Shown here in pieces: positions 1 to 64,000 of a DNA stretch of 64,000 nt. The notes under the pieces are model-generated. The model saw only the letters and a program-made list of their open reading frames with translations, made no database searches and was not told where the DNA came from. This DNA comes from Octopus vulgaris (taxonomy: Eukaryota): positions 117,490,001-117,554,000 of the forward strand of contig OX597821.1 of NCBI GenBank assembly GCA_951406725.2, written 5' to 3'. A program made the position numbers and the translations under genes. Positions within the stretch are counted from its first letter, which is position 1, and every line of letters begins with the position of its first letter.

Positions 1-86
1 CATTAATGCTATTTCTGTGGGTTATTTTGTCCTACCATACATAGAAACCCTTGACAAAGGTAATGGCTGTGTTCCCTTTCCATTGC

Positions 87-295
87 TTAACCCCTTAGCA
101 TTCAGATTACTCTCTCAAATATAATGTTTATTCATATTGTTTTGATCATGGACTATTTCATAACTTTGATATTTCGACGATGTGATTGTTTATTTTTACA
201 ATGACATTCTAGGGTAGTTGTTAGAGGCCAGTTCTGGCCTGTTAGAACTTCAAAATGGTAGAATATTTGGGTCGGATTTGGCCAGTTTAAATGCT
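87..295. mobile_element. piggyBac-like MITE (TTAACCC.TTAGCATTCAGATTAC family); more copies ~7885-8910 (split), 10619-10980, 15800-15990, 56057-56267
   Basis: shared TTAACCC...GCTAAAGGGTTAA ends and body. Confidence 0.6.
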
Positions 296-699
296 TACCG
301 TCCCCAAGTTTGTGTGAATGTTCCTCTACATCAGTATTTCTCAACCATTTTTTACCCATAGACTCCTTTGATTCCTGTTCTAAGCTACTGGAGCCCCGTA
401 GCCATTTGCTGTGTAAAAATCCTGTCATTCTTTTATATTTAGATATTAGGAAATGTATTAAAAAAATGTTAAACTATTTTATGCATTGAAGAAGTATAAC
501 CAATTTATTGCTCATAAGCTTTAACAACAAAATCTTATTTGGACTCCCAAGGGTCATGTAGACCTCAGTTTAGAACCACTGAACTATTAGAGTTGCTTTG
601 AACTATGATATGAAATATTTTAAAGTAGAGATGGAAAGTGAATCAAAACAACCATCAAAGAAATGACCATATTTTTCAAAAATACATTTTACTGTGGAA

Positions 700-1113
700 T
701 GTTAAAAGCACATCTGAGTGTGATCGTTGTTAAGGCCACGGATTGACGACCATGCCGGTGACACGTGAAAAGCACCATTTGAGCAGGATCGTTGCCTTAC
801 TGGCACATGTGCCGGTGGCAGTTGAAAAACAACATTTGAGCATGGTTGTTGCCAGTGCCACTGGACTGGCTCCTGTGCAGGTAGCACGTAAAAACAACTT
901 TGAGCGTGGTCATTGCCAGAACTGCCTGTCTGTCCCTCATGCTGGTGGCACATAAAACACCCACTACACTCTCGGAGTGGTTGGCGCTAGGAAGGACATC
1001 CAGCTGTAGAAACTTTGCCAGATCAGATTGAGCCTGGTGCAGTCTCTGGCTTACCAGTCCTCCCATGCCAGCATGGAAAGCGGATGTTAAACGATGATGA
1101 TGATGATGATGAT
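700..1113 (+). mobile_element. RTE-3'-tail SINE or truncated LINE copy ending (GAT)n
   Basis: CACCCACTACACTCTCGGAGTGGTTGGCG...GCATGGAAAGCGGATGTTAAACGATGATG, same as LINE tail 28715-28955. Confidence 0.8.
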
Positions 1114-1135
1114 TTCCTTTCTTTTATTTTTACAG

Positions 1136-1223
1136 ATCAGAAAGGAAATGAAAGAAGAAATTGGTGACGAAAATTCACAAGAACCTAAAAGCCTCATTGA
1201 ACGCCTTGGAGAACTCAAACCAG
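1136..1223 (+). CDS. TOP2: TOP2 exon ([29 protein letters not shown])
   Basis: polypyrimidine tract + tacag acceptor, gtgagt donor; ends phase 1, matching next exon. Confidence 0.8.
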
Positions 1224-1927
1224 GTGAGTTGACAATTTTCCAAAATCTCTATTTCATTTATTTTACTTTTTTTTTAACTCATCAAAAAAAAAAAAAAAAG
1301 CTAAAAGTTTACATTTGTCTTCATTTTTTTAAAGAAATCAACAAATAAAACCATTTTTGAAACCAAAAATATTTTAGTCTTGAGTTTGCAATACTGTGTA
1401 ATACATACTTCATCCTTTTGCATTCTCTTACTTCAAAATTCTTTCCATACCAGTCTGTCTTTTCCATTTTCTAAGATGGTAGAATGTGATTGGTTGCTAG
1501 ATTTAGTAAGTCAAGACATTACGTGGCAGCTTTCTGGTTGGCTTTTGTAGAAGTGAGTGGTTACAGTTAGTGTATAAAGTTCACCCTGTTGTTCCAACCT
1601 GTTACATTACTCGTCAAGTGAAGATAAGCACAGCCAGCCCTGAGACAGGATTTGATGTTAGAATTCAGTAACAAAGAATATTGTGTCAACACTATGCTAT
1701 GAGTTACTTAGTAGTATGACACAGTCACACGATCAAGTTTGGATTGGCCAGGCCAGATGCCTCACCTCCACCACTTGCTAGCCAAATAATAATCCAAATA
1801 ATTATGATGTTCTTTTACCCAAGTACATATGCAATATTTTACTGGGAGCAGATGCATGTAGCAGTTTATTATTCATTGCAGTGTATTATACTTGATGGCG
1901 GGGTGGTGGTAATTTCAATTAAAAAGA

Positions 1928-1966
<39 letters not shown>

Positions 1967-2360
1967 AGGCGCAGGAGTGGCTGTGTGGTAAGTAGCTTGC
2001 TTACCAACCACATGGTTCCGGGTTCAATCCCACTGTGTGGCACCTTGGGCAAGTGTCTTCTACTATAGCCTCGGGCCGACCAAAGCCTTGTGAGTGGATT
2101 TCGTAGGCGGAAACTGAGAGAAGCCCGTCCTATATATGTGTGTGTGTATCCATCGTCACTTGACAACCGGTGCTGGTGTGTTTACGTCCCCGTAACGTTG
2201 CGGTTTGGCAAAAGTGACTGATAAGATTAGTACTAGGTTTACAAAGAATAAGTCCTGGGGTCAATTTGCTCGACTAAAGGTGGTGCTCCAACATGGTTGC
2301 AGTCAAAATGACTGAAACAAGTAAAAGAGTATATATACATATATGTAATATATATTATAA

Positions 2361-2394
<34 letters not shown>

Positions 2395-2960
2395 TATATA
2401 TATGTATGTATGTATGTATCATCATCATCATCATCATTTAACGTCCGCTTTCCATGCTAGCATGGGTTGGACGGTTCAACTGGGGTCTGGGGAGCCCGAA
2501 AGCTGCACCAGTCCAGTCAGATCTGGCAGTGTTTCTACAGCTGGATGCCCTTCCTAACGCCAACCACTCCGAGAGTGTAGTGGGTGATTTTATGTGCCAC
2601 CGACACAGGTGCCAGACGAGGCTGGCAAACGGCCACGCTCGGATGGTGTTTTTTATGTGCCACCGACACAGGTGCCAGACGAGGCTGGCAGACGGCCACG
2701 CTCGGATGGTGTTTTTATGTGCCACCGACATGTATGTATGTATATATGTATGTATGTATATATATATATATGTATGTATATATGTATGTATATATATATG
2801 TATATATGTATGTATGTATATATGTATGTATATATATATATGTATATATGTATGTATATATGTATGTATGTATGTATATATGTATGTATGTATGTATATG
2901 TATGTATGTATATATGTATGTATATATGTATGTATGTATGTATATATGTATGTATGTATG

Positions 2961-2991
<31 letters not shown>

Positions 2992-3098
2992 ATATGTATG
3001 TATGTATATATGTATGTATATATATATATGTATGTATATATATATATGTATGTATATATATATGTATGTATATATATATGTATATATATATATGTATG

Positions 3099-3138
<40 letters not shown>

Positions 3139-3289
3139 TGTATGTATATATATATATATGTATGTATGTATATATATATGTATGTATATATATGTATATA
3201 TATATGTATGTATGTATATATATATATATGTATGTATATATATATATGTATGTATGTATATATATATGTATGTATATGTATATATATAT

Positions 3290-3323
<34 letters not shown>

Positions 3324-6300
3324 GTATATGTATGTATATATATATGTATGTATAAATGTATGTATGTATATATGTATATATGTATGTATAAATGTATGCA
3401 TGTATGTATATATGTATGTATATGTATGTATATATATATATATATATATGTATGTATATATATATATATATGTATGTATGTATATATATATATATGTATG
3501 TATGTATATATATATGTATGTATGTATGTATATATGTATGTATATATGTATGTATGTATATATGTATGTATATATGTATGTATGTATGTATATATGTATG
3601 TATGTATATATATATATATATATGTATGTATATATATATATATATGTATATGTATGTATATATATATATACATACATACAGAAGGTGTAGTCAAATGTAT
3701 CCGACTGTGATTTTTGTTTTTTGCCACAAAATAATAATACGTGAGCCAAATCTGCATGGGTATTAGGTGGCTGTGTCCTTCCTGAGTATGTGCAAAAATG
3801 TTCATGTCTGTAGGTTGTGTCATTCACCCGCAGTGACACATTGAGTACAGGTGTGAAGATTGTGCTGTGCAATTATTATTTTTGAGTCAAGATGACCGAG
3901 TGTACTGAGCAAAGATGCTGTATCAAATTCTGCCAAAAACTTGGTGATACGCAAGCCCAGGCCATTGAGAAAATACAGAAGGCTTTTGGAGATGATGCTG
4001 TTGGGAAAACAAAAATAAAGGAGTGGTACAACCGGTTCAAAGATGACCGCACCTCAGTGGACAGTGGCAGACCATTGACTAGTAGAAACGACAAAAATGT
4101 TTGCAAAAGTTCTTGATCGCCTTTGTGGAGTTGTGCGGTGAAAATGACCCAGCAAAGAACTGGCAACTCCACCATGACAACACACCTGCTCATTCCGCTC
4201 TCATCGTCCAAGCATTCTTCGTCAAGCAAAACACAACACTTGTTTGTCTGGCTTCCTATTCCCCAGATTTGGCTCTTAGTGATTTTTGGTTATTCTCAAA
4301 GCTCAAAGGAACACCCAAAGGGAGAAGATTTGAATCAACAGAGGACATTAAGCAAAATTCGATAGCACACCTCTACAGCATCCCAAAAAGTGATTTCCAG
4401 AAATGTTTCCAGCAGTGGCAGGAACGCTGGCAGACTCCCAAAGCGAATACTTTGAAGGAGACTAAATCAAAATGTTTAGTTTTTTCATGTTTCTTGGCCA
4501 AAGGTTGAATACTTTTTGACTACGCCATTTATCAAGTGTTTGTGATGACATTGGACACTTAATTCTAATGAATTTTTTTCCTTAAATTTCATAGCAAAGA
4601 AACCCCGACAGCCACGAGTACCCAAAGCTTCATCAGGATCTCCAAAAGGCAAAAAGGGTAAAGGAATGAAAAAGAAGAAGCCATGGGAATCTGATGAATC
4701 TGATGCTGGTTCCATCAGTAGTTTGTCAGATGTGGAAGCTGCAGATCTTTCAGCTTCAAGAGAACGAATTCCAAGACGTGCTGCCGGTGAGTGCTACTTT
4801 TTTTTTTATTATTGTTCAATATCTTCTCTTTATTTTGTCTTTCCAGATTTCTCTGTTCTCTATTTCATTTTGGTATATTTATTTTCTCTTCATTAAAATT
4901 AAATTCTAAAATAATTTCTTCCTCTTTTTCTCTTTTGTATTTCCTATATTTTTTTCTTAATTTGTTTTTGGGTTTCTGTTTTTAGTTCTTTTCCTTCACC
5001 CCCAATGCACCGTTTCTCTGTTGAGCTTCCTGTTAGTCTTAAAGTCCTTTTAGTCTAATAACTTCCCTTGAACTGCTGCTCATTGGAACTCACTACAATT
5101 GTCTTGTTTTCTTTTGATATATGATATTCACTCCTTTAAGCTTTCTGACAACATATTTTGAGTTTGTAGGCTCCTTTTTCTTTTTTGTAGTCCCTTACAC
5201 AACAATGGCCTCAAGCCTTGTTTGGGACAAAATCCTCAAAACAAACTAAAAAACCCTCAAGATCTAATTACTCTTGTTATAACGAGGTCTCAAGAATTTT
5301 CTGTTGTCATTTCACCCTCTCACTTAAATTTCTTTTCTATCTTGTTTCTCTTTTTCTTTTCTTTCACTTTCTTTTCATCATTTGCTTCTTTATTTCTCTC
5401 CTCTTTTCTCTTCCTCTCTCTTCTCTCTGTTCTTTTCAATGTTCTCTATTTTTAATTGCTCTCTTTCTTAAGACTTCTTGGTCTCTTCTTCATCTATTTC
5501 CTATATTTATACATTATTTACATTTGATTGATATTTGTCCTCAACTTGTTTGTTGTTAACACAACGTTTCGGCTGATATACCCTCCAGCCTTCATCAGGC
5601 GTCTTGGGGAAATTTTGAACCTGGGTTCTCATTCCTAAGGTATTTTTCGATGTTGTTGTTCTTATTATTATTATCATCATCACCATTACCATCATCATCT
5701 GGAATCGACCTCAGAATCTTAGGGTTAGTAGCCCGTGCTCATGACCACTACGCCATAAGAACGCGGGTTACTAACCCCAAGATTCCAGGTACGATATCAA
5801 GCAGTGACCTGAATAATGATAATAAATAATAATAATAATAACATCGAAAAATCCTTAGGAATGAGAACCCTGGTTCGAAATTTCCCCAAGACACCTGATG
5901 AAGGCTGGAGGGTATATCAGCTGAAACACTGTGTTAACAATAAACAAGATGAGGACAAATATCCGTCAAATGTAAATAATGTACATAATTCCTCATCTCT
6001 TAAATATAGAACTGCAATGTTGCTAATTTTGAAATCTTTATTTTATCTTCATCATTCATTTACTTTAGTCTTACAACGCAAAACTGGTAAGGTGATTCAC
6101 TAAAACGATAATTGTTTTTATATTAATGTAGGCACCAAAAAAAAAATGTGCCTGATTAGTATAATGAAGAATTATCTGATTAAAATACTTATCCCCACTG
6201 CTTAGCGTATTTACTCTTGTATTAATTGCATGCTTTTATTTCTTGATTTTCACTGCTACTTACACATGGGGCAAAACTGGAAGGAAAAAGTGTTAGGAAG

Positions 6301-7854
6301 GCAATCCAGCCATAGAAACCAGGCTGAAACAGACGTGGAGCCTGGGCAACACTTCTGATAGCCAGCTTCTGTTGAACCATGCACCTCATGCTGGCATGGA
6401 AACCAGTCATAAAATGACAATGACTCAAGTGTTCTCTACAGGTTTGATACCCAAAGAGAAACACGACTTGCATTACTCACAATGCAAACCAAAGACTGAA
6501 GCCCCAATACCCATAACAAAATCTGGGAAGAGTTTGTACTCCCCCAACAAAATACAAGGAAAAAAAAAAAAAATCAAAACAACTCAATGTTGCACACACT
6601 CCAGAAGTGTATAGCAGGTGATGCTGTAGAAATCTGCCTGAAATTATCAAATCTCCAATAATAATAATAATAATAATAATAATTATTATTATTATAATTA
6701 AGCCTGTTAGACTTACAATTTTGGCCCACCTTCTATTGTATAACAACTCATTAATAACTTTTATGATGTAACCCAATGTAATCAATGACTTACTAATGAA
6801 AATGACAAAATACTTTGTGTAATATCTTGTCCAAGTTATGTTAATTTCAACCTGCCTTTAAGGGTATGAGTAGTGGTATGATGAATGGTTTGGAAGTTGA
6901 TTTCACAATTTCAAGGTCCTTTGTTCAGTCCCCACTGTGTGACATGTGGTCAAAGGACTTTGTCGGGGAATAGAAACAGTTGGACTGCACCTGTAGTCTG
7001 AAAGGTTGGCTTTGTCACACTGCCATGTTGATTCTTGAGGATTTTAGCAAAAGTAAAAGTGTCTGTGGAATACTGAACCACTTCAGTGATTCAATACACT
7101 GTGTAGGGGATGCGATTCAGTCGGTCAACCTCTTCATACAGCTGGAATGAGCATTGTTGAAAGATGGTGAATCCATTTAGGAATGGTTAAGCATTTCCTC
7201 CCTCCTATCTTTTTTTTTAATTTTTTTATTTACCATCCATACATACAGGCTTGCCCTTTACGGGTGATGGTGCCACAGAAAATTCACTTGTGCTTGTGCT
7301 GCATAAACGCACCCAGCACACTCTGTAAAGTAGTTGGTGTTTGGAAGAGCACTCAGCATTAGAAACCATACCCCAACAGACAATTGGAGTCAGGAGAGCT
7401 CCAGTCTAACCCATGTCAGCATGGAAAATAGATGTTAAATGATGATGATGAATTTTTTTGAACACAGTACAAATTGTCTGCCAGGCCATATAAGGACACA
7501 ATTTTTACTGTGTTCAAAAGAGGTATTATTCTGATAGATGAAAGCGAATCTTCATTCGGCATCGTTTTTGGTTAGTTATGGGTTAAATCCTTTATTGCAA
7601 CTGACAATTTGCAAACGGTAAGTCTGCAGGTTTACAGAACCCCTGCTATCACAAAGAAATGGTGAAATGTAGTTCAAATATCAAATGCTTTATTATTTGC
7701 ATTCTTCATTGCAATATTCAACCCTGGCGTTAGGAAGGGCATCCAGCCGTAGAAACACTGCCAGATCAGACTGGGCCTGATGCAGCCTTCTGGCTTCACA
7801 AACCCCAGTTGAACCATCCAACCCATGCTAGCATGGAAAGCGGATGCTAAATGG

Positions 7855-7886
<32 letters not shown>

Positions 7887-10800
7887 AAGCATTCAATCCA
7901 GCCATATTGGGCCCTATGCTTCCTGTTTTATGTTCAAACTGGCCAGATCCAACCTCTCACACCTACCCGACAAAGTCATTCTAATAATAGGAGAATCACA
8001 CCATCTTCATCATCATCATCATTTAACGGCTGCTTTCCATACTGGCATGGTTTCGACGGTTTGACTGAGGACTGGCAAGCCAGGAGGCTGCACCAGGCTC
8101 CAATCTGATCTCGCAAGGTTTCTACAGCTTGATGCTCTTCCTAACACCAACCACTCCATATATCGCAGCCATTGCAACGTGACGAATGCACGGTGCCAAG
8201 CGGGCCACTTTTGGTAAGCAGAATAGTAAATGATACGATGCCCGGCACTGGCATCGACCACGCTCAAATGATGCTTTTTACATGCCACGATCATGGGAGC
8301 CATAAACTGTAGTACATAATTGAAGTTCTCTTAGCTATTAAAGATGTTAAGAGATATTTGACATAAACATGCTGCTGCATAAAAAGAAATAGGAAAATAG
8401 ATATAATTAAGAAGAGGGGGAAAATCTCAAAAAGATGTGAAAGTAATCACCATGTTTAGAGGATCATTTCCTGCCAACATTTGCCTGATATTTGATATGA
8501 TCTCTCTTGGATCATAGTTAGGTATTTTGGTACTCCATCCTGTGCCAATGCCATCGGTTCCATTCACCAATATCATTGGAATAATGGGAACATAGTATTC
8601 GGGTTCAATTTTCTGGTTGTCATCATAGAGGTTTTTCAAGAGAGGAAGATCGTCAGGGTGAAATATTCTTTTTCTAAAAGCGTAAAGATGCGATTAAATA
8701 TATATTATTTAATCACACTCTGTCGAGTGGTTGGTGTTGGGAAGGGCATCCAGCTGTAAAAATCCCGCCAAAACAGTTACAGAAGTTTGGTGCAGACATC
8801 TGCCTGGCCAGCTCCTGTCAAACCGTTCCATCCATGCCGGCATTGGAGCGTGGATGTTAAACGATTTTTCAAATTACATTGGACAAAGTAATCTGAATGC
8901 TAAAGGTTTAACAAAGCAGGAACAAAGAAACACACTTGCACAGACACATGTTTGTTTTCACTGTAGAGGCAGGCTAATGAAGTCTCTTACAGATTTAAGA
9001 AAAGGCTCCAGTGGAACCTTTTCTAATTATAATAGTTTTGAAACAATTAATTTTTCAATTATATTGCTCTTTGAACATTGTCATTGTTCCAGTTATAAAA
9101 CAAATATTTTCAATTTCTAATTTAATATATTTAATTTTATGCATTTATTTTCTTTTAAAACAGTGTTTGCTTTTATACACTCACTTTTAGTTTATTCTTT
9201 ATATATGTAAAGACCTTGTTTTAATAATTTCAGAGGATGTTCAAAATAAAGCCAATTGCTCAGAAGCTTCTTATTGATGCTAAATGTCCGTTTTTCCTTA
9301 CTATATCTGTATTATCTATTTGACCATTTGTGTGATGATAGTTTATTGACTGCTAGGGATCATTCTGTAAGGATTCAGTATTCTTTTCTGCCCTGAAATT
9401 TTTGTGGAATGGGCCAGTCATTTAGATTGACTCCAGTATGCAACTGGTACTTAATTTATTGACCCAGAAAGGATGAAAGGCAAAGTTGACCCCAGCAGAA
9501 TTTGAACTCAGAACGTAAAAACATGAAATACAGCTAAGCATTTTGCCCAGCCCAGCATGCTAACATTCCTGCCAGCTTGCCACTTGATATAAGGGATCAG
9601 TATTACATATATGAATGATAAACTGCTGGTTGTTTGCTCTCCACCCCCTTATCAGAGCGGGTATCCATGACTAGGAGGCTGTTTCTCTTGAATTCATAGA
9701 TTTTAGGAGAGTAGAAATGAAAGTGATAATGCTCAGTTCTTTCTCAAAGACGTTATCTCCATAAGTGAAACAAAATGGTTACAGCCAAGATTTGAAAACT
9801 AACTTGTGATCTAGCATTTGACCCCTACAATTAGTATTTCATTAGTTTTCTGGCTCTTTCCTTATTACTTAACAATTTAGCATAAATTTCACCTGGTTGT
9901 TGCGAATAATTTACAGCATTTTTCTGGATAAAAGTTAACAGATTTGATTTATTTAGTGATGCTTATTTCAGACCATGAATGGTTGGGCAACTGGCTCTAA
10001 TTTATCCCACCAACTCATGGAGCAAAGAAATATTGATCAGTTTATTTTCTCTTAGTAGTTATTGTTATTCATTCACTTTACAAGTTTGGATTTTTAGATC
10101 TATTTTAAAAGAGCAAAAAATCTTTGGTAAATGAGAATTAAAAAATAAACTGAATATAGTGTTAACTTGTTGGTATTTAATTCTTTATTCTGTCAAAATG
10201 CAATGTCATTTTTGGGATATTTACTTAGTTTCATTAATCCATGTTGTTATGTAATCTCAGCCCAACTCTGACTGAGCAAAGATTATTGCATGCAGAAAGT
10301 TGTCCAAACAACTCAATGTAATCCATTAGCTGTAAACAGGTCATAGTAACCCACCAACTGTAATTGATAGCTGTAAACAATTCACTGCAATCCACAGAGC
10401 TGTTGTTCTATAGATACATAATATACTCCTATAGTATGAATAGGCCTATACATACTACAGTTCTATATATATAGAACTATAATGTATATAGTTCAGGAGA
10501 GGTATAGTCATTTAAATCAAACTGGATATATTAGTAGCACATCGTGGAGTATACCAAACACCATGCAACCAATACAGTGTGCGCTTTGGACCAGCTGCTA
10601 TGTGTTCAATACTCATAAGGGTTAATTTATTGAAATTGTTATCAATTAATCATTCTTTACCTCTTAGCTTTGATATTTCGATGATGTGATGGCATATTTT
10701 TCAGAATGACATCGTAGGGTAGGTGTTTCAAGGTTAGATATGGCCAGTTTGAACATAAAACAGATGGAATATTTGGGCCAGATATGACCAGTTTGAATGC

Positions 10801-13800
10801 AAGAGGGTTAAATGAATTATATTCAGTCCAAAATTCTATCTGTTTTGTGTTCAAGTTGGCCAGATTTGACCTCTCACACCATACCTACAATGTCATTCTA
10901 TGAGATAATGTATGATTAATCCAAACCCATGTGAATAAATAAGCATCACATTTGACAGAAAAATTTGAATACTAAAGGGCTTTTTGCAGTTTCTTATATT
11001 TTCCTTTCTGATAGATTGTGATTATTTTTTTTTATAAATTCATATATTATGAAATATTTGATTTGTATCTTTTTTTGTCTTTTCTTAAATATAGCTCAAG
11101 CAATTAAATATAATTTTGGTGATGATGAAGATGAAGAAGAATATTATCCCGTACTCCATGAAAACCAGGCAGATGTTCCCCCACCAGCTGATGATCCCCC
11201 ACCAGCTGATGATTGCAATAACATGAATGCTGGGGCAGAAGAAAATGATGTAGATGATGACGACGATGATTTTTTTGCTCCTAAAAAAGAGTAAGTTCAA
11301 AAAGTCATACAAGTCCATTCTTTTTTTTTTTTTTTTTTTTGACGAAATTGTAATTTTAGAATTTGTAAAATTTGAAAAAAGATAAAAATTTTGAGCATTT
11401 AAGAATATATATTCATAATTCACAACATCAACATCAAAAAATCAAATGGAAATAGTAGTTGTGATACTTGTGCCATGGCATGTAAAAAACACCACCTGAA
11501 CGTGGCCGATGCAAGCGCCGCCTTGACTGGCTTCCGTGCTGGTGGCACGTAAAAAGCACCAACCGATCGTGGCCATTGCCAGCCTCGCTTGGCACATAAA
11601 AAGCACCCACTACACTCACGGAGTGGTTGGCGTTAGGAAGGGCATCCAGCTGTAAAAACACTACCAGATTAGACTAGAGCCTGGTGCATTCTCCTAGCTT
11701 CCCAGACCCTGGTCAAACCGTCCAACCCATGCAAGCATGGAAAACGGACGTTTAACGATGATGATGATGAGGATAATGATGATGAATTCATCTTTAATTT
11801 TTTTCAACCTATAATGGTTGGGCCAGATATGGCCAGTTTGAATACAATTAGATAACCCTATGATTTCTTTAAAATTCAATATCTCCAGATACTTTCCAAC
11901 TTGGACAAGTATTTTTATGTGTGTGTGTATGTGTACCCTTGTCTAGACATCACGTGATGGTTGTACTTGAGCATCATCATCATACGAGTGAGGCTGTTTG
12001 TTTCCTTTCCAGCCATCTTTGAAAATCACGTCTCGCTTTGGAAAAAATATATTACCCTGCTTGGATGTTGACGGGGGTTGGTGACAGGAAGAGCATCCAG
12101 CTGTAGAAACCTGCCTGAACAAACTGAGCCATGCAAGCATGGAAAAGTGCACATTGAAATGATGATGAGACTTGTAATCCAGCAGAATAACAATCTCCAT
12201 CTAATCAGTTTGACAATGTACTGTGAAGGTTTCCATATTTGCAGACAGTTTGTCATTCAGCTTAAGTTGTTGAAAAGAATTGCTGTGGAATGTAATGGTG
12301 GACAAAAAATATTCATTTCTACTCTAAGCACAAGGCCTGAAATTTTGGGGAAGGGGCCAGTTGATTAGATTGACCCCAGTACACTACTGGTACTTAATTT
12401 ATTGACCCCGAAAGGATAAAAGGGAAAGTTGACCTCGGTGGAATTTGAACGCAGAACGTAAAGACAGATGAAATTCCTATTTCTTTATTATCCACAAGGG
12501 GCTAAACATAGAGGGGACAATCAAGGACAGACATAGGTATTAAGTCGATTACATCGACCCCAGTGCGTAACTAGTACTTAATTTATTGACGACCCCAAAA
12601 GGATGAAAGGCAAAGTCAACCTTGGCGGAATTTGAACTCAGAATGTAAAGACAGATGAAATACTGCTAAGCATTTTGCCCGGTGCTAACCACTCTGCCAG
12701 CTCAACGCCTTTGTGGACTAAATGCATTGACAAATGTGTGTTTCTATGAGTTTTGGGCTGCATTCAAATATAATGGATTTCAATGAAGAATGAGAAGTAG
12801 ATAAGTACAAATGTAGATTTAGGTGAATTCTCAACACCAAGTGACAGGGTGAGATTTCGTGGTTAGAAAAAGAATATTTCACTTTGACTATAACCATGAA
12901 ATTTATGCTAATATGGGCCTAATAAGCCACCTCAGGACCCACAATGAGTAAAGCTTCTAATCTGGCCAGGGACCTGAAAGATGAGCGTCAGGTGAAAGTC
13001 CCTGATATATTAGTAATTACTTCAATATTGGGAATATTTCCTTTGTCTTTACGTTTTTCCGAGATACCATGTCTCAGGTAGCAGTTGCTTTTACAGTTAA
13101 AGGCCTTTCCAACTCGGCTGTCAAGTGAGGCCTGTTTGTGTTTGTTATTCAGGACGATCTCAGGAAAACACATTTGTTTTAGAGTGTTCCTTTAACTTGT
13201 TTTTGGGTCATTAGACTGGCCATGCTGGGGCACTGCCCTGAAGAATCGTAAGTTGAATGAATTGACCGCAGTACCTATTCTGTCGCTCTTTTGCCAAACT
13301 GCTAAGTTATGGGGGCATAAATACACCAACACCATTTGTCAAGTGGTGACAGGGGACACACACAAAATAAGCTTCTTTCAGTTTCAGTCTACCAATTCCA
13401 TTCACGAGGCTACAGTAGAAGATACCTGTCCAAGGGCTACGCAGTGGGACTGAACCCAGAACCATGTGGTTGGGCAGCAAACTTCTTACCATGCAACCAC
13501 ATCTGCACCATTGGTAAATTTTTACTTTTTGAATAATCCTTGAAACGTTTGTTTCTTTTTCAGTGAAAAGAAGGCCCCTTCTCCTGTGAAGGCAGCAAGC
13601 CCCAAATTTGAGGATGAGGATTCTTCTGAGGATGAAAATGCCGACTTGTTTAGCCGAGTCACTGAACAGACCAAAAAAGCACGAGATGATGCTGTCTTTG
13701 GGATATCAACTACACTTACAAAACCAACAGTTAAAACCTCAATTCCCAAAGAACCCATGAAAGGTGAGTGCTTTTGGCTTTCTTTAAAAATTTCTGATTA

Positions 13801-16800
13801 TGATATATCTTATAGTAAAGATTGTTTGCCAACATAACATAACATAGCAGTCCTGGTTTAGGAAGAATGTTGCTGTAATTTAGCCCCAGGAGACATCGTC
13901 TCCACCTGGCTATATGACACAATTTGTGTCCTAATATTTTCGAACAATATAAAGACAAAAATATAAGCCAGCATGTTGCTGTAATTTAGTCTCCTGGGGC
14001 TAAATTACAGCAACAGGTTATGTTAGTAAACAATCTTTACTACAAAGTACTGTTGCTGAATATCCCACGTTGTGAGATTTACAAATAGTAATTTTCTAAT
14101 TTATAAATCAGTGACTAGTTGTCACTTTGAAAACTATAATATTTTGAATGGGAATTTGGCAGCGCCACCTCTAGCCAAGCAATTATTCTGTGCTGATGAA
14201 GGGAAATAACCCAGAAATCGTGATACACAGATATTGTTTTGAGCTGAGTGGGGGTGCTAGATTCCCTTGTTTGAAAATATAAGGACACAAATCGTGTTGT
14301 AAAACCAGCTGGAGACGATGTCTCCTGGGGCTAAATTACAGCAACATTCGTCCTAAACGAGGACTGCCATGTTATGTTGGCAAACAATCTTTACTTCAAA
14401 GTACTGTTGCTGAATATCTCTTGTTGTGAGATTTAAAAAATTAGCAATTTTCTTATGATATATCTTGTCACATCTAAAATCTTTTTTTTTTTTTGTCATG
14501 TCTGCAATCCTGTTTGTTTTTCATTTTATTTGGCAATATTGTTGCTCAAGCCACCAGCAGTCCTCAGCCTTCATGCAAATCTATCAAAACTTCCCAGTTG
14601 TAGGCTTCACAAATTTCTCATTTCTTGGATCAGTTGCTTTCTGTCGGAGCATATCATTGAAGCTTACCTTGATGGAGTTCTTTCTGTCCTGTACTTAACC
14701 AATTCTGGTGTTCTGCTCAGCTTGGTTCTCTTCCTATGTCTCTTTCCTACTTGCTTCCTCATGCAACAGTATTCAGATTGACACAAACCTTCATTTCTCT
14801 GAAACCTTCTCCAGTTAGTAGACATCATCTACACACCACACCTTTATTAATTTCATGAAAAGAGTCCTTAAAAGTATCCTTCAGTGGGGTCAAACCAACC
14901 TTGTTTCTTTTTCACAGTGAACAAACTCAAGCAATACTCATATGAAGAACCACTCACTCCTAATATGAGTGGTACTCAGTTCAAGTCGGTTCAAACAAAT
15001 GCTGGGCCTCACTATCATCAAGGATCTCTCAGAAAAAATACACCCTCTGTGTAACTAAGACCGCATCCCAAAGGCTAACCCTACTCTTTAGGGCCAGCCC
15101 CTGACACAAGCCTGTAATGAGGTCCATAAACTCCTTAAGCTTCCAGTTATTTTATGCCCCTTTATTGATATTTATTAAATGAAAGCTTAATAAATGTTCC
15201 TCAGAATAATTGACCTCATTTGTCAAATATTATTTTTGTTTGAAATTAAATATAATATTAATCACCTTCTATTTACAGGCACCATCACTTACCATTTATC
15301 TAGCGACGAAGAGGATAAAGAACTTGACTTTGTACCTGAAGAACTTCCGAAGAAACAAGGAAAGAAAAAGGCTCCTAAGAAAGAAAAGACAACAGAAAAA
15401 TCTGGTAAATAAGAGTTTATATATCTTTTGTCATTCCATGTGAGGGAGGGAAGGCAAATAAAACTGAACATCGTGAGACTTCAGCTTAGAATGGATGTAT
15501 TTTGTATTGCCATTAACAGTAGCAATGATGGAAATCTCTGCATAGTTGTGTACCAATGAGGGATTCTTTGTGTCTTTACTAAATCTGCTTAAGTAGAAAT
15601 TCCCTTCCTCCTTTTTCATTTTTTTTGCTTTTGCCCATATTTGCTAGAGTAACTCTTCTTCTATCCAGAGACCCTACTCAACATAGTCTCAGTAGCAAGT
15701 AATGCCTTTGTGTCCTCTTTCAGCCCAACTCAGTGGTGCCATGTTATTTCTGCTCAGTAGCCATTATTATATTCCTGCAATTAAGTGACTCTACTAAAAT
15801 TTAACTGACCACATCCAGCCCAAATATTCCACCTGTCTTATGTTCAAACGAGCCAGATCTAGCCTGTCACACGTGTCCTGCAATGTTATTCTAAGATAAA
15901 CAATCACACATGAGGTAATACATAATTCATTGAAAACAATGTGAAGGTGTAAACATTACATTTGTTAGAGGAACCTGAATGCTAAATAGTTCAGCAAACT
16001 AATGTCAGTTAATAAGTGGACCCTTATAGACAATCAATGTTTAAAAAAAATCCTTGTATATTTATAATTAAGTATATCTGATATGGACCCCACTTGAAAA
16101 GCACTGCTTTCAAGCAAATAATTATTACCTTCAAATATTGCCATGATGTGCATTTCTTCTCTAATAACAGCTTGTTTACTATTCTGCTGGTGTGCATGCA
16201 TGCATGCGTGCGTATGTGTGCTTTTTCTGTTTAAGTTTTGTGAGATAATTCCTTACTGCTTGTGAATTTACTTCACCTTAACAATGCTTTTTCCTTGTTT
16301 GATTATGTGCAACCACTAATACTGATTTAATTTAGGCCGAAACCAACGTACAATCCTTAGTGCTTTCAAAGTAAATCTTTCACAAGATGAACCAAGTGAA
16401 TCCAGCAAATCCAAGCATCCAAAAGCAACTTATGGTACTTCTTATTTTTGTTGCTGTTGGTTAACATTCACTAGAACTGTTTCGAAGTTAGCTTGTTTAG
16501 TTACTGACTAAAATCCTGTTAACTAATTCCAGAGCAGATTTAATTTTCGATTATGGTTTCAATTCGTTTTTGTTTACTAATGCATTTGGAAAGAAGCGCA
16601 TTACCATTCCAGTTTGTTCTTAACTAGGGATGTAAGTTGTCATGCTTAGCCAGAGAAAACGGTTTGAAATTTATAGCAATGTATCCTGCCTGAAACATAA
16701 TAGAGTTATAAGCCTGGTATGCTAAGTATACCTTAGCACAGAACATTTACTAGTTCAGACCATGTAGTGAAGACCGTATATCATCTAGGCAAAGACCTAC

Positions 16801-19800
16801 AGCCATGTTGTCATTATGGCAAATAAATAGCTTGAAAACTATTTTCTTAGCCATTTTGCTATAATTTACTGGAAATCTTTTTGTTGAAGCAATCTCTCTA
16901 TATATAAAGCTGAAGTTGTCTGTGTATGGCAGGTTTGGTAGCCTTCAACTAACACTATCTCCTCCTTCACTGTAATGCTGTCTAAACCTGTTTGTTCGAC
17001 CTAGCTGTAAAAACTGTGCCAAAACAGAGACAGGTGCAGTCTTCTGCCTGGTCAGACCCTGTCAACCCGTCCAACCCATGCCAGCATGGAAGGCAGATGT
17101 TAAACGATGTTGATGATGATGATGAACCATTTTCATGAACTTCTCAGACTGACCATCATCACTGAATGTTCACTTTTCCATGTTTGCATGGGTCAGAAAA
17201 TATTTGTTGGCAAATTTTTCTACAGCCAGATGCCCTTTCAGTCACCAACCCTCACCTGTTTCCCAGCAAGGTAATATCTCATCTTGGCCAGACACATTTT
17301 CTGCGGAAGACTGACGACTTGCATGATGATGATGTTGATGATGACAATGCTCATTTACAAGCAAAACATGATGTCCAGGCAAAGGGTACACACACTTACC
17401 CGTAGTGATCTGTTTACACACACACGCACACATTGTGCTTCTAGCTTTCATCTGTCAAGTGCACTCAGTTGGACATGAGTAGCTAGGATTTATATCACAA
17501 TAAGGGCCTCTTTAGCAAGTGGGACCTCTACAACAAGGTCACTGGGACCTATACAACAACTGCTTCAGCATCTGCATATTTCTCAGCTAACATTACTAAC
17601 AATTATTTGGATTCAGTTGCATTGAACTCTTTGTTAATTAATCTAATCATTATTTCATAAGAATTAATTACTTCTTTTCTGGGTTTATTAATTTATTGAT
17701 AAAAAAAAAAAGCTCTCCCTTCATATGATAACATTTCAATATTTTTATCGTTTATTTTTGATGTGATGTATTTGCACTACTGTTTATTATACACCAATTC
17801 TCTACATTTTGGTAATGCTTCAAGTGAACTACAACATGTTTCCCTTTGGGAAAGTTCTTTCATTGCTGTTGGATAGCCTTATTTTATCTGTAATAACCTT
17901 TGTACGTGTGGTTCTCAACCACTTTTTGCCCATCAATTTCTTTTATTGCTATTTTACTCAAGTGGACCCTTATAGACAATCAATGTTTAACCAAAACCTT
18001 GTTATATATTTATTAATTAAATATTATTAAGAATTGCATGGGAGTTTTAAAAATATTTTGTTGTGTATTTTAGGTGGGAGTATAATGAATTTAGTGCAGA
18101 TAAATGTTAACCATGAAATCTTATATGGGCCCCACTTGAGAACCCACTGCCGTATGCAGATAATTATTACCTTCACATACCATCGTGATGTGTGTCTCTT
18201 CTCTGTTAACAGCTTGTTTACTATTCTGCTGGTGTGTGTGTCTGTATGTGCATGCATGCATGCGTATATATGTATGTGCTTTTTCTGTTTAAGTTTTGTG
18301 AGATAATTCCTATCTGCTTGTGAATTAACTTCACCTTAATGCTTTTTCCTTGTTTGATTGTGTGCAACCACTATGTTGACTTTAGGCCGAAACCAACCTA
18401 CAATCCTTAGTGCTTTCAAAGTAAATCTTACACAAGATGAACCAAGTGAATCCAGCAAGTCCAAGCCTCCAAAAACTTATGGTACTTCTTATTTTTGTTG
18501 CCGTTGGTTAACATTTACTAAAACTGTTCTATATTTAAGAGATGAGTAATCATTTATTTGACAGATATTTGTCCTCATCTTGTTTGTTAACATGTTTCGG
18601 CTGATTTTCCCTCCAGCCTTCATCAGGTGTCTTGGGGTGGTGGTGTTGGTGGTGATGATGATGTTGTTGTTGTTGAGTGAGAGAGCAGTGCATGCCATCA
18701 AAGTGACACTGGGGTAAAATATACGAAGCCCAATATACCCATCATGACTACCCGTCTGATAAAGGTACACCAGGCACATGCATCACAACCATATGTGCGC
18801 GACATGGTAATCTCATATCAAGATAAACAGCACATGACCTTGCAGGTGGGGGCCCAGTTAGAATTTTCTTCTAGTTGAGTAACTCATCCCACTCAAAAGG
18901 TCCCTGAAAAAGAGTTGTTTAAGGATGTTGAACAAAACACCCATGTTTCCAGAGATGCATTATTCAAACCCCAAAGAATCCCTCTCGATACACGGCTATG
19001 ATGCTGCCTCACTACTTCTGCTTGTGATCAGAGATGCACATATCGCCAGCCACTAAGGGACATGCTCAACTGGTTACGGTCAAACAACTGACAAGCAAAT
19101 CTGGTATTTGGCTGAATATTTGTTGTAGGCCATCTTTTATGCCACGACAAAACAATGTACATGATAACACTTCCAATCAGTTAAGATCAGAAGCCATGAG
19201 AGCCACTGCCTGGTACTGCATGAGGGCATTATTATTACTATTGTTGTTATTATTATTATTATTATTATTTATTATTATTTTATCATTATTATTATTTGTT
19301 TTTTTAAGGTCACTGCCTGGAATTGAACTTGGAATCTTGAGGTTAGAAGTCCGCGCTCTTAACCACTTCCCCAAATGCTCGGGCATATGGCATAATGGTT
19401 AAGAGCACGGGCTACTAACACCAGGATTCCAAGTTCGATTCCAGGCAATGACCTGAATAATAATAATACTAACATCGAAAAATACGTGAGGAATGAGAAC
19501 CCAGGATCGAAATTTCCCCAAGACACCTGATGAAGGCGGGAAGGTATATCAGCTGAAACATTGTTTTAACAACAAACAAAAATGAGGACAAATATCCGTC
19601 AAATGTAAATAGCATTTACTAGTTCAGACCAACTTCTCCTCAGACTGGCCATCATCACTGAATGTTCACTTTTCCATGTTTGCATGGGTCAGACAATATT
19701 TGATGGCAAATTTTTCTACGGCCAGATGTCCTTTCAGTCACCAACCCTCACCTGTTTCCCCAGCAAGGTAATATCTCATCTTGGACAGACACGTTTTCTG

Positions 19801-21143
19801 CGGAAGATTGACGACTTGCATGATGATGATAATGATGTTGATGATGACAATGCTCATTTACAAGCAAAACATGATGTCCAGGCAAAGGGTACACACACTT
19901 ATCCGTAGTGATCTGTTTACACACACACGCACACATTGTGCTTCTAGCTTTCATCCGTCAAGTTCACTCAGTTGGACGAGTAGCTAGGATTTATATCACA
20001 ATGAGGGCCTCTTTAGCAAGTGGGACCTCTACAACAAGGTCACTGGGACCTATACAACAACTGCTTCAGCATCTGCATATTTCTCAGCTAACATTACTAA
20101 CAATTATTTGGATTCAGTTGCATTGAACTCTTTGTTAATTAACCTAATCGTTATTTCATAAGTAGCACTTACCTCTTTTCTGGGTTTATTAATTACCACT
20201 TCAATGCTATCTACATGCAAGTCGCGTTTTCCTTTTGTGGCTGTTTATCAGATTCCAGCTTTGTCTTTTGCTATCCATGCACCAGGTTCATTGTAGCATG
20301 GTCTGTCCATTCTTATTGGAATGTAATTAGAGCCTTTATGTACCCTGGGTGGCAGTTAGAAAAAATACACCATTTGTATGGTGTTTCATAAATTATGACA
20401 CAAATCTTATGTGTCATCATAATAATCTTTTTTTTTTCAGAACGAGTGTTTTTCTTTTTCCCAGCTGTTATCGTTTTCATTGCAGTGTTTTGTTGGTCCA
20501 TTTTAGCAAGTTTATTTTTGCTTATAAATATTCGGACTTTGAAATCTATTTGGAGTGTGTTTCTGCATTGTAGACTTGATCTCATTAGGAAGTGGCTCTT
20601 GGGGGTTTCAGTGACACAATCAAATGCTCTCAGTTTGGTAACTTGTGCCAATATGTAAATTCTTAGAAGTCATTGTCGGCCTCCTCCTCATCATCATCAT
20701 CATCCTCATCCATTTCTATTCTAGGTACAAGGACTGAAATTTTTGGGGAGTGGGGCCCCAGTCGATTAGATCGACCCCAGTACACAACTGGTACATAATT
20801 TATCGACCCCGAAAGAATGAAAGGCAAAGTCAACCTTGGCGGAATTTGAACTCAGAATGTAAAGACAGACTAAATACTGCTAAGCATTTCGTCTGGCATG
20901 CTAACGTTTCTGCCAGCTCACCACCTTATCATCACCATCTTCATCCTCATCAGTTTTTCATACTGGCATAGATTGGATGGTTTGACAGGAGCTGGCCAGG
21001 CAGAAGACTGCACCAAGCTCCATCTGCCTACCTTGCCATGGTTTCTCTAGCTGAATGCCATTCCTAACATCTGACACTCCACAGAGTGCACTTGGTGCTT
21101 TATATGTGGAACCAGCACAGGTGCTATTTATGTGACACCAGCA

Positions 21144-21183
<40 letters not shown>

Positions 21184-24100
21184 TAGTAACTGCTTCCTTG
21201 TATGTGAGCAAAGCCTCTGCTAGAAAGAGTCATTGAAATGAGGCAATGTGAGGCCCTTGTATGACTCTTGAGCCTGGCCAAAGATTTGCACATTCTATTG
21301 CATAATGCGCAGCTGTTGTGCTGGATGGCTTTCAGAAAGAACAGGTGCTACTGCATGAAATCTTTTGACATGCCTTTTCAATCCTCCAACTGAAAGCACA
21401 CCTTTCCACAGGTTGTACATGTTCTGTTGTGAACAGTAGCCATATTACACTTTACAAAAAGTTGATTCCTGCAAGTTTTCGGACAGCTGACCAAACCTAC
21501 ATGTAATAAACAACACTCGCTCATATATATATATATATAAATGTATTGTGATACATACACATTAGCAGTGTTGGCTAAGTTTTTATTGCTGTGTGTGCAA
21601 GACAATGTGAACTGCAACAAGTAATCAGATCCACACAATTGAAGCTGATATAGAAAAACAGGTGTTAAATGAGGAGGAGGAGGATGACAATTACAACCCT
21701 CGGCTTCCTCTGGTAGGCCAAACATCCTTCTATACAGGCCCCCATGTTTATTGTTAAGCTTTGGAGCAACTAATCCTTTAATAAAATTAGGTGTGGTGTT
21801 GGGGTCGTAGTGGTTATTAACCCCAAGATTCCTAGTTAGGAATGAGAACCCAGGTTTGAAATTTCCCCAAGACACCTGATGAAGGCTGGAGGGTATATCA
21901 GCCGAAACGTTGTGTTAACAACAAGCAAGATGAGGACAAATATCTGTCAAATGTAAATAATGTAAATAATTAAAAACAGTGTGACAAAATAATTTGAATA
22001 CAAAAGGGTTAAGGAAAAACTGACTGACAGAAAATGACCAAAAGGGAAATTAAAATTTCCTACACTAAGAATTACTGTTTTTACCTGTGTATAAGCTGCG
22101 CAATTTTATGCTTCAATTTTAAACCCTTTTGTTACCAACCCAGCTGAAACCGCTTCTGGCTCTGTAGTACAAATGTCTTGTTTTCATAAGTTTTGAAATA
22201 AAATCTCCCTCCAAACAACCTTAGTCACAATTTATGTTCCTAACTCCAGCTTAATGATAACTAAGTTATTTTACTAAATTCTTTGTTATATTTAAAGTAA
22301 TTATTTAAAGTAATTGAAAGAAATACAGAGTTTCTCAAAATAAATGCAGTAACGAAAGGGTTAACTGAAAATCTTGGGTGTGCAGCTTATTCATGGAGCA
22401 AAGCAAAAACTATGAAGGGTAAAAATAGTCAGAGGTGCAACTTATACACAAGTCATCGTCATCATCATCATCATCATCATTGTTTAATGTCCATTTTCCA
22501 TGCTGGCATGGATTGGACTGTTTGACTGAGGTTTAGAGATCCTGTGGCTACACCAGGCTCCAATCTGATCTGGCAGTGTTTCTACAGCTGGATGACCTTC
22601 CTAATGCCAACCACTCTGAGAGTGTAGTGAGTTCTTTTTTACATGCCACTGGCACAGCAACCTGTCAGTTGGGCCTGGCATTGATCACATTTGGATAGTG
22701 CTTTTTATGTGCCATCAGCATGGCGCCCAGTCAGGTGACACTGGCATCGGCCTCATTTGGATGGTGCTTTTTACGTGCCACTAGCACGGGGGCCAGTCAG
22801 TTGGGTACTGGCATCGGTCACATTCGGATGGTGCTTTTTATGTGCCACTGGCACGGGGGCTAGTCGGGCAGACCTGGCATCGGCACGTTCGGATGGTGCT
22901 TTTTACGTGCCACCAGCATGGGGGCCAGTTGGGGGTGGGGGTACTGGCATCTGCTACGTTCAGATGGTGGTTTTTACATGCCACCAGCAAATACAGTAAA
23001 TGTGAATATCTCTGTCCTGTTGAAATAAATGTGTCTTTGTCTTTGAATTTTAAATGTTTTCAGGAATTTTGTTGATGAAGTTAAGGGATTTTATTAATTT
23101 CTTATTGTTATTGCCTATTTTCTAGAAAAACCTGTTAAAAAGAGAAAAACCAAAAAGAAGGAAGAGAGTGATTCCGACAGTGGTTTTGTCCCTAAGAAAC
23201 CTAAAATAACTAAAGCCAAGAAAGTAAGAATTTTCTCATTTCTCTCTCCATTTGTATCTTCCTCATAATGCAATAATTTCCTTACAGCTATGACGGGAGA
23301 TTATTATTTCTTAACAAACATTGATTATTCTCATAATTTCATTCTCATTTGAATTGTTTTTATTGCCATTTCTGTACGATGATAGAATTGTCTGTGAAGT
23401 TCTGATACTGTATTGTTGAAGTACTTGCTTAACCCCTTAGCATTTAACCCTTTCAATACCAACCTGGCTGAAACCGCCTCTGGCTTTGTAGTAAAAATGT
23501 TTTGTTTTCATAAGTTCTGAATTAAAATCTTCCACCAAACCTTAGTCACAATTTATGTTCCTAACACTAGCTGAATAATAACTAAGTTATTTTACTAAAT
23601 TCTTTGTTATATTTAAAGTAATTGAAAGAAACACAGAGCATCTCAAAATAAATACAGTAATGAAAAGGTTAAAGTTGGAGAGAGAATAAGGTGGGCCTTA
23701 ACCCTTTTGATACCAAACAGGCTGAAACCAGCTCTGGCTCTGAGTACAAATGTCTTGTTTTCATAAGTTTTGATTTAAAATCTTCCACCAAACCTTAGTC
23801 ACAATTTATGTTCCTAACACTAGCTGAATAATAATTAAATTATTTTACTAAATTCTTTGTTATATCTAAAGCAATTGAAAGAAACACAGAGCACATCAAC
23901 AGAAACGCAGTAACGAAAGGGTTAAACCAGTCATATCTAGCCCATATATTCTGCCTGGTTTATGTTTAAACCTGCCAGATCAGGCTTTTCACACCTACTT
24001 TTCAATGTCATTCTGCAAAGAAAGAGTCATATCATCAAAATTGCAAATCTGAGTTAACATGTGATTTATTCAATGCAATGTGAATGAATAAACATTATAT

Positions 24101-27100
24101 TTGACCAGAGTAATCTGAATGCCAAAGGGGTTAAACTATTGACCAAACATGATTGGTATGTTAAGTCTCACCAAGGGGATGAAATTTTTGCTGACTGCGT
24201 GCAAGTCAGCTGTCATGACGTCTTTAAAAATAAAACAAGCACACTGCATCATATGAAGTGTGGAAAATCTCTAGCAAGTACCCCATTCTCAAAAATGAAG
24301 TAACACAATTCCCATCTCAAAATCTACATCCACTGTAAGGGTCAGAGGATTTGTTTTTTAATTGCCATGTCAAAAACACTCGAGCTGGTGCTATGTAAAA
24401 AGCACCCATGCTGGTGCCACATAAAAAGTATCTGCACTGGTGCCACATAAAAAAAGTTTGGCATTAAACAAAATTTTAATATTTTTACCTTTTGCTTAGT
24501 TTACCTGGATTTACCTGTAGTTAGTCACTTTGAGACAAAAATTATGCAATAGAATTGATTAAGAACCCTTTCTTTAATTATGTTCCAAATATCACATTAT
24601 TATGTTGATAAGTAAAAAAAGTTACAGTTATTTAATGAAACTAGTCTAAATTCATAATTATTTTAGAATTTAACTGAAACTCATGAGGGGTGTATTTTGG
24701 TCAGAAATATAGTAATGAAAGGGTTAAGAAGGGCATGCAGCTGTAGAAACCAAGCCAAAACAGGCAATTTGACAGAGCAATATGAATGCTAAAAAGGTTA
24801 AACTATTGACCAAACATGATTAGTAAGTTAAGTCTCACCAAGGGGATTAAATTTTTGCATGAGGGTAACTTGCTAACCATGTGCAAGTTTTCTGGGGTGC
24901 AGTTCCCTGGCTTGCTAGTTTCTGTCAAACCATCCAACCCATGCCATCGTGGTAAACAGACGTTAAGTGTGGATGATGGTTGTGATGTTGTTGATCATTG
25001 CCCTGGAATTGCATAAAGTAGGCTTCTTTCCCTTGATGTCATTCGTTTAATCATAACTTATGCATTTCAGAGTAAATCAAGCAGAGTAATGTTCTTTGTC
25101 TGTTGGGCCTTTTTTAATCCATTTTGACTTCAGCCCTAAGACTCATTAAAAGCTGGTGATTCAGGTCCCATGTATATAAGCGACTGAAAGCACAACCATT
25201 CCCTCTGAATGGAGACACTGGGTCTGTCACAGGGTTCAAGGCCAGCGATTTTGAAGGGAGAGGGTCAAAGCAATTACATCACCCACCCCTCCTCCTACTC
25301 CCGTACTTGATGGCATTTTATTTTCGAGCGAGGTCATTGCCAGTACCGCCTGACTGGCCCCCATGTCGTTGCACGTAAAAGGGCACCATTCGAGCGTGAT
25401 CGTTACCAGCGTCACCTTACTGGCACCTGTTGCCGGTGGCATGTGTAAAAAGATTCGAGCGAGGTCGTTGCCAGTACCGCCTGACTGGTCCCCGTGCTGG
25501 TGGCATGTAAAAAGCACCCACTACGCTTTTGGAGTGGTTGGCGTTAGGAAGGGCATCGAGCTGTAGAAACTCTGCCAGATCAAGATTGGAGCCTGGTGCA
25601 GCCATCTGGTTCGCCATCCCTCAGTCAAAATCGTCCAAACCAGGATTTGAGCTAAACACATGAAAAGCTAGAAGAAATGCTGCTAAGCATTTGATCCAAT
25701 TCTGCCAGCTTGTTGCCTGCTTGACAAATTTTCTGTGATTTTATATATATATACATTGATAACTTGATTCGTCTTACCCATCTCACTCACTACGAAAATT
25801 TAACCTTTTAGGCTACTTTCAAGCCTTCGCCATAACTTGATTTATCTTTCCTATCTCTCTCTCTACAAAATTTAACCTTAGGCTACCTCAAGCCGTAATC
25901 CCATCTTTTCCCATCTTTCCGCCATTGGCGATGCCCGCAGCAAGTTCTTAAAAATTTATCTTACTATTTTTATTTGTTGTTACTACGTTTATTCATACAT
26001 TGATAACTTGATTCGTCTTACCCATCTCACTCACTACGAAAATTTAACCTTTTAGGCTACTTTCAAGCCTTCGCCATAACTTGATTTATCTTTCCTATCT
26101 CTCTCTCTACGAAATTTAACCTTAGGCTACCTCAAGCCGTAATCCCATCTTTTCCCATCTTTCCGCCATTGGCGATGCCCGCAGAGACTCCGCTAGCCAA
26201 ATAGACTTCATCCTCACCAGACAACGGGATGCAGGGTTGCTCTTGAATACAAAGACCCTCTTGGGTGAAGAATGTATCCCTCAGCATAGACTAATCATCA
26301 GTGACTTTAAGCTTGAGGCCAGAAGGACTCCAAGAAACAAACCAATCCAGAAAAGAAGGATTTGGAGGCTAAAGAACCCTTCGCATGGTCAGAAATTTAG
26401 GGACATACTCATCAAGAAATTTGATGAGAGGGAGGAGGAGCTTCAGACGTCAGACATAGAAGGTAGCTGGGAATTCCTACGGGACAGCTTGTTGAGTGCC
26501 ACAGACCAAGTCTGTGGATGGTGCAAAGTCCCTTCCAGACCTAGAATTACGTGGTGGTGGAATAGTGCAGTAGATAAAGCCATCTGTGAAAAGAGACGGG
26601 CCTGGAAAGCCTGGAAGGATGGGGGCAGCAGGGAACTGTACCAGATAGCCAAAAGGGAGGCTGGGCGGCAGGTATACATTGCCAAAGATGTAGCAGAAAA
26701 GAAGAAGTTTGCCAATGTCCAGCGTCGCGAGGATCAAAGAGCTGAAGTATTTCGGATTGCCAGACAGTGTGTCAGAGAAAATAGCGATGTTATAGGAGAG
26801 AAATGTGTCCGCATGGATGATGGGGCACTTGCTTTTACTACTAGTGAAAAGAAAGAGGCTTGGAGAAGCCATTATGAAAGACTGCTGAATGAGGAGAATG
26901 AATGGGAGGAGGAGAGCCTGCCAAATGTTGACCCAGTAGAGGGGACCAGCTCCCTTGTAGATAAGGCAATTAAGGATATGAAACCAGGCAAAGCCCCTGG
27001 CCTATCAGGAATCACTGCTGAGATGCTTAAAACAGCTGGCTATGTGGGCTATGCCATAGTCACCCGCATTGTAAACCAGGTAGTTCACAATGGAGTCATA

Positions 27101-29211
27101 CCCAATGACTGGTGCAGCAGCACCATAGTCAACTGCTACAAGGGTAAGGGTGATGCTCTAGATAGAAATAACTACAGAGGTATCAAACTGTTGGACCAGG
27201 TGATGAAGGTCTCAGAGAAGGTCATAACCAATCTCATTAGGGAGAGAATTTGTTTAGATGAAATGCAGTTCGGTTTTGTACCAGGTAGAAGCACCACTGA
27301 TGCTATATTCCTGGTCCGACAACTGCAGGAGAAGTACCTAGCTACAGATAAACCCCTCTACATAGCTTTTGTAGACTTGGAGAAAGCCTTTGACAGGGTT
27401 CCCCGTTCCCTTATCTGGTGGTCGATGCGGAAACTGGAGATTGAAGAATGGCTAATAAGGGCTGTACAGGCTCTATACAGAGAGGCTGTCAGCAAGGTTA
27501 GGATTGGCAACGAATATAGTGAAGAATTCCGGGTAGAAGTAGGTGTGCACCAGGGCTCAGCCCTCAGTCCCCTTTTATTCATCATAGTCCTTCAGGCAAT
27601 AACAGAGGAATTCAAAACGGGATGCCCCTGGGAGCTCCTCTATGCCGATGACCTAGCTCTCATAGCAGAATCACTACCGGAACTAGAAGAGAAATTTCGG
27701 GTGTGGAAGCAAGGGTTGGAATCAAAGGGCCTTAGAATAAATGTAGCAAAGACCAAAGTATTAGTAAGCAGCAAGAGGTACTCAGCACACATCCCCTCGG
27801 GTAGGTGGCCCTGCTCAACCTGTAGGAAAGGTACAGGTAGAAACTCCATAAGATGCACCCAATGTAAGTTATGGACACATAAGAGGTGCAGCAACATTAA
27901 AGGGAAATTAACAGATAAGATAGCTTTCATGTGCGGCAGATGCACAGGGACAATAGACACAACAGACACTCAGAAAACAGATTCCATCACACTCCAGGGA
28001 GAGAAACTAGAAGTAGTTGATAGTTTCCGCTACCTGGGAGACCAAGTTAGTAGCGGAGGTGGATGCACAGAGAGTATCACCACTAGAATACGAATAGCCT
28101 GGGCAAAGTTCAGAAAGCTCCTACCCCTACTGGCAACAAAAGGTCTCTCCCTCAGAGCAAAAGGTAGATTGTATGATGCATGTGTGCGAACTGCCATGCT
28201 TCACGGTAATGAAACATGGGCTGTGACTGCAGAAGACATGCGTAGACTTGAAAGAAATGAAGCTAGCATGATCCGCTGGATGTGTAGTGTCAGTGTGCAC
28301 GCAAAACAGAGTGTAAGTATCCTGAGAGAAATGCTGGATATAAGAAGCATCAGATGTGGTGTGCAAGAGCGACGCTTGCGATGGTATGGTCATGTGCTGC
28401 GGATGGATGAAGAGAGATGTGTGAAGAAGTGCCACTCCCAAACAGTTGAAGGTATCAGGGGGAGAGGTAGACCCAGGAAGACATGGGATGAGGTGGTCAA
28501 GCATGACCTCAGAGCATTGGGCCTCACTGAGGCAATGGCGAAGGACCGAGATCTCTGGAGATATGCTGTGACTACAAAGACCCGGGCTGCTTTCTGCAGC
28601 AATTCCACATACCCACTACCCATTCTAAGTACCCCGGATCCCCAAAGTACCCTGGATCCCCAAAGTACCCCGATCCCCAAAGTACCCCGGACCTCGTTGC
28701 CCCCGTGCCGCTGACACGTTAAAATGCTCGAACCGATCGTGACGATGCCAGACCCTCCGGCCCCTGTGCAGGTGGCACGTAAAAGCACCCAATCCACTCA
28801 CGGAGTGGTTGGCGTTAGGAAGGGCATCCAGCCGTAGAAACTCTGCCAGATTCAGACTGGAGCCTGGAGTGGCCCCTGGCTTCCCAGACCCGGTCGAACC
28901 GTCCAACCCGTGCTAGCGCGGAAAGCGGACGTTAAACGATGATGATGATGATGATATATATATATATATATATATATATGAAGGCAGATGTTAAATGATG
29001 ATGATGATTATATCTATCTATATGTATATATTGTTGACTAACAAACGTTTGTTCTTTTTTTTGTTTTCAGGTTCCGCCAAAGCCCGAGGAAGAAGAATTT
29101 GAGGAAGAAGTGCATAAACTCAATGACATACAGGCTCGTACCACAACTGGTCGTTCCCGAGCGCCTGTCAAATATTTTGAGGAGGATGAATCTGAAGAAG
29201 AGTTTTACTAG
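1136..29211 (+). CDS. TOP2: DNA topoisomerase II, 3' part (C-terminal domain), spliced; 5' exons lie upstream of the window
   Basis: Exons 1136-1223, 4595-4786, 11095-11290, 13564-13763, 15279-15404, 16336-16434 and/or 18386-18481, 23126-23223, 29071-29211 join in frame with GT-AG ends. [12 protein letters not shown]...RERIPRRAA and terminal [21 protein letters not shown] resemble the vertebrate TOP2A/B C-terminal domain. Confidence 0.9.
1968..2330 (+). mobile_element. tRNA-derived SINE; other copies ~13200-13510(-), 40960-41130, 44395-44762(-), 47520-47915(-), 59895-60330
   Basis: A-box-like TGGCTGTGTGG, B-box GGTTCAATCCC, body CACCTTGGGCAAGTGTCTTCTACTATAGCC. Confidence 0.8.
2419..2730 (-). 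mobile_element. RTE-tail SINE copy, near-identical to 49157-49412
   Basis: (CAT)n tail then the same conserved tail in reverse. Confidence 0.8.
2731..3676. repeat. ~950-bp compound (TATG)n/(TA)n microsatellite
   Basis: visible; source of the spurious Y/I/H/M/V/C-rich ORFs. Confidence 0.97.
3677..4531 (+). mobile_element. mariner transposon relic, internally deleted and frameshifted
   Basis: [16 protein letters not shown] start, [12 protein letters not shown] and [13 protein letters not shown] motifs; degenerate TIRs GGTGTAGTCAAATGTATCCGAC / GTTGAATACTTTTTGACTACGCC. Confidence 0.85.
4595..4786 (+). CDS. TOP2: TOP2 exon (AKKPRQPR...[12 protein letters not shown]...RERIPRRAA)
   Basis: atag acceptor, gtgagt donor, 192 nt, phase 1/1; resembles TOP2A KKRNPWSDSESD...PRRAA. 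Confidence 0.9.
5508..6013. mobile_element. palindromic element: two head-to-head arms, each tRNA-like head + (AAT)n + hammerhead motif
   Basis: 5508-5755 is the reverse complement of 5756-5985; arms contain CTGATGA...GAAAC. Confidence 0.75.
5559..5602 (-). ncRNA. minimal type I hammerhead ribozyme motif
   Basis: ACGC CUGAUGA A GGCUG-loop-CAGCC GAAAC GUU GUGU; stems I and II pair, palindromic AACGUU stem III. Confidence 0.65.
8005..8300 (-). mobile_element. RTE-tail SINE copy left of the inverted TOP2 exon
   Basis: family motifs in reverse orientation. Confidence 0.75.
8451..8673 (-). pseudogene. TOP2: inverted isolated copy of a TOP2 breakage-reunion-domain exon within a TOP2 intron
   Basis: Minus strand reads [74 protein letters not shown], no stops, bounded by cttttag and gtgatt; P.YY.PIIPM.LVNG..GIGTGWS is a type IIA topoisomerase signature. 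Confidence 0.85.
8715..8865 (+). mobile_element. RTE-tail SINE copy right of the inverted TOP2 exon
   Basis: CACTCTGTCGAGTGGTTGGTGTTGGGAAGGGCATCCAGCTG...GGATGTTAAACGAT. Confidence 0.7.
11095..11290 (+). CDS. TOP2: TOP2 exon ([16 protein letters not shown]...FFAPKK)
   Basis: atag acceptor, gtaagt donor, phase 1/2; acidic CTD sequence. Confidence 0.85.
11470..11785 (+). mobile_element. RTE-tail SINE copy
   Basis: family motifs and (GAT)n tail. Confidence 0.8.
13564..13763 (+). CDS. TOP2: TOP2 exon ([25 protein letters not shown]...KEPMK)
   Basis: tttcag acceptor, gtgagt donor, phase 2/1. Confidence 0.85.
13814..14395. repeat. inverted-repeat element, ~130-bp arms (13814-13946, 14268-14395); further partial copy at ~58105-58210
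   Basis: GTTGCTGTAATTTAGCCCCAGGAGACATCGTCTCCA mirrored; internal direct duplication 13990-14100 vs 14320-14455. Confidence 0.75.
14188..14230 (+). ncRNA. minimal hammerhead ribozyme motif, different family
   Basis: CUGUG CUGAUGA AGGG-AAAUAA-CCCA GAAA UC-GU-GA UA CACAG; 5-bp stem I CUGUG/CACAG. Confidence 0.6.
14535..15150 (+). mobile_element. decayed LINE RT fragment (CR1/Jockey-like)
   Basis: [10 protein letters not shown]...DGVLS...NSGV remnant preceding the QGS motif region; heavily mutated. Confidence 0.45.
15279..15404 (+). CDS. TOP2: TOP2 exon ([15 protein letters not shown]...KTTEKS)
   Basis: tttacag acceptor, gtaaat donor, 126 nt, phase 1/1. Confidence 0.8.
16336..16434 (+). CDS. 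TOP2: TOP2 candidate exon, copy A ([33 protein letters not shown])
   Basis: tttag acceptor, gtactt donor, 99 nt, phase 1/1, no stop. Confidence 0.65.
18386..18481 (+). CDS. TOP2: TOP2 candidate exon, copy B ([32 protein letters not shown])
   Basis: duplicate of 16336-16434; tttag/gtactt, 96 nt, phase 1/1, no stop. Confidence 0.6.
18525..19611. mobile_element. second palindromic tRNA-head/hammerhead element, left arm interrupted by another repeat (~18670-19230)
   Basis: symmetry centre ATGCTCGGGCAT at ~19375-19386; degenerate hammerhead motifs at ~18589-18630 (-) and ~19523-19566 (+). Confidence 0.7.
21872..21915 (+). ncRNA. minimal type I hammerhead ribozyme motif in a single-arm copy (~21800-21970)
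   Basis: ACAC CUGAUGA A GGCUG-loop-CAGCC GAAAC GUU GUGU. Confidence 0.7.
22455..22990 (-). mobile_element. RTE-tail SINE copy with multiple ~58-bp internal repeats
   Basis: repeated GGATGGTGCTTTTTACGTGCCAC units. Confidence 0.8.
23126..23223 (+). CDS. TOP2: TOP2 exon ([33 protein letters not shown]; NLS-like)
   Basis: ttctag acceptor, gtaaga donor, phase 1/0. Confidence 0.85.
23429..24134. mobile_element. nest of piggyBac-like MITEs: two ~230-bp copies inside a third element
   Basis: TTAA-CCCTTT...AAAGGG-TTAA termini; inner copies ~23445-23672 and ~23698-23925; other copies ~22119-22364, 32760-32990. Confidence 0.7.
25320..25640 (+). mobile_element. RTE-tail SINE copy, 3' end truncated
   Basis: family motifs. 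Confidence 0.75.
25751..26184 (+). repeat. direct duplication of a ~190-bp unit (25751-25940, 25995-26184) abutting the LINE
   Basis: near-identical copies ATACATTGATAACTTG...GATGCCCGCAG, period 244 bp. Confidence 0.9.
26186..28714 (+). CDS. RTE ORF2 fragment (RT plus embedded PHD finger), open frame, endonuclease mostly missing
   Basis: uninterrupted frame containing the 825-aa ORF track entry 26237-28714; no initiator ATG at its 5' end. Confidence 0.8.
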   Translation, partial: DSASQIDFILTRQRDAGLLLNTKTLLGEECIPQHRLIISDFKLEARRTPRNKPIQKRRIWRLKNPSHGQKFRDILIKKFDEREEELQTSDIEGSWEFLRDSLLSATDQVCGWCKVPSRPRITWWWNSAVDKAICEKRRAWKAWKDGGSRELYQIAKREAGRQVYIAKDVAEKKKFANVQRREDQRAEVFRIARQCVRENSDVIGEKCVRMDDGALAFTTSEKKEAWRSHYERLLNEENEWEEESLPNVDPVEGTSSLVDKAIKDMKPGKAPGLSGITAEMLKTAGYVGYAIVTRIVNQVVHNGVIPNDWCSSTIVNCYKGKGDALDRNNYRGIKLLDQVMKVSEKVITNLIRERICLDEMQFGFVPGRSTTDAIFLVRQLQEKYLATDKPLYIAFVDLEKAFDRVPRSLIWWSMRKLEIEEWLIRAVQALYREAVSKVRIGNEYSEEFRVEVGVHQGSALSPLLFIIVLQAITEEFKTGCPWELLYADDLALIAESLPELEEKFRVWKQGLESKGLRINVAKTKVLVSSKRYSAHIPSGRWPCSTCRKGTGRNSIRCTQCKLWTHKRCSNIKGKLTDKIAFMCGRCTGTIDTTDTQKTDSITLQGEKLEVVDSFRYLGDQVSSGGGCTESITTRIRIAWAKFRKLLPLLATKGLSLRAKGRLYDACVRTAMLHGNETWAVTAEDMRRLERNEASMIRWMCSVSVHAKQSVSILREMLDIRSIRCGVQERRLRWYGHVLRMDEERCVKKCHSQTVEGIRGRGRPRKTWDEVVKHDLRALGLTEAMAKDRDLWRYAVTTKTRAAFCSNSTYPLPILSTPDPQSTLDPQSTPIPKVPRTSLPPCR
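28626..28693 (+). repeat. ~18-bp minisatellite (AAGTACCCCGGATCCCCA) x ~4 in the LINE 3' region
   Basis: visible tandem units. Confidence 0.8.
29071..29211 (+). CDS. TOP2: TOP2 terminal coding exon ([10 protein letters not shown]...[21 protein letters not shown])
   Basis: strong acceptor ttgttttcag, phase 0, TAG at 29209-29211; resembles the conserved TOP2 C-terminal motif. Confidence 0.9.
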   Translation, partial: VPPKPEEEEFEEEVHKLNDIQARTTTGRSRAPVKYFEEDESEEEFY

Positions 29212-29475
29212 TTCTATTCTCTGGTTCCATTAACTTAGACATTGCTCAGATACCTTTCCATTAACGAACTGGCATCACTTTATTTGAAACATTTCAAATT
29301 CGTGTTCACTTATTTTCAAATGTTTATTTTTCATTTTTATCATATATATATATTGTATTATTTTATTAGTTGAGTTTTTTTTTAACTTATTTCGTGAATT
29401 TTATTTTATTTTTAAAAAAAAGAAACGAAACAAAGCCCTTTTTTTTTAAAAAAAAATATTTCCTTCAGATTTCAT

Positions 29476-29481
29476 AATAAA
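29476..29481 (+). terminator. candidate TOP2 polyadenylation signal AATAAA
   Basis: AATAAA about 265 nt after the stop in a U-rich 3' UTR; more AATAAA near 29970. Confidence 0.35.
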
Positions 29482-30660
29482 AGGTTTTAGGAACTTCTCC
29501 CATCCCATAACAACTCCATCCCTTTTTAGGTTTCATTCATCTTGTTAATTCTCTCCACATGACTTCATCTTCTTTTTATCTTTATAACAACTCTCCATCA
29601 GTCCTCTTCCACTTACCTTTCTCCCAAAAGTCCTGTTTGTTTAGTTCAGGCTTTTGAACTGAGGTGGTAGGAGGTATAAAAACATCCAGATATTCATTCC
29701 ATTTCTGTCTCATCTTCATTAATTTTACTGCAGCAATTGTGAACCACTGACCCAACCACACACAAAACAACCATCCTTGTCAGGTGATATTGCTCTATTC
29801 TGGCGTGGCTGTCTGTCTGTCTGTCTGTGTGTCTGTTTGCGTGGAAGGCCGTTAAATTCTTGTACTTACCAATTTCCATAACTTATTCCTTTCACTCAAT
29901 GCTGTCATATTTCTTATCTCATTCGCAAGAAATGGTTTTATGTTTGCATTGAAGACTCAAAAAAAAAAAAATAAATAAATAAAAAGGAAAAAAAAAAAGG
30001 GGGTCATTCAGCAATTTCAACGTTTTCCCTTTGACAATGGACTGCGTGTGTAAAGTGAATGGCGTATGTGATGCAGAGATTGGATTGTGTGTTTCTGTTC
30101 TTGTCTGTTGTTTGTTTAAATGCCTGCAGTATTAAGGGAGGAAGGAGAACACTTACTTTTCTTTTCTTTCTCTCTCTCTCCCTTCTCTTCTCTTGGTTCT
30201 CAGATTAATGAAAGAAAAGGCATCGATGGTTTTTACAACCATCCACATTTGCATACAAACAGTTGGACTCAAGGTGTTGCTGTGACAGCAATCAAGTGGA
30301 GTGTGCAGCAGGGCATAAACGTGATTGTAAATGCTGTGCCATGTCTGAAGGAGTGAATGTCTGTTGGCACACCACCACAATTTCCGTGGTTGGATCATGT
30401 GTGTTACTGTTACAATTTTTAGCAGGACTTCTATATATCAGTCACCAAATCACCCTGAGTCTAAGGGATTTGGCCAACGAACCTCAGTGTTTTAAATAAA
30501 TCTCCACATATTTACACACATGTTGTTGTTGTTCTTTATTTCTTTTTTTTTTCTCTCAACACATACAGATATTTGTCGATTTTGTTTTTGTATTCTGTTG
30601 GGAAACCAATTTCCAGGTGCTAAACTTCTCTAGTGAAAGCCTGGGGTCTTGTGGTTAGGG

Positions 30661-30929
30661 CAGTGTTTCTCAACCAGAGTTCACATGATCCTTGCGGGAC
30701 CATATAAGATTTTGTTGCTTAAATTTATGTGGAATAATTTAGTTATACTTTCACAATGCACAAAATGTTTTAACAATGTTTTTGTACAGTCCCTAATAAC
30801 ATCTAATTATAAAAGTAAAATAGGATTTTTTTGTTTTTTTTTTGAAACATCAAATGGCTATGAAGATCCAGCAGAGTAAAGTAGGAAATCAGAAGGGATC
30901 CATAGGCATAAAACGGTTGAGAACCACCG
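30661..30929. mobile_element. non-autonomous hAT/Buster-type MITE; related copies ~332-581, ~17907-18149
   Basis: termini CAGTGTTTCTCAACC...GGTTGAGAACCACCG; degenerate TSD GGTTAGGG/GGTAAGGT. Confidence 0.65.
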
Positions 30930-31659
30930 GGTAAGGTTGTGCCACTCATGGTAGCAAGATTGTGGTTTCAGTTCCTGGAGCAGGTGGTGTGTTGTGTTCT
31001 TGTGCAAAGCATGTTGGGTGTGAATGAATAACCCTGCTATGGAAAGCGGATGTTAAATGATGATGATGATATAGTTTACTTTTCCATTGAGGTAAGATCA
31101 ACAAAAAAGTATTCAATTCAGTGAGAGATGAAAATTATTTAATTTACACGGCATACAGTTACAAGCTACTAATAGTTTCATGCCTTGGAGATGTAGTCTG
31201 GCTGAGTTCTAATAACATGCTTTGTGTCTCCAAGCAATCTTTGTGTTCTGAGCACAGGCCTATACAGCTCACAAATTAGGAGACTAGGACAAGAGAAACT
31301 GAGAAAAAGCAAGGTGGATGCAAAAAGTCGAAGGGTGGGGGAAAAAAAAAAAGAAAAATAGAATTATCTCCCCTCTGATTGTAAAGCCATAATAAAGTTG
31401 TAGAATGGCTCGACAGACAAGAAGTCTGAAGACTGCAATGCAGCTGCTCAATTCGGAGGGGCTGGTCTCTTCAGCAGCAGCATTCCAGTTATATTGAAAA
31501 ATTCATACCATTTCTAATAACATCTAACCATAGAAGTCATCCATAAATAATGTGCTTTTTTCAATTGCATGAACTAAAAGTTGGAGGGGGATGGGATAAA
31601 CTACCTGAATCAACTTGCTATGAAAGGAGGTAGTAATTTTACCTTGTACTTATTCTTAG

Positions 31660-32423
31660 TGCTGCTTTTGAAGAGTGCAGCTCGATTTTAACAGTTACTT
31701 TTTCAAAGTTATAATGGAAGTGACACAGGAGCATATTTGGCATATTTTGCTTTCCAATCTCAATAAAGACAACAACACAATGGAGAGTGCAAGGAATATT
31801 ACTGCAGTGTAAGTCAGTGTCAGTGGTGGTTCCAGAAATTCTGAGCCAGAAGCTACAATCTAGAAGATGAGCCTTGTCCTGGAAGATCTGTAGAGCTTGA
31901 TGATGATGACCTGCAAACCCTGGTGGAACAAAAACCCAATTGTAAATGGCAGAGAAGCTTGGATTTGGTCGTTCAACCAGTCATTCAAAGTAAGTGCTAG
32001 AAGAAAAACAACCATCTTTGGTTTCACGACAAAAGGTGTTCTTCCATCAGGATAATGCTCGGCCACACACAGTGAGGATGACATTCCAAAGGCTGGAGCA
32101 GTTTGAATGGGAAACGATGCCCCACCAACCATATTTGCCAGACATTGCCCCATTTGATTATCATTTATTTTAGTCTTCAAAATCATTTGGATGGTAAAAG
32201 TATGAATTCTTTAGATGGTTTCAGAATAGTACTGGAGGAGTATTTTTCATCATGGACAAGTGGATTTTGGAAGAGGAGCCTTGCAAGTCTACCAGAGAGA
32301 TAAAAGAATATTGTATAAATTGAAGGAGAGTATATTTTAGATGAAAAAAAGAATTTTGTTTATCTTAATTTTTAAAAATAAAAGACGTATAAAAAAACCT
32401 GCATCATTTATGGGATGGGCCAT
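31660..32423 (+). mobile_element. second, more decayed mariner relic
   Basis: WFQKF..LEDEPCPGR, FHQDNARPH and PYLPDIAPFDYHLF..LQNHLDGK fragments with stops and frameshifts. Confidence 0.75.
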
Positions 32424-34416
32424 AAGAGGGGTTTTTAAATGTGGAATGGCTGTGAGGGTCCACCTATGTGAAATAAGAATGGATGGGGCCCAGAGGCCAA
32501 AAAATGGTTGAGAACCACTGGTTTAGATAATCAGAGTTATCTCTGGGGGTTGTCGTTTAGTAGATTTTTTTTTTACACACCTTGAGGGAGTAATTGTTCA
32601 CTAACTGCAAAGATAATTCTAGCTAATTGAAAACTTTTCAACAAGCCATGTTATGTGAGACTCTGTCATCTTGTTTACTGTGTAAGATTCAGAGCAGGAA
32701 TGGCTGGGTTGACAGAAGAGTGTTTATAAAGAGTTGAGATGGAAGGTCAATGATGCTTAGCACCTTTTGGTTACCATATTTCTGTTGAGGTGCTCTGTTG
32801 TTTTTTTTCAATTAATATTAAATATAAGAAAGAATTCATTAAAATAACTTAGTCATCATTAAGCTAGTGTTAGGAACATAAATTGTGACTAAGGTTTGGT
32901 GGAAGATTTTAATTCAGAATTTTTGAAAACAAGACATTTGTACTACCAAGCCAGAGGTGGTTTCAGACGGGTCGGTATCAAAAGGGTTAATCTATCACCA
33001 GCAAGGAATTTTATGTCACATAAAATGTTCCAAAGTTGTCTTACTTTAAAGTAATCCTGGTTAAGCAGACCTACAGTCAAAAAATCACTCTTACCATTAC
33101 CATCTTGCTTAAAAAGAGAAATGTATAGACATAGGAATGGGTGTGTGACTGAGAGGTTTGCATGGCTCAGTGGCTAGAACATCAGGATCACATTCAAGAG
33201 ATAGTGAGTTTGATTCCTGGACCGGGCTGTGTGTTGTGTTCTTGAGCAAAACAATTTGTTTCACATTGCTCCAGTTCAATCATCTGTAGAAATGAGTTGC
33301 GACGTCACTCATGTGAAGTTGTATCATCCTTTGCCTTTCCCTTGGATAACATCAGTGGCATGGAAAGTGGAGGCTGGTATGCATGGGTGACTGCTGGTCT
33401 TCCATAAACAGCCTTGCCTGGACTTGTGCTTGGAGGAGAACTTTACATTGTGTGGTGGGTGCTTCTACCGAGGCACTGGCATGAGTGCTTTTTATGTGGC
33501 TCTGGCACAGGCCAATTTTCTTCACTAGCAGTCACCTTAACACTTTTGCTGTGGAGTAGAGATTTTTTGAGTACATCAAGGCACCAGGCATCTTGGTCCT
33601 TTGTCATCTCATTTGAAAAGTTCAGCATCCTGAGGTTGTCCTTGTAACAGGATGAGAGATTCCCGCACTGGATGGGTGCTGCTCGCATCCTTTACACCAA
33701 ATATTAATTGAAGAAAGAGTCAAGATTTTCCCTTAACTTCAACAGTATAAATATTTATTCTTTGATTCGCAATATAAACATTTCCTTCCTCTGGGTGAAT
33801 CGGCAGCTTGGGATCTTATCAGCAGTAGTCAATCGTGCCCGTTCAAGCATAGCGGGGATGCGCCACGAGGTAGCAGCTCGATAGAGCTGCTGGAGACCCG
33901 TTTGTATCGTTTAGCTGCTAGCATCAAAGACAGATACAAGAGAATTTCGTTGCTGCTAGTTTTCTGCACGTGTATGAGGGAACTTCCGGAAGATTCCAAC
34001 CCTGCACACGCGTGCTGGAGATTTCCAAGATGGCATCACTACATCTTTTAGTACTTCATCCCATGTCTTCACCAATTCCATCCAATTTGAGAGATCACCA
34101 CTTCCTTGTGGAGCTGTCAGCATCCATCTGCATCACATGATCAAACCAGTGGAGTATTTATATATGTATATATATACTGGCATTAGGAAGGGCATCCAGC
34201 TGTCTTTGCTTGGTTTATATATATGATGGGCTTCTTTTAGTTTCCATGTATTGAATCCACTCACAAGGCTTTGATCAGCCCATAGTGCTATAGTAGAAGG
34301 TGCCATGCTGTAAGACTGAACCAGGGCCCATGTTACTGGGAAGCATGCACAGAAGTATGTACACCCCTAAAAAAATTTCAGTAAAATTGCTATTACTCTG
34401 ATAATATCCTGTAGGG

Positions 34417-36780
34417 CAGTGTTTCCCAACCTTTTTTCCCGGCGCCCCACTTTTTCATAGCAAAAGTTTTTACGCCCCACCTTTTCCCATGTCCACTCAC
34501 ATTTACAAGTTCATGTGGGCCTACTTACAATTGAAAAAAAATCAAAAATTAAAAAATTGTATTCAAAATACAAAAAAATAGTTTGAGAATTGAAACAACA
34601 GGCACTGAAAGTGCATAAAACCCAATAAATCGATAAAATTATTACGATTTGTCATGTTTTTAAAAAAATGTCAATTTATAAAGAATAAAGAAACACGTTT
34701 TTTCAGTTCAATTATTTGACGGTCAGCTCGACTAATTTAGGGAGAACCCTGTGCCTGATGCATGCAGCACAAGTTTTTAATTTGAGGAGACAACTTTGTT
34801 AATTTCAGTCGTAAATCGCCACGTTTTGTAATCTCAAGCCGGTTTCTCTTGGCTTCGAGCAAATTATCAACTGCACTAAAACCACATTCGACCAAATAAG
34901 ACGAAGGGAAAGGAATCAGTAGCTCTCTCGCTGATGTAGAAATTTTAGGATATTTTCTTTCAACCTCGTCATATAGCCACATCTTTGTACCTTTCAACTT
35001 AAACAAAGTCTTCACTGATTCATCATGTTGTAATTCTGATAACTCTTCTTGGTATTGGATTGTAGCATCAGAAACGTTAATCAGAAGCGGTTGAGTTAAC
35101 CAAGAAGGAAAATTCATTGCCTTTAAATCACAAAATCTGTCATTGAAATCCTTTATCAAGATATTTAAATGATCAATAATTACAATGCCAGCATCATTCG
35201 TTATTTCACATTTACTCAACCAGTAAAGTTCACTGAAATTTCTTTTGGAAAATTTCTTTTTCCATAATTCGAGAGCTGTAATAAATCCAAAAATCTTTGC
35301 TTTTGCATCAATAAGTGTCATGTTTGCACCTTGAAGTTGTTTATTCAAGTTTCCAAGTTTCTCAAATATGTCTGTCAAATAACTGACAAATGCTTTTCCA
35401 TCCGTTGTTGACAGCAATTTCATTTCACATTTATCACTAAGAAAGTCGTTAATCTGATCAAATAATTCCATGAACCTCTTTAAGCAGTTTCCACTTGATA
35501 GCCATCTTACTTCTGTATGAAGCAATAATCGAACATGTTCGGCACTTTGATTTATACAAAACTGCTTAAAAAGACGTTCAGATTTAGAATTTCTTTTAAT
35601 GCTGTTGACACACTTGATCACACTTTGAAGAATCTTGTTAAGAACAGGGGACAATTTCTTGGCAACCAAGTTTTCTCGGTGTATTACACAATGGACAGTC
35701 AACATGTTTGGATTTTCATCCTTCATCATTTTTAAGCATCCTGTATTCTTGCCCATCATGGCAGGTGCACCGTCTGCCACACATGCCAGTAAGTTTTCCT
35801 TTGGTATTTTGTTTGCATCCAAATAATGTTTGATTTTGATGTAAATATCATTTGCAGTTGTGGTGGTTTCAAACGATTCGCAGAACAGCATCTCTTCCTG
35901 AAACTCCTCGTGGTCAATATACCTCACATAAGTCAATAACAGAGCCTCACTGTCCCGGATTGTGGATTCGTCCATTTGTAATGAAAACTTACGCAATTTT
36001 AATTTCTCAATGAGCTGGCTTTCAACATCTTGCCCCATTTCATCTATTCTGTTCGAGACAGTGTTATTACTGAGTGGCATAGTCCTGATATCTCCATCAT
36101 CTTTTTGTAATACAGTTTTTAAGAATATTGAGATAGCAGGTTTAATCAGTTGCTCTCCAATAGTGTGATTCTTTCCATGTTTTGCTATAAGCAAGGAGAT
36201 TTCGTAGCTGGCTTCAAGGGCACGAGTATGAGGCGCTTGTTTTGAAGTGAGTTTTGTTCGGTTTTTAAATTTTTCTTTCAATGATTTGAAGTATTCCAAA
36301 TCTAAATTAGAATTATTAGGATGTCTTACCTTTAAGTGCGCTTCCAGCCTACCTGCCTTCATTGACTCATTGCTCATCGTCTGATTACATAATAAGCAAA
36401 ACGGTTTACGCTCATCATGCTCATCAGGAATGAATCCAAACTTCAAAAACTCCACCGCGTATTGACGAGTCTTCTTCTTGTTTGGTTTGCTCATTTTCAA
36501 TAGGGCTAACAAAAGACTAATTGAGGCAAACTAATTGAGGCAATTGATTGGCTTATCTGAATAGTAAGTTTATTGCTCAGTGCGGGATCTTCTTTGTCTC
36601 GCTGGGGTGCGAGAGTTTCCGATGTGGAGGCTTCAAAGGAAAGACGGAATCTAAGGTTGTGCCCGCGATGACCGCTCGTCATGTACAAATATTTTCACAG
36701 CCCACGTCTATGCCCCGCGCCCCACCTGAATTTTCTCAGGCCCCACCAGTGGGGCGTACGCCCCACCTTGGGAATCACTG
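34417..36780 (-). mobile_element. full-length hAT (Buster/Charlie-type) DNA transposon
   Basis: TIRs CAGTGTTTCCCAA / CAGTGATTCCCAA; perfect 8-bp TSD CTGTAGGG (34409-34416, 36781-36788) with central TA; single transposase ORF. Confidence 0.95.
34737..36494 (-). CDS. Buster-family hAT transposase (ZBED8/SCAND3-like), 585 aa from ATG
   Basis: BED finger CLLC...HLKVRH; MDEST, ADGAPAM, HCVIHRE, HTEVRW, SYLVECGFS motifs; C-terminal QAQGS; no stops or frameshifts. Confidence 0.93.
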   Translation of the reverse strand: MSKPNKKKTRQYAVEFLKFGFIPDEHDERKPFCLLCNQTMSNESMKAGRLEAHLKVRHPNNSNLDLEYFKSLKEKFKNRTKLTSKQAPHTRALEASYEISLLIAKHGKNHTIGEQLIKPAISIFLKTVLQKDDGDIRTMPLSNNTVSNRIDEMGQDVESQLIEKLKLRKFSLQMDESTIRDSEALLLTYVRYIDHEEFQEEMLFCESFETTTTANDIYIKIKHYLDANKIPKENLLACVADGAPAMMGKNTGCLKMMKDENPNMLTVHCVIHRENLVAKKLSPVLNKILQSVIKCVNSIKRNSKSERLFKQFCINQSAEHVRLLLHTEVRWLSSGNCLKRFMELFDQINDFLSDKCEMKLLSTTDGKAFVSYLTDIFEKLGNLNKQLQGANMTLIDAKAKIFGFITALELWKKKFSKRNFSELYWLSKCEITNDAGIVIIDHLNILIKDFNDRFCDLKAMNFPSWLTQPLLINVSDATIQYQEELSELQHDESVKTLFKLKGTKMWLYDEVERKYPKISTSARELLIPFPSSYLVECGFSAVDNLLEAKRNRLEITKRGDLRLKLTKLSPQIKNLCCMHQAQGSP

Positions 36781-36994
36781 CTGTAGGGTGTACATATTTT
36801 TGTATCGTTTGAAAATTAATATTTCGTTCATATCTTTGAATATGTTTATTGTGTTCCAGATTTGTATAATGTTTGCATGCATAATATTTATTCAGTATAA
36901 ATTTCGCTTGATTTCCTTTGATATTAGAATAATGGAAATTTTTTAGGGGTGTACACACACTTCTATGAGATACTGTATATATATAGATATTTAT

Positions 36995-37265
36995 TTATCA
37001 TTGTTTAATGTCCACTTTCCATGCTGGCATGGGTTGGATGGTTTGACTGAGGACTGGTGAGCCAGAAGGCTGCACCAGGCTCCAATCTGATCTGGTAAAG
37101 TTTCTACAGCTGGATGCTCTTCCTAATGCCAACCACTCCAAGATTGTAGTGGGTGCTTTTGCATGCCACCGGCACAAGGGCCAGTCAGGTGGTTCTGGCA
37201 ACGACCACACTCAAAAGGTGTTTTTTACGTGCTACCTGCATGGGAGCCAGTCCACAGTACTGGCA
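36995..37265 (-). mobile_element. RTE-tail SINE copy
   Basis: family motifs. Confidence 0.75.
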
Positions 37266-39139
37266 ACAAACAAAAATATGTTTTCGTTTTCCCTTTTTAT
37301 TTGCAATAGGATAATTTGGGAATTAGGTGGAGTGAATAATGTGATAGCAGAGTACTAAAAGCCCAAGTTCCACTGGGCCAAACATGCTGCAAAGTTTACA
37401 GATAACAAGTGCCGAGTGGTATCCAAGAGATCAGAAAAGGCCACTTGGAAGGCCTCCATAATGATGGGAATATGATTTAATCAAACAATTTGAGTTAAGA
37501 TGGAAGAGAATGGTGCATCCTAGACAACTGGAAGTGCATTGTGACCAGTGGTGTATAACTGCATCTGATGGCTGGGTCAATACCGTAATATAGATATATA
37601 TATATATCTAAGAGAGAATCACTATGTAATATGTATTTTTTGTGCATCTATGGGTAGAGGACATCAAAAAAACGTTGAACACAATAAGAAACGAAAACAT
37701 AAAACAAAAACATAGAAACGAACTTTTTTCAAACAACGAAAAAAACAGAGAAACGAGACATACAACACAAGGAATATTCCCCTTCTTCAGTTGCCCCTGT
37801 TTCGTCTACTCCGCGTTTCGAAGGTAAGGACAAGACGTGACTTTGTTGAAACAGTCCTTCCTGCAAAGCAAATTAAATAAAATTTGGGATTTTTTGCGGA
37901 GGGTAAAAGTGGTAACAAGAACAGTAAAAGACAGAACAATGAGAGTAAAAACAAACTGAGGGCTGTTAAGCAAAGATGATGGAAAAATTATTCTGAATGC
38001 TTAAGGAGACAGCTTATGAATGAGACAGGATATATATGTATGTATGAGAGACTATTGTGCAATATGCTGTATCTTTTGTAAGGTCTCAAGCACTGCCCCA
38101 GGGAGGCACACTCTGTTGCTACATCACTGCTGGAAGGAGTGCTTTTGTGTATTGGTTCTGCTGGACTGGGGCCAAACCCATGCTAAATATCAACACCAAC
38201 CATCAACGAATCTTGTACAGGGAGGCCTCTCTTGTTGCAAATGTTGGTTGGGTTCTCCTCATGTCATACCATTGCACCCTGTTGTCTCACAATAGAAGGC
38301 ACATAGTGGATAGTGTATGTCTAGATACACTGTGTCACTCATGTAAAAAAACAAAAAAACAAAACAAAGGTGTTGCTAATGGTCATTTAGTCATTGCCTG
38401 GATGTTTTAGATTGTAGATTTTCTTGACCAGTATTGACCCAGGGTTAAACAACAGTAACAGAGAGAGAGCTGTAGAACCAATGACCCAGCTGGAGCATGT
38501 GCTGCTGCTGGGGCAGCCATTGGATTTGAGCCCTCCACTCCCTATAAACATTTACAGAGCAGACCCAAAAGTGTTGCCCAGAACAGATCCTCGCTACCCC
38601 TCCCTCCACGACATTGTGGAACTGCAAATCAATAACATCTTTAACAAAGGTTTACATTTTTTTTTATTTTCTTCCAAAACATTTGAGAAAAGAGAGTTGG
38701 GACACAACGAGACATAACAATTCCCATTAAATCTGCTTCCTTCCTTCCTTCTTCTTCTTCTTTTGCCACAATACTTTTCAGCTCAGGAATACCAATATTT
38801 CCTTTTTTTTTAGTTATTTTTTAATTTCTAGTAGGTGGGGGATGGGGGGAGGCAGTGAGTGGGAGGGAGGGGCTGGAGGAGCCATATACTAAAGAGAAAA
38901 AGGTCCAAGGGTGCTGAGTAGTCACCTGTGCTCTCCCCACCAGAAAAACAAAATGACTTGTTTTTTTTCTCTGAGTTTTGCAAGAATCACAGCTTTTTGA
39001 ATATTTTAAATGTTTCCAAAATTGTCCAATGGAAATTTAGTGTTCTTTGTGTTGCTGGAATGTAAAAGGGTTTCAGGGGAGTTTGTTCGTCCACATCAGG
39101 AGAGGTAGATGCATATGGCTCAATGTCTTTAGCTGGGCT

Positions 39140-39400
39140 TTATGACTCAGTGATCCCCCTTGTTACTAAATCTGCCGTATCTCTCTCCGTATCCTCCGTC
39201 GGGTCAAGAGCTTTCGATGTCATTAGAGTCACATAAAGGTTCTCCTTTTTAGCTTTCTTATCTTTAGGACTTCCGGGTGGTTTCTCATCTGTTTTTGATG
39301 GTTTCAGTTCTTTTGCTGGTGTATCCATTCCAAACATTGGGTTGCTGAAATTTGTTGGTGTCGTAGGATCTGGTAAGCTGTATTCATTTTCAATTGAAGC
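39140..39400 (-). CDS. LRP2: LRP2 terminal coding exon (ASIENEY...TNFSNPMF...[18 protein letters not shown])
   Basis: ttgcag acceptor, phase 0, TAA at 39142-39140. Confidence 0.88.
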   Translation of the reverse strand, partial: ASIENEYSLPDPTTPTNFSNPMFGMDTPAKELKPSKTDEKPPGSPKDKKAKKENLYVTLMTSKALDPTEDTERDTADLVTRGITES

Positions 39401-42250
39401 CTGCAATGAGAGAGAAAAGAACTTATATGTAAAAGATTTGTACATTATGGAAAGAAATATAATCAAACAGACTTTTAAATACTGCACTTCGTGTGTGTAG
39501 ACGGAAACTGCAAAGAAGCCTGCCACATATATGTATTACAATTAGTTTATTTGTCCTTGTTGATCTTGTTGACCAAGGACATTACATGGGAGAGAAAAAC
39601 AGGACATGGTGTGTCTGGCTGTGGCTGACCAGTCCAATGCATGCTCAGAAGGTTCTGCTGCGGGTTGGACTCTGATGGTTCTGCTGAGACTGAAGGCAAG
39701 GAGTTGGCACTGGACTTGAGCAGTTCATGTTTACTTCATGCCCTTGCAATCCTGTTCTGATTGTAAGGGGTAGTACCTCTGCTGGTGCCACTACACCAGG
39801 CAGGACTTGTGCTTGTGTCCCCCAGGGGTCAGAGTTGATCCCAAAGCTCTTCAGTGAGGCTTTGAGTCAATTCTTGAAGTGCTTTTCCTCTCCACCTTAC
39901 ATGTGCTTGTGTCCCCCAGGGGTCAGAGTTGATCCCAAAGCTCTTCAGTGAGGCTTTGAGTCAATTCTTGAAGTGCTTTTCCTCTCCACCTTACATGTGC
40001 TTGTATTCCACCAGTTTGCTATAAAACAATCCCTTGAGAAATCATGTGTCAGGCATTCAAACAAGGTGGCCTGCCCACCGGACTTATGTACTCCTCGAAA
40101 GTGTGTAAATGCTTGGCAGATCAGCTTGAGAGAGGACCTCTGTGCCAGGTGATTTCCTACAGCTTTCTCGGGCAGTTCATGTACAAGCAGATCAACTTTT
40201 TGGCATGGTGTAAGTGACCATGTCGACAATGTTAGCTGACACTTCATCAGTTACGAGTGATTCAGTTGATCGGATCAATGGAACAGCCTGCTAATGAAAT
40301 TAATGTGCAAGTGGCTGAGTACTCCACAGACACACATACACTTAACATAGCTGTCAGGCAGATTCAGTGTGACACAGAATGTGACAAGTCTAGCTCTTTG
40401 AAATACAGGTACAACTCATTTTTACCAGCAGAATGGACTGGAGTAATGTGAAGTAAAGTGTCTTGCTGAAGGACACAGCATGAGATGAACTCAGGACCTT
40501 ATGATTGCAAGCTGAATACCCTAATCACTAAGCCATGCACCTTAACTGACAGTGTTTCCCCTGGATGGGACACCTGCATGTTGCTGAGTGGCAGCAATGT
40601 GAAATGATATGTTTTGCTGGTCTAGGAATCAAAACCAAGTTTTGTGGCCAGGTGCAGCACCTTAGCAATTAGGCCACAACGGGCCTTCGTTATGAATACA
40701 GGAAACAAAGAAGCAGATTAAAGTTCAATACTCACAATCTCCATTTCTGCTGCATTTTCATAATTTGGGGAATCAATTTGGATGTTTCCATTGTCACGGT
40801 AAGCTACGACTCCTGAAGGATCATGGGGCTCATCTTGACCCCTAGAGAACAAACTCATGGAAAATATCCTACGCAGTTTGGAAATAAAAGAAAGAAAAAA
40901 AAAATTCAATTAAATGAAGTAGTAAAAATGTGGCAAATGGAAAACAAACAAACAAACAAGAAACCAATTTTAATGAAGTGTGGTTCAGATTATTTTCCAA
41001 CCAACAACATGGTTTGGGGTTCAGTCCCATTGCATGGCACCTTGGTCAAGTGTCTTCTGCTAAAGTTCCAGGCCAACGAAAGCCTTGTGAGAGGATCTGT
41101 TTGATGAAAACTTAAAGAAGGTTGTCACGTATACAAACACACACACCACACACACACAGAGTTGTTCATAAGCCCATAAAAAGCACACTGTAAATAACCT
41201 TTTGAGAAATAATATTTTAAAAAGTCGTTTGTTACTACTGGTCAGAAAGTTACCATAGGTTTCATGCCTCTTATGCTCTTAGCAATATCAGTAACACACC
41301 AGACCTACTGACCAGAGACACATAACTTCTTTCCCGATGGAGGTAAGAATACAGTATTGGTCCGCCAGGGTTGTGAAAAGCCCTGAAATAAAATTCTTTG
41401 GAGCAAAATCCCTTCTGTGCAAGATGGTGTTATCTCATTTTGACCAGTTCCATGTGGGTCCAAAAAGAGTCAATTTATGTATGATTTCTGTTCACTCATA
41501 AGAAAGTCCTTCTTTTCCAGATTGGTTTGCTTCTTGGCATCTTTTTGGCCTTGAGTCTAAAGTCACTAATAACTAGTCTATACTGGGGGGAGGGGAGTAC
41601 ATTCTTCACCAGGGAGGGTCTTAGGATTTAAGAGCAACCATGCATCCCAATATATAGGCAGAAATAGAAGTTGAAAATACACTGAAAATAGTTAAAATAT
41701 TCTTTATTATTATATTTAAAGATTTAACCAGTTTCACAGTTTACATTGATTTTTCAAAATCAGTGTAAACTGTGAAACCGGTTAAGTCTTTAAATATAAT
41801 GGTAAAAAATATTTAAACTATTTTCAGTGTATTTTCAACTTCTATTTTGCCTATACATATATATATATAAAATTAAAATTAAAATGAGGGTGTTAAATTG
41901 GATATTAATTTGATAACATCAATTTAACAACAGTGGTCTAGCATATAAAAAAACTGAGGTTCAGTAAATAGTATTACATACATGTAAAAGGGAATTACCA
42001 CTATGTGGAAACCCTTATGCTAGAAGAAGATCCGCTATAGCCTTACCATTAAGAATTGTTCTCTAGAAAATTTAGCAAACACCAGAAATGCAAAATATAG
42101 ATCTATATTTTTGTTACTTTTCATTTGTCTTGCTCGCTTACGTTTCTGGTGTTTGCTAAATTTTCTAGAGAACAATTCTTAGTGGTAAGACCATAGCGGA
42201 TCTTCTTCTAGTGTAAGGGTTTCCACATAGTGGTAATTCCCTCTTATATG

Positions 42251-42293
<43 letters not shown>

Positions 42294-42907
42294 GCATGAA
42301 TATATGCCTGTGTATGTGTGTGTGTGTGAGCATGTGTGTTTGTGTCCTTTTCTTGATACTGTGCGATTGTTGTAAGTGATTTATCCATTTCAAATATTCT
42401 GTGAATTCATCTCTGAGTTCTTGTTGAGTCTTGTTAAATATTCTTACCTGCGTTTTTTAATGAGTAAATAACCAACCAGGATCAAGCCTCCCATGATCAG
42501 CAGTAGAACAACAGGAACTGTAATTGCCGTGACCTCTGTTTAACGAAAGAAAACAAAATGAAAGAGATAAATATTTTGAATATTAGTTCCATCTTTGGAT
42601 TTGGTTTGCAAGATTTTTGATGTGATGGCAGTGACCTCTGACTGGCTCCTGTGTTGGTGGTATGTAAAAAGCACCATCTGAACATGGTTGATGCCAGGGC
42701 CACCTGACAGGCTCCTGTGCCAGTGGAATGTAAAAAGCACTCACTACAGTCTTGGAGTGGTAGACATTAGGAAGGGCATCCACCCGTAGAAACATTGCCA
42801 GATTAAATTGGGACCTGATGCAGCCACTGGCTCTCCAGACCTCAGTCAAACCATCCAACCTATGCCAGCATGGAAAACGGACGTTAAACAATGTTGATGA
42901 TACATAT

Positions 42908-42956
<49 letters not shown>

Positions 42957-42958
42957 TA

Positions 42959-43007
<49 letters not shown>

Positions 43008-43544
43008 GGGGTGGGCTTCTTTCAACCAAATTCGCTCATAAGGCTTTGGTCGGCCCAGAACTACAGTAGAAAACTAGTTGCCATGCAGTAGGACTGAACC
43101 TGATACCAAATGGTTGGGAACAAGTTTCTCAGTAGAAAGCAGTGGTGTGTGTCTATAAATATGAGCACCTGTACGCACACACACACACACACAAATTAAG
43201 CTTCCATATAGCTTCCATCTATTAAATTCCCTTTACAACTTGCGTGTGCTGTGCAGTGAGATTGAACTCAAAACCACATGGTTGTGAAGTGAATCACTCA
43301 GCCACAATGTCATGCGTTATGCTTGCATCATTTATTTTAATTAAGAAGCTTCGTTAAGAATTATAATAGCAAATACTTACTGGTAGATCTGAGGGCACTC
43401 AAGAGGCCCCTGGCAGTCATAAGCGAACAATCCACACCATAATAGCCTTGAAAATAAAATATATTCATTAAGAAAAAGAAATATATATATATATCATCAT
43501 CATCGTCATTGTCTTCTAACATCCAGCTTCCATGCTGCTTTGGG

Positions 43545-43590
<46 letters not shown>

Positions 43591-44106
43591 GTGTATATAT
43601 ATATATATATATATATGAAAGAAGGTTTGAAAATGCAATTTTAAAAGATATTTATTCACTTGACCGGGTTTCACTTTATTAGAAAAAGATTGTCAAAAGT
43701 AAAATGTAAAGCTTTGCATAAGCTTTGTTGTGTTAAGAACTGGTTGTCAAAAAGTATTAAAATACATATATACATTCTTTGAAAATAATAAGGAAATGTT
43801 AAAAACAGGTTACAAGATTTTTCCTTGTAAACTGTTTTTAACATTTTTTATTATTATCAAAGAATGTATATATGTATTTTAATACTTTTGTGACAACCTG
43901 TACTTAATACAACAAAACTTTTACATTTTACTTTTGACAATCTTTTTCTAAAAATGTGAAAACGGTCAAGTGAATAAATATCTTTTAAAATTGCATTTTC
44001 AAATCTTCTTTCATATATATATATATATATATATATATCATCATCATCGTTGTCGTCTTCTAACATCCAGCTTCCATGCTGCTTTGGGCATGCACACACA
44101 CACATG

Positions 44107-44146
<40 letters not shown>

Positions 44147-44847
44147 AAGTATGGGGGCTTAGTTCACAGGTGATCTAAGCAAATAGGTACCCACATGGAT
44201 CTATGCAGGATTGTACTTATGGACTTATTTCTACAACATCGGAAAGTTAAACTGCGAACTTTTATGCTTCTTTTTTCTTCTCTCTCTTCATCTCCTTATT
44301 CCTTTACTCATGTCTTCTTTGTCATCATTTCATTAATCTATACCCTTCTCATTTTCCCTATTTGTCTCTGATGACAGAATATCCCAGAAATAGATTGAGG
44401 CCATGCTGGGGCACCACCTTGGAGAATTTTAGTTGAATGAAACAACTCCAAAATGTAATCCTTTTTTTAAAGCCTGGTACTTCTTCTAATGAACCCTTTG
44501 CTGAACTGCTAAGTTATGGGGATGTAAACAAACCAACATAAATTATCAAGCAGTGGTGGGGACAAACACGTGCACACACACACACACACACACATAGAAT
44601 GGGATTCCTTCAGTTTCTGTCTACCAAATCTACTGATAAGGCTTTGGTCAGCCCAAGGCAATAGGAGAAAACATTTGCCCAAGGTGCCATGCAGTGGGAC
44701 TGAACCTGAAACCATGTGGTTAGGAAGCAAGCTTCTTAACCATACGGCCATACCTGTGCCTATGCAATCAAATATGGTGTGTCTTTCAGTGATTGTCCAT
44801 CATCTCTGAATTCCATGTAATTATATTCTTTATGCAGTTACTGTGGC

Positions 44848-44903
<56 letters not shown>

Positions 44904-44990
44904 CAAGTTAGCCATATTCTGCTTTGGGAGCTGCGTCCTTGGATACTGGGGTTGCCGAGTGAAATATTCAGCATGTGTGTGTTTTTTTGT

Positions 44991-45032
<42 letters not shown>

Positions 45033-46390
45033 TGTGTGTATGTTTTGTGTGCTTGTATATGTGATTGTGTGTGGTTATGTCTAACTGTATTGATTGTGTA
45101 CATGTGTGTGACTGTGTGTGATTGTGTGTGCATGTATGTATGTGATGTGTATCTATGTGTGTGTGTGTGTGTCTGTCTGTCTGTGTAGATTGTGTATGTG
45201 TAATTGTATGTATGTCTTGTGTTGCATGTTTATGTGATTGTGTGTGGGTATGTCTAACTGTTTGTGTATGTATGTAATGTGTGTGTGTGTGTGTGCGCGT
45301 GTGAGTGTCTGTGTGTGTACATGAAGTATTTTGTCAGCAATAATTCTTACCTTCCTTGCAGTGGCAGATGTAAGTTCCATTGCTTCCTTGAATACAAGAA
45401 CCACCATGGTAACAAATACACATGGGCAATTTCCGGGGCACTTCAAATGCTAATGAGGGTTGTAAGAAAGGAAATACAGAAGATAAGCTAAATCTTGAGA
45501 TGTCATGAGAAAGATCAACAGCTGAAGAACTTTTAATATCACATTTATTTATTTACTGCAGGACACCTACCCCTGCTCCTCCACAACTCTAATCTCTCAT
45601 CCACTGGCTCAAAGCCACTAAACCCCTCACTCCTACTCCCTCTCCCACTTTGTCTTGCTAGTTACTTAGCAACCATGTTGGTGCTGGTGCCACATAAAAA
45701 GCACAGGTGCTGGTGCCACATAAGAAAAGCACAGGTGCCACGTAAAAAGTACTGGAGCTGTTGCCATGTAAAAAGCAGCCAATACACTCTGTAAAGTGGT
45801 TGGTGTTAGGAAAGGCATCTGGTTGTAGAAACTCTGCCAAAACAGACAATGGAGCCTGGTACTCATTTTATTGACCCTGGAAGGGATGAAATTCAAAGTT
45901 GACCTTGGCAGAGTTTGAACTCAGAATGTAAAACGGACAAAATTCAGTAAAGAATTTTACCCAGCATGCTAATGATTCTGCCATCTCATTGCCTTTTTAA
46001 AAAAATGATAACATTAATTTCTAACTAAAGCACAAGTCCACATATTTAGAGGTGAGCATATAATTATATACTCTATTAGCTGGCTGTTCACAATTCTATC
46101 CCCTCAACCATTACATTTCAACTATTAGTATGTTCATTAATGTTACCATATATATATACACACACATATATATATATATATATATTTATTATATAGAAGG
46201 AGCTTCTACAGGACTAGAACTGTTTCATTCAAGAGAAATCATCAGGAAGCTCAAGGAGCTTCCTGATTATTTCTCTTGAATGAAACAGTTCTAGTCCTGT
46301 AGAAGCTCCTTCTATATAATAAATTAATTTTACTCTGCTATGTATTGAGTACCTTATTTACTGTGGTTAACCCCGAATCAACCCGGGACC

Positions 46391-46430
<40 letters not shown>

Positions 46431-46590
46431 GGACTCTTCCATAATATGGATACCAGTTATGAAACACCAGCAATGGGCCTGACTGTGATCTCACTTGACT
46501 TGACAGGTCTTCTCAAGCATGGTGTATTGTCAAAGGTCTTGATCACTTGTCACTGCCCGCCTGAGGCCTAAAGTTCAAAGGGTGCTCTTT

Positions 46591-46641
<51 letters not shown>

Positions 46642-46779
46642 CATATATATTGAGGTAAAAAGTCGTCAGAATTTTGAAAAAAATCTTTTTATTTCTTCAT
46701 TATGTGCTAATTAATGATAATGAAGAAATAAAAAGTTTTTTTTCTGAAAATTCAATTTCTGTGCAACACACCTAGCACA

Positions 46780-46841
<62 letters not shown>

Positions 46842-48374
46842 GTATATATATATATGTATATATAAGTATATTATATATATATATATATAAGTATATTTAT
46901 GTATATGTGTATATATATATATATCTTTATATATATATGTATATATAAATATATATATATATATATATGTATATATAAGTATATATAAGTATATTTATGT
47001 ATATGTGTATATATCATCATCATCGTTTAACGTCCGTTCTCCATGCTAGCATGGGTTGATATGTATATATATGGGTTATGAGTAGTAATGGTGTTAGTGA
47101 GACCCAAAGGTGTCAGGTAATGCTAATAAGTGCTATAGACAGACCATAGTTAAGTTCCGGGTTCGGTGATTATGCGAATAAGGGGTCCAACTTAGGTCAT
47201 ATATCAGCGTGTGTATATAACATTTTTTTTTTCCGTAATGAGATAACAAACTAAGGCTGTGTAGATTTTAGAATATTTATAAATATTTATAAATGTTCTA
47301 AAATCTACACAGCCTTGGTTTATTATCTCATTATGGAAAAAAAAAATGTTATACCATCATCATCATCGTTTAACGTACGCTTTCCATGCTAGCATGGGTT
47401 GGACGATTTTGACTGTGGGCTAGCGAGCCAAATGGCTGCACCAGGCTCCAATCTTGATCTGGCAGAGTTTCTACAGCTGGATGCCCTTCCTAACGCCATT
47501 AAATATCTTTTATTGTTTGTCTTTTACTAGATTCAGTCATTAGACTGTGGCCATGCTGGGGCACCACCTTGAATGATTTTATTTCAATGAATTGAGCCTA
47601 GTACTTACATTTTTAAAAACCTGGCCCTTATTCTATTAGCCTCTGTTATGGAGGATATATAAACAAACCAACACCAGTTGTCAAGTGGTGGTGAAGGACA
47701 AACACAGACACAAAGACATGAACACACGCACACACACACACACACAAACACACAAAGGGCTTCTTCCAGATTCCATCTACCAAATGCAACGAGAAGGCTT
47801 TAGTTGGCCTGAGGGTAGAGTAGAAGATGCAATCCAGAGGTGCCACACAGTGGGACTGAACCCGGAACCGTGAAGTTGGGGAGTAAAATTGTTACCATAC
47901 ATCTACTTCTGCACACCTATATAACTACTGGTAATTTACCTGATTAATTTCAGGGGCCATATTAATACAAATGTTTTCCTATATGGTTCCAATTAATCCA
48001 TATCACTAATTATGCATCATTTAATACTAATGATTATAAATATTAATTATTTTTTAATATTAATTTATTCAATATTAATTATAATTAAAAAATTAGCTTA
48101 ATCACAAAAATGCTATTCTTACCTGCATCACACATTGTAGTGGACCCTTCAATAAACTTGGAGCCATCAGGACATGCGCACCGATAACCCTTTGGAATCA
48201 GGAGGCAGAGGTGGCTGCATGTCTTTTCTGAAGCACATTCGCTTGTGACTACACAAAACAAACACAAAATAACAAACGTCTGTATGTAACTAGAAGCTGA
48301 TTTATATATAAATAAATGTTGGTTGGTTGAGTGATTCCTTCTGACTTGCATTACATTGTATAGAAAGAAGAACA

Positions 48375-48437
<63 letters not shown>

Positions 48438-48614
48438 GAGAGGGAGAGAGTCAGCATGAGGAGTTCAAGATGAGCATGCATGCTAGGCTTGGTGACAGGC
48501 AATGAATAAAAAAACCCACTATGCATACATACACAGTGAAAGAGAGAAATTCAGGGAAGATGGAGGAGAGAGAGGAAGAGAGAATGGAAGGGAGAGAACA
48601 GGGAAGGAGGGAGG

Positions 48615-48681
<67 letters not shown>

Positions 48682-51600
48682 CATAAAGAGTTCAAGATGA
48701 GTGTACATGTTAGGCTTGGTGACAGGCAATGAATAAAAAAAATCCACTATACAGACATACACAATGAAAGAGAGAAATTCAGAGAGATGGAGGAGAGAGA
48801 GAGAGGAAGAGAGAAGGGGAGGGAGAGAGGGAAGGAGGGAGGGAGGGAGGGAGAGAGAGAGATGGAATAAGATAGAAAGAGAGATCACTTACCTTTTGGA
48901 TACTTGTATGGTGGGAATGCAATTACACTGCTTGGAGAAAAGAGTTGGTCTCTCAGAGTAACATTTATACCTCGTCCAAATTTATCCATTTGCATCAGTT
49001 TGCCTTCATTTTGGGACACCCAGTATATTTCACTTTCATACAGGTCAATACTCACTGGGTTAATTGCTGAAATGACAGATTACAATATACATATACGTAT
49101 ACATATATACATACATATATATATATATATTTACACACACACACATATACATATATATCATCATCATCATCATCATCATCGTTTAACGTCCGCTTTCCAT
49201 GCTAGCATGGGTTGGACGGTTCAACTGGGGTCTGGGAAGCCCGAAGGCTGCACCAGGCCAGTCAGATGTGGCAGTGTTTCTACAGCTGGATGCCCTTCCT
49301 AACGCCAACCACTCCGAGAGTGTAGTGGGTGATTTTATGTGCCACCGACACAGGTGCCAGACGAGGCTGGCAGACGGCCACGCTCGGATGGTGTTTTTTA
49401 TGTGCCACCGACACATATATATATATACATAATTTTAAATAAGCAAACAATTAAAAAACAGAGAAAGAAAGGGAAAAAAAACCGAATGTGCGGATGTGCC
49501 CAAGAAGTATATTAATTTGACGCTCGGTGAAGGGAGAAAGATGGTTCAAAATGTACAAAAAACAGGAAAAAAAAAGCCCAGAAGACTGAGACAGTTCTGG
49601 GAATGACAACGGGTATATGTTTGATGCTCAAGAAAAATGGAATAATCTTTGATGTTTTGAACCTGTGCTCTTCTTCAGAAACAAATGAGGAAAGAAAACA
49701 AAGGAGGGTGGAATAACAATATATCATATATATATATATGCTGGTATGTTTATGTCTGCATAACTTATTCTATCGGCCTCTTTTGCTGAACCACTAAGTA
49801 CTAGGCTTACAAAGAATTAGTCCTGGGGTTGATTTGCTCGACTAAAGGCAGTGCTCCAGCATGGCCACAGTCAAATGACTGAAACAAATAAAGAATAAAG
49901 AGAATATGTACACACTGTATTTGATGCCATGCAAGATACACCTTTTTCCCCAAAAAATTTGTCTCAAAAAATATCCCCATTGAACCCAAGTTAGATCACG
50001 CATAAGTTTTAATGCACTAAAAGCTTCTTTACCTGAATATGCACTGCTGAAATTAGGGTACCCATCAAATGTACCCATGCATTTTTTATGCCTTCAAATA
50101 GTGTACATACCTCATTGTATAGGAAACAAAATTGATTTACTCTATGAAAAAAGATTTATTTGTGGCTGTGTGGTAAGAAGCTTGCTTCCCAACCACATGG
50201 TTCCAGGTTCAGTCCCACTGTGAGATAACCATCATACTGTTCCGTTTATTCTTTGTGGAGTTTTAGAAATGGTAGCACCTTAGACCAAAAGTGTCTCTCT
50301 TTTACTTCTTTTATTTATCAAACTGTGACCATGCTGGGGCAGTGTCTTAAGGATAAAAATCCATCCAGTTAGGTGGATGGATTTTATTTGAACCTGTACT
50401 TAAAGGTGGTGGAAATTAAGCCATTGCTCCCATTTAACATTCCAACTGTCCCTCAAATACTTTTAGCAGAATCCACTATTGTGAACATTCAGACCAGATT
50501 AAAGGAGGCCCTGTAAAAAGACCTTGGGTACTGCCCCTATCCCTTGCCCCTTCATAAGCAAAAATAAATAAATCTGATACCATTTCCAATAACAACCACT
50601 TGGTCGGTGCCATCCGGTTTCATTGACAGGATTCTGTTGAATTTGGAATCAGACCAGAACACACGATTGTTCATGAAGTAATCGATGGCAATTCCACTTG
50701 GTCGTGCCAGTTCTTTGCTCACTAGAACCTGTCTTCTCTCACCAGTCATCCAAGACCTTTCTATCTTTGGGTTGTAACTGTTTATATCTGTCCAGTACAT
50801 CCAGCTGAAAAAGTGCATGGGAAACAAGCATAAAAGTTATGATGATGACGGGAGAGAGAGAAGGAAGAGGAAGAAGCATACTCACATGCATGGAAATAAA
50901 GAACACTGGTGGAGCATTCGAAGGAAAACAGCAACCTGGCATAACCCTAATGGGTCACATACAATTATAATCCATGGGAAGCAAAAATGATGCCATGATG
51001 AAGAGATCAACTGATCAGTGCATATGAATATTTCATCAAATATTGGGGGAGTTAGGAGCATTGATGGAGAACTAATGGAAAATATGCAACTATTAAATCC
51101 AGGTGAGGAATTTTTGTTTCTACCTATTGTCCTCCTTGCATTGGGTTACATAACAACAGAAAATCCCTAGAAATGCTGGGGTTTCCCAAGAAAGTACAAA
51201 GCAAACTGATTCACACCCCTTAAACACACCCGGTTAGTGGCACAGTGGAAATTTGCAGGTGATTTATTTATAGTGATCAAACATATATGAGCTGTACTTT
51301 AACTCCCTCCCTTCATCGAATTGACATTGCTTGTACAGGTGCGCAAGTGTGCTTGTACAGGTGTGTAAGTGTGCCTGGACAGGTGTGCAATGTCAGACAA
51401 TGAAGTGATTGCAGAGCAACGTGAAATGGTGAAATGAAGTGTTTTGATCAACAAGAATACAACAGGAATTGAACCCATGGTGCTGTGACTGTGAGTGAGT
51501 GCCATTTTCTAAATGTTTGAAGTGCCATCCCCTAAATGCTTGAGTGTCACAAGTGCCATTCCATAAAGGTTTGAACATTCTCTAAATGTTGAAAATGGCA

Positions 51601-53264
51601 ACAAAGACAAGTTTCATGGCAAGACACTATAAATGCTACATGGCCAAAATGTTGTCACTTGTCATCACGTCTGTGAGACACAACATCCAAAGATCATATT
51701 TCATCACCTCGTTCCACATCTTCCTGGGTCTACTGCTTCTTCTGGTTCCCTGCACAGTTAGTGATTGGCACTTCTTTATGCAGCTGCCCTCATTCATAAG
51801 CATCACATGTCCATACCAGTGCACTCTCCTCTGTTGCACACTACATTTGGTGCCTCCTATATATCTGGTGCCTCTTATACATCTGGTACCTCTTGTACAT
51901 CTGGTGCCACTTGTACATCTGGTGCCTCCTATATATCTGGTGCCTCTTATACATCTGGTACCTCTTGTACATCTGGTGCCACTTGTACATCTGGTGCCTC
52001 TTGTACATCTGGTGCCTCTTGTACATCTGGTGCCTCTTATACATCTGGTGCCTCTTCTACCCAGTTTTTCTCCTGAGACACACTCTGTCGTACATGCACA
52101 CTGACATTGCACATCCAGTGAAACACACCAGCTTCATTTCTTTCAAGCTTTGCCGGCCCATGCAGTCACAACCCATGTTTCACAGACATGTAGCATGGCT
52201 GGTCACACATAAGCACCATAAAATCTGCCTTTCACTCTGCAGGAGAGGCCCTTCATTACCAGCAAAGGTAGAAGCTCCCTGGACTTTGCCCAGCCGAGTC
52301 TTGTTCTGGCAGCTTCATTCTCAGAGCATCCCCTTCACCTGATGACTGTCCAATCGCAATCGTCTTTATGTGCAACAATAAATATTTCAGTCAAATGTTC
52401 ATGGATTTTGCTTCCAATTATTCACACAACCAATAAAATACATGTTTGTTCACTAACTCAACAATTACAACCCAACCACCAATGGTAACATAAGGGTCAC
52501 AACCAACCCCACCATCTGTAAAAGCAAAATAAAACATGTTTGCTATAACTGATCAACATGATCCATATGTCACTAAGCCAATGACAAAACATTCTGATGA
52601 AATATGTGAAATCATTGATATATGAAAAAAAAGAAAGAGAAAATCTTTATGTTTGCAAATATTCCAGTCAAAATTAGTGTTGTCTTTGAGGTTGGTGTTT
52701 CGTTATGGCTTCAAAACAGGGCAGGTGAAAATACCTGAAGAATATAATGAGTGATCAATAATGTGTCTCTTGAATGAACATGCCTACCCAGTCTGTGAGT
52801 TAACGACAATAGCATAAGGTCTACGAAGTTCTGTTTTGATTAAAGTGTATCTGTATCTTCCATCTTTAGCCGCCACAGATATTGTTTTCTTTTTGGAGTC
52901 GGTCCAGTAAACATTCCTGTTATAAAAAGAGGAAAATATGAAATTAACATTATTGCTGCTGAAGTTATTGAGAATTTATCAGGAATGATAAAAGTCAAAG
53001 AAAAGAATAAATGGCACCTGCTTATCAAATTAAAATAAGATACGACCATTTAGTTAAGAAGATTGTTTTTGTGTGTATTCCTGGCTTCTATTCCTCAATC
53101 ATGGCATCAGATGGACTGCTGCTTTGAGAATGGAATTTTGTTGATAGACACTTGGTGAAAGGTCTTCATGCACAAATACACACATATGTACACACACACA
53201 CACACATAGTGGGACTGAACTTGGAACTGTGTGATTGAGAAGCAAGGATCTTACCACACAACCA

Positions 53265-53321
<57 letters not shown>

Positions 53322-53887
53322 TGTCAGTAAATCATAAATCTGAAAGAGAACCCACACTCTAAGTCATAGAGCAGTACAGTATTTAGATAAAGTTAGTTAT
53401 GGATGGTTCATTGGCTTACCCAGATTTCACATCCTACAAAAGTGCTTAGCTTTACATACAGCTTGTCAGACCCTAATGGCCAGCTATTAGGATCTGACAT
53501 AAGGTAGGTCTGACATATATAACACAAGTGAAAAGGTGGGGGTGGGGGAGAGAACTAGAGATCACATGTCACTTTCTGTCTTTTCTCTAGACAAAGGCTT
53601 TTGGTTCATGCCTTTTTGTATGTGTTGTGACTAATATATAAAAGATAAAAGATATATATAGGCATCATAATCATCATCAACATCATCATCTTCTTTCAAT
53701 GTTTATTTTCCATGCTGGCATGGGTTGGATGGTTTGACAGGAGCTGGCAAGCTGCAACTGGCCCCAATTGTCGGTTTTGGCAAGGGTTCTATGGCTGGAT
53801 GCCCTTCCTGATGCCAACCACTTTATTGTGTACAGAATGGTTTCAACAAGGTATCAGCATATATACGTACATATATATATACATATA

Positions 53888-53935
<48 letters not shown>

Positions 53936-53954
53936 CATGTTTATATATATATAT

Positions 53955-53993
<39 letters not shown>

Positions 53994-54010
53994 CATGTTT
54001 ATATATATAT

Positions 54011-54067
<57 letters not shown>

Positions 54068-54272
54068 TTTATATATATACACACACACATATACATATAC
54101 TTGCAGTAGTAGGAGTGCTAGGCAGTAATTAGAAATAAACAAACTTTAGGTTTGTTCCAATACGTTTGTGACATATCTTAACCTCTAAAGGCAAATTTGC
54201 TGCATTTTAACCAAGGAGTTCACCAGGGAAGACACTGAGCAGATAAGACATTCTTACTCCTTTTACCATCAC

Positions 54273-54305
<33 letters not shown>

Positions 54306-57128
54306 TTAACACCCGTTGTTCATGTTGGCATGGGTTGGGTGGTTTGACTAGGCTGGCACTCTTGACGGCTGCACCAGACTCCAGTCTTATTTGGCATAGT
54401 TTTCTATGACTGGATGCCCTTTCTAATGCCAACCACTCCAAGAGTGTAATGGGTGCTTTTACGTACCACTGGCACAGGTGCCATTTGCGTGACACTGGTA
54501 TCTGCCACGACTGCGATTTTGCTCAGCTTGATGGATCTTCTTCTCAAGCACAACATAATGCCAAAGGCTTTGGTCATTGCTTCCATGAGGCCCAACACTT
54601 GAAAGGAGCTTGGCCACTTTGTCTCCATGAGTCCCACTGTTCGACAGCAACTCAGCCACCTCACCTCTGTGAGGCCCACTTGAAAGGAACTCAGCCACTT
54701 TACCTCCATAAGGCCCAACATTCAAAAGGCACTCAGTCACTTTGCTTCCATGAGGCCCAACATTGAAAGGTTGATTTTTTTTTAATTACATGCCACCAGC
54801 ATGGGTGCACTTGGCTTGATGGGTCTCGGTCACTAGTCATTGATTCTGTGAGGTTCAAAGTTCGAAGGTCATGCTTCACCATCTCATCCCAAGTCTTCCT
54901 GGGACTACCTCTACCACAGGTTCCCTCTACAGTTAGAGAACAATGTTTCTTTACACAGCTGTCCTCGTCCATATGTATCACATTACCATACTAGCACAGT
55001 CATCTCTCTTGCGCACCACATCTGATTACTCTTATGCTGAAGGATTCTTCTCCATGGTAAACTGCAGTGAAATTGCCTTTAGAAGTGAAAATGTGTCAGT
55101 TAAAATATATTTTTGAACGAATCTAATCTCTGCTTAGTGCTGCTACTATTGTATCTGCTCTGGCCTGGTGCTTGGCTGGTCTAAGATAAAGCTATGGCTT
55201 TCTAATCTGCCCAGGGTTATCTCTCTTTGGTATCTCCTTCTGAGGAAGGTTAGGGTGCTAGAAACGCCTCTAGGAATTTGTTAGAAGGAGACACCGAGCA
55301 GATAAGGTGTTTTCACACCATTTACCATAAGCAAGAATTTTTTCTCCATGTCACAAACATATTTGAACAAATCTAAATTAACACACACACACACAGATAC
55401 ATATATGTACACACACAAACATGTATGCACCTATACATATATATATATATATATATATAAATATATAGTTTTTCAGTTTCCATTTAGCAAATCTACTTAC
55501 TAACCTCAAGGCTTTGGTCAGCCTGGGCCTAAAGTAGAAGACACTTGCTCAAGGTGCCACACACACACGCACATACACACACACACACGCACATACACAC
55601 ACACACAAACTCACACACACACACACACAAACTCACACACACACACACGCACACACACACGGAGTTATTTTGTAAACGCAAAACCAAATTTTACAGAAAT
55701 AATGAAATAATGAATAAGAAATGGCTATAATATTATTTACCCTGATGTCCAGTCGATGGAAATGCCATTTGGTTCGTCTAGATTACTGATCTTCAGGTCT
55801 TGTGGGATTCCAACATTATCAGATTTTTGAGAAATATAAGAACGCATCACTGTTTTGCTGATCATATCTGTCCAGTAAAGGGTTGACCGTTCAACGTCGA
55901 CCGCTAAACCCTGCGATTTTTGTATGGAGAGTAAGGTGCTCATGTATTCTTTGATTATGGGGTCAAATCTTCGGATGCCGCTACCCACAGACATGAAGAT
56001 GCTTATTTTGCCTTCCTCTGTAAAAAAACAACAAAAACACCATCAACATCATCGTTTTAACTCTTTAGCATTTAACTGGCCGTATCCGGCCCAAATATTT
56101 AAATTGGCCAAATCCAGCCCCTCACACCTACCCTACAATGTCATTCTGAAAATAAACAATTATATCCTCAGAATCTCAAAGCTATGAGATAAAGCAGGAT
56201 TAATTCGAAACAATGTGACTAAATAAGTATTATATTTGACAGATTAATCTGAATGCTAAAGGGTTAATGTCCACTTTTCCATGCTGGCATGGATTGGACA
56301 GGAATTTGTTGAGGTGAATTTTCTATGGCTGGATGTCCTTCCTGTTGCCAACCCTCACCTGTTTCTGAGTAAAATAATATTTCCTCATGACCAGACATGT
56401 ACTTGCAGAAAACTGGATACAAAGGTCCCCGTGTGGATGGGATAGACAGGATAAAGATCCTTGCTGAGTCAGATACACTCATGAGGGTCGGTTTCCCAGT
56501 TCCCATGGTGTGTATACTTCTCACCTGGATTGGACACTGGTCTGTTGCAAGATAACTCACTTTTGCCAGCTGAGTTGACTGGAGCAACACAAAATGAAGT
56601 GTCTTGCTCAAGAACACAATGCGTTGCCCAGTCCAGGAATCGAAACCACATTCTTAGGATCATGAAGCCACAATCTCATAATCATATAATCACACACACA
56701 CACAGGTATGTTAATTTACTTACTTGTGTATTTACATTTGGGAGTGGGTAATAAAGGATCTTGGAACCCTTCGTGGCACAGGCATTTGTAGGAACCCTTT
56801 ATGTTGTTGCAGAGCTGAGGACATTTGTTATTTGAAAGTTCACACTCGTTAACATCTGAAAAAGAGAATTTCCAATTTAAATCAATGCCTTACGGTTGCC
56901 TTACTTCCATCTTGATTCTGTTTTATGTCTGTAGAAAGTGGCAGAAAGTTAAAGACCTTGACAATCATCCTCCTCTGCATCATCATCACCATCACCATCA
57001 TCCATTATCATCAACACCACCACCTTCATCATCACCATCATCCATTATCATCACCACCACCACCATCACCATCATCCATCACCATCACCACCACCACCAT
57101 CATCATCACCATCATCCATTATCATCAA

Positions 57129-57163
<35 letters not shown>

Positions 57164-57376
57164 TCATCATCTGTCACCATTACCATCACCATCTTCCTCC
57201 TCCGCATCATCATCAGCATCACCATCACCATCCCCCCCACCATCTTCCTCCTCCTCTTCCTCCTCCGCATCATCATCACCATCATCCATTATCATCACCA
57301 CCACCACCATCACCATCATCCATCACCATCACCACCACCACCATCATCATCACCATCATCCATTATCATCAATACC

Positions 57377-57410
<34 letters not shown>

Positions 57411-59398
57411 TCATCTGTCACCATCACCATCACCATCTTCCTCCTCCGCATCATCATCAGCATCAGCATCAGCATCACCATCCCCCCCACCATCTTCCTC
57501 CTCCTCTTCCTCCTCCGCATCATCATCACCATCACCATTATCAACCTCATCCTCATCCTCATCGTGGTCGTTGTCGTCATTGTCCTCATCATCATTTCCG
57601 TCATCATTGTCATCATCATCAACACCATCAAGACGGGATAAAATACTTTTGTGGTATCTCTGTTGGCCCTTCAACTCCAACGGAAGATTCCTCTCTTAAT
57701 TGACATTATAACTACAACATCCACAAGAATTTAGCAAAGCAGACAATTTCTTTCTACAAATGGTTCAAAACTGTTCGAAGAACAAAATGTAAAATACAAA
57801 GACAGGTGAGGGAACCCCAAAGACAGGTGTATTATTCTACCTACCCACGCATTCTTTTGTCTTTCCATCTTTCATTTTGAAACCGCTTCGACAGGAACAT
57901 ATCATACCACCTCCTTCGAGATCCGTGCAATTGTGGGGACACCCTCCATTATCAATGCTGCAGTTGACGGCACCAGCATTTTTAACTGTAGAACATAAAG
58001 AAATATACAAGTTATAGATAAGCTTTCCAAGATCCCACCTGGAGTTTTTATATAATTATTATTTAATATAGTAAAGATTACTATAATCTTTACTATATTA
58101 AATATAACATGGCAGTCCTGGTTTAGGACTAATGTTGCTGTAATTTAGCCCCAGGAGACATCGTCTCCAGCTGGCTATACGACACGATCTGTGTCCAGGA
58201 CTGCCATGTTACGTTGGCGTACCCCAGTAATAAAATCACATAGACACACACATGTACACACACAACACCCTGACAAATACCAATCACACACACAAACACA
58301 CACACACAAGACCAGGACAATTATAACAGCACAAACATACTCAGACAGAGACAAACACACACACTCATGTACACACACACACTCACATACACACACATAA
58401 CATCCCCACCAACACAAACATACACATGCACCCACAGATGCACACATACACACACGCGATCAAACACATACACACACATGCGCACACACAACACCCTAAC
58501 AAATATTAATCACACACATACACACATACAAACGTGCACACACACACACACACACCATCCTACCAAATATAAAACACACACAGACACATTTACACACACC
58601 ACAAACTCAGGGACCAATCAAAAACGGCTCCCACACACAAACACATGTATATACACACGCACATGGAGACGTACACAGACACACAGACACACACACACCA
58701 TTCTGACCTTTAAGACCAGTCCCCCAAACCACTGAACCATGACAGACTAGCCCAGAAACAAAAAATTCTTTTAATTGCACACTGCTCTTCCTTCCACCCA
58801 CCCCAACCAATCCTCCACACTGTCCCTTAATATAGTAAACAATCCTTAGCTACACACAAAATAAAAAATGCTAGAAAACAGGTTGGTTCATCTCATATTC
58901 TTTGTAAACTCTTAAATATATCTGTTTATGTGTGTATATATATATATATATACTATACCAAACAAACATGATTTTTATTGAATTCCTAATACTTTTTGTT
59001 GAATATTTTCTTAAATATTCTTGTTGAGGGTTGCTTGGTGAAAAATAAAATGATACTTACTGCATCCTATTTCGTCAGATTTATCTGCACAGTCAGCTAT
59101 TTCGTTGCACACTTTGAATGAATCGATGCACTCTTTACTTGTACACTTGAACTGATCTTGTTCACATATTTCTTCCTTCGGTTTGCCTAAGGAAAGCAGA
59201 TTAATAATGGTTTAATGAAAAATCACTGCAGTTTTGCTATTTACTGGAAGTCTTGGTGGCTCAATTAACAAATGGCTTTTAACATGGAGCACAGTGAAGT
59301 TTGGAAGTGGAGATGCTGCGTTATTCAGTTGCCCACACATACTCCACCTCCTCCTCCTCCTTCTCACCACCACCACCACCACCACCACCACCACCACT

Positions 59399-59434
<36 letters not shown>

Positions 59435-60052
59435 TAACATACATGTTCCCTGCTCAAAGGAAGCAAACAATTTGACAGAGTCATGTGCCTGTACCAATGC
59501 CTTCTTTTTGGCATTCTTTCCTTCCTGCCGCCAACCATTCCACAGAGTGAACTGGGTGCCTGTTTTCCTGTGACAGCAGCACCAGTGATGCTGTCTTATA
59601 AATGGACAAGGCTGCCAAGGGCTTAAAGTAGTTTGTATAATGAAAGGAGAAGAGGAGAGAGTGTGAACAATGATATGGGGCAGGGGAATGAGGGAATGGT
59701 AAGAGGGGAAGCTGGGAAAGTTTGACAGGGTGGGAGGACAAGAATTAGTGATAGTATTGAGAGAAAGAGAAAGGGCATAGAATTGGAAGGGTGACAGAAT
59801 GGGTGGGTGGGCCTAGGGTATCCAACATTTACAGAGCAAGTACAGGTGTATCAAATACCATAGAACATAAGTTCTTGATGCAATATAGGGATAAGCATGT
59901 CTGGGCAGAAGGAGGTTTGCTTCCCAACCACATGGTCCCAGGTTCAGTCCCAGTGCATGACATCTTGGGTAAGTGCTTCTACTATAGCCTTGGGCCAACC
60001 AAAGCCTTGGATTTGGTAGATGGAAACTAAAAGCAGCCCATCATACATATTT

Positions 60053-60119
<67 letters not shown>

Positions 60120-62544
60120 TTGTGTCTGTGTTTGTCCTACCCTCCCACTGCTTGACAACCGTTGTTGGTGTGTTTATGTCCCATAACTTAGCAGTTTGGA
60201 AAAAGCAGACTGCTGGAATATGTAGCAGGCTTTAAAAAAATGTACTGGGGTCAATTTATTCAACTGAAAGTTCTTTAAGGCATTGCTCCAGTATGGCCGC
60301 AGTCTAATGACTGAAACAAATAAAAGATCATTAAAATTATCTCTGCCTTAGGAAATGGTAATGGAAACCGACCATACTGGAGCACGGGAGATAATTTCAA
60401 CAGTTCAAATGTCCACAGTTGAGATACCTGTTTCTATTTCTTTACTACCCACAAGGGGCTAAACACAGAGAGGACAAACAAGGACAGACAAACGGATTAA
60501 GTCGATTATATCGACACCAGTGCATAAATGGTACTTAATTTATCGACCCCGAAAGGATGAAAGGCAAAGTCGACCTTGGCGGAATTTGAACTCAGAACGA
60601 ATTGGCAGACGAAATACCGCTAAGCATTTCACCAGGCATGCTAATGGTTCTGCCAGCTCGCCGCCTTAGACATACCATTAAGGAAAAGGACAAGCTTATT
60701 GTCCAGAGATGAAAGGACAGACATGGACTATCATGTGATTTTCTCCCTCTCTTTTAAGTGGAGCTGGTCTTCATTGCTGTTTGGTAACTATTAAACATCT
60801 TCTAGGAGCAGCGATGATTTTAAGAAACCAAGAATTTATCCTGCATGGCATTTGACATACCCGTAGTGGTTTATGTAGTGTGAAGGCACATGGCTTCAGG
60901 GTTGGGATATTTAAATCCTGATCATAAGTTCGATTCCTGGCAATGCCTTATGCCCTTGGGCAAGACACTTCATTTCATGTTACTCCAGTCCACTCTGCTG
61001 GTAAAAATGAGTTGCACCTTTATTTGAAAGGGACCAGCCTTGTCACATTCTGTGTTACACTGAATCTCCCTGAGAACTACAACAAAGGTGCACGTGTCTG
61101 TGGAGTACTCAGCCACTTACATATATTTTACAAGCAGGCTGTTCCATTGATCAGATCAACCGGAATACTAATCGTTGTAACCAATGAATTGCCAGTTTTA
61201 TTTGTCTATGTTGTTCAAATACATGGAACTGGTCACTTTGAGTTAGCTCCCTTAGATTATTTCTATTTAAATTATCTGAAGAGTGAGTCCGAGTGGTATC
61301 CAAAAGATCGGAAAAGGCTACTTGGATGGCCTCCATGACAATGCGTAAACAATTTAGTAAAGCAATTTCGGTCAAAGTGAAAAAGAACAATGTCATCAAG
61401 ACAGAACTGGAAGTGCATTGTGACCAGTGGTGTCTAACAGCATCTGATAGTCTGGTTGATATTGTGATACCGTAAAAGAGCCAGTATGGAGAGAAAGTGC
61501 AAGAAGAAGGCTGACAGGAAGGTAGCACTAGATTAGTGTAGAGAGGATCCTGATTGGGTCTGTGAAAGAAAGAACGGCAGGGAAAGAACTGCTTGGATAT
61601 GCAAACTAACTGGCACTCCACTGGTGATGGCAACAAAGGCTCCAGTTAACCCAATCAACAGATCATAGGCCGAATACACAAACCACGAAGGCACGGCTTG
61701 AATATGAGAGAAGTAAATTCAAATGGAATCTAATGGCTTGATTGTTCATCTTTGAAGAAAAGTGGGAATGGTGAAGGGGAAGGCATATGGCCAAGTTGTT
61801 TGTGTGCTGTCTTCTGGGCTGCAAGATTGTGGCTTTGATTCCTAGAACTGTTGGTGTGTTGGGTTCTTGAGCAAAGCACTTTATTTCTTGTTGCTTCTGT
61901 GCACCCAGCTGAAAATGTGTAACCTTGCAACGACAGACCGGCACCCCATTGCGGTGGATGGGACTGCTATGGCCTTGGTCACCCACACGCCATGGGAATT
62001 GGGCAACTGGTCCTATAAGCCCTAGAATTCAAGATGGTACTCATCACCACCACCACCACCACCATGACCATCATCAACAAGAACAACAACGCTGTCGGGA
62101 AATAAACAAAATGCCAATGTAAAAGTGGGTTCTTGAATGGCCAAAATTATTCTCCCATGGCATAACTGTCCTGGTCCCACATTGAAGTTATTTGCTAAAC
62201 AAGCACAACTAGACATTGCCACAAATTGCTTTCTATAACTGGGCAAGAGCTGATGATCAACACATTGAAAGCCTCATTGATTTTAGAGAAATTCTGAGGG
62301 TGAGGGGCAACAGGTGAATAACAAAACCAAACTTACAAAGGTGATGAGTATTTTCATCTGAACCATCTCCACAATTATCTCTTCCATTGCAGACTCGCCA
62401 TATTGGAATGCATAATAAGTTGTTGCAGCGGAATCTTCTCTCTTTTTTTGAACACTCAATTTGAAGGCATACCTCGCGTGTTTCATCTGATTTATCACCG
62501 CAGTCATCGTCACTGTCACACATCCATTGTTTAGGAATGCAGAC
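39140..62544 (-). CDS. LRP2: LDL receptor-related protein 2 (megalin), 3' part, 14 exons; gene continues beyond the right edge
   Basis: Exons join in frame: LDLa repeats, EGF, cbEGF, YWTD propeller, EGF, EGF, TM helix, tail ending [13 protein letters not shown], similar to vertebrate LRP2 TEDTFKDTANLV. Confidence 0.9.
39690..40250 (-). mobile_element. decayed RTE/BovB-like ORF2 C-terminal fragment with a ~95-bp direct duplication (39808-40004)
   Basis: [25 protein letters not shown] remnants with stops. Confidence 0.55.
40736..40868 (-). CDS. LRP2: LRP2 exon, cytoplasmic tail ([31 protein letters not shown]...EMEI)
   Basis: cgtag acceptor after a long pyrimidine tract (alternative in-frame start at 40841), gtgagt donor, phase 2/0. 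Confidence 0.75.
41652..41855. repeat. ~200-bp fold-back palindrome
   Basis: TAGAAGTTGAAAATACACTGAAAATAG mirrored by CTATTTTCAGTGTATTTTCAACTTCTA. Confidence 0.85.
41988..42245. repeat. fold-back with ~105-bp arms
   Basis: GGGAATTACCACTATGTGGAAACCC mirrored by GGGTTTCCACATAGTGGTAATTCCC. Confidence 0.85.
42448..42535 (-). CDS. LRP2: LRP2 exon, transmembrane helix ([28 protein letters not shown])
   Basis: aacag/gtaaga, phase 1/2; hydrophobic run followed by basic stop-transfer residues. Confidence 0.88.
42640..42900 (+). mobile_element. RTE-tail SINE copy
   Basis: family motifs. Confidence 0.75.
43381..43446 (-). CDS. LRP2: LRP2 exon ([22 protein letters not shown])
   Basis: ttcaag/gtaagt, phase 1/1; completes the EGF repeat. 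Confidence 0.8.
43615..44015. repeat. ~400-bp fold-back inserted in (TA)n
   Basis: GAAAGAAGGTTTGAAAATGCAATTTTAAAAGATATTTATTCACTTGACC mirrored at 43965-44012. Confidence 0.85.
44852..45320. repeat. (GA)n and degenerate (TG)n tracts
   Basis: visible. Confidence 0.9.
45351..45449 (-). CDS. LRP2: LRP2 exon, membrane-proximal EGF (CICYHGGSC...CHCKE)
   Basis: attag/gtaaga, phase 1/1. Confidence 0.85.
46186..46323. repeat. near-perfect ~135-bp palindrome containing hammerhead-like CTGATGA...GAAAC
   Basis: TATAGAAGGAGCTTCTACAGGACTAGAACTGTTTC mirrored; minus arm CTGATGATTTCTCTTGAATGAAACAGTT. Confidence 0.8.
47216..47353. repeat. ~135-bp palindrome
   Basis: TAATGAGATAA...GGCTGTGTAGATTT mirrored around TTTATAAATATTTATAAA. 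Confidence 0.8.
48123..48248 (-). CDS. LRP2: LRP2 exon, EGF ([20 protein letters not shown]...CDA)
   Basis: tgtag/gtaaga, phase 1/1. Confidence 0.9.
48379..48882. repeat. (GA)n tracts with a ~230-bp tandem duplication
   Basis: CAGCAT..GAGTTCAAGATGAG...GGTGACAGGCAATGAATAAAAAA at ~48452 and ~48679. Confidence 0.9.
48893..49066 (-). CDS. LRP2: LRP2 exon, last propeller blade ([16 protein letters not shown]...MDKFGRG)
   Basis: tttcag/gtaagt, phase 1/1. Confidence 0.88.
49157..49412 (-). mobile_element. RTE-tail SINE copy, near-identical to 2419-2730
   Basis: family motifs. Confidence 0.8.
50581..50804 (-). CDS. LRP2: LRP2 exon, YWTD propeller (WMYWTD...RVFWSD)
   Basis: tttcag/gtatca, phase 2/1. 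Confidence 0.9.
51640..52342 (-). mobile_element. decayed RTE ORF2 fragment containing an 18-bp minisatellite
   Basis: [31 protein letters not shown]...[14 protein letters not shown]; repeat 51840-52056. Confidence 0.8.
52788..52916 (-). CDS. LRP2: LRP2 exon, YWTD propeller ([22 protein letters not shown])
   Basis: aacag/gtaggc, phase 2/2. Confidence 0.9.
53858..54100. repeat. (TA)n/(CA)n compound microsatellite
   Basis: visible. Confidence 0.95.
54270..55040 (-). mobile_element. truncated RTE LINE 3' end (ORF2 C-terminus + tail)
   Basis: [10 protein letters not shown]...[18 protein letters not shown] homologous to the 26-28 kb ORF, followed by the shared tail. Confidence 0.8.
55741..56017 (-). 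CDS. LRP2: LRP2 exon, YWTD propeller (LYWTD...PNGISIDW)
   Basis: tacag/gtaaat, phase 1/2. Confidence 0.9.
56724..56855 (-). CDS. LRP2: LRP2 exon, Ca-binding EGF ([27 protein letters not shown])
   Basis: ttcag/gtaagt, phase 1/1. Confidence 0.9.
56960..57630. repeat. (CAT/CAC/CCT)n trinucleotide array with higher-order ~240-bp duplication
   Basis: visible; block TGTCACCAT...CCCCCCACCATCTTCCTC occurs twice. Confidence 0.95.
57845..57985 (-). CDS. LRP2: LRP2 exon, EGF-like ([14 protein letters not shown]...CSCRSGF)
   Basis: tacag/gtaggt, phase 1/1. Confidence 0.88.
58236..58700. repeat. degenerate (CA)n tract
   Basis: visible. Confidence 0.9.
59061..59186 (-). CDS. LRP2: LRP2 exon, LDLa repeat ([15 protein letters not shown]...[11 protein letters not shown])
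   Basis: ttag/gtaagt, phase 1/1. Confidence 0.88.
60430..60668 (-). mobile_element. tRNA-headed SINE with MetaSINE-like core; other copies ~9410-9585, 12320-12710 (two), 20720-20925, 45855-45995
   Basis: minus strand GAGTTCAAATTCC B-box followed by GCCTTTCATCCTTTCGGGGTCGATAAATTAAGTACC. Confidence 0.7.
62337..62544 (-). CDS. LRP2: LRP2 exon, LDLa repeats ([21 protein letters not shown]...NCGDGSDE)
   Basis: LDL class A consensus; aataag acceptor, gtaagt donor. Confidence 0.85.
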
Positions 62545-63144
62545 CTTATTGAGGAAATGAAAGCATATAACACAGACATAAATACATACATATCTATATA
62601 TGAATGAATATATATATAGGGAGAGTTTATGGAAAAAACACAAAAGACGAAGACGGGTGGTGTACAAAACAAACAGATGTATTAGTATAACGCTCAGGAA
62701 TAGAAAAAGTCTTTTATGTTTTGAGCCTACGCTCTTCTACAGAAAGGGACACAGAAAACAAGGAGAGAAAGAAGGAGAGAAAAAAAAGGAGTTATATATG
62801 TATGTATGTATGAAAGAAAAAAGAGAAAATGGAGACTGGGAAGTTAATAATTGTTTATTATCAACAGCAAATTAATCATCATCCCTACAGCTGTTTCAAT
62901 TAATACTCAGTAAATTTAAGTAAATATTAAATTCATATAATCTGAGAATAATGTCTTCAGAGGGGAAAAATATACCCTTGGATGTTTTATATGCATTTAT
63001 GGATTCATTATAGCAGACCATATGTTTTTTACATATACCTACTATTTCAAAGAAATTTATTCCCCCCAAGTACTAGGTATTGAATCAGTATTTCCTTGGA
63101 TGAAACCATCCTTTCATGAGGTTAACACAACTTCCAATCGAATG

Positions 63145-63366
63145 CATATATATTTATAAATACATACATACATATATATTTATAAATACACACATATATA
63201 TACATAAATACAGACAAATATATATTTGTATATATACATATATATATACATATATATATATACATATATATATATATACATACACACACATATATACACA
63301 TATACATACACATATATATATATATATATACATACATATACATCTATATCTATCTATACATACACA

Positions 63367-63435
<69 letters not shown>
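63145..63435. repeat. (TA)/(CA)/(TC) compound microsatellite
   Basis: visible. Confidence 0.95.
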
Positions 63436-63438
<3 letters not shown>

Positions 63439-63740
63439 GAAGCACAATGACCCAGTGGTTAGGGCAGCAGACTTGCGGTCGTAGGATCGCAGTTTCGAAT
63501 CCCAGACCGGGCGTTGTGAGTGTTTATTGAGCAAAAACACCTAAAGCTCCACAAGGCTCCGTCAGGGGGTGGTGGCGAGCCCTGCTGTACTCTTTTGCCA
63601 TAACTTTCTCTCACACTTTCTTCTGTTGGCCTACTCGCTTAGCCAGTGGGGTGGCGTCATTTGAAGGCTAAAACAATGCGAAGCGCATTGTGACCAGCGA
63701 TGTGTAGCAACATCTGATAGTCTGGTCGGTCACGGTGATA
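63436..63740 (+). mobile_element. tRNA-derived SINE, third family
   Basis: TGACCCAGTGGTTAGGGC A-box, TTTCGAATCCC B-box, non-tRNA body; tail shared with 37520-37590 and 61400-61475. Confidence 0.65.
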
Positions 63741-63759
63741 TACAACCCCTATCTCAATT

Positions 63760-63813
<54 letters not shown>

Positions 63814-63836
63814 TATCTATCTATCTATCTATCTAT

Positions 63837-63893
<57 letters not shown>

Positions 63894-63894
<1 letters not shown>

Positions 63895-64000
63895 TAGCAG
63901 TATCGCCCGGTGTTGCTTGGGTTTGTAAGGGAAATAACTATAAAAGCATTTTTAGAGAGTTACTTCCCTTGCATAAACCGAGCAAAAATCATTAAAAATG
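63894..64000 (-). mobile_element. probable Helitron 3' end (continues beyond window)
   Basis: minus strand CCCAAGCAACACCGGG imperfect hairpin, short spacer, CTAG then T, inserted in (TA)n. Confidence 0.5.

Follow-up and report, generated by a model that had tools for sequence, protein, structure and literature searches.

The TOP2 locus and the host intron

The window analyzed here is a 64,000-nt stretch of the Octopus vulgaris genome assembly, and most of its first half is occupied by the gene for topoisomerase II (TOP2). Two full-length proteins, aligned collinearly to the plus strand, cover the entire gene, which is 75.6 kb long and extends from ~46 kb before the start of the window to position 29205; the closest named full-length protein was the predicted TOP2 of Octopus bimaculoides, 95% identical over the query. 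The only minus-strand match to full-length TOP2 proteins fell within a 709-bp insert, which lies backwards at 8002-8710 in a TOP2 intron and is flanked by 8-bp direct repeats (Table 1). A first-pass annotation, made from the letters of the window, had reported a TOP2 catalytic-core segment on the minus strand, antisense between two plus-strand TOP2 exons, and our mapping agrees with it on both points.

The same annotation expected the cognate sense exon upstream of the window. The search located it there, as a 232-nt exon at G000:C8:117475308-117475539 (+), 22 kb upstream in the intact gene, to which the copy is ~98% identical; the source of the whole duplicated stretch is G000:C8:117475316-117475987 (+), likewise outside the window. 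Genome-wide DNA and protein searches for the exon returned two matches, the sense exon and its antisense copy, which rules out further copies elsewhere in the genome. When the window and 100 kb upstream of it were compared with themselves, a single inverted pair stood far above the rest, spanning 676 columns at 97.6% identity with its arms 22 kb apart.

Table 1. Coordinates in the window of the insert, its flanks and the neighboring features
Feature	Position	Strand	Remarks
TOP2 exon upstream of the host intron	4595..4786	+	
Older short repeat bounded by terminal inverted repeats, left part; formed the target	7886..8001	+	Right part at 8873-8911
Left 8-bp direct repeat, AATCACAC	7994..8001	+	Likely target-site duplication; ends exactly at the insert start
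Copied intronic repeat with (GAT)n tail, 3' end of the insert	8002..8300	-	82% identity of its last 164 nt with the 3' terminus of the window's LINE
Copied first 449 nt of the intron after the source exon, unspliced	8002..8450	-	11 substitutions and 1 indel relative to the source
Copy of the TOP2 source exon, 9th base to donor	8451..8674	-	3 substitutions: S>P, R>Q and one silent third position
15-nt match to the end of the TOP2 exon that precedes the source exon	8675..8689	-	Positions -17 to -3 from the donor
Filler, 5' end of the insert	8690..8710		Folds back on the right flank (arms 8689-8700/8706-8717)
Right copy of the 8-bp direct repeat	8711..8718	+	
Neighboring older repeat, 5'-truncated, also of the (GAT)n-tailed family	8716..8866	+	Best other copy 89%, with 40 of 2672 candidates scored
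TOP2 exon downstream of the host intron	11095..11290	+	
LINE with reverse-transcriptase ORF (PF00078) and (GAT)n tail, last TOP2 intron, sense	26126..28960	+	Shows the family owning the tail

Anatomy of the insert

In sense orientation, the insert opens with the fold-back filler and the 15-nt piece of the preceding exon's end; then come the source exon without its first 8 nt and, finally, 449 nt of the intron downstream of it, which end at the (GAT)n tail shared with the LINE. The duplicated stretch proper (8002-8674) differs from its source by 14 substitutions and 1 indel (~98% identity); a fifteenth mismatch, at 8675, was assigned to the junction and not to the copied stretch. The intron-like flank is thus 449 nt long and not ~120 nt as first described, nor is the segment a whole exon with AG/GT ends, as had been proposed. 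The donor was indeed copied, but the copy begins at the 9th base of the 232-nt exon and so lacks its first 8 nt along with the genuine acceptor; the AG at its edge is a product of the junction and not an acceptor. The 15-nt exon piece, the 8-bp direct repeats, the LINE-type tail and the fold-back filler had been overlooked in the first-pass annotation.

Translation of the minus strand at 8451-8672 gave 74 residues without a stop, the first base being 8672, whereas starting at 8673 yields stops; these residues match PF00521 (E 1e-23) and residues 817-888 of human TOP2A. The segment had been presented as stop-free, which holds for the frame starting at 8672, but the openness carries no information: in simulations with 3 random substitutions in the 224 exon bases the frame was still open in 87-89% of the cases. 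Because only 3 changes are found in 224 bases and the chance of staying open is this high, the open frame of the copy is uninformative on function, and selection for it was rejected.

The 15-nt piece has its source at G000:C8:117474903-117474917, outside the window, and a 388-nt intron lies between it and the source exon. It matches at 14 of 15 positions in the assembly, and at 15 of 15 when the letter at 8681 is taken from sequencing runs X1 and X3; a score of 14/15 was reached in none of 79 other 2-kb control tiles and in 1 of 2000 shuffles. Beyond this piece, the insert is truncated at its 5' end: it stops 17 nt into the preceding exon and continues into the 21-nt filler, which has no match in the preceding exon and was ruled out as a further piece of it. 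Both exons are represented in the copy, with the 388-nt intron between them missing and the next intron retained. Measured against the spliced mRNA, whose exon-exon junction was defined from the loose ends of RNA contigs, the copy junction lacks 10 nt (2 + 8); measured against the DNA it lacks 398 nt. The loss of the intron by splicing is not proven by these letters, as the junction is imprecise and a 398-nt jump at the DNA level would give an identical sequence.

An 8-bp repeat of this kind arose in 0.5-0.8% of random junction pairs in a simulation, and the word was absent beside the ends of the source; its right copy overlaps one arm of the fold-back. No poly(A) was found at the 3' end of the insert (8002), which falls exactly in the (GAT)n tail common to the reverse transcriptase-encoding LINE; under a strict motif there are only 6 such sense tails in the gene. 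The LINE itself, which may belong to the RTE clade, has an open reverse-transcriptase frame of 862 aa; a 190-bp direct repeat (25751-25940/25995-26184, 99%) lies on its 5' side. Recently active LINE families in O. vulgaris, RTE included, are described in two reports (PMC13282606, PMC9115989).

The target of the insertion was an older repeat pair, composed of the element at 7886-8001/8873-8911, MITE-like in our own reading, and the truncated tailed repeat next to it. Two other ways of accounting for the repeats around the insert were discarded. The tail end does not come from another resident repeat, as the differences there include one CpG whose decay affected a different strand in each arm, the others being divided between the arms. 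Arrival of 8716-8866 together with the insert, by twin priming, was rejected since no close source was found in 164 kb (best 78%) or among the 40 of 2672 genome candidates scored (best 89%).

Presence of the insert in sequencing runs

Eight of 24 runs were examined, six of DNA type (X1, X2, X3, X5, X6 and X7) and two of RNA type (X10 and X14); the RNA type of the latter is our guess, as no run is recorded as RNA, although their contigs are spliced. The right junction was spanned by contigs in two of the six DNA-type runs, X1 and X3, which carry two species labels and come from different studies. In X1 (organism A, possibly the assembly's own sample) the junction contig covers 8625-8722 at a depth of 53, and in X3 (organism B) it covers 8645-8753 at a depth of 41. 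In X3 the flanks have a depth of 42-46 and the duplicated part one of 81; about 1% of the flanking bases in this run differ from the assembly, and 3 differences fall in the junction contig. These data would agree with an insertion that predates the divergence of these lineages.

In X2, X5, X6 and X7 a contig over the junction was not seen, the contigs continuing directly into the flank of the sense copy, a pattern from which absence cannot be read, given that it comes from contigs; these four runs may represent animals lacking the insert, or the junction may have been pruned during assembly. The depth over the duplicated part, ~1.2-2.2x that of the flanks in X2, X5 and X6, does not decide on presence. 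Contig support covers the right junction, the left one lying in repeats. Misassembly, raised as an alternative by the first-pass annotation, is unlikely because the right junction is present in contigs of two runs from different studies.

A minor observation concerns the labels of the runs: over 8345-8425, X7 is labelled organism A yet has a one-base deletion at 8421 like X3 and X5 (organisms B and C) and unlike X1 and X2, so the species labels may mix lineages.

Origin of the insert

An RNA origin of the insert is, in our judgement, quite likely. As a whole we regard the insert as probably a LINE-made retrocopy of partly spliced TOP2 pre-mRNA, lying backwards in its own gene and likely inert today. 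A LINE protein would have taken a (GAT)n-tailed repeat, lying in sense orientation in a TOP2 intron, for its own 3' end and bound to it; priming at a nick at 8001 would then have been followed by copying upstream through unspliced intron and exon, across the already spliced junction with a loss of 10 nt, and 17 nt into the preceding exon. The 5' end may have been joined via the short fold-back filler, with 8 bp of the target being duplicated, and the copy would have drifted neutrally since its insertion. The stop at -17 would be in line with an exon-junction complex near -20 halting the enzyme. The landing site would be explained if the RNA had not yet left the vicinity of its gene, as was probably the case; this insertion in cis is our preferred but unproven step, because partly spliced RNA by nature sits near its gene, and the case is a single one, picked from a large scan.

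Target-primed reverse transcription is recognized by the combination of a tail-anchored 3' end, a target-site duplication, a filler-joined 5' truncation and the absence of an intron. Both the target-site duplication and the action of LINEs in trans on host RNA are described in PMC5110952. Counting against a retrocopy, random insertion would land in the same gene with odds of ~1 in 37,000 (75.6 kb of 2.8 Gb), and none of the 15 substitutions is A>G, so there is no trace of an edited template; the imprecise junction, the lack of poly(A) and the overlap of the right 8-bp repeat with a fold-back arm weaken it further. The retrocopy reading rests on the occupied allele, an empty site not being among the sequences seen.

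The exon part of the duplication has 3 of 224 bases changed, with two amino-acid changes and the copy alone free to drift, against 11 of 449 in the intron part, where both arms are free; at the level of these letters the divergence of the arms fits neutral drift. The insert is probably inert, a conclusion based on contigs, which drop minority forms.

If the proposed origin is true, the insert preserves an event in which a LINE enzyme, starting at an internal repeat tail, copied host pre-mRNA while it was being spliced and placed the copy in the same gene. It would also suggest local retroposition of nascent RNA, given that random landing in the same gene is expected about once in 37,000 events.

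Template switching at the DNA level (FoSTeS/MMBIR, or end-joining with templated inserts), with no RNA involved and a neutral outcome, appears unlikely to us as the origin. In this scenario a broken end, having entered the (GAT)n tract 22 kb upstream, would have been extended over 673 nt and would then have switched across 398 nt to the end of the preceding exon, before folding back and being rejoined. The nearness of source and target then needs no extra assumption, and the imprecise junction and the missing editing trace also speak for it. Moreover, the pieces come from nearby DNA, two of them from 22-23 kb upstream plus the fold-back, several short templated pieces at one junction being typical of the FoSTeS/MMBIR class, and local duplications are present in the TOP2 gene, such as a 95% direct repeat at 17140-17693/19636-20194. 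An inverted exon duplication in the CHM gene was assigned to FoSTeS/MMBIR in PMC8756506. However, the internal jump must begin and end as close as 2 and 8 nt to the two splice sites, the other end of the copy must lie at the LINE tail, and an 8-bp target repeat, seen by chance at the low frequency given above, is needed as well. Microhomology at the switches amounted to 0-2 nt at the internal jump and up to 3 nt at the tail end.

Hardly credible at all is an assembly artefact, for which the left junction in repeats and the four of six DNA-type runs without a junction contig could speak, against the right junction spanned in X1 and X3, the depth pattern of X3 and arms separated by 14 substitutions and 1 indel; or else a trans-spliced antisense exon as in mod(mdg4), also raised at first for the case of a missing sense exon, which we rejected since a sense exon is present and the mRNA contigs contain that very exon, and which is unneeded because TOP2 is complete and all its exon blocks are collinear on the plus strand.

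Predicted pairing with the source exon and possible effect on the pre-mRNA

It had been suggested that the copy could pair with its own exon over ~220 nt or more. The pairing potential is in fact larger, 673 nt at ~98% identity, and includes, within the same transcript, a 224-nt complement of the exon with 3 differences. Among 234 inverted pairs in the TOP2 gene, 199 of them of at least 100 nt, the pair formed by the insert and its source is the strongest and the only one touching an exon, with a computed duplex energy of -1257 kcal/mol (exon part -414) against -485 to -547 kcal/mol for the next three pairs. The arms enclose nine exon blocks, and the 22-kb distance would shrink to ~5 kb if the upstream introns are spliced first. 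The arm in the exon is kept after splicing, and 62 of the 81 paired exon adenosines would recode if edited.

We then consider whether the insert, whatever its origin, acts on the pre-mRNA, pairing with its source exon and leading to ADAR editing, to partial skipping of the exon (232 nt, a frameshift) or to back-splicing of the nine exon blocks. The rank and energy of the duplex, the persistence of the exon arm, the shortened distance and the share of recoding adenosines all favor such an action, as does a junction found under two species labels. Editing in octopus is mostly intronic and in 3' UTRs, which would agree with it, and circRNA levels are low, according to PMC9699675; introns have been largely ignored in studies of cephalopod editing, as stated in PMC8891338.

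Against it stand the two RNA-type contigs, of 4379 nt (X10) and 5499 nt (X14) and from different studies, in both of which the exon is included and normally joined at both ends. Exon and copy differ at 3 positions in these contigs, equal to the differences between the genomic sense exon and the copy, so that no extra letter differences were seen. Editing or skipping of the source exon at the majority level was thus found in neither contig, and the roles first put forward for the copy, as an editing-complementary sequence, a driver of skipping or back-splicing or a source of small RNA, gained no positive evidence; minority forms are dropped by contigs, and a skipped form would not map on the stretch used. 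The contigs cover the exon, none extending over the intron part or the junction. Besides, no compensatory changes were seen in the exon pairing, all 3 differences being one-sided, a weak indication given so few changes, and the divergence of the arms fits neutral drift; the acceptor lies outside the paired region, and the 199 long inverted pairs may compete for the repeat part. Weighing both sides, we find an action on the pre-mRNA distinctly improbable, and in the samples examined the predicted pairing would affect few of the transcripts at most, short of a majority. Should the insert be common, little effect would be expected because skipping 232 nt shifts the frame in an essential gene.

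A bolder proposal, to which we give little credence, would generalize this picture: in octopus, a LINE reverse transcriptase would grab half-spliced nascent pre-mRNA by intronic repeat tails and write it back in cis, backwards inserts then being a fast route to ADAR clusters in coding exons. Here the TOP2 catalytic-core exon would pair with its copy, with a fraction of the transcripts edited or destabilized.

The search of the literature gave no figures relating editing to arm distance. TOP2 had no match in the supplement text of PMC8382921, or in 2 of the 3 supplement files of PMC9699675. The insert is a natural test of whether a long near-perfect intronic complement several kb away suffices for editing of a coding exon, an open question in cephalopods, and if animals with and without it exist, the control is built in. 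If the duplex has no effect, the insert is a harmless scar, and a 224-nt exon complement is tolerable in an essential gene.

For mapping of reads, position 8482 deserves attention: this is where one of the 3 exon differences was placed, with A in the copy and G in the sense exon, so that reads of the sense exon aligned to the copy would be miscalled as A-to-G edited.

Comparison with described systems

The nearest described case is the inverted duplication of CHM exon 12 in choroideremia (PMC8756506), in which an inverted copy of exon and intron also lies downstream in the same gene and a pre-mRNA hairpin is predicted. The CHM copy, according to the same paper, is 1752 bp long, has both splice sites and a 274-nt loop, and goes with exon skipping; the octopus insert lacks the acceptor, its distance from the source is 22 kb, and no skipping was seen in the two contigs.

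PMC5110952 and PMC5470649 describe LINE retrocopies, namely partially processed retrogenes and pseudogenes (known from PMC5470649) and class 1 TSIPs, which share with the insert a target-site duplication, 5' truncation, a host RNA template and the loss of one intron with another one kept. They differ from it, in the same sources, in having poly(A) where the insert has an embedded (GAT)n tail, in the junction, 10 nt short in our case, and in location: they lie at distant sites, whereas the insert is 22 kb from its source in the same gene. Lacking poly(A), the insert is not a class 1 TSIP as defined. RNA-templated repair of double-strand breaks with whole intron deletions (PMC12065846) and class 2 TSIPs (PMC5110952) resemble it in that a gene's own spliced transcript is written into its own locus; there, the outcome is a precise homologous replacement or lacks a target duplication, while the insert is ectopic, inverted and flanked by 8-bp repeats. 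In a literature search made mostly in papers outside subscription, no report appeared of a partly spliced retrocopy lying backwards in its own gene.

With regard to function, the known intronic editing-complementary sequences, such as that of the GRIA2 Q/R site, are short, imperfect and conserved, and usually lie within a few kb of their target. The insert is like them an intronic complement of a coding exon in the same transcript; unlike them it is long, near-perfect and young, with no editing at the majority level in the two contigs.

Other features of the window

The host gene has further local features. An older direct duplication (16076-16481/18118-18528, 85%) lies, together with the 95% pair mentioned above, in a TOP2 intron other than the host intron. 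At 9194-9277 (+) the sequence resembles the last 19 residues of a predicted O. bimaculoides TOP2 model (P0003) at 79% identity, with AG before it and AATAAA at 9245; this is possibly an alternative last exon, giving a TOP2 without the C-terminal domain, or else an error in the gene model.

Beyond TOP2, a 597-aa open frame at 34740-36530 (-) had no Pfam match and looks like a DNA-transposon protein. Scattered cysteine-rich and YWTD-like exon frames at ~45300-62700 (-) lie tail to tail with TOP2 and presumably belong to a large LDL-receptor-related gene.
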